This document shows, piece by piece, positions 1-32,916 of a DNA stretch of 32,916 bases. A program made the position numbers and the translations under genes. Source of the DNA: an uncultured archaeon. Its GTDB lineage: Archaea > Aenigmatarchaeota > Aenigmatarchaeia > CG10238-14. Positions within the stretch are counted from its first letter, which is position 1; each line of letters starts with the position of its first letter. The stretch lies in NCBI GenBank assembly GCA_964392445.1, contig CAYMPD010000014.1:1-32916 (forward strand), written 5' to 3'. The notes under the pieces were generated by a model, which saw only the letters and a list, made by a program, of their open reading frames with translations, ran no database searches and had not been told where the DNA came from.

Positions 1-55
1 TAGTGGTTGTTGTTGGGGATGTAGTGGTTGTTGTTGGGGATGTAGTGGTTGTTGT
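1..55. repeat. 21-bp coding tandem repeat TAGTGGTTGTTGTTGGGGATG (TSPTTTT on minus strand), about 2.6 copies, continuing past the edge
   Basis: Exact units at 1-21 and 22-42, partial unit at 43-55. Confidence 0.9.
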
Positions 56-895
56 CGTGGTGGTTCCCGAGCATGGATCCGTATTGTCATCCAATTCGGA
101 TTGGCACCAATCACCATGCCCACAACTGCCTGAAATTATTACAAGATCTCTTACATCTATTCTACCGTCTTCTACAAATTCATTATTATTTAATCGGTTA
201 ATATCAATGTCATATCGATAGTCATAGTTAGGATCACCACACTCAGATCCCCATCTGGATTTAGCTTCCCTCAAAAGCGTCCGACAAGAATCGGGTGGGC
301 AATCAAATGTAGTGGTTGTTGTTGGGGATGTAGTGGTTGTTGTTTGATCTACTGGTTCCCAAATTACATTCCTATCAGTTTCACAACTCAAAGCACTGTC
401 ACTCCAACATCTTTCCACTTCAATACGTTCTATTACTAGCTTATCTGACGAATCTATATTTTTTAGAATTGTAAGATGAGTGCCACCTCTCCATGACCTT
501 GGTCTACTACCAAAAGTAGCAGTTGTTATAGAATCACTATCAGTTATAGTGTAATCTGTAACCCCGTCTAACGATGGGTCATCTATATAATTAAATCTCC
601 TTCTAAAGTCAACAGACCCACCTATTGTTTTATAAGTCAATCTAATCCTCCCTTGTCCATCTCTACTAGGTATCCAACTATTACTTTCTCCAATTTCTAA
701 AGTTTCTCCTGGACATAAAACTTTATCTAAGCTACAGTCTTCCGCATCTAAAGAAAAACTACTAAAAAAAGTCCTAAAAATACTCTTAAAAGTATCAAAA
801 ATATTACTTCCAATATCTTCCAAACTAAGTGCAAATACCCCGGAGAAAATAAGCAAAGAAACAGCAAACACCAAAAAAATCTTTTTATCTATCAT
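1..895 (-). CDS. Secreted/surface protein, N-terminal 298 aa only (runs off left edge): signal peptide, Thr-rich linkers, dockerin/EF-hand-like module. Not in the ORF track.
   Basis: Manual translation from ATG at 895 is open to position 2: MIDKKIFLVFAVSLLIFSGVFA (signal peptide)...QTTTTTSPTTTTTFDC...RWGSECGDPNYDYRYDI...DGRIDVRDLVIISGSCG...TTTTTTTSPTTTTTSPTTTT. TTTTAAAT box ~24 nt upstream (926-919) fits a leaderless start. Confidence 0.9.
   Translation of the reverse strand, partial: MIDKKIFLVFAVSLLIFSGVFALSLEDIGSNIFDTFKSIFRTFFSSFSLDAEDCSLDKVLCPGETLEIGESNSWIPSRDGQGRIRLTYKTIGGSVDFRRRFNYIDDPSLDGVTDYTITDSDSITTATFGSRPRSWRGGTHLTILKNIDSSDKLVIERIEVERCWSDSALSCETDRNVIWEPVDQTTTTTSPTTTTTFDCPPDSCRTLLREAKSRWGSECGDPNYDYRYDIDINRLNNNEFVEDGRIDVRDLVIISGSCGHGDWCQSELDDNTDPCSGTTTTTTTTSPTTTTTSPTTTT
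310..343. repeat. Second copy of the same 21-bp Thr-linker unit (1.6 copies)
   Basis: 310-330 is identical to 1-21; 331-343 is a partial unit. Confidence 0.9.
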
Positions 896-938
896 ATACT
901 AACTTTAGGATTAACTCAATTTAAAACTTACGATAGAA

Positions 939-2123
939 CTAGAAAGGCCACCATTTAAACTTCTCTTTCTTTTCTTTTTCTTTCTTTTCTATTTTCTCAA
1001 TTATTTTTTTCATTTCTTTTTTAGCCTTCTTAGCAGCCTTCTCATCATTACCGACGCCAGAAGTATTTCCGACACCTATCAGAGCAATAGCACCTTTCTT
1101 CTCAGTCCTTTCTATAATTTTATCTAATCTCTCCATAACCTTAGGTGAAGCATCAAGAATAGACCTTTTAATCGGCATTATTGCCTCTTCCTGGCTCATT
1201 TTAATAACAATTGTATCAAACGGAATTTTCTTTTTGACCGCTAGCTCTTCAATATATACCCTTTCAACACCAATTCCCCCCATAGCAACACCTACACCTT
1301 CAGCAATTGTCCCTGTTTTCTCACCTTCCAACTTAGCAGCGGCATCAATGGTAATAATATGTGATATTTTTTGCTTCTTTGCAATCTTTCCCAACACTCT
1401 CCCAGGGTTACCCGTCCTTCCACCTGGGCCCTTAGCTTTGATAACAATGACTTTTCTGTTCTTGTATTTTTTCTTAGAAACAACAGTGTCCTCATCCACC
1501 TCTTTAACCTTCGAATCCCCTATAAAATTAGCAGCAACATAAGGACCGATACTATCACCAATCATCCAACCATTAGTCAAAGCCTCTGTTCCCTTCAACA
1601 AAGATTTCGCAATCCTCTCAATCAAAGGTAACTGCATCTGAAGTATCATCGCGTAATACTGGCTCTTGGTCTTTTTAGTTAATTCCAAAAAGTGCCTGAC
1701 TATCTTGGTGATCTGATAAAGACTCATAGAACCCGACAAGCCCATCATCAAGTGGGCTTTCTCTTCCTCAGATAAATCAGGAGCAATCTGATTCACGAAA
1801 TACTTGAACCTATCCTTTTGTTGATCCACTAGAAATTCAAATTTATTAACTATCCCATAAGGATCTAAATCCACCGGAGAAATAGCAAAAAATTCCATAA
1901 AATTATCTATCTGTTCTTTTAAATTCTTACTAGGCTTCTTTTTTATCTTCTTTAAAACCATCTTTTCGGCTTTATTGGACATGGATTCCAATTTTAAGGT
2001 CGCGTTCTCTAATTTTACCATCATCTGATAAACTACAAGCTTAGGCAAAGCGAAACCTAGGAAAAATATCCATAAAACCATGTTAAATATTTGAGACCAA
2101 ATGTCAGTTGGGATTATATTCAA
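939..2123 (-). CDS. DUF1512 family protein (N-terminal TM; C-terminal domain related to GPR/YyaC-type peptidase fold)
   Basis: Motifs GDSIGP, KAKGPGGRTGNPG, IDAAAKLEGEKTGTIAEGVGVAMGG, GVGNTSGVGN. TTG start with GGTGA RBS upstream. Confidence 0.8.
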   Translation of the reverse strand: MNIIPTDIWSQIFNMVLWIFFLGFALPKLVVYQMMVKLENATLKLESMSNKAEKMVLKKIKKKPSKNLKEQIDNFMEFFAISPVDLDPYGIVNKFEFLVDQQKDRFKYFVNQIAPDLSEEEKAHLMMGLSGSMSLYQITKIVRHFLELTKKTKSQYYAMILQMQLPLIERIAKSLLKGTEALTNGWMIGDSIGPYVAANFIGDSKVKEVDEDTVVSKKKYKNRKVIVIKAKGPGGRTGNPGRVLGKIAKKQKISHIITIDAAAKLEGEKTGTIAEGVGVAMGGIGVERVYIEELAVKKKIPFDTIVIKMSQEEAIMPIKRSILDASPKVMERLDKIIERTEKKGAIALIGVGNTSGVGNDEKAAKKAKKEMKKIIEKIEKKEKEKKEKFKWWPF

Positions 2124-2181
2124 ATTAGTTCACCACATAAGTTTAACTAGTTATATTATTATAAATTTATATAGGATGTAT

Positions 2182-2871
2182 ATGGTCAATTGGAAAGCCA
2201 TCCTAAGTTTGTTTATAATATTTGCGATATTTGGATTATTATTATTTTCCCCAAAAGGACAAAAAATAACTGGTAATTTCACAAAGCCGGTCGGTTCTTT
2301 CTTTAAAGGTATCACCGGAAAGGTGACTAAGTCTGGGGGAGGTGTAGGTTCCAATAAGCTTGATATTATTATAGAAGGTGTTGATACTTCTAGCTTAGGA
2401 GACACAGAAATAACTATAGAAGGTAACCAAATACAAGGTAAATTAGATTATGAGTTAATATCTCTACTGGAAAGTAAGATTGATTTTGATGATAGAATTA
2501 TTAATTTGAAAACTGGAAGTTTAATCGGTACTGTAAGTTTTTTTAGAAATGGGAACATGAAAATTGAAGGTAAAACTAATTCTTTAAAACTTAATGATAT
2601 GGAAATTAGTAATCCGAATATAGATTTTTTAATTGTTGGAGATCCTATAACTTATGAGATTGAAAATATTGAGAAGGATAAATTACTATTTTCTTATCTG
2701 GCTGGTTCACTGAAATGTTCTCAATTAACGGGAGGTAGTCTCATGCTAAACAATGATCAACTAGAACTAATCAATTTCGAAGGTTCAATCAAGCAAAGTA
2801 ATCAATCAGTTATTATCAGCGGGCAAGTTGATAGGATGGTACTGAATGGTGTTGATATTTCTAAAGCTTAG
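2182..2871 (+). CDS. Hypothetical protein with N-terminal membrane anchor and beta-rich soluble domain
   Basis: ORF track starts at 2101, overlapping the divergent DUF1512 gene. ATG 2182 (or 2176) directly precedes the hydrophobic segment WKAILSLFIIFAIFGLLLF. Confidence 0.75.
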   Translation: MVNWKAILSLFIIFAIFGLLLFSPKGQKITGNFTKPVGSFFKGITGKVTKSGGGVGSNKLDIIIEGVDTSSLGDTEITIEGNQIQGKLDYELISLLESKIDFDDRIINLKTGSLIGTVSFFRNGNMKIEGKTNSLKLNDMEISNPNIDFLIVGDPITYEIENIEKDKLLFSYLAGSLKCSQLTGGSLMLNNDQLELINFEGSIKQSNQSVIISGQVDRMVLNGVDISKA

Positions 2872-2991
2872 GGTTATGAGTAAACAATAAGATAGATACA
2901 ACCCACATCATTCCCATTCAATTAAAATCTGATTTAATACAATAAATAACAGGTAGAATAACTTTTCAATTAAATCTCATCTAAATTTATG

Positions 2992-5900
2992 CTACACACA
3001 ATAACCCCATTGACTACCACTTGAAGTTGTCTGGCAGGGATCACATTCTAAACCTTCATTGCAACTATATGTGGAGGTCCCATCTGGTTCTAATTTACAG
3101 TAAGAACCTAATTCACCGTCCTGCTGAAGATTGGAAATACATTTCATTATATCAAGAATATCTATATCACAGTCACCGTCATAATCATATTGAAAACACT
3201 CGGTCCAATCTTCATCTGATCTTCTGCTGTTCCAACAACTAATCAGACCACAGAATTCAGAACCTGGACATGGATCCGGAGCTGGTTTAGGATTACATGG
3301 TATCGTAGTGGTTGTGGTGGTTGATTGGTATGGATTACACCATTCTTCAGGCGCTAGAAATTTAATCGTATATTTACCTTCTGGTAACTTATCCCAATAC
3401 CAATGAGCCATAGGAACTTGTGGGTTCCAGTAGGTTCCATAATTTATAGCCGGATGAGGAGGACTACCATACAAAGATAGAGCATCATCCTCAGATGGTT
3501 CTTCAGTAGGCTCGACTCCAAAGTAAACACCACTTACTTTACTCGATGACACTTCCTCAGTTATTGTTATTTCACGAGTTTGACCGGCATCACCTGGTGT
3601 TCCATGATTTACTACAAATGGTCTCCCTGGCCAAAAAATGTAAAGTGTTTCTGTCATGCCTATTGGCTCTATAGAAGGATCTTCACATACAGTTTCGTAT
3701 TCAATCACCCAGGTTTTTGGGCTAATTGTTGTAGTTGTTGTTGTGGTGGGTATTGTGGTTGTGGTGGGTATTGTAACTTCCAAATATCTACTCTTTATTG
3801 ATTCTGAATTCCCTTTTAGATCCTCTGAATAAAATCGAATGTAACCTGATGACCCTATCTCGATAGAAGAGGTATAGTCTTCTTCGGGCTCACATGTATT
3901 GGTTTGATCTAAACAGTAATAAGTACGACCGCAATCCAAATTATCACTACATTGCAAGGTTAATTCTAACTCCTCAAAAGAATGATCACATGAACCTCCA
4001 TTACATTTTATATTGGTACTAGGAGATGAAGCATCAACAATTGAATAATAATAATCCGCTCCCTCGCAAGTATCACTTGAAAAACCCATTGAATAATGTC
4101 CTATGTTAGATGCTCTACAATTTTTCCTACACCAACAATGGCCCCCACCTTGCCAAGAAGGACAACATTGGGATTTACTTACTATTAAACCTCCGCATCC
4201 TGTGATTCCTTGACCTGGATTAATATGAACATTGGTATGGCCGGCATCACTCTGGAAAACAATGTCAAAGGTCTCCCCAAGTCCTAATGGGTCCTCTAAT
4301 TGATTTTTTGAAGTCATAAAATTGTAAAGTTGTACTCCATCATCGCCACTATAACAATAGGGTAATCTATGTATATCAACCACTGTCTCATCCTCTTTTA
4401 TTTGATTCCATCCTTCTAAATATCCTTTGATTGTGTATTTACCTGCTTTTGGATAATTACATAGATCCTTAACAGTAAACTTTGTATTCTCAATTTTGGT
4501 CTGGTAAGAATTACCATAATCATCTGTTCTCCGAACCCAATCAGAATCTGGATTTGAAAAATCTGTATTGCTGTATTTGGCTTTAGTCCCCCCAGTTGAA
4601 TCACAATACAATCTGATTGCTAGTTCTTGTTCTGGTTGAAAACCTAGATTAGCTTCTAAGTCTACATCATAAAGTTCTATACCCCACCTTGAATCTGGAA
4701 CAGCCTCAAGTCTCAAAGGAGGTAATTCAATGTTAGCTGTTATATCGAAATAGGATTCACAGCTAGAAGCTGTGTGTCCTGTCTCCCTACAGGTGGCAAT
4801 AACTTTACATGCGTCTTCTCCGGGGGTTTTACATTCCTCTGGCACTTTTATGTTTAATGTATCAACACGTGCATCGCTACCACTTCCTAAATATTCATCC
4901 ACAGAAGTTGTCCACTGATTATCTTCCTTATATTTAACCATATACCAATATTTCGAACTCGAACCACATCTCCAATCAACATCAACATCGAAATCGGAAT
5001 CATGTGAATATGAAAGACTGGAAAGTTCGCAACCGGCAGATGGGGTTTGCACTGTAGTCGTGGTTGTTGTTTCAGATCCACCCTCAATGTAAATATAATA
5101 ATGACAACCTACTCCATCCACGTTGTATTCGTAACGAATCTTGCAGCCCTCAGGTGTATTACATTCAGCATTCTCAAATCTGATTCCATAAGCAGTATTT
5201 TCCTGTGAAATACCAAGACCGGATCCTGAATCCGTGAATGCGTCCCTGTCATCACTACCATCGAAAGCCCAATCACCACAACTCCCACCATCTCCACAAG
5301 ATGCCCAGTCATTAATAGCCCCTGTCCCTGTAGTTGTGGAACCATAATTTATAACCAAAGTTACATCTTCGCCCTGAGAGAGAGGATTATTTTGAGTTGG
5401 AGGTGACCTTGTAGATGATGGATGAGGTATTGCCCAATCTGAACCCAATGTATGGTCTTCAGTGTTTTCATACCAGTAGAGATCACCACATTCTATTATT
5501 GTGGTGGTTGTCGTGGGTATTGTAGTTGTGGTGGTTGAAGTTGTTACACTTGAGCCCTCTACGGTAAAAGTGAATTCTTGATCACTGTCTAATGAATTAC
5601 CATATAGATCTTTGACTTCCGAATCCACTACAACTCGATAAATTGATCCTCCATTAAGAGGATCTTGAGGTATAATCTTAACCATTTTAGCATCGTATGG
5701 CATGAAAATCTCAGGTGAACCATCTTTTTGGGGTATCTCCACTTCATTATCATCATAGATTTTAAAAGTATTCTGATTTATGGAATTAGTATTTAACCTT
5801 TCGTTAAAACTTACTGTGGGTTCTACATTCGTAGGTATATTTTGACCTTCTGGATAAAATCCTAAAACTTCTGGTGGTTCAGTTTCTTTTGGAATGTAAT

Positions 5901-8784
5901 AAACCCCGAATGACCAAGAATTGTCATTCTCATTGGTTTCCTGTATCTGATTATCACAATCCGCTATAAATTCTATTCTTAATGAACTATCTCTTCCAGA
6001 AGGTATATGAGGAAGTTCTAACCCATAGAAGTAAACATTACCATAAGAAACCTCTCCGGATAACATTGTCTCGTGGGATCCATATCCAATAACAAATCCA
6101 TTTTTCTTCCATTTCACATTAAATGTCCCCCCTGTATTCTCTGAACCCACATTTTCCAGTACAGCTTTCAAATCGACCTTCATTCCTTCTTTTAAGGAAC
6201 CACCAAACAATTCGTAAGAATCAGTATAAGGGCCTTGATGAGGATAAATCTTTATATCCGATACCTTGAGGTTAGATTGGGTGGTTGAACTTGAGCTCGA
6301 AGCTTGAAGCATTAATTGAGTTTGGACTGAAGAGCTGGATTTTTGGGAAAATGTTGTTCCTAAACATCTTGATATTTTTAATGTTGGATCACCGAAAAAT
6401 AAGACACCATAATCTCTCTTTCTATCAACTTCATGTTCACTCCACCAATTTTTATAAGCGCTCCCAAAGTTAATGCAAATATCTAGAGGAGTAAAGAATT
6501 TATCTAAATGGGGAGGGGGATACCAAATTTTACTTGAAGCAAAAGCCGTTAAACCATCATCTTGATTATTATTGGAAAAAATATAGGACTTTGCGATATT
6601 ATCTTCAACAAAAGGATTTGCAGGATTATCTGCAAGATAATAACGCCCATTATTACAAGAACTAAGTAGGAAGAATTCAGGTTCCATATTAATATCAACT
6701 ATGCTTTCTGCTAAAACATCCTCCCAAGTCATGCCTTGATCTGTTTCCACCATAAATGAATGACCCCATGGATGACCATGTACATCTAATCTAACAAATT
6801 CAATATCTTTCGAACTTGAACATAGGAGAGATAGATATTTCTCTGAAGTGGTCAATTCCGGTTCATTGATAGCTAAAATATTAGCATATGATTTTCCAAT
6901 ATGATTTTCATATATATTTTTATCACAGTAAAATTCATTGACATTAGCGTAACATAGGGCATTCTCTGAAACTTGCCTATTGGTACGATATTCATGATTT
7001 CTATCAAAATAGTTATTTATTACATCCTCCTCAGAGCCTAAAGAAGACATATGACTACCAGGCAATCTACCAACCCAAATCTCTGGTTTCATATCTCCAG
7101 TCACGATTGTATTACTTCTAATAAGCTCAACTAGAGGTCTATGAGTATCTAAATAACCATTACTGCCTCTCTGAGGATCGCAGTCTGGGGAATATGAAAC
7201 CGGTTTATTTTCAGTATCAAAACAGGTGGGCTCCAAATTATCTTCCCAATCATCATCCAAATCCATATAGTATAAATCAGAAATGAATAAATCATAATAA
7301 TTTGTGATCTTGACATTATTTCCATTTTGATTGATGACTGAATCTGTTATAAAATCCTCATAGCTCTCAAAAAAGGGTATAGGTAAATCACCAACTAAAA
7401 TAGCACCGTCCAAATTTTGATACATCCATTGATTTTTCAGTTCTTCCCTAAGATACATCGCCCCACCATCATTTTCAGTGGAATCATAATTTGCTAAATC
7501 CTCAGGGGGATCCCATGATAACTGTTCTACTTCATATCCCTCAGACTCCAAATCAGCCTGATATTGGTTTAGAGAAGATTGAATTTTAGGTCTTAGTTCT
7601 TCATTGATTATTATTAAAACCTTGACTCTTTCATGAGAATGAAATAAATCATAATCAAAAGAAATTCTAGCGTTCCCTCCATTTTCAAAATAATCTATTC
7701 TGAAATTATGGTAACCAGAGTTTAAATCAACCATAACTGACTCTTTTCCATAAGAAGATTCTTCCCACATATCTATTTCAAGTTCACCATCTATCCACAA
7801 TCTCGCTCCATCGTCAGAACCTAATGAGAATGTATATAACCCCCCTTCTTCAAAGTGAATTTTTGTCGAAGATTTGAAATTGATTTCATCCGACTTTTCA
7901 TATGCAATCAAATCTCCCCCCCACTTATTATCGAACTCTATATCATCCTCATTGGGTCCATTTCCCATACAATTACCGTCACTATCATACCAGACTCTCT
8001 GCCAAGTATCTTCCGGATAATTCAACTCGGAACAAGTACCAGGAGATGAAGGTTCCGAATCAGAGGGAGGACCCATAATTTCAAATGAGACTCTAGGATT
8101 TCCCATATCACCAGCATGAGGTATACCCCCATGACAATAAGCAATTGCAAAATCATGATAACCTGCTTTTAAGTACACTTCCTTGTCCCAATATTCGTAC
8201 GTCTCGTAACTATGGGCATTCAAAACTACTTCCCCATCAATCCACAACTTAACATCGTAATCTGTACCTATACGGAACTTATAGTTGCCACTAGTGGGGA
8301 TATTTATCTTTCTTGAGGATTGAAAACCTATATCATCCCATTTTTCATGGCTATAAGGTATTCGAGGGAGATTTCCTCCTGGTACTTGAAAGTCCTCCTC
8401 AAACCAAAGATTATCAAATTCTTCTCCCTCTTCATCTGGACCATCTCCTAAGCATTCACTATAACAGTCATTTGGATCTCCACAATTATCGGTCCATGGT
8501 TGGCAGTAATCAAACCAGACCCTCTGCCATACTGATGGAGAATATCTCAAATTAGAACATATTCCTTCTGTTGACTCTGACGCACTTGATTGACTTTTAA
8601 TACCCAAAATTGAAAATATTCTATTTAACATACTTCCTCCTGAAGGTTGAGTTTGACCTCCTGAACAAAAAGGGAAACCTTCAAAGGAAGGAATATCACA
8701 GATATCAATTGAGAAAACCAAAGCCGATCCTAAAAATAGAAAAGCCAAGAGAAAAGCCAAAATGGCTTTATTGAATCTTAACAT
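2992..8784 (-). CDS. 1930-aa secreted multidomain protease: signal peptide, 2x PA14, peptidase C25 (gingipain-like), CARDB, Ig-like (Big_5), Thr linkers, Cys-rich domains, C-terminal dockerin-like motif
   Basis: PA14-like motifs YKFRIGTDYDVKLWIDGE and YTFSLGSDDGARLWIDGE. C25-like motifs AILVGDLP, SDLYYMDLD, PEIWVGRLP, DVHG (His at 6778-6780), LSSCNNG (Cys at 6655-6657), FFGDPTL. CARDB-like ADCDNQIQETNENDN. Big_5-like VSFNERL...VKDLYGNSL. Dockerin-like DYDGDCDIDILD. Confidence 0.85.
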   Translation of the reverse strand: MLRFNKAILAFLLAFLFLGSALVFSIDICDIPSFEGFPFCSGGQTQPSGGSMLNRIFSILGIKSQSSASESTEGICSNLRYSPSVWQRVWFDYCQPWTDNCGDPNDCYSECLGDGPDEEGEEFDNLWFEEDFQVPGGNLPRIPYSHEKWDDIGFQSSRKINIPTSGNYKFRIGTDYDVKLWIDGEVVLNAHSYETYEYWDKEVYLKAGYHDFAIAYCHGGIPHAGDMGNPRVSFEIMGPPSDSEPSSPGTCSELNYPEDTWQRVWYDSDGNCMGNGPNEDDIEFDNKWGGDLIAYEKSDEINFKSSTKIHFEEGGLYTFSLGSDDGARLWIDGELEIDMWEESSYGKESVMVDLNSGYHNFRIDYFENGGNARISFDYDLFHSHERVKVLIIINEELRPKIQSSLNQYQADLESEGYEVEQLSWDPPEDLANYDSTENDGGAMYLREELKNQWMYQNLDGAILVGDLPIPFFESYEDFITDSVINQNGNNVKITNYYDLFISDLYYMDLDDDWEDNLEPTCFDTENKPVSYSPDCDPQRGSNGYLDTHRPLVELIRSNTIVTGDMKPEIWVGRLPGSHMSSLGSEEDVINNYFDRNHEYRTNRQVSENALCYANVNEFYCDKNIYENHIGKSYANILAINEPELTTSEKYLSLLCSSSKDIEFVRLDVHGHPWGHSFMVETDQGMTWEDVLAESIVDINMEPEFFLLSSCNNGRYYLADNPANPFVEDNIAKSYIFSNNNQDDGLTAFASSKIWYPPPHLDKFFTPLDICINFGSAYKNWWSEHEVDRKRDYGVLFFGDPTLKISRCLGTTFSQKSSSSVQTQLMLQASSSSSTTQSNLKVSDIKIYPHQGPYTDSYELFGGSLKEGMKVDLKAVLENVGSENTGGTFNVKWKKNGFVIGYGSHETMLSGEVSYGNVYFYGLELPHIPSGRDSSLRIEFIADCDNQIQETNENDNSWSFGVYYIPKETEPPEVLGFYPEGQNIPTNVEPTVSFNERLNTNSINQNTFKIYDDNEVEIPQKDGSPEIFMPYDAKMVKIIPQDPLNGGSIYRVVVDSEVKDLYGNSLDSDQEFTFTVEGSSVTTSTTTTTIPTTTTTIIECGDLYWYENTEDHTLGSDWAIPHPSSTRSPPTQNNPLSQGEDVTLVINYGSTTTGTGAINDWASCGDGGSCGDWAFDGSDDRDAFTDSGSGLGISQENTAYGIRFENAECNTPEGCKIRYEYNVDGVGCHYYIYIEGGSETTTTTTVQTPSAGCELSSLSYSHDSDFDVDVDWRCGSSSKYWYMVKYKEDNQWTTSVDEYLGSGSDARVDTLNIKVPEECKTPGEDACKVIATCRETGHTASSCESYFDITANIELPPLRLEAVPDSRWGIELYDVDLEANLGFQPEQELAIRLYCDSTGGTKAKYSNTDFSNPDSDWVRRTDDYGNSYQTKIENTKFTVKDLCNYPKAGKYTIKGYLEGWNQIKEDETVVDIHRLPYCYSGDDGVQLYNFMTSKNQLEDPLGLGETFDIVFQSDAGHTNVHINPGQGITGCGGLIVSKSQCCPSWQGGGHCWCRKNCRASNIGHYSMGFSSDTCEGADYYYSIVDASSPSTNIKCNGGSCDHSFEELELTLQCSDNLDCGRTYYCLDQTNTCEPEEDYTSSIEIGSSGYIRFYSEDLKGNSESIKSRYLEVTIPTTTTIPTTTTTTTISPKTWVIEYETVCEDPSIEPIGMTETLYIFWPGRPFVVNHGTPGDAGQTREITITEEVSSSKVSGVYFGVEPTEEPSEDDALSLYGSPPHPAINYGTYWNPQVPMAHWYWDKLPEGKYTIKFLAPEEWCNPYQSTTTTTTIPCNPKPAPDPCPGSEFCGLISCWNSRRSDEDWTECFQYDYDGDCDIDILDIMKCISNLQQDGELGSYCKLEPDGTSTYSCNEGLECDPCQTTSSGSQWGYCV

Positions 8785-8840
8785 GATAATTAATTGGGAA
8801 TTTTTGGTATTAAATGTTTTTTTGAATTAAATATCAGAAC

Positions 8841-11800
8841 TCATTCTTCGTCTTCTTCCTCTTCTTCCAGCTCATCCATTACTTTAATTTCTCTCTTCTT
8901 TCTAAACCCTAAAAAGATAATAACTCCAACAATTACCACTAGACCAACCAAAGCTAAAATAAATGTTAACGTTGTCTTTTTTGGGGAAATTACAGGTGTT
9001 GTTGGTAAGGTTGTTGTGACTACTTGTCTTTCAGATATAGTTGTTGTTACCCTCTCCTGTGCAGGTGCTATTATTGTTCCCCCAGTTATTGTAAAGATCG
9101 AGAATCCTGGAGTTGAGGATTGATAATAAATATAATCAGAATCCCCGCTAACCCTAATAGTATCTAATTCATCCCAATTACCATTAGAGTACCTGTTCAA
9201 ACTAATCGAATCCTCATCAATATTATTAGCTGTAATCCACTCTCTTTCAACCCTGAATTTCAATTTAACTGATTCCAGATCAACGGTTTCCACATTCTGT
9301 GGAGTTATATTCAAGTATTGATAAATTGCTCCTGAGATTGATTTTACCGAAGATGGTCTTGTTGAAATGTTGTTTATGGTCAACTTAGAAGTTTTCAATT
9401 GGTTCCTAACTGCTATATCCACTTGTGTTATTGCTATGTTTGTCTTATTGATTTCCCACGTCACTGGTGTCTCTGGGTATAACGCTAACCATACTTTGAC
9501 CGCATAAGCTGTTAGTGCTGACCCACCTCCTGATCCACCTCCACCACCCGAAGAATCTGTATCTTCACTACTAGTAGTTCCACTAGGATTACCGTCAGCA
9601 TCCCATGTAGAGAACTCACAATAAGGAATCTCCCATGTACAGCTATTTGAGGACGAACTTGTCAAATTAGCTTCGGATGTTCTATCAACACAATTATCTC
9701 CATTATCATCACAGTGGTACAATTTAGAACAGTCTCCTCCAGTTGTTGGAATAGTTATCCTACAAACCTCTGGGTGTAGGTTTTTAATGATCTTGTCTCT
9801 TGTCGTAGAAGGCATACCTATATAATCCTCATCTGAATCATGTATTAAATCTCCTGAAGTTGAAATCTTTCTTGTCTTGGAGGTTAAACCCGTCTTGGTT
9901 AGAGTTACATTCAAGAATTCCATTTTTACAACACTATTATCCTCTGATAACTTGATGTTCGCTCTTCTCCCTAAGGTATAATTTGTTTTCATCCCTGCCT
10001 TAGAACCACATACACTTCCTTGTTCATGCTCGTAAGTTCCATCGGTATCCAAATCGTAGAAAACAGTCCAGTTAGTTGGAGAGTTAATCAAGGTTACGAA
10101 ATTACAATATCCACATCTTGTCCCCGCAGTCTTGAAGTTTGAACACTGACTTACCGAGCATTTACCACCTGAGTCACAAACCTCCAGCTTATAATAATAG
10201 TTAGTATTATTCTCTAAATCATAATTCAGACTGTAAACTCCACCATCATTGTAAATGTTCCCATCATGCCATGATTTGTATTCCCTCATACTTGATACGT
10301 TCATTCCCCTCTCGAAGATAGTTGCATTAGCTGTTCCACAACTGGAATCGTTTCCATAGAATGTTAATACTCCATTTGTAGGTTTATTGGTTGAATACAT
10401 TATCAGAGCAGCGTCTGTGTATTCCTCAATTTTGACCCCTGTTATCTTTGGCATTGAACTGTCTGTGTAGTTATTAGCATTTACTCCTGTATTTTCACAT
10501 CCCTTAGCATACTGACAATCCCAGTCATAACAGTCTGCATTCCCATCCCCGTCCTCATCTCCTGTTGTATAACAATCTTCATACTCAACGTAACCTTTCT
10601 TCATTATATCTTCATTCATCGCTGAATCAGAACCAAAACCGAAAAAGTCCTGTAGTTCAAAGTCAACGGCACCAGGAGTAAACCATCCCGGACCAGCAGT
10701 ATCACTTGGAGAACTTGCGTTGTGTGAAGAGTCTGCTATTGCTACATAAATCCTCATATCCTCTTCTGAGTTATAAAGGCTTGGGAATTTTTCCAGATCA
10801 GATTTTCCTACTGCAATCAAAGGTCCTCCAATCATCGAACACATCTTTTGTTTCCAAGTATTTAGACTAATATCTGCAACATTCCATGTTGAACCAGTAG
10901 AGCTACATTTTTTGGCTGTAAATGTTGATGTTGCTTTCTGTAATGTATCGTTATAAATCGACTCATATTTCAAGAAGAACTCATATCCTTTAGCCGTTTT
11001 GTTATCGCCTGGAGAACATCCGCCTGTTCTCGAACCATCTGTATCTAAGTAAACATAATACTTGACCGTGTTTGTTCCTTGTCCTTGATTTGCACTCCCT
11101 GTTCCGAAATCATCAGAACCGAAAGTCAAAACGTTTTCTCCGTTACATATACCTGCCTCACTAAAGTCTGCGGTTGGTGAACCAAAGGTGAAACTTTTAC
11201 CAGTGTCCTTTAAACCCAAACCACATAAATCTGCATAAGGTGAATTAGAAGACTGGGCATTACAACTATCCTCAGCAATCATAACAGGAGCTCCCATGTC
11301 CATTCCTTTGAACATCTTTCCCATCCCAGGTGGATTACACCATCCATCAATCCATTTTGATCCTGAAGCCAAACATTCAGATTCTGTCGAAATAGTAAAG
11401 GAAGATGGTTCGCAACTTCCTCCCCCATAAGAACATCCTACCGTATTTCCACAGGTGGTTTCATTCAAATCATTAAAGCAAATTGGATCACAGAAACCAC
11501 CCATCATATTCCAGAAACAAGTATCAGGATAATTACTACATTCCTCTGAGGTCATTGCCTGGAAACAAACCTCAAATTTACCCTCACACATTCCTCCATA
11601 CTCATCATCACTCCACACACAAATATCACTGTTTGTGACATTAGTACATTCTGTTTCATTATAATACATACATTTATCAACAGTATTCCAATCAACCCTG
11701 CATCCTGAATTAAACGTTGTCCAATTACAAGCACTATTTGCATTACATAAAGTATCATTATTAGATAAAGTATCATTCATAAAGCACTGGTCAAACGTGT

Positions 11801-14800
11801 TCACACACCATCCCTCTCCTCCCATTGAATCGTCCCACCAACAACCAAGAGTATCTTCACAATAAGTTTTATTTGTCCCATCTCCTTGCCAACAATCTGT
11901 TGAGCTCCAATCTGGTTCACAAAATGGCCAAGGTTCGGAGATCCATGAACAAGCCATGTTTATTGCAGAAGCATTAGTACATAATTCTTCATTTCCATCA
12001 TATTTCCAACACTCAGCCCCAGCCTCTCCACTACTACTCCCTGACGAATCTGTAATACCTCCCCCCGTAAAACCTTTTGGGTCACACCAACCAGGATTCT
12101 TCCATTTACATCCATCTACTATATTACAATCATCAGAAATGGTGTGATTCCAACAATTCAATGTCCCAGAACCTCCTCCAAAGCTTGAATCCTCACACCA
12201 TCCAGAACTCCATGTACATCCATCAACATTATTACATTGACTTTCACCTAAAGTGTCATCATAACATAAGGCTTCACAACTTTCCCAGTCAGTCCAGTAG
12301 CATGTATCAGAATGTTGATTACAAGTTGATTCATCATTATAGTCCCAACATTTATCATATTTATTTCCACACCATCCTCCCCAAGAATCACTAAACCACG
12401 CGCACTCTGCCGTAGCATTACAAGCAGTTGAATTATCATCATACTTCCAACAATCTACAGTCCAATCCACTTCACAGCTTTGCCAATCATCTTCTTGCCA
12501 TTGACAATTATCCTCTAAATCACATGCTGTCCTATTAAAATCATAATTCCAACATCCCTCATCATTACATAACTGAGTAGAATTTTCCCAAGAACACCCT
12601 GTTAAATTTTGGCAATAGGTTTGATTAGTGTAGTCTCTATCCCAACAGTTTTCTGAAGAAGAACCCACAAACTCTTCTGGATCACACCATCCTCCTTGAT
12701 CTTGACACCATTGATCATCTGGATTACTATTACACCATGTATCATTTGTCCATGCACATCCTACTGCATCAGAACAAGCGGATTCAGTCATTTTGCCCCA
12801 ACAATTCTCTGCCACATCCCAGTCCTGTTCACACCACCCTCCACCTGATTCAGATGTCCACTCACAAGCACCACCAGCTTCACAATAGGTTGCATTAGTA
12901 CCGTCTCTTGAATAACAATTAGACCCTGGGAAATCACAAAATCCCCCCCAAGAATCAGTACCCCAAGTACAGTTCAAACCGTTTGATAATTGAGTATTAG
13001 TACAGATTGATTCTGACATAATACTTGGACAATCCCCTTCGACAAAACCACAAAAGCTATCAGAGTAACAATTACTGTCCCCACAATCGACTAATCCATC
13101 ACCATCATTGTCTATTCCGTCCCAACAAACCTCATTACTTCCTTTTTTCCTGCACAACCCTTCTGTGTCACTTGTTGACAATTCTCCTGATTTGGTTACC
13201 CATTCACAACTTCCTGTAGCATTAAGCGCTTTTCTTCCGTTATTATTACAATCTGTTTTACTATAACATCTATCACAAGCGTCCTGACAAGTCTTTGTTG
13301 TTGAATCAACACAATATCCTCCTTCATCACTTGAACTATCAGGAACCCATTTACATTTTACTTGGTCAAATTCATAAGCCTGCTCACAATAACATTTAGG
13401 ACTATTACAGCTGGAATATTTCTTGGTTCCGTCGAAATTAGTAGCCGCATTTGGATTACCCATGTATGTACAACTTCCACAATCAGAAGTACAGTCAGTT
13501 GCTATTCCTGATTTGAATTCATCTTTCGCCCTACACTTCCCAAATCCGTTCTCTGCGGTTGAATCAATAATAAACTCACAATAACCTAAATCAGAACCGT
13601 AACAAGCTGACTTTGCCTGTTGAGTTGAATTCCAGCCTGTACCGTCGAATTTATAATCACACGCAAAACATGCGGCATTACAATTATTTTCCTCATCTGC
13701 CTTTTGTTCACATCTACCTGTAGGAACAGATCTATTTCCTTCGCAATACCACTCTTGAATCCATTTTCCACCAGCAGCTTCACAATTCTTTTTATTTTGT
13801 ATTAATGCAAAACTCCATGATCGATCACCGAAAACTTGGCTTGCCTTAAATTCACATTTTGATGTAGAACTATTCCATTCACAGGGCATGTATAACGGAA
13901 AGCCCGCAAATTCATTACATTTTTTCTCAGGATTATTAAATATACTCGCGTCAGCACAGGCTTTAATCCCCTCATATTCGTCCTCCATTTTTTTATCCAT
14001 ATTTTCCCAACATTCTTTCCCAAGTTTTTCCTGACAAGCCCCATTCTTCCACTCACAGCAAGTCGACAATGCAGGTATGTTGTTACACAACTGTGTGTCA
14101 TTAATCATCGTACAATTTATTCCATTATCCTCAATTTCCTGAGCAGTTATATTAATTATTTCGTTATCTTCATTTCCAGCAGCGTCACAATTACCAACAC
14201 CTAAACTTGCAGAAAAACTACATCCCACTATTTTATTACAGTCTGGAACAGCAAGACAATTCTCTTGTCCATTATCATTTACCCATTGACAATCATAAGG
14301 GACACCTAAACTTACATCATTCTCACAGTAAGATTCATTTGTCCCGGCGTAAGAGGCGTTACATAAATCATCTCCAATATCAAAAATATAACATCCAGGA
14401 TTCCATTTATCGAAAAACTCGTCACCTGTTTCCCATCCCTCCTGAGCAGGATCTTTACATTGACAAGTTGATTTATCACTCCAATCTGAACACTCCCACC
14501 AACAGTAGTATGTATCCATACAATCGCTTTCTGTTGTAAAATTGCCACAAGAAGTAGTGAAATTTGCATAACAAGCCCCATTGTCCCACACACAACTTAA
14601 ATTATAAGTATTGTTTTCACATTGAGAGGCAGTTCCATCGTTCCATTGATCCCAAGACCAACAAGCAATCTCCTCACACCAACCTCCATCTCCGGTATTT
14701 ATTTCCCAAGAACATTTCGTAGCTGAATTACAATCAGATTCACTGTAATAATTCCAACAACCAGAAGCCATACAATATTGACCATCCCATTCACAAGTTA

Positions 14801-15530
14801 AATTATAGTCTTCAGCTGAAGTTACTTCACACTGGGTTTCATTTGTATAATCAAAACTCCAACATTCGACCTCCTCACATCTATCATAACTAGAATCCCA
14901 TTGACAACTTAAATCAGTAGGGTTGTCTTCACAATAAGATCGGTTTGTTCCATCATAATCCCAACAGTTTTGTTCATAACAATAACCTCCCTCCTCGTTA
15001 GCTTCCCAATAACAAGGATTTCCATTTGTTCCATTATGGGACTCACAGGTAGCTTGATCTGTATAATCATAATTCCAACATCCTTTTTCCTCACACATCC
15101 CCCACTGACAACCCGTAACATTATTACATTCGGTTTTTGTTGATAAGGTCCAACAGTCGATATTAGAATTATAACCAAAACATTGGGACTCCCATTGACA
15201 ATTTAAACCGGCAGAATTATTCACACATATATCAGCATCAGTACCTTTCCATGTATAACAATTAGTCTCCTCACACCATCCAGAAGAACTTGAAGATTTC
15301 CAAAGACAATCTAAATCATCTGAAGAGTTAGTACATTGATCCTGATTCCACAAATTCCAACATCCTTTTTCACCGCACCATCCTCCCCAGTCATCCTGAA
15401 ACCACTGACAGTCTGACTGTGCATTACAATCAGATTCAGAATTATCATATTCCCAACAATTTTGTGCAAAAGCACCGACCAGAAATAAAGAAAATACAAA
15501 AACACTAACAAGTACTAATCTTTTATCCAA
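8841..15530 (-). CDS. 2229-aa Cys/Trp-repeat surface glycoprotein with PGF-pre-PGF domain and C-terminal TM anchor
   Basis: TTG start with GAGGGG RBS; signal peptide; many C-W-x(n)-C-x(n)-C-x-W-x(n)-C units; Gly/Ser linker; KFRVEREWI...YYQSSTPGFSIF; TM segment, RKKR and acidic tail; abundant N-x-S/T sequons. Confidence 0.9.
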   Translation of the reverse strand: MDKRLVLVSVFVFSLFLVGAFAQNCWEYDNSESDCNAQSDCQWFQDDWGGWCGEKGCWNLWNQDQCTNSSDDLDCLWKSSSSSGWCEETNCYTWKGTDADICVNNSAGLNCQWESQCFGYNSNIDCWTLSTKTECNNVTGCQWGMCEEKGCWNYDYTDQATCESHNGTNGNPCYWEANEEGGYCYEQNCWDYDGTNRSYCEDNPTDLSCQWDSSYDRCEEVECWSFDYTNETQCEVTSAEDYNLTCEWDGQYCMASGCWNYYSESDCNSATKCSWEINTGDGGWCEEIACWSWDQWNDGTASQCENNTYNLSCVWDNGACYANFTTSCGNFTTESDCMDTYYCWWECSDWSDKSTCQCKDPAQEGWETGDEFFDKWNPGCYIFDIGDDLCNASYAGTNESYCENDVSLGVPYDCQWVNDNGQENCLAVPDCNKIVGCSFSASLGVGNCDAAGNEDNEIINITAQEIEDNGINCTMINDTQLCNNIPALSTCCEWKNGACQEKLGKECWENMDKKMEDEYEGIKACADASIFNNPEKKCNEFAGFPLYMPCEWNSSTSKCEFKASQVFGDRSWSFALIQNKKNCEAAGGKWIQEWYCEGNRSVPTGRCEQKADEENNCNAACFACDYKFDGTGWNSTQQAKSACYGSDLGYCEFIIDSTAENGFGKCRAKDEFKSGIATDCTSDCGSCTYMGNPNAATNFDGTKKYSSCNSPKCYCEQAYEFDQVKCKWVPDSSSDEGGYCVDSTTKTCQDACDRCYSKTDCNNNGRKALNATGSCEWVTKSGELSTSDTEGLCRKKGSNEVCWDGIDNDGDGLVDCGDSNCYSDSFCGFVEGDCPSIMSESICTNTQLSNGLNCTWGTDSWGGFCDFPGSNCYSRDGTNATYCEAGGACEWTSESGGGWCEQDWDVAENCWGKMTESACSDAVGCAWTNDTWCNSNPDDQWCQDQGGWCDPEEFVGSSSENCWDRDYTNQTYCQNLTGCSWENSTQLCNDEGCWNYDFNRTACDLEDNCQWQEDDWQSCEVDWTVDCWKYDDNSTACNATAECAWFSDSWGGWCGNKYDKCWDYNDESTCNQHSDTCYWTDWESCEALCYDDTLGESQCNNVDGCTWSSGWCEDSSFGGGSGTLNCWNHTISDDCNIVDGCKWKNPGWCDPKGFTGGGITDSSGSSSGEAGAECWKYDGNEELCTNASAINMACSWISEPWPFCEPDWSSTDCWQGDGTNKTYCEDTLGCWWDDSMGGEGWCVNTFDQCFMNDTLSNNDTLCNANSACNWTTFNSGCRVDWNTVDKCMYYNETECTNVTNSDICVWSDDEYGGMCEGKFEVCFQAMTSEECSNYPDTCFWNMMGGFCDPICFNDLNETTCGNTVGCSYGGGSCEPSSFTISTESECLASGSKWIDGWCNPPGMGKMFKGMDMGAPVMIAEDSCNAQSSNSPYADLCGLGLKDTGKSFTFGSPTADFSEAGICNGENVLTFGSDDFGTGSANQGQGTNTVKYYVYLDTDGSRTGGCSPGDNKTAKGYEFFLKYESIYNDTLQKATSTFTAKKCSSTGSTWNVADISLNTWKQKMCSMIGGPLIAVGKSDLEKFPSLYNSEEDMRIYVAIADSSHNASSPSDTAGPGWFTPGAVDFELQDFFGFGSDSAMNEDIMKKGYVEYEDCYTTGDEDGDGNADCYDWDCQYAKGCENTGVNANNYTDSSMPKITGVKIEEYTDAALIMYSTNKPTNGVLTFYGNDSSCGTANATIFERGMNVSSMREYKSWHDGNIYNDGGVYSLNYDLENNTNYYYKLEVCDSGGKCSVSQCSNFKTAGTRCGYCNFVTLINSPTNWTVFYDLDTDGTYEHEQGSVCGSKAGMKTNYTLGRRANIKLSEDNSVVKMEFLNVTLTKTGLTSKTRKISTSGDLIHDSDEDYIGMPSTTRDKIIKNLHPEVCRITIPTTGGDCSKLYHCDDNGDNCVDRTSEANLTSSSSNSCTWEIPYCEFSTWDADGNPSGTTSSEDTDSSGGGGGSGGGSALTAYAVKVWLALYPETPVTWEINKTNIAITQVDIAVRNQLKTSKLTINNISTRPSSVKSISGAIYQYLNITPQNVETVDLESVKLKFRVEREWITANNIDEDSISLNRYSNGNWDELDTIRVSGDSDYIYYQSSTPGFSIFTITGGTIIAPAQERVTTTISERQVVTTTLPTTPVISPKKTTLTFILALVGLVVIVGVIIFLGFRKKREIKVMDELEEEEEDEE

Positions 15531-15574
15531 TTAAACCCCTCAGAGTAATTCAATTGAAAATAATTATTGGTTCC

Positions 15575-15608
15575 CGAGAATAAAAAGATTTCTATAAAAT
15601 AGAAAAAT
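15575..15608 (-). terminator. Probable terminator: short hairpin (TTCTA-TTTTA-TAGAA) with T-tracts after the 15609 stop
   Basis: Minus strand after TAG reads ATTTTTCTATTTTATAGAAATCTTTTTATT. Confidence 0.4.
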
Positions 15609-18600
15609 CTAAGCCTTTTTAGGTGCTTGTTCTTCTTTTAATGACTGAACCAACCAGAATATCACTGCTAAGGTCACAAACATTAACACTACAATGGTTA
15701 CTGTTCTTAGTGGGAATTCCTTCTTTACTTCTTCAGATGATTTACAAACTCCATCTTGACAAGTATACCCTTCAGCACAAGGACAATCTTTCAAACAATT
15801 TCCACAATTTTCTCCAGTCTCACAGACTCCATTCCCACAAACTGGGGTTTCGGTTGGTTTGTGACAATCTGATGAGCAGCTCTGGTAAGTCTCACCTTCC
15901 TCACAGATTCCATTTCCACACACTGGCCCTTCGACTTCTGATTCCTCCTTAGCTGTTATTGCAAAGTATGAAAATCCTGAAGTTGAGGATTCATAATAAT
16001 AATAAGTATCGTCTTCATCTATCATAACTGTTTCTAATCCTTCCCATTCACTGTTTGAATATCTATTCAGTAACACTGTTTCTGGGTCTAACCCATTCTC
16101 GTCTAACCATGATTTCTCTACTTTGAACCTAACTTTGGCTGAATCTATGTTGGAGTTATCAAGATTCTCCGCAGTTATTTCCAGGTATCTGTAAACTGTA
16201 TCTAAAAGATCTTCTACAATATCAGATGGTTTTTCGTCGTATTTTTTCACTTCTAATATAACATTCCCTGCTTCATCTACTACTTCTATTACAACCTCAG
16301 TTACTCCGTATTCATCTGATTGACCTATTGTTATTGTTACTGAACTACCTGCTTCTATATCAACACCTCCAGTGGTATAACTTGAAACTCCTGCTCCACC
16401 GCTACCGCCACCAGAACTTGTTATAGTAAACTTGAAGGATGTTGTTCCCTCATTACCTGAGCCATCACGACATCTAACATAATAAGTATAACTACCCACT
16501 ACCTGAGTTCCAATTGTGGTTGAATGTGAAGTTCCACCTGTTGTTGAAAACGCTGTCATTGAACCCCAAGCAGCATTTGTAGCTGCATATCTACAAGTAG
16601 CGGCCTCATTAGTAGTTAAAGAGAATATTGGACTGGGGTCACTAAATGAATAATAACCACTAGAATCGGTTGAAGTATCTCCACCTATTGAAACCACTGT
16701 TATTGTTGGACCTACACCAGCTCTTTCTCCATCCAATTCTGGACCAACTCCTGAGAAGTGTGGTATCTTCATCCATACTAGGTTGTAGGTTGTGTTAACA
16801 TAACATGTAGCTGAGGTATTGGTCTTACTACAAGACATTGGATCAACTGAACTGTTGAGGTAGGCTTTATATTCGTCTGTTAAGTAATCACTATAGTCGC
16901 TTGGAACCTCGCTTGTTTCATTCAAACTTATATTCCAAACCACATTCCATTCATCGTCATACAATAAATTAATCCTAGCAGTAAAGTCACCATTCTCATC
17001 AAAGTTGCTTTCATTGTAAGGCATTCCTAGTAAAACATAATCATAAATCTCTGGGCCTTTACTTCCAAATCTCCATGCTTCTTCTACTGTGTTTGTAGAT
17101 TGTGATGATGATGAGTTAGAATCAAAAGCTACATTTGGTGGTCCTGATGCCAAGAGATCAACATTCACATAATGAACTGTGATGTTATTGCTATTCTTCC
17201 TCATTCTAAAGCTTAAATCCCCACCACCCATAACAACTGTTAATGGATTGAAATCATCGAGATCTTGTTCTGAAGATGTTAATAAACAACTGGTTGACGG
17301 ATATGGGACGTCACAACTACTACTGGATTTATACAAACCTATTTTCAGATCTGTTATAGTTTCATTAATTCCTCCTGGGTTGAATGCTGTGAGATTAATG
17401 AGTGTTGTCGCTGGTTGAAGATCCGCAAGTGTCAACGAGGTTTTTAATGGTGCGAAATCGGAAGTATAAACATTGATTTTATCAACACTCTTATTCAAAA
17501 CTGGTAGAGTAAATACTCCACTATCCGAACTACTAACATCAGCCATGTAAGAGAATGACATGCTTCCGTAACTTGTATAATCTAGTTCAAATTCTATATG
17601 AGCATTAGTTGGTGTTGAACCGGTTGAGTTCTGTAGCTTAAAGGTTTTCTTAAGAGTTGTCACATTTTTAGTTCTTGATGGAGAATTGAAGTCGTCCAAT
17701 GATATATTTGTTGTAGTTCCAACTAATTCTTCTAGTGTGAAATTGATTTGTTGGTGCTCAGGCGAATTGGTATTCAATGAAACATTCTTAAATCCACCAT
17801 AATAAGTTGAACCGTTCTTAACATTAGCAAACAAGAATATATCCGTCCCCACAGCCGAAGTGGCAAGTGTTATGTTGTAAGATCCAGTTGTTACATTATA
17901 TTCATCTGATTCTTGTGGGCTCCTCCATGAACTCATATTATAAGGCATTGGATAGGTTTCAAAGACCATGTTACCCGATTCCAAAGAGTATGGAATTATT
18001 GTTAAGCTATCGTAACCAACATTACCATCAAGTTTCACAAAACCAGATACCCATTTGTACTCTTCGGTAACGTTCAATGGTAGATCTATCTTTGGATGGT
18101 TTCCATAATCAGTAATATTATCCAAAGTGTAATGCACGACCATAGATTGATTTGGGAATAATTGAATAGAATAGTTTCTATCTGCAGGTAGATGAGCAAT
18201 CACTTCCGAAGAATATGTCCCGAACTGTTCTTTAATGGGGTATCCTAAGCTTGTATCTTTTATCATATATTGGAATGTTTTGGTTGTCCCACCATCTACA
18301 TATGCGGTTACATTAACAGTAGTAGCATTTTTCAAGTAGAAGTTCACTGAACCAACACTTGCGAATTCAGTGTACGGCAAATGAGGTAAGCTTTGACCAA
18401 CATACTCTGCCCGACTTGAATCACTGCTATTATATTTAATGACTACTGGTTTGAACATATAGTTGCTTATTGCAGGTAGATTTGTTACATTAAAGAACCC
18501 ACTTGAATTTGAAAGTACTGAACTGGAGCTTACTAAACTTGGGGGACCCGAACCATCAAATGAATAAATCTTAACAGTTACATTAGTCCCATTAACAGCA

Positions 18601-19292
18601 GTCTTACCAACATCATAAGTATAACCTGAGAAACTGAACGATTCTCTACTTATGGTAAAGGTTGTCGGTGTCTGGTCAGTGTATACTCTCCAATTACTTC
18701 CTAATTGAGCAAAGGCTTGAAGGTTTGCACTGTAACTACCATCAGATGGATTTTCGGCAGTTAGATTCCAAGTAATCTGGTACCTTAATTCTCCACCTGT
18801 TGCTGTGTTATAACCATAACCTGCTGTGTAACCGTATCCATATCCATAGGGTTCAGTAAGATCGAATGTTTGATTAGTAGTATTGTAAACTCCATCATAA
18901 CCGTATCCATAACCATAACCAAATAAAGCGGAAGTGTTTCCATAACCCTGAGTGTTGACTGGTGTGATTGTAAGATTACTGCATCCACTTATTGCATTTC
19001 CAGCCAAATCAAAAACACAATTCTTAGACGTTGTTCCAGAAATTGTTAGAGTTAAATTTTGGACAGGTACTCTTTCATCTGATTCTATATCAACATCCAC
19101 TGTGAACACGACAGAACTGTCTGTGGCTGTATATGTTGTTTTGTCTGAAGAAATATTAACAATAACCGCACTTATAGGACCTGAAAGTACAAGCAAACCG
19201 ATTATAGCCAGAGTTAAAGCCATAGAAATTAGGTTTCTCCTAGATTTTTTAGAATTCGATGTTCTAATTGCTGACTTAAATTTTATCTGCAC
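15609..19292 (-). CDS. S-layer-like surface glycoprotein with GY-rich loop, PGF-pre-PGF domain, Cys-rich CGNGxCE repeats and C-terminal TM
   Basis: GTG at 19292 has GAGTGA 6 nt upstream (track uses 19298). Signal peptide ending LLVLSGPISA; many sequons; KFKVEKSWL...YYESSTSGFSYFAITA; two CGNG(I/V)CExGE...C..DC units; TM segment LRTVTIVVLMFVTLAVIFWLV. Confidence 0.88.
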   Translation of the reverse strand: MQIKFKSAIRTSNSKKSRRNLISMALTLAIIGLLVLSGPISAVIVNISSDKTTYTATDSSVVFTVDVDIESDERVPVQNLTLTISGTTSKNCVFDLAGNAISGCSNLTITPVNTQGYGNTSALFGYGYGYGYDGVYNTTNQTFDLTEPYGYGYGYTAGYGYNTATGGELRYQITWNLTAENPSDGSYSANLQAFAQLGSNWRVYTDQTPTTFTISRESFSFSGYTYDVGKTAVNGTNVTVKIYSFDGSGPPSLVSSSSVLSNSSGFFNVTNLPAISNYMFKPVVIKYNSSDSSRAEYVGQSLPHLPYTEFASVGSVNFYLKNATTVNVTAYVDGGTTKTFQYMIKDTSLGYPIKEQFGTYSSEVIAHLPADRNYSIQLFPNQSMVVHYTLDNITDYGNHPKIDLPLNVTEEYKWVSGFVKLDGNVGYDSLTIIPYSLESGNMVFETYPMPYNMSSWRSPQESDEYNVTTGSYNITLATSAVGTDIFLFANVKNGSTYYGGFKNVSLNTNSPEHQQINFTLEELVGTTTNISLDDFNSPSRTKNVTTLKKTFKLQNSTGSTPTNAHIEFELDYTSYGSMSFSYMADVSSSDSGVFTLPVLNKSVDKINVYTSDFAPLKTSLTLADLQPATTLINLTAFNPGGINETITDLKIGLYKSSSSCDVPYPSTSCLLTSSEQDLDDFNPLTVVMGGGDLSFRMRKNSNNITVHYVNVDLLASGPPNVAFDSNSSSSQSTNTVEEAWRFGSKGPEIYDYVLLGMPYNESNFDENGDFTARINLLYDDEWNVVWNISLNETSEVPSDYSDYLTDEYKAYLNSSVDPMSCSKTNTSATCYVNTTYNLVWMKIPHFSGVGPELDGERAGVGPTITVVSIGGDTSTDSSGYYSFSDPSPIFSLTTNEAATCRYAATNAAWGSMTAFSTTGGTSHSTTIGTQVVGSYTYYVRCRDGSGNEGTTSFKFTITSSGGGSGGAGVSSYTTGGVDIEAGSSVTITIGQSDEYGVTEVVIEVVDEAGNVILEVKKYDEKPSDIVEDLLDTVYRYLEITAENLDNSNIDSAKVRFKVEKSWLDENGLDPETVLLNRYSNSEWEGLETVMIDEDDTYYYYESSTSGFSYFAITAKEESEVEGPVCGNGICEEGETYQSCSSDCHKPTETPVCGNGVCETGENCGNCLKDCPCAEGYTCQDGVCKSSEEVKKEFPLRTVTIVVLMFVTLAVIFWLVQSLKEEQAPKKA

Positions 19293-19326
19293 GTACACTC
19301 ACTCTATTATATTATTGGAACGTTTC

Positions 19327-19342
19327 CTTATAAAATTTTCAT
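19327..19342 (-). promoter_or_regulatory. BRE/TATA-like promoter of the S-layer-like gene
   Basis: Minus strand GAAAATTTTATAAGG, ~35 nt upstream of the GTG start. Confidence 0.5.
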
Positions 19343-19375
19343 TTAATAGAAAATTCATCAGGAACTAGTAGTTAA

Positions 19376-20143
19376 TTACCTCCTGAAAATATTTCTTATT
19401 TTATGCATTAAACCCCTTTTCGGTTCTTGATAAGGTTGACCTGATAACCTAGATGCTAGTCTGAAATATGACTGGCTTACCTTCGATTTTGGTTTGTAAT
19501 TTACTATCGGTGTTTTTGCTCCTAAGCTTTCAATCACTTTTTCTTGCTCAGGTACTTTTTCTAATATAGATAATCCTGTTAGCTGAGATATTTCTGATTC
19601 TCTTAATTCGAATTTTTTGTCTCTGACCCTGTTCAACACCAATCCCAAAGATTTTAGTTCAAATTTTTCGACTAGATCTTTTCCCCTGACTATGTCTGTC
19701 ACTGATGGTATGTCTGGGGTTGTTACAAATAGAACCTCATCTGATGCCAACATTGCTGATACCGCTTCTTTACCAAAACCTGCTGCTGCATCCAAAATTA
19801 GGAAGTCATAATCCTCAAAAGAATCTTTCAGGAAATCTTCAAGTTTTTTGATATCAACCTTTTTTAAATCATTCAAACTCAAGGATGCTGGAAGTATTTG
19901 CATGTTAGGTAAATAATTATACAATGCTCGTTCAATATCCGTGTCTTTTTTGAGAACATCATTCAGGGTTGAAGGGGTGCCATATAAACCTAAATGTAAA
20001 CCAAGGTGTGAACTCGTGAGATTACAATCAACAACCGCTACCCTTTGATTGAATTCTTTTGCAAGCGCTGTCGCAAGATTCACCACACAAGTTGTTTTTC
20101 CAACACCACCTTTTCCAGAAACTACCGAAATAATTCTTACCAA
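19376..20143 (-). CDS. minD: MinD/ParA-family ATPase (archaeal MinD-like)
   Basis: Deviant Walker A SGKGGVGKTT, VVDCN, LILDAAAG, LGLVLNRV; TTG start with GGTGA RBS; amphipathic C-terminus. Confidence 0.8.
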   Translation of the reverse strand: MVRIISVVSGKGGVGKTTCVVNLATALAKEFNQRVAVVDCNLTSSHLGLHLGLYGTPSTLNDVLKKDTDIERALYNYLPNMQILPASLSLNDLKKVDIKKLEDFLKDSFEDYDFLILDAAAGFGKEAVSAMLASDEVLFVTTPDIPSVTDIVRGKDLVEKFELKSLGLVLNRVRDKKFELRESEISQLTGLSILEKVPEQEKVIESLGAKTPIVNYKPKSKVSQSYFRLASRLSGQPYQEPKRGLMHKIRNIFRR

Positions 20144-20176
20144 ACAATCACCCTATCATTATTTGGAGTTCTTATA

Positions 20177-21001
20177 TTATATTATTATTCTTGCTCTTTT
20201 AAGATCCTCTGGTGTATTGATGTTTATCCACATGCCTTGGAAAGGATAAGCAGATAGGACTTCTTTTTTTACTAGCCTTGGGAACAGATCTTTTTCTATA
20301 CTCTTCATATTTTTAGAAATATAGTTGAATATTCTTGGCTCAAAGATAAACATTCCTCCAGAGACCAGGTAACTATCCGTTGAATTGGTGGGTTTTTCCT
20401 TGAACATTGTTATTTTATTTCCCTTGATGTTAATCACCCCATAATCTTTTGGATTAGATACTGATGTTAGGGAGACGGTTACCAAGTTCTGGTTTTTTCT
20501 GTGAAAATTTAGGAAGTCGTTGATATCAATTGAAGATATAGTGTCGCCATAGACTACTAGAAATGTGTCTTTGATTTTTCTTCTCGCCTGGATCAATGGT
20601 TGTATTGTTCCTTTGGGCTTTTCACCCGTTAAATAGTCTATTTTTATTCTTAACTTAGATCCATCGCCAAAGTAATCTTCGATTTTCTCACCGAGGTAGT
20701 CTGTATATATTATATAATTAGTAATGTTGAAACTTTGGAGTCGTTCGATGATATGTTCGAGGATTGGTTTTCCTTTGATTAGTAACATGGGTCTTGGCGT
20801 ATTTTTTGTTAGTTTCCCCATTTCTTTTCTTTTTCCTCCAGCCAAGATTAGGACGTTGGTTATGTTGAAATCGGATAGTGTTTTTGAAAGTAGATATTCT
20901 ATTGCTTGAGATCTACTCCGTATTTTCAGGTCGTCTATAAGTCTGTCTACCTGCTGAACTATGTCTTTTCTTAAGGTGACGGTGACTCTTTGTCTTTTCA
21001 T
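20177..21001 (-). CDS. Ribbon-helix-helix domain fused to a sugar-phosphate nucleotidyltransferase (NTP_transferase) domain
   Basis: N-terminal RVTVTL..IV..VD.L....RSRSQAIEYLL (RHH); then LILAGG...TPRPMLLIKGKPILEHII, FLVVYGD, VSGGMFIF. ATG with GAGG RBS. Confidence 0.85.
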   Translation of the reverse strand: MKRQRVTVTLRKDIVQQVDRLIDDLKIRSRSQAIEYLLSKTLSDFNITNVLILAGGKRKEMGKLTKNTPRPMLLIKGKPILEHIIERLQSFNITNYIIYTDYLGEKIEDYFGDGSKLRIKIDYLTGEKPKGTIQPLIQARRKIKDTFLVVYGDTISSIDINDFLNFHRKNQNLVTVSLTSVSNPKDYGVINIKGNKITMFKEKPTNSTDSYLVSGGMFIFEPRIFNYISKNMKSIEKDLFPRLVKKEVLSAYPFQGMWININTPEDLKRARIII

Positions 21002-21018
21002 ATTTCCTCATACTCCTG

Positions 21019-21031
21019 CATATACTATATG
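21019..21031. promoter_or_regulatory. Palindromic operator candidate CATATA-C-TATATG between TATA and RBS of the RHH-nucleotidyltransferase gene
   Basis: Perfect 13-bp odd palindrome; TATA-like TTTATAT on the minus strand at ~21047-21053. Confidence 0.45.
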
Positions 21032-21069
21032 ATTTTTGTTAAAGTAAATATAAAATTGTTTTTGATTTT

Positions 21070-21339
21070 ATGAGAGTTATATATCAAGTTAGGAGAAGAA
21101 GCCCGATATTGAGATTCTTCAAAGGTGAATATAGAAAAGTTGTTTGTGAAGATTCTGCTTTAGGGGCTACTTCTGTAAGAGTTTGTGGTAGCGGTAATCC
21201 TCATGCTGTTATATGCCCAAATTCTGTTAGGGGCTTAGGTCCAAGTTTTATAGAAGAAAATAAACCCGATAATGTTGTTTATGATCCAGAATTCGACTGC
21301 GGAGTAACAGATTGTGAATATTATAGAAGGTCCAGTTAA
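21070..21339 (+). CDS. Small hypothetical protein (89 aa, five Cys)
   Basis: Fills an otherwise empty gap; stop abuts the convergent stop at 21341; no family recognised. Confidence 0.5.
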   Translation: MRVIYQVRRRSPILRFFKGEYRKVVCEDSALGATSVRVCGSGNPHAVICPNSVRGLGPSFIEENKPDNVVYDPEFDCGVTDCEYYRRSS

Positions 21340-21340
21340 T

Positions 21341-22153
21341 TCACATATAACCCAAATCCCTTAGCCTCTTCATAATTCCTTCCTTATCTTGTCTTCTGCC
21401 TTCTCTTTCTGTTGTATTTTCTAAATCCTGTTCCCATGCTGGTTTTTCACTAACTTTGTGTGTTGTTCCTTTAGCACCAAGTGATCTGTAGCCTTTTTCG
21501 TATAATTTGTTGTAAGGTATTTTGAACTTGAAGGTAGTATCCCATACTTCTCGTTCGGTAAAATGAAGGATTGGGTGTACTCTGGTGTGATCAGGTTCTT
21601 GTCTTGGGCTGAAAAATTTTTCGTTTGCTCTAGCAGGTTGTTCGTCCCATCTTATCCCAGTTATCACTGCTTTGAAACCCATCTTCTCGAGGTAAACATT
21701 CATGGCCACAGTCTTCATAAGATGATTTCCCACATAAGATTCTGGTTCAAATGGGAATTGATCTTTATCAAATCCTAACTTCTTGATCTCTTGTTTGTTT
21801 CTCTTGTTTAATTTGGATATTTTTACTAGGTCACCAACCTTTTCAACTTGTTTTAGAATGTCTTTGTTTTTAACCTCATCCACATCCAATCCCCATTCAT
21901 CACCGTATTTCTCAACAAAACTTCTCACTTCTTCGAAGATATGACCTTCGTTGATGAACATGCATTTAGGTAAGTCGTAATTGTCCTCATCACAAACTTC
22001 CTTGACTAACCATAATAACACCGTACTGTCTTTTCCACCAGTCCAAGCAACAGCTATATTCTCGCTTCCGTATTTTTCAAAAGCCTGTTGGATTACTTCT
22101 TTTGATTTGCTTACCTTTTGTTCTAATCCTAATTCCATTAATTCTTCGTCCAC
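21341..22153 (-). CDS. PAPS-reductase-family (PP-loop) protein lacking the catalytic Cys motif; possible CysD-like sulfate adenylyltransferase
   Basis: AWTGGKDSTVLL, ITGIRWDE..AR, RVHPILHFTEREVW, YNKLYEKGYRSLG; no ECG motif. GTG start with GAGGTGA RBS, directly after the upstream stop. Confidence 0.8.
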   Translation of the reverse strand: MDEELMELGLEQKVSKSKEVIQQAFEKYGSENIAVAWTGGKDSTVLLWLVKEVCDEDNYDLPKCMFINEGHIFEEVRSFVEKYGDEWGLDVDEVKNKDILKQVEKVGDLVKISKLNKRNKQEIKKLGFDKDQFPFEPESYVGNHLMKTVAMNVYLEKMGFKAVITGIRWDEQPARANEKFFSPRQEPDHTRVHPILHFTEREVWDTTFKFKIPYNKLYEKGYRSLGAKGTTHKVSEKPAWEQDLENTTEREGRRQDKEGIMKRLRDLGYM

Positions 22154-22927
22154 TTAATTCACCTCATATTTTTTAGCTAAAAATTTTGCAACATCTTCTG
22201 GTTGATTTATCTTGAAATCTATGTTTTTCGTTATCAGTATTGCGTCAGGATGATGATCGCCCTTTAGTATTTTTCCTGTCTTTGTTTTTTTAGGAAGTGT
22301 TTGTATCGGTGCTTTATCATAGTCACAGAAACCATGATCAGAAATTATTATTAACTCGTCATCTAATTCCACTAGTTTTGACAAGGATTTATCTATTTTT
22401 TTGTAGTAGTCCAGCATTATCGGTTCTCCCCAATGATGATGTGATAATTTATCTAAGGCCGTGTAACAGATAATCGAAACTTCTGGTTTGTTTTTGGTTA
22501 GAATTTCCAATGCCTTTTCTGTGACTGAATTAATTTCCTGTTTCAGTTCTTCTTCAGATATTGGAACTCCTTTACCGGGTGGGATAAAATTAACATTAAA
22601 ATTGTAGGGCGGGACTAGGAAAGGGACGTTTAAAGCCTTCACTGAAATTTCTTTTTTTTGTAATTTATCCCAGATGAATTCAGTTTCAATATCTTCTCTC
22701 GCAACTAACTTTCCATCTTCCACAAAATTATGATGTCCATGTTTTTCAGGTTTTAATCCCGAGAACATAGAACACCAGACAGATGCTGACCAAGGTTTTT
22801 GATCCAAGTGGAGAGTTTTATGATTATAATTTTCCAGTAATTTTTTGAATGTTGGTAATTCATCCAAATTCGGTTTAATAATATCCCAAGTAGCTCCGTC
22901 TATTCCTATGATTAGCATTGCTATCAC
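22154..22927 (-). CDS. Alkaline phosphatase superfamily (type I phosphodiesterase/nucleotide pyrophosphatase-like) protein, short form
   Basis: IIGIDGATW, PWSASVWCSMFSGLKPEKHG (Ser nucleophile position), ALDKLSHHHW, IISDHGF, GDHHPD. Confidence 0.82.
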   Translation of the reverse strand: MIAMLIIGIDGATWDIIKPNLDELPTFKKLLENYNHKTLHLDQKPWSASVWCSMFSGLKPEKHGHHNFVEDGKLVAREDIETEFIWDKLQKKEISVKALNVPFLVPPYNFNVNFIPPGKGVPISEEELKQEINSVTEKALEILTKNKPEVSIICYTALDKLSHHHWGEPIMLDYYKKIDKSLSKLVELDDELIIISDHGFCDYDKAPIQTLPKKTKTGKILKGDHHPDAILITKNIDFKINQPEDVAKFLAKKYEVN

Positions 22928-22928
22928 T

Positions 22929-23153
22929 TCAGTCCAAGTATCCTAAAGCTCTTAGTCTTCTTTTAACTTTTTCCTCTTCTTCTTTTGTGTATGCTTCATC
23001 TTTTTTTTCTTCAGCCAAGCTCGATAGCACCTCCCTCATTACAAAAGTTACATAATGTGATGCCGATGAAAACCCTGTACCTTCGATTCTTTTGTTGATT
23101 TTTTCATGAAGTGTTTTGGGTATACTCACCGTGGTATGTTTTCTTTCTGACAT
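22929..23153 (-). CDS. CopG/Arc ribbon-helix-helix regulator with C-terminal RLRALGYLD tail
   Basis: TTVSIPKTLHEKINKRIEGTGFSSASHYVTFVMREVL. ATG at 23153 (track uses TTG 23156); TTTAAATA box ~23-24 nt upstream, leaderless. Confidence 0.85.
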   Translation of the reverse strand: MSERKHTTVSIPKTLHEKINKRIEGTGFSSASHYVTFVMREVLSSLAEEKKDEAYTKEEEEKVKRRLRALGYLD

Positions 23154-23173
23154 CAAAGTATATAGGAACTTTG
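23154..23173. promoter_or_regulatory. Inverted repeat CAAAGT-N8-ACTTTG between TATA and start codon of the RHH gene (autoregulatory operator candidate)
   Basis: Perfect 6-bp arms at 23154-23159 and 23168-23173. Confidence 0.5.
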
Positions 23174-23249
23174 TCGTATTTAAATTTTAATGTCACTGCA
23201 TTAAAGAAAGTTAAAATCATGGCTAGTAATATATAAATGTTCACAGGGA

Positions 23250-24533
23250 TTAACTAGAAAGTTCTTCCCATTTCAAAAGGAAATTCTGAACAGGTATAAA
23301 AATAATCTTCCCACTATTGTATTTTTCTTCCTTTCCAATTTCTTTTGTAACTATTATACCCTTCTTTATATCAAATTCTTCAAGAAACTTTTTCATTCCT
23401 TTTGTTTCAGCTTCACCGTACTTAACCTCTATGGGCAATAAAGTTTTATCTTTCATTATTAAATCAATCTCATAACTATTTCTGTAATAATTAGTTCCAT
23501 TAACCGTGCTTATTACTATATTCTCAACGATCTTTTCAAGAAAGTTTTTTTCGTAAAAATTGTCTACAAAAGCGAATGAAATTCCTGTGTTTGTTAAATA
23601 TAATTTTTTTAACTTGCGTGAAGAAACTCGAAATCCTTTTCTATAATTATATACTATTTTAACAACCATAGCATATTCAAGATAACTTATGTAATCTATG
23701 ATTGTCTTTTTGCTCCTCTTTAAATCTCTTGACAATTTGTTATAGTTCAATATCATGCCAGGATTTTCAGCTATCATCCTCATTAAGTTCTTAAGAAGTT
23801 CTATATCTCTAATACCAAATTCAACTGGTAAATCTTTGTATATTATCTTCTCAATTACACTATTTCTAATATATTTCCTTATTTTTTCATCTTTTTCTTC
23901 ATCAATGATTTCTGGAAAACCTCCCTTTCTCAAATAATCAAAGAAAAGTGGTTTTATCTTTTCTTCGTAAAGTTCTAGATTATCCCATTGAATCTTTAAT
24001 CCTTTGAAATTCAGGAACTCCCTGAAACTTAAAGGTTTTAACTTAAAATCATAAATTCTACCTGCCAATGACTCCTTAGATTTTCTCTCAAGATTGACGG
24101 ATGCAGAACCTGATATGAAAAACTTAATATTCGGATAAAGATCGTAATAAATTTTTATTTTGTTTTGCCAGTTTTCAGACTTCTGTATTTCATCAAAGAA
24201 AACATACAATTTATCTAGTTCTCTGAAACCTTTTTTAAGTACTTTTTGTTTATAAGTTTCTAAAATTTCTTCTATATTCCCAGATTCTTGATCAAAAGAA
24301 AAATAGATTATTCTAGAAGGTTCTACATCATCATCAAGTAGTTTTTGTATTAGTTGATAAAAAAGCGTGGTTTTTCCCACCCTTCTTAGCCCTGTAACCA
24401 ATAAAATCTGCCTTTCTTCTATATAATCTAATATCTTATCGAATAAGGGTCTTTTGTATTCTTTCAGGAATATCTCATTCACACTATTTGCCGTCCACCA
24501 ATCATTAAACCTCGTTAATCTATCTATTTTCAT
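23250..24533 (-). CDS. AAA_14-type ATPase with C-terminal DUF4143 (PD-(D/E)xK-like) domain
   Basis: GLRRVGKTT, FFDEIQ, ISGSAS, SLAGR, GGFPE, KLYLTNTG, EIDLI...IEVKYG. Confidence 0.85.
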   Translation of the reverse strand: MKIDRLTRFNDWWTANSVNEIFLKEYKRPLFDKILDYIEERQILLVTGLRRVGKTTLFYQLIQKLLDDDVEPSRIIYFSFDQESGNIEEILETYKQKVLKKGFRELDKLYVFFDEIQKSENWQNKIKIYYDLYPNIKFFISGSASVNLERKSKESLAGRIYDFKLKPLSFREFLNFKGLKIQWDNLELYEEKIKPLFFDYLRKGGFPEIIDEEKDEKIRKYIRNSVIEKIIYKDLPVEFGIRDIELLKNLMRMIAENPGMILNYNKLSRDLKRSKKTIIDYISYLEYAMVVKIVYNYRKGFRVSSRKLKKLYLTNTGISFAFVDNFYEKNFLEKIVENIVISTVNGTNYYRNSYEIDLIMKDKTLLPIEVKYGEAETKGMKKFLEEFDIKKGIIVTKEIGKEEKYNSGKIIFIPVQNFLLKWEELSS

Positions 24534-24590
24534 ATTAGTATATTATACTTTACTAATATTTATATTTTTCGTATAGTACACTTTACTAAT
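24534..24590. promoter_or_regulatory. Leaderless promoter of the AAA ATPase with palindrome AGTATA-T-TATACT (24537-24549) and direct repeat ACTTTACTAAT (24547-24557, 24580-24590) flanking the TATA box
   Basis: Repeats read directly; TATAAATA on the minus strand at 24565-24558. Confidence 0.5.
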
Positions 24591-24618
24591 AAAAATGTCT
24601 GATTATAACTTTGCTTTA

Positions 24619-24681
24619 AATTCCCATATATTTTCTTGTAGATAATTCCTTCATAGGTAATTAATTACAATTTATTATATT
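24619..24681 (-). pseudogene. 63-bp copy of the abiEi promoter and first 12 codons (MKELSTRKYMGI*)
   Basis: 60/63 nt identical to 29053-29115; ATG at 24654, TAA at 24618-24616. Confidence 0.9.
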
Positions 24682-24825
24682 CATGACTTTTGACCAAATC
24701 TGAAGAGTTGTACTAACCCAATAAATACCTTAGACTTTCTAAAAACATAAAATAGTGTAAAATGAAGTTGATACTCTAGCCACAAGTGGAACTCTTATTA
24801 ATTTCATTCTTCATAATTTTTCCTA

Positions 24826-26016
24826 ATGTTAAACAGAGCCAAAGGTGTAATAAATGGAGTCCTCCAAGAAAAAGATCTCATTAAAAATACGTTCATAGTT
24901 GGTATAGCCACCTCAATCTCGTCTCTTTTAGCCTTTTTAGCGAATTTATTTCTGTCCAGAATGTTCGGTCCTGAGAGCTTCGGAACCTTTAAAACGGTTG
25001 TATATTTAGGAGGATTAGTCACGGGGTTAGCCGATCTCGGGATAAGTTTAACACTCATCAAGTATGTGGCCGAGTTCAATGCAAAGAAAAAGAAAAGTGT
25101 TGGTGCATTGGTAACTTCATTAGTAAAAATCAGAGTGATTGCTTATTTGGTAGTTATAATTGGGTTGGTTTTGACAAGAAATCAATTGGCTACCTATCTT
25201 CTGCATGATAGTTCTTTGTCTTATCTCTTCATTCCGTTGATTTTCATGGTTGGAGCGAGTTCTTTTAATTTTTTATCGGCGACTGTTCAGGGTTATGAGA
25301 ATTTTCAGTTATTTTCCTTTGCAACAATTGCTAGGAATGTTGTTTATCTGGGCTTAGGGTTGTTATTAGGTCATTTTTTTGGTATATCCTACGTAATTTT
25401 AGCTTTCGGAGTATCCACACTTTTAGCAAATCTTCTGTGCGTGAAATATCTGGTCAAGAAAAGAATTTTTCAAAAGGACGATGACGTAAATACAAAAGAA
25501 ATATTTCTGAATTATTCTCTCCCGCTTTTTGTCTTATCTGTACCTAATTATCTTACCAATGCTATAGTTCCTGTTTTGAGTTTGTTTTTTTCCACTGAAT
25601 TGATGGGTTATTATTCCTTCGCTTTTATGTTTTATTTTATTCCTTCTATTGTTTCTGGAAGTTTAAGTAGGGTTATTTTTCCGAAGATATCTAAGTTGAA
25701 TGGATTGAAAAAACATGTGGATGCTAAGAAGACATTGGGAAGAGTGTTTGTTCTTTATACTGTTTTTGTGATCTTAGGGGTTATTTTGACCTTATTTTTC
25801 TCTGAGTTGTTTATTTCTCTGGTTGCTCCAGCCTACTTACCAGGATTGATTCTTTTCAAGGTTCTGATTATTTTCGGACTCTTTGCTGGTTATGGAGGGA
25901 TATTGAATTTTTACTTGAATGCCAGGGAGAGGTTGAAAGAAGGTTCATTGGTGGTTTTGGTGGTTGTTGTTCTTTTGTTCTTGGTTAGTTATTTGGTTAT
26001 GAGTAGTTTGGGATAG
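24826..26016 (+). CDS. Wzx-like oligosaccharide flippase (polysaccharide biosynthesis/MOP family)
   Basis: Many TM segments; LSRMFGPESFG, DLGISLTLIKYVAE, GYYSFAF, IFPKISKL. Confidence 0.82.
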   Translation: MLNRAKGVINGVLQEKDLIKNTFIVGIATSISSLLAFLANLFLSRMFGPESFGTFKTVVYLGGLVTGLADLGISLTLIKYVAEFNAKKKKSVGALVTSLVKIRVIAYLVVIIGLVLTRNQLATYLLHDSSLSYLFIPLIFMVGASSFNFLSATVQGYENFQLFSFATIARNVVYLGLGLLLGHFFGISYVILAFGVSTLLANLLCVKYLVKKRIFQKDDDVNTKEIFLNYSLPLFVLSVPNYLTNAIVPVLSLFFSTELMGYYSFAFMFYFIPSIVSGSLSRVIFPKISKLNGLKKHVDAKKTLGRVFVLYTVFVILGVILTLFFSELFISLVAPAYLPGLILFKVLIIFGLFAGYGGILNFYLNARERLKEGSLVVLVVVVLLFLVSYLVMSSLG

Positions 26017-26045
26017 GATAATATCTTTTTCTTTTGAATTATGGG

Positions 26046-26154
26046 ATTAAATTTTAATTTTTTCCAGAAAAAAAAGATGGTAATGAAAGATTTCTGTTCA
26101 ACTGTGGTTAATGTTTTTCTGATGTTAGTAGTAACAACTGTGTTCGGGCAGTGA
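26046..26154 (+). repeat. Repeat copy 1: TATA-like box plus 25-aa mini-ORF (26077-26154, MVMKDFCSTVVNVFLMLVVTTVFGQ) homologous to the 5' end of the 30794 gene
   Basis: Manual alignment with 27450-27526, 29128-29238 and 30745-30860. Confidence 0.85.
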
Positions 26155-26213
26155 ATTGTATTTTTAATTTTAGGTTATTAATCATCTATTATTTGAAATA
26201 GAAATGAGAAGAC

Positions 26214-26774
26214 TTATGACTTTTGTAATTTTTTTACCTTATCTCTCATTTCTTCTATCAATTTCTGATTTAATCCATTTTGAACTAATTTAATTCTGGT
26301 TACAAAATTCCTAGCTATCTTCATAATAGATTCATATTTCTTGTAATCTAGTGATATTCCGTATTGAACGGACTCCCGAGCGCTCTTTACCTTCCAGAAA
26401 TAGTTAATATACTTTTTATCTATGACTAAAGATTCAAATTTCTCTTTCATATCCTTCAATTTGTTAAATTTCTTAATCCACTCGCTTTTAATTTCCTTTG
26501 AAAATAGATATTCCAAGACTGCTACAGTAGAAGTGTGATCCCTGCTTTTAATCCCCAATTTCGCCAATAATGAAAGAACTGAATGATACATAGCATAATA
26601 AGCTGCGATTACAACCCAATCATAATGCTCTAATTTACCCAAATCGGTCATTACTATGAGATTATGATCTGCCTTTTTCATATGACCTTTAGTTAGATTT
26701 TGACTAGGTTTAACCAATCTCAATTGTCTCTTATCTCTCTTTAAAGCCTTTCTAATAATATCTTCAGACTTCAT
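26214..26774 (-). CDS. HEPN domain protein (toxin-like partner of MNT)
   Basis: DWVVIAAYYAMYHSVLSLL..G..SRDH; ARESVQY; start overlaps the MNT stop by 11 nt. Confidence 0.82.
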   Translation of the reverse strand: MKSEDIIRKALKRDKRQLRLVKPSQNLTKGHMKKADHNLIVMTDLGKLEHYDWVVIAAYYAMYHSVLSLLAKLGIKSRDHTSTVAVLEYLFSKEIKSEWIKKFNKLKDMKEKFESLVIDKKYINYFWKVKSARESVQYGISLDYKKYESIMKIARNFVTRIKLVQNGLNQKLIEEMRDKVKKLQKS

Positions 26775-27360
26775 TTTTGTACACCAAATTTATGAATTTA
26801 TCAACTCCATATAGGATAAAATGATTTTCAATTATTTCCTTGATTATAGGTTCTTCGATCTCCTTTTTGAAATCTGAGGGTGTCATTGCTATAGCGTTCA
26901 ATTCTTCCCCATATTTTGCATATGTTTCCCCCATGGCTTTCTCTAACTCTAAATCTGATTTAGTTAAAATTAAAATGTCAATGTCGCTAGTTTCTGATTG
27001 GATGTTTTTTGCGTATGAACCAAAAAGTAGAACGGAATTTATATCTCCTTTATCTGAAACAGCGTTTATAAAATCCTTTAGAATCAGCTTTAATTGTTTA
27101 TTCCTTTCTAAAAATTCTTCTCTTCTTTCGATCTCAGAAAGCTTTATTAAAGCAACTGTTTTTTCATTTTTCAAGTTAAGGGTGCATAAATGAGATTTAC
27201 CTACTTTTTCCTTCTTAATTACTTTTTGTTCATGGAGTCTGTTTATAATCCTATAGGCAAAAGAATAATGCTCCCCTAGTTCTTCTGCTATTTCATTCAT
27301 AGTGAATTTTTTACCGGGATATCTACTCAATAAATCTACAATTTTTAATTTTAGTTCCAT
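26764..27360 (-). CDS. wHTH plus minimal nucleotidyltransferase (MNT), antitoxin-like
   Basis: N-terminal HTH (FTMNEIAEEL...YRIINRL); LLFGSYAK...SDIDILIL. Confidence 0.85.
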   Translation of the reverse strand: MELKLKIVDLLSRYPGKKFTMNEIAEELGEHYSFAYRIINRLHEQKVIKKEKVGKSHLCTLNLKNEKTVALIKLSEIERREEFLERNKQLKLILKDFINAVSDKGDINSVLLFGSYAKNIQSETSDIDILILTKSDLELEKAMGETYAKYGEELNAIAMTPSDFKKEIEEPIIKEIIENHFILYGVDKFINLVYKNEV

Positions 27361-27400
27361 ATTATCACTATTTATGATAATATTATCACTTTAAGTGATA
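27361..27400. promoter_or_regulatory. Tandem palindromic operators TATCA-N7-TGATA (27363-27379, 27384-27400) between TATA and start of the MNT-HEPN operon
   Basis: Two copies with 21-bp period; TTATATA box on the minus strand at ~27405-27399. Confidence 0.65.
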
Positions 27401-27449
27401 TATAAGTGTTACTGTTGATCGAATTATAGATAGATATTTCTTGGTTTGA

Positions 27450-27536
27450 ACAATCAACATTTAATTCTTAAAGTTTCATAATTTTCCCAGAAAACAGATG
27501 GTAATTAAAGATTTTCGCTCAACTGTAAAGATTTAA
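27450..27536 (+). repeat. Repeat copy 2: promoter plus 12-aa mini-ORF (27498-27536, MVIKDFRSTVKI)
   Basis: ACAATCAACATTTAATTCTTAAAG (27450-27473) matches 30745-30769 with one indel; coding homology ends at ~27526. Confidence 0.85.
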
Positions 27537-28297
27537 TCCAAAAACTTTACATTAGATTTTATTTCTTTCAACACTTTATCCATATTAGGTATTCTATTTA
27601 CAAGCCTTGATAATTCACGTTCCCAATAAGGTCTTAGTATCTCATCTAGACCTTCTGGGAAGAACTGATCTGTACTCTTGAAATCTAAGGTTTTTATTTT
27701 ACATTTCTTCAGAAAAAATTTTTCGGTTTTTTTCTTATCTGCATCTAGAGATAAAATCCTCCAAACATCATAATAATCTCGAGTTTTAGTTCTTTCTAGA
27801 ATAGATCTCAATTTTTCCGCGAATATTTCCTCGATAGACATTACTTTTACGGAAAAAGACGGATAATCAGAATAAGTCTTGAGTATCTTTTTTTGTTGGG
27901 TTTCAAATACATTTTCTGTTGTAATATCGACTTTGGCCCAATTCTTTCCAAGTAAGGCATTATATTGTATTTTCAACTGGAGATATTCTGGATTCTTATA
28001 TTTGCTTTTTAACTCAAACCATATGCCACTTTTTTCCTCAATAATATCTAATATTTCACCGATTTTTATCTGTTCGAGATTCCCTTTCGGTAAAGAAAAA
28101 TCCAGATCTTCGGATAATCTCCAAATCTGGGGGAAATATACTTTTGACAACGCAGTTCCGCCTTTGAATATCAAATCTGTCTCAGAAAAACCAAATAGTA
28201 ACCACCCTAAGACATAATCCTTCTCCACCATACCAAGATTTAACTGTCTTTTTCTTGCTTTCTCCAATAGTTCTCTTTTATCAATCAACACATCCAA
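27533..28297 (-). CDS. abiEii: AbiEii-family nucleotidyltransferase (type IV TA toxin)
   Basis: EKDYVLGWLL, FKGGTALSK...RLSEDLDF, AEKLRSILER.KTRDYYDVW. Confidence 0.88.
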   Translation of the reverse strand: MDVLIDKRELLEKARKRQLNLGMVEKDYVLGWLLFGFSETDLIFKGGTALSKVYFPQIWRLSEDLDFSLPKGNLEQIKIGEILDIIEEKSGIWFELKSKYKNPEYLQLKIQYNALLGKNWAKVDITTENVFETQQKKILKTYSDYPSFSVKVMSIEEIFAEKLRSILERTKTRDYYDVWRILSLDADKKKTEKFFLKKCKIKTLDFKSTDQFFPEGLDEILRPYWERELSRLVNRIPNMDKVLKEIKSNVKFLD

Positions 28298-29088
28298 CTC
28301 TCAGGACTAATTTTTTTGTTTATCAGCAATAACCAATCTTTGTCATATTCTCCCTTCTTTGGGGACAACGTATCCAATAAATTATAACCTTTTGAAAGTT
28401 CAGTTTTATCCAATTCATAATCTAGACCAAAAGTTTCCAGTATATAACCAAATCTCTTAAGAGCGGCAGAATTACTCATCTTTAATAAATAATCCTCAAT
28501 TTTACTGAGTTTGAGTTCTTTATGATTGAAAAATATAGCCTTTGCGACCTCATCTATCCCACCAGCATGCTCTGGATGATCTAAGCAATCTGCAATCGTT
28601 TTTTCTTTATCCGATATTTTAACTTTTCTTCCTTCCACTTCGATTTCCTCATAACCAAAAAATTTCTTATCTATCAATTTAACAAAATAGAATTTAGAAT
28701 TGAGTATATCTAAGGGTTTTTTGACCTTTTTTGTTGCAATAAAGACCGTATTGGGTATTTCATCAGTCAGTCCATGATAATTCAGTGCTGACCAATAACC
28801 AATATAATAAGGTTCTACTAAATGAGAAGCTATTCGGAAATCATGAATGATGAATGCGCCAGCTCCTCTTGGACCTATATCCATAGGAACTAATGCATAA
28901 AGCCCTCTTTTTAGGGGTAATATCCAGCCTTTTTTAGCTAGTTTATGTAGTATCTTATTTGGATTTCCTATTATTTCTTCCGCGTCTTCTGAAGTGAAGA
29001 TATCTTTATCTTTCTTAGCTAAAGATAATAATAGATGTGACTCTTTTTTTCCAATTCCTTTATATTTTCTTGTAGATAATTCCCTCAT
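28285..29088 (-). CDS. abiEi: AbiEi-family antitoxin/transcriptional regulator
   Basis: N-terminal wHTH (LHKLAKKGWI..LKRGLY); YYIGYWSALNYHGLTDEIP; EKTIADCLDHP; overlaps the abiEii start. Confidence 0.85.
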   Translation of the reverse strand: MRELSTRKYKGIGKKESHLLLSLAKKDKDIFTSEDAEEIIGNPNKILHKLAKKGWILPLKRGLYALVPMDIGPRGAGAFIIHDFRIASHLVEPYYIGYWSALNYHGLTDEIPNTVFIATKKVKKPLDILNSKFYFVKLIDKKFFGYEEIEVEGRKVKISDKEKTIADCLDHPEHAGGIDEVAKAIFFNHKELKLSKIEDYLLKMSNSAALKRFGYILETFGLDYELDKTELSKGYNLLDTLSPKKGEYDKDWLLLINKKISPESWMC

Positions 29089-29090
29089 AG

Positions 29091-29102
29091 GTAATTAATT
29101 AC
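29091..29102. promoter_or_regulatory. Perfect palindrome GTAATTAATTAC just upstream of the abiEi ATG (operator candidate), also preserved at 24657-24668
   Basis: Seen directly; AbiEi proteins are known to autoregulate via promoter inverted repeats. Confidence 0.5.
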
Positions 29103-29127
29103 AATTTATTATATTTATTTGTTTCGG

Positions 29128-29238
29128 TTAATTCTTGAAATCTCATATTTTTTGTAGAAACAGATGGTAATGAAAGATTTGAGGTCAACTACTTTCAATG
29201 TGTTTCTAATGTTGTTAGTGATAACTGTGTTTGGATAA
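29128..29238 (+). repeat. Repeat copy 3: promoter plus 24-aa mini-ORF (29164-29238, MVMKDLRSTTFNVFLMLLVITVFG)
   Basis: 18/24 aa identical to copy 1; 14 of the first 21 aa identical to the 30794 protein. Confidence 0.85.
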
Positions 29239-29322
29239 TATAATTTTTTGCTATTCACCTATCCTTCGGCTTTAATGATTCAATAATTTCTTCTCTCTCG
29301 GATTTCTAGGTCTACTATGATA

Positions 29323-30693
29323 TCATTGCGACATAAAATTCTTTTTCAAATTATCCAGGTCATATAAAAGCAAGTCTTTCCTTCTAAGTTCTTTCAAATC
29401 CTTCTTAAAACCTGATTTACTAAACAAGGCGTACTGTTCCTTTCTTTTTTCTTTTCCCCATCTGACGTATTTAGACTTCTTTTCCAGATCTTGAAGAACT
29501 TCTAAACCAACTGGATTTTTACTCCACTTGCACTCCCCAAACAGTATTTTGTTCTCTTGTTCATTCAAACCCAAAATGTCAATTTCCTTGTCCTTGTACC
29601 ACCATCTTCCTACTTCAGCATAATTAGTTCCAAGCAAGAACTCTCGGCATACTTTCTCAAAAATAAAACTTAAGTAAGCGTCAAATTCTTTCTTGAATTT
29701 CCTCCAAGAAGGATCAATTTGCCAGTTTTCAATTTCCCCAAAATTTTTTGAAATAAACCTGAACCAAAAATTAAAGAAATTATCCTTCATCCTATAAATT
29801 CCTCTCCTCCTTTTTTTAGTCAAAATCGAAGTTTCCTTTCTCACAAATCCTAGATCTCTTAAAATCGACAGGTAAGAAGAAACATTTTTAGCTTCCATGT
29901 AACTATGGTTTGCTATTTCTGTGATTTTTGTATATCCTAATGATATTGATTCTAATATTTCAAAATATGTTCTTGGCTCTCTTAATTCCTCTTCCAGAAG
30001 GAGTTTCGGTTCCCTAAACAAAAATGCACTGGGGTTGAAAATATTTTCCTTTATTTCTTTTTCAAGGTTTTTACCTTCAAAGAATTCAAGATATTTAGGT
30101 ATTCCATCACAAATTCCATAAATCTTTATTATTTCTTCTATATTCGAGTCTTTATACCATTCTAATAGATGTCTAAATTTTAGTGGTTGCAACATTATCT
30201 GTCCTGTTGTTCTTCCATAAAGTGGAGACTTATGACCTAGAATCTCCCTCTCCATCATGGAAACAGCAGAACCCGAAAGTATCAACATAATGTCTTTGTT
30301 TTGTAGATTCTCATCTATAATCGACTGAAATTCAGCAAGTATATCTTCGTTATTCTTTATCAAATAAGAGAACTCGTCTATTGAAACTATTGTTTTTTTT
30401 CGCTTTTTTTTTGAAATGAAATTAAAGCAATCTTTGAATGATTTAAAGTTGGGAGAAGGTATATCAAAGTGTTCTGCTATTTTTTCATTGAATTTTTCTA
30501 AGTTATATTCCCATTTTCTATTCTCACAAAGTAAAAATATCTTATTTTTATTTTTCAAAAATTCTTGAAGTAATCTAGTCTTCCCTACTCTTCTTCTTCC
30601 ACTCAAAATAAGAAACTCAAAGCCTTCCTTTTCATGGAAGTTCTCTAAAGATCTTAACTCTTTTTTTCTATTTACGAATTTTTTTCGAATCAT
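29323..30693 (-). CDS. Archaeal ATPase (ATPase_2) with wHTH and DUF234 PD-(D/E)xK-like C-terminal domain
   Basis: FVNRKKEL, GRRRVGKT, IDEFSYL, LSGS, SPLYGR, DNFFNFWFRF, GRWW..KEIDI...FGECKW. Confidence 0.88.
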   Translation of the reverse strand: MIRKKFVNRKKELRSLENFHEKEGFEFLILSGRRRVGKTRLLQEFLKNKNKIFLLCENRKWEYNLEKFNEKIAEHFDIPSPNFKSFKDCFNFISKKKRKKTIVSIDEFSYLIKNNEDILAEFQSIIDENLQNKDIMLILSGSAVSMMEREILGHKSPLYGRTTGQIMLQPLKFRHLLEWYKDSNIEEIIKIYGICDGIPKYLEFFEGKNLEKEIKENIFNPSAFLFREPKLLLEEELREPRTYFEILESISLGYTKITEIANHSYMEAKNVSSYLSILRDLGFVRKETSILTKKRRRGIYRMKDNFFNFWFRFISKNFGEIENWQIDPSWRKFKKEFDAYLSFIFEKVCREFLLGTNYAEVGRWWYKDKEIDILGLNEQENKILFGECKWSKNPVGLEVLQDLEKKSKYVRWGKEKRKEQYALFSKSGFKKDLKELRRKDLLLYDLDNLKKNFMSQ

Positions 30694-30793
30694 AATTATA
30701 TAATCATAATTCGAATTTAAATATTTAACTCACACTATCAAAAGACAATCAACATTTAATTTCTTAAAGGGTAATAATAGACCGCAGAAGTAT

Positions 30794-31549
30794 ATGGGAA
30801 TAAAAGAGTTTAGGTCAACCATCATTAATGTATTCCTGATGTTGTTAGTAATGACTGGCTTCTTCTATTTTTACCATTTTTTTAATCCCTTTGATTTTCC
30901 TGGGCTTTGGCAAAGATTGTTGTTTTTTAATATTGTTTTTGGGGCTTTGAGTTTTTTTCTTTATTTTGAGGAGATTTCGACTCTGTTTCGGGTTTTTAGA
31001 ATGATTGAAATGGATAATCCGTGGGGAAAAATAAGGAGTTTTTTTGCTAGAATTGGTAAAAATAAAAACAAGAAACCTTGGAAAAGAAAAATCAAATACA
31101 GGTATGATTATCAGAAATCAAAAGTTGTGAAGAAGGGTCCTAAATTCTCTAAAGTAAATTTAAGAAAAATTGGTGGTTTTTTTTCGGGAATTAGAGATTT
31201 TTTTCGGGAATTAAGTGGTTTATCCCTAAAAGGTAAATTTAAACTGGTATTTTTCTTTTCGGGGATTATTGGTTATAGTGTTTTTCTTTATTGGATTTAT
31301 CCTAAATTTAGTTTTGATGAGTTCATGTTCTTTGTTCTTCTGTTATATGTTCCTATTTCCTTAATTTTCAAACTGGATCCCAGATATCCGATTGGGGTGG
31401 CCTTAGGGTTGTTGGTGATATGTGCTATAGTTCTTGCTCAGGGTTTTGAGGACTATGCTAATAGAGTTGCTATTTATGCGTATTATGGACTGGTTATTGG
31501 TGTTGGGTTAATGTTTGTTGATTATTTGAAGAATCCTAATGAGGATTGA
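30794..31549 (+). CDS. Multi-pass membrane protein (2 N-terminal TM, Lys-rich loop, ~4 C-terminal TM); intact member of the repeated 5'-end family
   Basis: Hydrophobic segments; C-terminal DPRYPIGVALGLL...ANRVAIYAYYGLVIGV; CTTAAAG box 24 nt upstream of the ATG. Confidence 0.8.
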   Translation: MGIKEFRSTIINVFLMLLVMTGFFYFYHFFNPFDFPGLWQRLLFFNIVFGALSFFLYFEEISTLFRVFRMIEMDNPWGKIRSFFARIGKNKNKKPWKRKIKYRYDYQKSKVVKKGPKFSKVNLRKIGGFFSGIRDFFRELSGLSLKGKFKLVFFFSGIIGYSVFLYWIYPKFSFDEFMFFVLLLYVPISLIFKLDPRYPIGVALGLLVICAIVLAQGFEDYANRVAIYAYYGLVIGVGLMFVDYLKNPNED

Positions 31550-31640
31550 ATCGAAGGAAAATTAAGGGGATGAGAATTAGTTTTGTAGACTTACAGTAAC
31601 ATTTATTATTCAAAAGGATAATAATTATTATTGTGATAAG

Positions 31641-32153
31641 ATGAAATTGGATGAAATAAATATAAAATTACCCAGGAAGAGTAAATCATTGGAGAATATT
31701 CTTAAAAGTTGTAAGGAAAGAAAGAAATTTGTAAAGGATCCCCCAGAAAATTACAAAAAAAGGTTAAAAAAATCAAAACATGATTTAGCGCGGGCAAAAG
31801 ATGAGTTTAAGGAAAAATGTTGGGATTGGACAATAATAAAAACATATTATGCTATTTTTCATGCCGGAAATACGCTTCTGTCAAAAAGGAAGGGTTTATT
31901 TTCAAAAGATCATTCCTGTCTTATAGTAGCATTAAAAAATTGGGATTTAATAGATGAAGAACTTTTCAAAGAGTTAAGAAATATATACGAAAACTTTTCT
32001 GATACTGTGAGTATGGATTTGACTTTCCAATTAAAGAAAATCAGTCAGTATAATGTTGAATTATGGGAAGAACTTACCAAAGAGGATGCTGAGACTGTAT
32101 TGAAAATAGCTGAGAAACTCGTGAATTATGTGGAAGGTGAAGTATATGATTGA
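31641..32153 (+). CDS. HEPN domain protein
   Basis: DWTIIKTYYAIFHAGNTLL...SKDH; LKKISQY. Confidence 0.82.
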   Translation: MKLDEINIKLPRKSKSLENILKSCKERKKFVKDPPENYKKRLKKSKHDLARAKDEFKEKCWDWTIIKTYYAIFHAGNTLLSKRKGLFSKDHSCLIVALKNWDLIDEELFKELRNIYENFSDTVSMDLTFQLKKISQYNVELWEELTKEDAETVLKIAEKLVNYVEGEVYD

Positions 32154-32790
32154 AGAAATATTGCCTTCAAGTAAATCTAGAATAAAACTAGTGGAAACTA
32201 TTTTTAAGATTCCTGGAATTAACATAAACGGATTAATTAAGAAAACGGGGTCTTCCCCAAATTTTGTGATTGATTATGTTAATAAACTTGTTGAAAAGGG
32301 TGTTTTAAAAGAAAAAAGAATAGGTGGAGAAGAAAAATCCCACATAAGGTTATCATATCCAAATTTAAATTCAGATAATGGTTTGATTGTTTTTTCCTTT
32401 GTTGAGAAAAAGAAGAGAGAAGAGTTTATTAATAAATACGAAGAATTTGGTCCTATTGTAAAACAAATAGCAGATCTGTATAAAGATTTTGACATCGATT
32501 TTATACTGGTTTATGGTAGTTTTGCAAGATTTTCGGCTGATGAATCTAGTGATGTTGATATTTTAATTGTAAGTGAGGAATTAACAAAAGATAAGGGTAG
32601 GAGATTTGGAGAAGTTTTTGTATCCTTAGGGAGGGAATATTCCATAAAAATAGAATCAATCGAAAAATTCATTAAAAATTTGGATGGAGCATTACACCAG
32701 AATATTATAGAAGATCATGTTATTTTAAAAGGGGAGAGGAAATTTCTTGAAACTCTCGCAAAGTCCGATTTTTTCATAGAGAAATTTTAA
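32146..32790 (+). CDS. wHTH plus minimal nucleotidyltransferase (MNT)
   Basis: ATG 32146 with GGTGA RBS and ATGATTGA overlap (track uses 32128); LVYGSFAR...SDVDILIV. Confidence 0.85.
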   Translation: MIEEILPSSKSRIKLVETIFKIPGININGLIKKTGSSPNFVIDYVNKLVEKGVLKEKRIGGEEKSHIRLSYPNLNSDNGLIVFSFVEKKKREEFINKYEEFGPIVKQIADLYKDFDIDFILVYGSFARFSADESSDVDILIVSEELTKDKGRRFGEVFVSLGREYSIKIESIEKFIKNLDGALHQNIIEDHVILKGERKFLETLAKSDFFIEKF

Positions 32791-32800
32791 CCCCAACCAA

Positions 32801-32870
32801 CTTTTTTCTGAAGAAGGTTTACACTTTATCAGTATTTATTACTTTTTATTTTTATTTATTTACTAAAGTT
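32801..32870 (+). terminator. T-rich tracts after the HEPN-MNT operon, possible archaeal terminator
   Basis: CTTTTTTC at 32801-32808 and further T-runs. Confidence 0.3.
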
Positions 32871-32916
32871 TTGCGTTTTTAACGTTAATTATTTGTTTTA
32901 GGAATAAGAATACTAT

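Follow-up and report, generated by a model that had tools for sequence, protein, structure and literature searches.

A putative RHH regulator and a CysD-like enzyme encoded in one archaeal operon end in similar residues, and the ending of the regulator is a 21-residue module that is real, portable, confined to the C-terminus and linked to the pathway of sulfate activation. That such a peptide stays near-unchanged across bacterial and archaeal phyla, on unrelated folds and only in sulfate-activation loci, implies a conserved molecular contact that has not been described. Neither Pfam nor NCBIfam has a model for the tail, and a literature search for RHH proteins together with sulfate adenylyltransferase, and for the tail strings themselves, found no description of the motif.

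Two similar endings in one operon

The window is a stretch of 32,916 nucleotides from an uncultured archaeon of the phylum Aenigmatarchaeota. In the ORF listing, the operon runs from the RHH regulator through a short alkaline-phosphatase (AP)-family enzyme to the CysD-like enzyme. The three minus-strand genes are taken as one operon because their stop and start codons abut. The features are as follows.

23157..23249, minus strand: operon promoter region, 93 nt
22929..23156, minus strand: RHH regulator gene (ORF listing; ATG at 23153; 74-75 aa)
22932..22994, minus strand: RHH tail, the canonical 21-residue C-terminal module (46.7 bits with the tail HMM)
22154..22927, minus strand: gene of the short AP-family protein (257 aa; PF01663)
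21341..22153, minus strand: gene of the CysD-like enzyme (270 aa; PF01507, PAPS_reduct family)
21344..21409, minus strand: enzyme tail, the ERxGR motif and then a short helix ending LGYM

The regulator ends in RLRALGYLD and the enzyme in RLRDLGYM, leaving two residues and one residue, respectively, after LGY; the AP-family protein has no such ending. The preliminary description had reported this pair of tails, on two unrelated folds and separated by a tail-less AP-family protein. The pair was confirmed by the ORF listing and by a whole-genome frame count, and the folds of the RHH and PAPS_reduct-family proteins are indeed unrelated. Among 6202 stop-to-stop frames of at least 50 aa in the 1.2-Mb genome, only these two proteins have RLRxLGY endings. 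A 21-position tail HMM (A2), built from the RHH tails of other loci, was scanned against 9903 frames of the genome with all filters off. The best match was the RHH protein (46.7 bits, E 9e-13), the second-best was the adjoining CysD-like enzyme (17.6 bits, E 1.1e-3), and the third had an E-value of 0.28. The likeness of the two tails is real and beyond chance, and the tails are unequal in strength. The RHH tail is a full 21-position match, with an [FY][ST] N-cap, an acidic run, K-[VI]-K and R-L-[RK]-x-L-G-Y. The full match is absent from the enzyme tail, in which only the last ten or so residues agree. Calling the tail shared is right in that both proteins end in RLRxLGY, but the regulator has the canonical module and the enzyme a CysD-type look-alike. 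If mimicry exists, the regulator copying the enzyme, as had been suggested, is the less likely direction.

The AP-family protein matches PF01663 (Phosphodiest) with 79.6 bits against a cut-off of 23 (E 4e-22), although the match takes in only positions 2-229 of the 342 in the profile. Other loci have orthologues of 251-260 aa in this slot (L061, L073, L082-L084, L095-L097, L175, L178, L181 and L188), and all of them are tail-less, in agreement with the earlier observation on the window protein. Downstream of the operon, an Rfam scan of the 339-nt gap at 21002-21340 gave no match.

The 270-aa enzyme matches PF01507 with 112 bits (E 4e-32). In NCBIfam the CysD subfamily scores highest, although its 92 bits fall short of the cut-off of 195. 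The PP-loop (GGKDS) and the ERxGR motif are present and are invariant in the enzyme family. The last 50 residues have no cysteine at all, and the absence of the catalytic residue (ECGLH-type motif) expected in a flexible C-terminal tail led to rejection of a PAPS/APS reductase (CysH) identity. An AF2 model of the enzyme (mean pLDDT 91) has a fold like that of FAD synthase, APS reductase and CysD. In this model the tail forms a helix at residues 257-266 (pLDDT 63-65) that has no defined position relative to the rest of the protein, which is what an element binding in trans would show. More than 4000 homologues of the enzyme were found; in 119 of the 120 listed for the tail check the last 22 residues are invariant, the exception being a truncated sequence. 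With the RHH tail kept in 110 clusters of homologues, both endings are conserved among orthologues.

The enzyme tail resembles that of CysD (P. syringae 1zun, and the CysD proteins of loci L007 and L009) in its ERxGR motif, its spacing, a Met at -8 and a Gly-Tyr-aromatic ending one residue before the C-terminus. The ERxGR segment lines up with residues 295-313 of P. syringae CysD; in 1zun chain A, 204 of 325 residues are modelled, and the contacts of the CysD tail are not readable there. True CysD proteins in related loci (L007, L009 and others) have a charged stretch and then ...EGYF. They are charged where the enzyme clade and the module have Leu, are not amphipathic and gave no A2 score among the locus genes. 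The enzyme clade keeps the CysD frame, with Met at -8 and Gly-Tyr one residue from the end, and at -2, -5 and -9 has Leu, Leu and Ile, the same as the module. The median A2 score over 78 members of the enzyme family is 11.2 bits. By these alignments, the enzyme tail is the family-wide ending of a CysD-related clade and descends from the CysD C-terminus; its most plausible history is convergence of a CysD ending on the hydrophobic stripe of the module. The likeness could also be a common helix-cap solution, with no common function. The cysN gene is absent from the window operon. CysN-like matches in the genome are EF-Tu-family genes, 32-37% identical and on contig 1 only, that are likely aEF1-alpha. 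A cysN gene adjoins members of the enzyme clade in L180, L191, L196 and L200; other members in the phylum, like the one here, have none next door.

A portable module in sulfate-activation loci

A search with the A2 profile across 1.84 billion representatives found the module in 426 clusters at E <= 1e-3. Database members score 42-56 bits, a range that includes the RHH tail of the window. The module has an [FY][ST] N-cap, an acidic run, K-[VI]-K-x-R-L-[RK]-x-L, Gly, Tyr, a hydrophobic residue and often an acidic residue, and in 141 of 143 new matches the chain stops one or two residues after LGY. From its sequence, the module reads as a self-contained, capped amphipathic helix with the Gly as C-cap. 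The consensus is the same for carriers of less than 100, 101-260 and more than 260 aa, and positions that were not used for selection are 87-100% invariant in these three size classes (362 carriers).

The carriers include small RHH regulators, APS kinases of ~204 aa and AP/sulfatase-family proteins of 450-570 aa, as well as an Lrp/AsnC regulator, double-RHH proteins of ~213 aa and natural fusions of APS kinase, RHH and tail. Bacteria are among the carriers, and tandem copies of the tail exist in one chain. The same 21 residues thus end proteins of at least five unrelated families, which bears out the earlier view of the tail as a portable unit. The earlier statement that the tail occurs on sulfatase/phosphodiesterase-family proteins also proved true, as AP/sulfatase-family carriers were found by a search for longer proteins with the profile of the RHH family. 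Multiple carriers in one genome are not the rule, with the module on the RHH protein alone in four of five genomes checked. With mostly RHH-only genomes, the module cannot generally serve to scaffold several tagged enzymes, and any model has to hold where no enzyme is tagged.

In APS kinases, the tail extends a kinase fold that is already complete: solved kinases align to residues 1 to ~176 of the model, and the tail helix lies at 187-199. The module of tagged kinases follows a similar native last helix, from which it is separated by a linker of 8 to ~14 residues. The tail helix on APS kinase is predicted with a pLDDT of ~92, a measure of local confidence only, and the model suggests that the helix can pack against the kinase or against its native last helix. 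Among 844 locus genes, the weak A2 look-alikes are CysD-like tails and native APS-kinase ends only.

Several known elements were considered and rejected as explanations of the tail. A recurrent weak match to PF08823 (12-20 bits, below the cut-off) covers a third of that domain and was read as a helix-LGY turn that the tail has in common with the first helix of a peptidoglycan-binding domain, not as homology. MIM1 (MIT-interacting motif) has a similar spacing of E, a hydrophobic residue, RL and L; no MIT-domain gene was found among the annotated locus genes, and the tail also occurs in bacteria. The antepenultimate residue of the tail does not fit HbYX. The tail is too charged and too invariant for a membrane-targeting helix, and a degron would require a pathway-specific adaptor. 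The RHH carriers of ~213 aa contain a second RHH and a domain of ~95 aa that is PD-(D/E)xK-like by eye. A role of this middle domain as a fused receptor was rejected; it had no significant Pfam match and no relative among the locus genes.

Gene context was compared across 69 genome loci whose flanks were long enough. Almost every layout opens with the RHH gene and continues with Sat-DHH-APS kinase-sulfotransferase, Sat-AP-APS kinase, CysD-CysN-DHH-APS kinase or, as in the window, AP-CysD-like. The genes found in the 69 RHH loci are as follows.

Sat: 57 of 69
CysD or CysD-like: 10 of 69
Sat or a CysD-type gene: 67 of 69
APS kinase: 58 of 69
DHH: 38 of 69
AP: 27 of 69, with none near in 42 of 69

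DHH and AP share the slot after Sat in the common layouts. No candidate partner family is present in every locus, and Sat and CysD are unrelated enzymes. In the phylum of the window, a CysD-family gene lies beside the RHH gene in 24 of 30 loci, and the phylum shows repeated cases of an RHH tail together with a CysD-clade tail that ends LRxLGYM. In the genome that contains the window (94.9% complete), neither Sat nor Sulfotransfer_3 was found, and no APS kinase scored above the cut-off. The window operon is a reduced module, with a CysD-like enzyme in place of Sat.

A cluster with a comparable layout is described for Pyrococcus yayanosii, in which a CopG-type gene, PYCH_17520, named a putative regulator, is followed by genes for ATP sulfurylase, a DHH pApase, a type I phosphodiesterase and APS kinase (PMC8268124). 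In the account of the cluster given there, as in the window, a small RHH gene leads sulfate-activation genes that include an AP-superfamily (NPP-type) gene, and layouts of this kind are those seen in the 69 genome loci. The window operon differs from the P. yayanosii cluster as described in being a reduced triad, with a CysD-like gene instead of Sat and no APS kinase found in the genome. The passages of PMC8268124 on this cluster do not mention a tail on the CopG protein.

The regulator family and its upstream regions

The window regulator consists of an RHH core, an acidic linker and the C-terminal tail module. It belongs to a family of 110 homologous RHH clusters (44-78% identity) from Thermoplasmatota, Asgard, Altiarchaeales, Korarchaeota, DPANN, Micrarchaeota and others, which are annotated at source as CopG or Arc/MetJ. 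The tail is kept almost unchanged in all 110 clusters; one gene call extends past it. The window protein itself did not match Pfam RHH_1. Eleven of 26 family members matched RHH_1 weakly (best E 6e-4, with at least one member below the cut-off), and one of the 26 had a weak RelB-like match. Against the PDB, the family profile weakly matched the RHH of NikR (E 0.065).

Within the promoter region of the window operon, a TATA-like TTTAAATA lies ~25 nt upstream of the RHH start codon, and the transcript is possibly leaderless. A 7-nt inverted repeat at 23186-23192 and 23199-23205 is a candidate operator. In other loci, from several phyla, conserved AT-rich, operator-like arrays of 3-5 ATAATTA/TAAATAT-type repeats, spaced ~10 bp apart by eye, lie upstream of the RHH gene. 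ATAATTA is present in 53 of 65 RHH upstream regions versus 43 of 201 control intergenic regions taken from these loci, and ATAAT[TG]A sites number 2.3 per region upstream of RHH versus 0.45 in the controls, an enrichment whose p-values are inflated by relatedness among the loci. The promoter region of the window fits this repeat pattern in part only.

Possible roles of the module

It is proposed that the RHH protein is an autoregulatory repressor, or a regulator, of the sulfate-activation module. Its DNA-binding core would be joined by a disordered acidic linker to an amphipathic helix of 21 residues that caps itself and needs a free C-terminus. This helix would mediate protein interaction as a portable unit specific to loci for sulfate activation and sulfation, and regulators (RHH, Lrp/AsnC), APS kinases and AP/sulfatase-family enzymes would each have gained it independently. 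On a regulator, its most likely mode of action is that of the C-terminal tails of RHH antitoxins or Mnt. By binding a protein of the pathway, or a second copy of the helix, the tail would tie operator binding to how much of the pathway machinery there is or to its state. The enzyme is presumed to be a CysD-clade adenylyltransferase with a CysD-derived tail directly after the phosphate-binding ERxGR motif; this tail, converged on the hydrophobic stripe and LGY, probably uses the same binding mode. This overall explanation, with a docking role for the module, is favoured and is considered moderately probable; both docking onto a protein and regulation are inferred. The regulator role draws on the repeat arrays upstream of RHH genes and on the naming of the P. 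yayanosii CopG gene as a putative regulator. Docking is favoured because of the near-invariance around most of the helix and the need for a free C-terminus.

Two groups of known proteins resemble the module in architecture. In RHH antitoxins (RelB, ParD, CcdA) and in Mnt, an RHH core and a flexible linker are followed by a C-terminal helix that binds the toxin or another dimer and tunes operator binding. The window protein has the same arrangement of RHH core, linker and short terminal helix. Unlike in the antitoxin systems, the module is also the C-terminus of metabolic enzymes of the pathway that is regulated, and a toxin gene is lacking here. Short docking peptides also form the C-termini of unrelated proteins in the SSB C-terminal tip, the HbYX of proteasome activators and the cargo-loading peptides of encapsulins. 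Like these peptides, the module is a conserved extreme C-terminus that follows a poorly conserved linker and is found on unrelated folds that work together. In sequence it is unrelated to them, no gene for a receptor or compartment stands out, and a single carrier per genome is the usual case.

Pairing of one tail helix with another is a credible but rather unlikely alternative to docking. RHH dimers would assemble into tetramers or arrays on tandem operator repeats, as with the C-terminal helix of Mnt, and the tail-like ends of enzymes would cap these contacts and titrate the repressor. Such pairing accounts for the genomes in which the RHH protein alone has the module, and fits the arrays of 3-5 repeats at ~10 bp. 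The tandem tails in one chain, the confidently predicted APS kinase module behind a similar native helix, and the restriction of weak look-alikes among the locus genes to CysD-like tails and native APS-kinase ends are also consistent with it. However, a helix of ~15 residues is short for a stable coiled coil, and the near-invariant helix circumference and free C-terminus fit a conserved receptor pocket better. The preliminary description had instead proposed that the RHH and enzyme tails compete for one site on the tail-less AP protein, which would couple complex assembly to transcription. The conserved triad of RHH, short AP and CysD-like genes speaks for such competition, as does the AP protein being the sole tail-less member of the operon. 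In 36 of 62 metagenome loci, moreover, the CysD-like gene directly adjoins an AP-family gene. The competition seems unlikely, however, as many AP-family proteins bear the module themselves. No AP gene is nearby in RHH-CysD-CysN loci and in most RHH-Sat-DHH loci of Thermoplasmatota, and in several other loci ASST-like beta-propellers lie beside the CysD-like gene instead. The presence of PF01663 elsewhere in a genome is uninformative because the family is too common, with members in 11 of 14 control genomes.

It is also conceivable that the two endings have no function in common, the enzyme end being a plain CysD-family C-terminus that resembles the module through the usual Leu-Gly-aromatic helix cap. 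The alignment of the enzyme tail with true CysD (ERxGR, Met at -8, Gly-Tyr-aromatic end) and its A2 score of just 17.6 bits are in keeping with this, and the L-x-x-L-G-Y helix end also weakly matches the first helix of PF08823. Yet no other non-self match in the genome scores as high as the enzyme tail, which the same operon encodes. Its pairing with the RHH tail recurs across the phylum, and true CysD tails, which are not amphipathic, score nothing. Absence of a common function is regarded as improbable. A chemical role for the module may also be imagined by analogy with APS/PAPS reductases, which have the fold of the CysD-like enzyme and a nucleophilic cysteine on a mobile C-terminal tail. 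The invariant module tyrosine, on a flexible C-terminus, would be a sulfuryl acceptor, sulfated from APS or PAPS, which is considered very improbable. If the tyrosine were sulfated, the sulfotyrosine would be a protein-borne aryl-sulfate that arylsulfatase-like AP enzymes or ASST-like propellers of neighbouring genes could use or remove; on the RHH protein it would be a covalent read-out of donor supply.

Operons of this kind in uncultured archaea are often read as 'partial sulfate assimilation'. Under the favoured docking explanation, the partner of the module would reveal how these operons are regulated and whether their enzymes form a complex. It may also reveal how reduced modules use activated sulfate without APS kinase or a known sulfotransferase. 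The peptide is also a practical marker of such loci in metagenomes; in the phylum of the window, the RHH protein is present in 39 of 301 sampled genomes.

Repeats upstream of the RHH genes

Arrays of ATAATTA/TAAATAT-type repeats lie in the 130 nt 5' of genes for the small ribbon-helix-helix (RHH) regulator and are kept across archaeal phyla (loci L001-L080; L numbers denote genome and metagenome loci with RHH or CysD-like homologues). The spacing of the repeats, estimated by eye, is about 10 bp. These arrays probably serve as an operator. The window promoter (23157-23249) matches the array pattern only partially, and the following element is found in this region:

23186-23205, 7-nt inverted repeat, promoter region of the RHH operon

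Variants and look-alikes of the tail module

Some small RHH proteins (protein clusters P0377, P0382 and P0231, and about ten further matches to the tail-module profile that have two matched stretches) carry a tandem pair of the C-terminal tail modules separated by a short acidic linker. The tail module begins with FSKED, five residues shared with LGFSKEDR, a conserved internal motif of APS kinases (L007, L012, L024 and others); this likeness may be coincidence.

AP-family and arylsulfotransferase-like genes

In the common RHH-led layouts among L001-L080, the gene in the slot behind the ATP sulfurylase gene (Sat) belongs to the DHH family (38 loci) or to the alkaline-phosphatase (AP) family (27 loci). 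It is possible that the AP-family protein functionally replaces the DHH pAp phosphatase. The genome containing the window encodes a second AP-family protein, which lacks the tail and shares 28-30% identity with the AP proteins encoded in RHH-Sat-AP-APS kinase operons of Asgard archaea:

contig C8, about 4345-5901, minus strand, second AP-family gene, full-length, about 518 aa

Arylsulfotransferase (ASST)-like beta-propeller genes adjoin some CysD-like genes in place of the AP-family gene (L151, L160, L164, L167 and L173). In L167, the beta-propeller (440-1885) has a weak look-alike of the tail at its own C-terminus.

Genes flanking the operon

An ORF and a gene follow the CysD-like gene in the window:

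21070-21339, plus strand (opposite to the operon), 89-aa Cys-containing ORF in the gap between the CysD-like and RHH-nucleotidyltransferase genes
20177-21001, minus strand, next gene downstream, sugar-phosphate nucleotidyltransferase that carries an RHH domain of its own at the N-terminus (RHH_1, 21 bits)

The 89-aa ORF has no match in Pfam or Rfam; an ORF in a same-genus genome (L082, 164-427) has a similar end. The nucleotidyltransferase lacks the tail module and is a second RHH protein of the locus, distinct from the tailed regulator.

Follow-up and report, generated by a model that had tools for sequence, protein, structure and literature searches.

The genome of a tiny DPANN archaeon of the Aenigmarchaeota type contains an array in which three toxin-antitoxin/defence cassettes precede one membrane-protein gene, and the promoter and first codons of that gene recur at the cassette borders. 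By analogy, the array is best read as an archaeal, toxin-antitoxin, tandem variant of the bacterial 'insertion with long target duplication' (ILTD) of restriction-modification gene complexes (Nobusato et al. 2000, Gene 259:99; Furuta, Abe and Kobayashi 2010, PMC2853133). We give about an even chance to an origin by successive insertions, accompanied by a long duplication or a replacement of the gene start and carried out by host recombination with no dedicated integrase or attC site. The window (the whole stretch of DNA that was analysed, a contig of 32,916 nt) contains the following features at the locus:

22928–23208, minus strand: conserved left flank, a CopG/RHH-type regulator gene (22928–23153) with 55 nt upstream (translation; BLASTN against the same-genus genome G001)
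23250–24533, minus strand: AAA_14 + DUF4143 ATPase, a single-gene accessory module (Pfam; PADLOC candidate defence family PDC-S01, 3e-67)
24609–24701, minus strand: orphan duplicate of the AbiEi start, comprising the promoter and 15 codons (repeat search, family D3; BLAST)
24826–26016, plus strand: Wzx-like polysaccharide flippase of 396 aa, within the island (Pfam Polysacc_synt, 9e-21; NCBIfam matches weak)
26040–26149, plus strand: copy 1, a stub; promoter-like region, codons 1–23 and GG, reading MVMKDFCSTVVNVFLMLVVTTVFGQ and then a stop
26150–27450, minus strand: cassette A; HEPN (26214–26774) and wHTH-MNT (26764–27360) (Pfam)
27451–27526, plus strand: copy 2, a stub; -47 to +29, comprising 10 codons, followed by K, I and a stop
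27527–29133, minus strand: cassette B; AbiEii toxin (27533–28297) and AbiEi antitoxin (28285–29088) (Pfam)
29125–29235, plus strand: copy 3, a stub; about -39 to +71 and then GG, reading MVMKDLRSTTFNVFLMLLVITVFG and then a stop
29236–30746, minus strand: cassette C; ATPase_2 + wHTH + DUF234 protein (29323–30693) (Pfam)
30747–30864, plus strand: copy 4; promoter from -47, running on into the intact membrane-protein gene
30794–31549, plus strand: membrane-protein gene, 251 aa (homologues of 224–270 aa)
31641–32790, plus strand: second HEPN (31641–32153) and MNT (32128–32790) pair, downstream of the membrane-protein gene (Pfam)

A repeat search of the window returned one family of four direct copies, each consisting of the promoter of the membrane-protein gene and its first 10–24 codons, and homologous to the conserved coding 5' end. 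The copies are 76–120 nt long and 63–80% identical, the repeat search giving 63–79%, and comparing them with one another by BLAST within the window yields E-values of 2e-7 to 2e-14. Their ATGs lie at 26077, 27498, 29164 and 30794 (spacings of 1421, 1666 and 1630), and only the last opens a long reading frame (251 aa). The original prediction had described these starts and intervals, the single gene at the end of the series and the one minus-strand module between successive copies (MNT-HEPN, AbiEi-AbiEii and ATPase-DUF234), all in agreement with the repeat search, the reading frames and Pfam. It had also noted the sequence ACAATCAACATTTAATT(T)CTTAAAG in copies 2 and 4, which is found at 27451 and 30747, and a TATA-like box before each ATG; a TT(A/G)AA block is kept in all four copies at about -30 to -25 and is a putative TATA box. 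No fifth copy was found in the window or elsewhere in the 1.2-Mb genome, so that the element is confined to the cassette borders at a single locus, as predicted; relatives have one copy.

The right breakpoints differ at the predicted positions: copies 1 and 3 break off two nucleotides (GG) beyond codon 23, and copy 2 after codon 10; the stop that closes copy 2 overlaps the stop codon of AbiEii. This difference had been taken to argue against a precise cut site, a view that can be refined: the AbiE cassette alone departs from the others (junctions at +29 and -39), and cassettes A and C both have their junctions at +73 and -47. In all three stubs an in-frame stop follows the break within 1–3 codons, for which the chance is about 0.006. 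Logan contigs from the source sample run across the junctions of both copy 1 and copy 3; since they derive from the same sample, they do not constitute independent biological support.

According to Pfam and PADLOC, every protein encoded by the cassettes is a member of a toxin-antitoxin or (candidate) defence family, and each cassette is present only once in the genome. The MNT of cassette A matches PADLOC PDC-M05A. Cassette B is an AbiE system, in which the AbiEi antitoxin (wHTH plus C-terminal domain) overlaps the AbiEii nucleotidyltransferase toxin by 13 nt; AbiEii and AbiEi are recognized by PADLOC with 1e-66 and 4e-78, respectively, and by Pfam (PF13338, PF09407, PF08843). The protein of cassette C matches the PADLOC candidate family PDC-S27 (2e-49). 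The minus-strand cassettes have their own promoters and point away from the membrane-protein gene, and every stub is oriented towards the stop codon that ends the following minus-strand gene. The membrane protein falls in no Pfam or NCBIfam family, and its protein atlas matches are all hypothetical proteins. A duplicated 3' end of its gene was not found at the downstream HEPN-MNT pair.

The site is empty in G001, where a regulator gene, 102 bp and the membrane-protein gene follow each other. Window positions 22948–23208 align by BLASTN with G001 L019 3080–3345 at 70% identity, and homology ends at 23208. The empty site together with the end of the flank homology delimits the island to window positions 23209–30746, and this 7.5-kb interval is an accretion hot spot between two conserved genes, one encoding the regulator, which heads a PAPS-reductase/phosphodiesterase operon, and the other the membrane protein. 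The AAA_14 + DUF4143 ATPase is likewise missing from the empty site of G001. The orphan AbiEi start is 83% identical over 93 nt to 29043–29135 (94% in a 66-nt core), and the two bracket a segment of 4434 bp. Neighbouring proteins of G001 are about 79% identical, so that the comparison is not at strain level, and the membrane protein itself is only about 50% identical. Relatives differ in the genes that lie upstream of the membrane-protein gene, with G001 empty, as had been anticipated, and the idea that accessory cassettes accumulated in tandem at a protein-gene start is supported. By contrast, the expected variation in the number of stub-flanked cassettes among relatives was not seen: neither stubs nor an array were found at the membrane-protein gene in four related loci (genomes and metagenome contigs).

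The window has no attC and no integrase, in agreement with the original prediction. No recombinase was found on the contig by Pfam on all island ORFs or by PF00589 and PF00239 profile searches, and the cassettes contain no integrase or excisionase. Genome-wide, the only recombinases are XerA (NF040815, 261 bits) and one 397-aa tyrosine recombinase, with the PF00589 matches on other contigs; a serine recombinase was not found in the genome (no PF00239 match). Neither IntI nor attI is present on the contig, and the best genome match to TIGR02249 scores 249.9, below the cut-off of 265, and is XerA according to NF040815. The copies do not fold more stably than shuffled sequences (z of -0.7, +0.1, -1.7 and +0.5), and neither an inverted repeat nor a core-type site is present at the junctions. 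The source-sample Logan contigs, at about 4–5x word depth, gave no sign of an excised circle or of a different junction. The locus therefore lacks the attC fold and the IntI with attI of integrons and CALINs, as well as the linked tyrosine or serine recombinase of tycheposon-like elements, and it displays features of ILTD: repeats of more than 30 bp derived from a single-copy target, an empty site in a relative and the absence of mobile-element genes.

The same scar was found at 11 further loci of the genome, where direct repeats of 43–97 nt, corresponding to the 3' or 5' end of a host gene, enclose MNT-HepT, RHH-PIN, ParE, Fic and similar cassettes. The stubs at these loci are mostly 3' ends that are not translatable on their own. 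Some pairs are 97–100% identical (rpl34e/ParE, 75/75 nt), and no junction motif is common to these roughly 11 gene ends. The device is not special to the membrane-protein gene. Its presence at no fewer than 11 other gene ends means that no locus-specific recombinase site is needed, and the occurrence of the scar at about a dozen gene ends argues for a general, sequence-independent route.

The minimum numbers of changes among the four copies are 6, 4 and 21 at the first, second and third codon positions (21 of 31 at the third; p = 9e-5 against an even spread, p = 0.002 against 41% third), and the 11 other loci show the same tendency (8, 9 and 30, or 30 of 47 at the third; p = 1.8e-5). Such third-position differences indicate that the copies were coding sequences of separate lineages while they diverged, and their allele-like character implies that, in each event, recombination introduced at least one copy from a different lineage. 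The original prediction had left open whether each cassette carried or duplicated the gene start; the bias favours a cassette-borne start from another lineage over plain duplication with subsequent neutral decay. The same bias can also arise if the start was duplicated in place and a diverged allele later replaced the working gene, and it could also reflect stubs that are translated and under selection. At 63–80% identity over 70–120 nt, the copies are too dissimilar to recombine homologously with one another today, so that any such recombination must have acted on closer sequences. Repeats are near-identical upon insertion in ILTD, compared with 63–80% here and 77%–100% at the other loci of the genome; the low identity would fit allele import or later allelic replacement.

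These observations are consistent with a small self-contained cassette that would have entered at the start of the membrane-protein gene on three occasions. After every entry, the promoter and first codons would have been present twice: still attached to the gene, and again as a stub cut off from it. The imported gene start would, most simply, have arrived joined to the cassette and served as a homology arm for a Campbell-type or unequal crossover by the host recombination system, with no dedicated integrase or attC-like site taking part. The joint arrival of cassette and gene start, their joining by homologous recombination and the order of the events are inferred, as is the Campbell-type integration put forward originally, and the original interpretation is partly supported overall. 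The junction positions common to cassettes A and C count against this explanation, since a sequence-blind process does not predict them.

Classical in-place ILTD, an unlikely alternative, would involve staggered breaks about 70–120 nt apart that are filled in around the cassette, with the copies diverging later and the attached copy occasionally replaced by diverged alleles through ordinary core-gene recombination. The sharp repeat boundaries here and at the 11 other loci agree with it, as do the pairs that are 97–100% identical, expected soon after duplication, and a precedent exists (PMC2853133). Twice as many events are required, however, to account for the coding-type divergence of the four copies, and ACAATCAA, located at -47 to -40 in copies 2 and 4, is absent from copy 1, the supposed original. 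Furthermore, no enzyme is known to make such staggered cuts.

An element that integrates into a tRNA gene supplies it with a new 3' end. Site-specific integration in trans, in which XerA or the second, 397-aa tyrosine recombinase would act at a crossover site near codon 24, would analogously supply a replacement promoter and start and leave the stubs as attL, as in tandem tycheposons. This route accounts for the identical nucleotide at which copies 1 and 3 end before GG and for the two junctions shared by cassettes A and C; both enzymes are encoded elsewhere in the genome, and tycheposon tandem arrays split by partial target copies are known (10.1101/2020.12.28.424599). We nevertheless regard it as improbable, because copy 2 breaks elsewhere, neither the junctions nor the cassettes offer a core-type site, inverted repeat, integrase or excisionase, and scars at about 11 unrelated gene ends with no common motif would demand many specificities from two enzymes.

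In G001, an AbiE pair with 78–80% amino-acid identity to cassette B abuts the 3' end of the membrane-protein gene with overlapping stop codons, whereas here AbiE lies after codon 10 of copy 2. This difference in position raises the possibility that some stubs are deletion remnants of whole gene copies. Under this explanation, to which we assign a slim probability, the array would be a stack of former units of membrane-protein gene and convergent cassette, derived from unequal crossing-over or the import of xenologous gene copies, in which the older gene copies would have lost their bodies by internal deletion. It is consistent with the register in which AbiE abuts copy 2, the same as at the G001 gene end, with both frames ending K-I-stop, with the in-frame stops within three codons of every break, and with the lower conservation of the membrane protein relative to its neighbours. 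The match of copy 2 to G001 extends over only 5 nt, however, the flanks past the breaks of copies 1 and 3 do not significantly resemble the 3' end of the membrane-protein gene (p = 0.27 and 0.34), no further gene-body fragment occurs in the genome, and a common breakpoint is unexpected from two independent deletions. Retention of the stubs as putative antisense promoters into the 3' ends of the toxin/ATPase genes, or as 12–25-aa hydrophobic micropeptides, would concern their persistence rather than their origin and is compatible with the other models; although all three stubs keep the promoter-like TT(A/G)AA, an ATG and an open frame, face the next stop codon and share the bias and early stops, it is very improbable, as the same bias is found in 3'-end stubs elsewhere in the genome that have neither start codon nor promoter, and frames of this length do not permit a real test of selection.

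Among known systems, ILTD, with duplications of more than 30 bp often located at gene 3' ends and with no mobility genes (PMC2853133), is likewise based on a small 'selfish' defence/addiction module. Its repeats far exceed a transposon target duplication (30 to >400 bp), are site-unique and often cover a gene end, and a relative has the empty site. The reported cases are bacterial single insertions of restriction-modification genes with near-identical repeats, and no archaeal case passed the screen (PMC2853133); here, an archaeon carries three tandem toxin-antitoxin and candidate defence cassettes, the repeat is a gene start including its promoter, and the copies show coding (allelic) differences. 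Tycheposons of Prochlorococcus are similar in that successive insertions push older ones outward, leave partial anchor copies between them and restore the anchor, but they encode or rely on a tyrosine recombinase and integrate into the 3' parts of tRNA genes at a defined core (10.1101/2020.12.28.424599), whereas the present recombinase-free cassettes of 1.3–1.6 kb are anchored at a protein-gene 5' end and many gene ends are used. Integron arrays and CALINs, reported in Archaea (PMC9668308), also consist of ordered, promoter-proximal, repeat-separated accessory cassettes, often toxin-antitoxin. Their attC sites are 57–141-nt imperfect palindromes that fold as single strands; the repeat described here is instead a gene promoter and start, IntI and attI are lacking, and the cassettes, each with a promoter of its own, are oriented away from the anchor. 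Defence hot spots and toxin-antitoxin islets flanked by core genes (PMC10250203; PMC13617665) resemble the locus in their variable content between two conserved genes, their lack of mobile-element genes and the presumed role of host recombination as vehicle, but these models predict clean replacement with an unduplicated flank, and a displaced flank copy lies at every cassette border here.

A 2026 study states that the integration of toxin-antitoxin and small defence modules remains unclear (PMC13617665). The locus is a clean record of multiple events, with three cassettes, four gene-start copies, an empty site and lineage-type divergence. Considered alongside the roughly twelve single events elsewhere in the genome, it suggests that host recombination is the route, one so far described only for bacterial restriction-modification genes. 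More tentatively, and with less than an even chance, DPANN archaea may possess a general, recombinase-free form of cassette capture, in which any host gene end, either the promoter with the first codons or the last codons, acts as a portable homology arm. Toxin-antitoxin and defence cassettes would pass from lineage to lineage attached to an allelic copy of such an end, be inserted by host recombination and stack as in an integron. If true, such a route would explain the movement of toxin-antitoxin modules without mobile elements. Displaced gene ends could serve as markers of cassette borders and thereby lead to new defence genes in DPANN metagenomes. Exact gene-end copies also break assemblies, as at the right end of the present contig.

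The genome that contains the window amounts to 1.2 Mb in 54 contigs and is 95% complete, the window being its entire contig C14. The sample of origin is a microbial-mat metagenome, and the nearest named relatives are Candidatus Aenigmarchaeota/Aenigmatarchaeota MAGs. A repeat search of the window reveals a single four-copy family of direct repeats, with start-to-start distances of 1421, 1666 and 1630 nt. The copies are 63–80% identical, with pairwise BLAST E-values in the window of 2e-7 to 2e-14; no fifth copy was detected by BLAST in the window, including a degenerate one upstream of the flippase gene or beside the regulator gene. Each ATG opens the first codons of one shared reading frame, which continues as a long ORF from the last copy only and encodes a membrane protein of 251 aa (homologues have 224–270 aa). 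The peptides encoded by the other three copies, the stubs, match the N-termini of the membrane-protein homologues. The protein has no Pfam or NCBIfam match, and its look-alikes in the protein atlas are all hypothetical. The array is organized as follows, with signed positions counted from the ATG of each copy.

Features of the array
ATG at 26077: copy 1, stub
Minus strand, between copies 1 and 2: cassette A, HEPN and wHTH-MNT (Pfam, PADLOC); left copy ends at codon 23 plus GG (+73), right copy starts at -47 (ACAATCAAC...)
ATG at 27498: copy 2, stub
Minus strand, between copies 2 and 3: cassette B, AbiEii and AbiEi (Pfam, PADLOC); left copy ends at +29, right copy starts at about -39
ATG at 29164: copy 3, stub
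Minus strand, between copies 3 and 4: cassette C, ATPase_2-wHTH-DUF234 (Pfam; PADLOC candidate family PDC-S27); left copy ends at codon 23 plus GG (+73), right copy starts at -47 (ACAATCAAC...)
ATG at 30794: copy 4, continuous with the membrane-protein gene (30794-31549)
About -30 to -25 in each copy: conserved TT(A/G)AA block

The original prediction had described this array correctly in all details checked (repeat search, BLAST, Pfam, PADLOC), and its single minus-strand module between successive copies is borne out by Pfam and PADLOC.

In a search of the whole 1.2-Mb genome the element is restricted to this one locus, and not scattered genome-wide, an outcome that had been named as adverse to tandem accretion; a dispersed repeat or MITE is rejected. 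An assembly artefact is very unlikely, given the divergence of the copies and the Logan contigs of the source sample that bridge the copy 1 and copy 3 junctions. The Logan contigs of the one source sample that covers the stretch display no joints of cassette excision or circles, and two further runs of that study contain almost none of it, which provides no evidence either way. An integron is likewise rejected, with neither an attC-like fold nor IntI present. The single-stranded DNA folds of the four copies are not more stable than those of shuffled sequence (z = -0.7, +0.1, -1.7 and +0.5), in agreement with the predicted absence of attC, and the copies are homologous to a conserved coding N-terminus. 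No recombinase is found anywhere on the contig, also as predicted. The genome search for tyrosine and serine recombinases that had been proposed recovers two PF00589 proteins, both on other contigs, and no serine recombinase in the genome. One of the two is XerA (NF040815, 261 bits against a cut-off of 220) and lies under the integron-integrase cut-off; the other, of 397 aa, lies under every curated cut-off. The claim that cassettes accreted in tandem at a protein-gene anchor, with neither attC nor integrase, holds.

The junction positions of cassettes A and C are exactly alike on both sides. At -47, the common edge may mark no more than the border of the conserved promoter. The common +73 edge is unexplained by a sequence-blind process, which leaves room for either a site-specific component or a 'frame' of common descent in which cassettes were later exchanged and stacked by unequal crossing-over. 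An in-frame stop follows within three codons of the break in all three stubs (chance about 0.006).

Self-BLAST of the genome reveals many short direct repeats spaced 0.5–4 kb. At no fewer than 11 such loci the repeat (43–97 nt, with sharp borders) corresponds to one end of a host gene, 3' or 5', and the copies enclose 0.5–2.7 kb with one or two small genes, among them the following, assigned by Pfam.

Cassettes at other gene ends
MNT-HepT: behind a TtuA-like gene
RHH-PIN: behind a 309-aa gene
ParE: behind rpl34e, repeat identical at 75/75 nt
Fic: behind a 55-aa gene

The feature is thus not special to the membrane gene. The duplicated sequences are unrelated between sites, so that the window needs no locus-specific attachment site, and alignments inspected by eye display no junction motif common to the 12 loci.

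The differences among the copies are those of coding sequence. The minimum changes among the four copies at codon positions 1, 2 and 3 are 6, 4 and 21, a bias that is significant against an even spread (p = 9e-5) and against 41% at third positions (p = 0.002), the latter being our own estimate for one copy decaying neutrally while the other evolves under constraint. Arg7 is preserved, as CGC in copy 2 and as AGG in both copy 3 and copy 4. Copy-copy differences by codon position amount to 8, 9 and 30 at the 11 other loci (p = 1.8e-5 and 1.3e-3). Most stubs at these loci are 3' ends without their own start codon, and selection on the stubs is therefore unlikely as a common cause. On these substitution patterns, each site would most simply carry two alleles with separate histories in different lineages, in which case recombination with a diverged relative would have taken part. 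Either the cassette came in already linked to its own gene-end copy, or a diverged allele later took the place of the working gene. The data fit both; the first would halve the number of events needed for the four-copy array. The original prediction had left open whether each cassette carries or duplicated the 5' end of the gene; the third-position bias favours carrying over plain duplication. Campbell-type integration is plausible as the mechanism that we infer. Copy 2 matches copy 4 at 24/25 positions in the block from -47 to -24, with the remainder nearer to copies 1 and 3. We do not claim a crossover mosaic, since copy 3 shares the conservation of most of the block (from about -39), which may be the promoter core.

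A rival explanation holds that copy 2 is what is left of a complete copy of the membrane gene whose body was lost. In a related genome of the same genus (G001), AbiEii runs up against the membrane gene's 3' end, the two stop codons overlapping, and in the window AbiEii abuts copy 2 in the same register, both frames ending K-I-stop. The flank common to copy 2 and G001 is, however, 5 nt only, the flanks of copies 1 and 3 after their breaks have no significant local alignment to the 3' end of the membrane gene, and no further fragments of its body exist in the genome, which makes the loss of a gene body improbable. The AbiE pair is 78–80% identical between G001 and the window, the same level as the neighbouring housekeeping phosphodiesterase-like protein (22154-22927; 79%), whereas the membrane protein and its orthologue in G001 are only about 50% identical. 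Either the anchor gene evolves fast, or a xenologue has taken its place.

The locus in G001 (L019) is ordered PAPS-reductase-like (minus), phosphodiesterase-like (minus), a CopG/RelB-like regulator of 74 aa (minus), a 102-nt spacer and the membrane gene (plus), and represents the empty site. All three minus-strand genes are also present in the window. Homology to G001 at the DNA level extends across the regulator gene and a further 55 nt upstream of it, ending at window position 23208, which delimits the island to 23209-30746. Besides the array, the island includes the following.

Further features of the island
AAA_14/DUF4143 ATPase (PADLOC PDC-S01)
Wzx-like flippase
24609-24701: orphan AbiEi promoter and first 15 codons, 83% identical to 29043-29135 (66-nt core, 94%)

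The orphan copy lies 4434 bp to the left of its partner and directly upstream of the AAA_14 ATPase gene, and the pair brackets the flippase, copy 1, cassette A, copy 2 and the AbiE body. The orphan may be left over from a second AbiE cassette or from a segment of several cassettes that recombination has moved. Two 24-nt direct repeats (24535-24558 and 24568-24591; TTAGTATATTATACTTTACTAATA; 88% identical, 33 nt apart) immediately upstream of the same ATPase gene look like an operator. The ATPase-DUF234 gene has a palindromic promoter region (30674-30715; TTCGAATCATAATTATATAATCATAATTCGAA) with a 42-nt match of 93% identity elsewhere in the genome (G000:C11:27062-27103), probably an operator common to paralogous ATPase genes. 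In a more distant genome (G012), a 673-aa gene separates the operon from the membrane gene, and the content upstream of the membrane gene therefore varies. The predicted variable number of stub-flanked cassettes in relatives was not observed: only two metagenome and five genome loci were recovered, and neither stubs nor arrays occur at the orthologous gene in the four loci examined (L019, L038, L020 of G012, and L039). No 3'-end duplication of the membrane gene was found around the HEPN-MNT pair downstream of it.

Among described phenomena, the nearest is the insertion with long target duplication (ILTD) of restriction-modification genes (Nobusato et al. 2000; Furuta et al. 2010, PMC2853133), in which site-unique repeats of more than 30 bp often overlap a gene 3' end, no mobility gene is present and a relative has the empty site. 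That work covers bacteria only, with single events and near-identical repeats (PMC2853133). Tandem tycheposons, the tRNA-targeting elements of Prochlorococcus (10.1101/2020.12.28.424599), follow the same logic, with an older element pushed outward and a partial anchor between, but depend on integrases and tRNA targets. Integrons are reported in Archaea (PMC9668308), but their defining features fail in this array. Host recombination is also the presumed vehicle of core-gene-flanked defence hot spots and toxin-antitoxin islets (PMC10250203, PMC13617665), but the models for these predict no flank duplication. Gene-end duplications around toxin-antitoxin cassettes in DPANN archaea were not described in a full-text literature search of incomplete coverage, which is not proof of absence. 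The locus is among the clearest multi-event records of the process, whose mechanism we still infer.

In another genome of the genus (L050, G004:C14), toxin-antitoxin-type cassettes form an array, with an AbiEii among them at 66% identity to that of the window. The array is punctuated not by gene-end stubs but by a GC-rich two-hairpin element of 35–43 nt (CTTCCGCCTGCGGCGTGTCCCGCAGGGACGAAAAT), in six copies (40-82, 1322-1364, 2572-2614, 3852-3894, 5925-5967 and 6746-6788), with compensatory changes in the second hairpin (GTCCC/GGGAC against GTCAC/GTGAC). The element is absent from the window's genome and has no Rfam family; the window itself has zero Rfam matches. Three very large minus-strand ORFs (1930, 2229 and 1229 aa) in 2992-19298 make up half of the contig, the 1229-aa one having no Pfam family. 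The final 55 nt of the contig (32862-32916) are identical to the final 55 nt of contig C6 (G000:C6:49606-49660), where a gene's stop codon precedes them. The break in the assembly therefore falls at an exact repeat of no fewer than 55 nt, which may be another duplicated gene flank, and the island may extend past the downstream HEPN-MNT pair.
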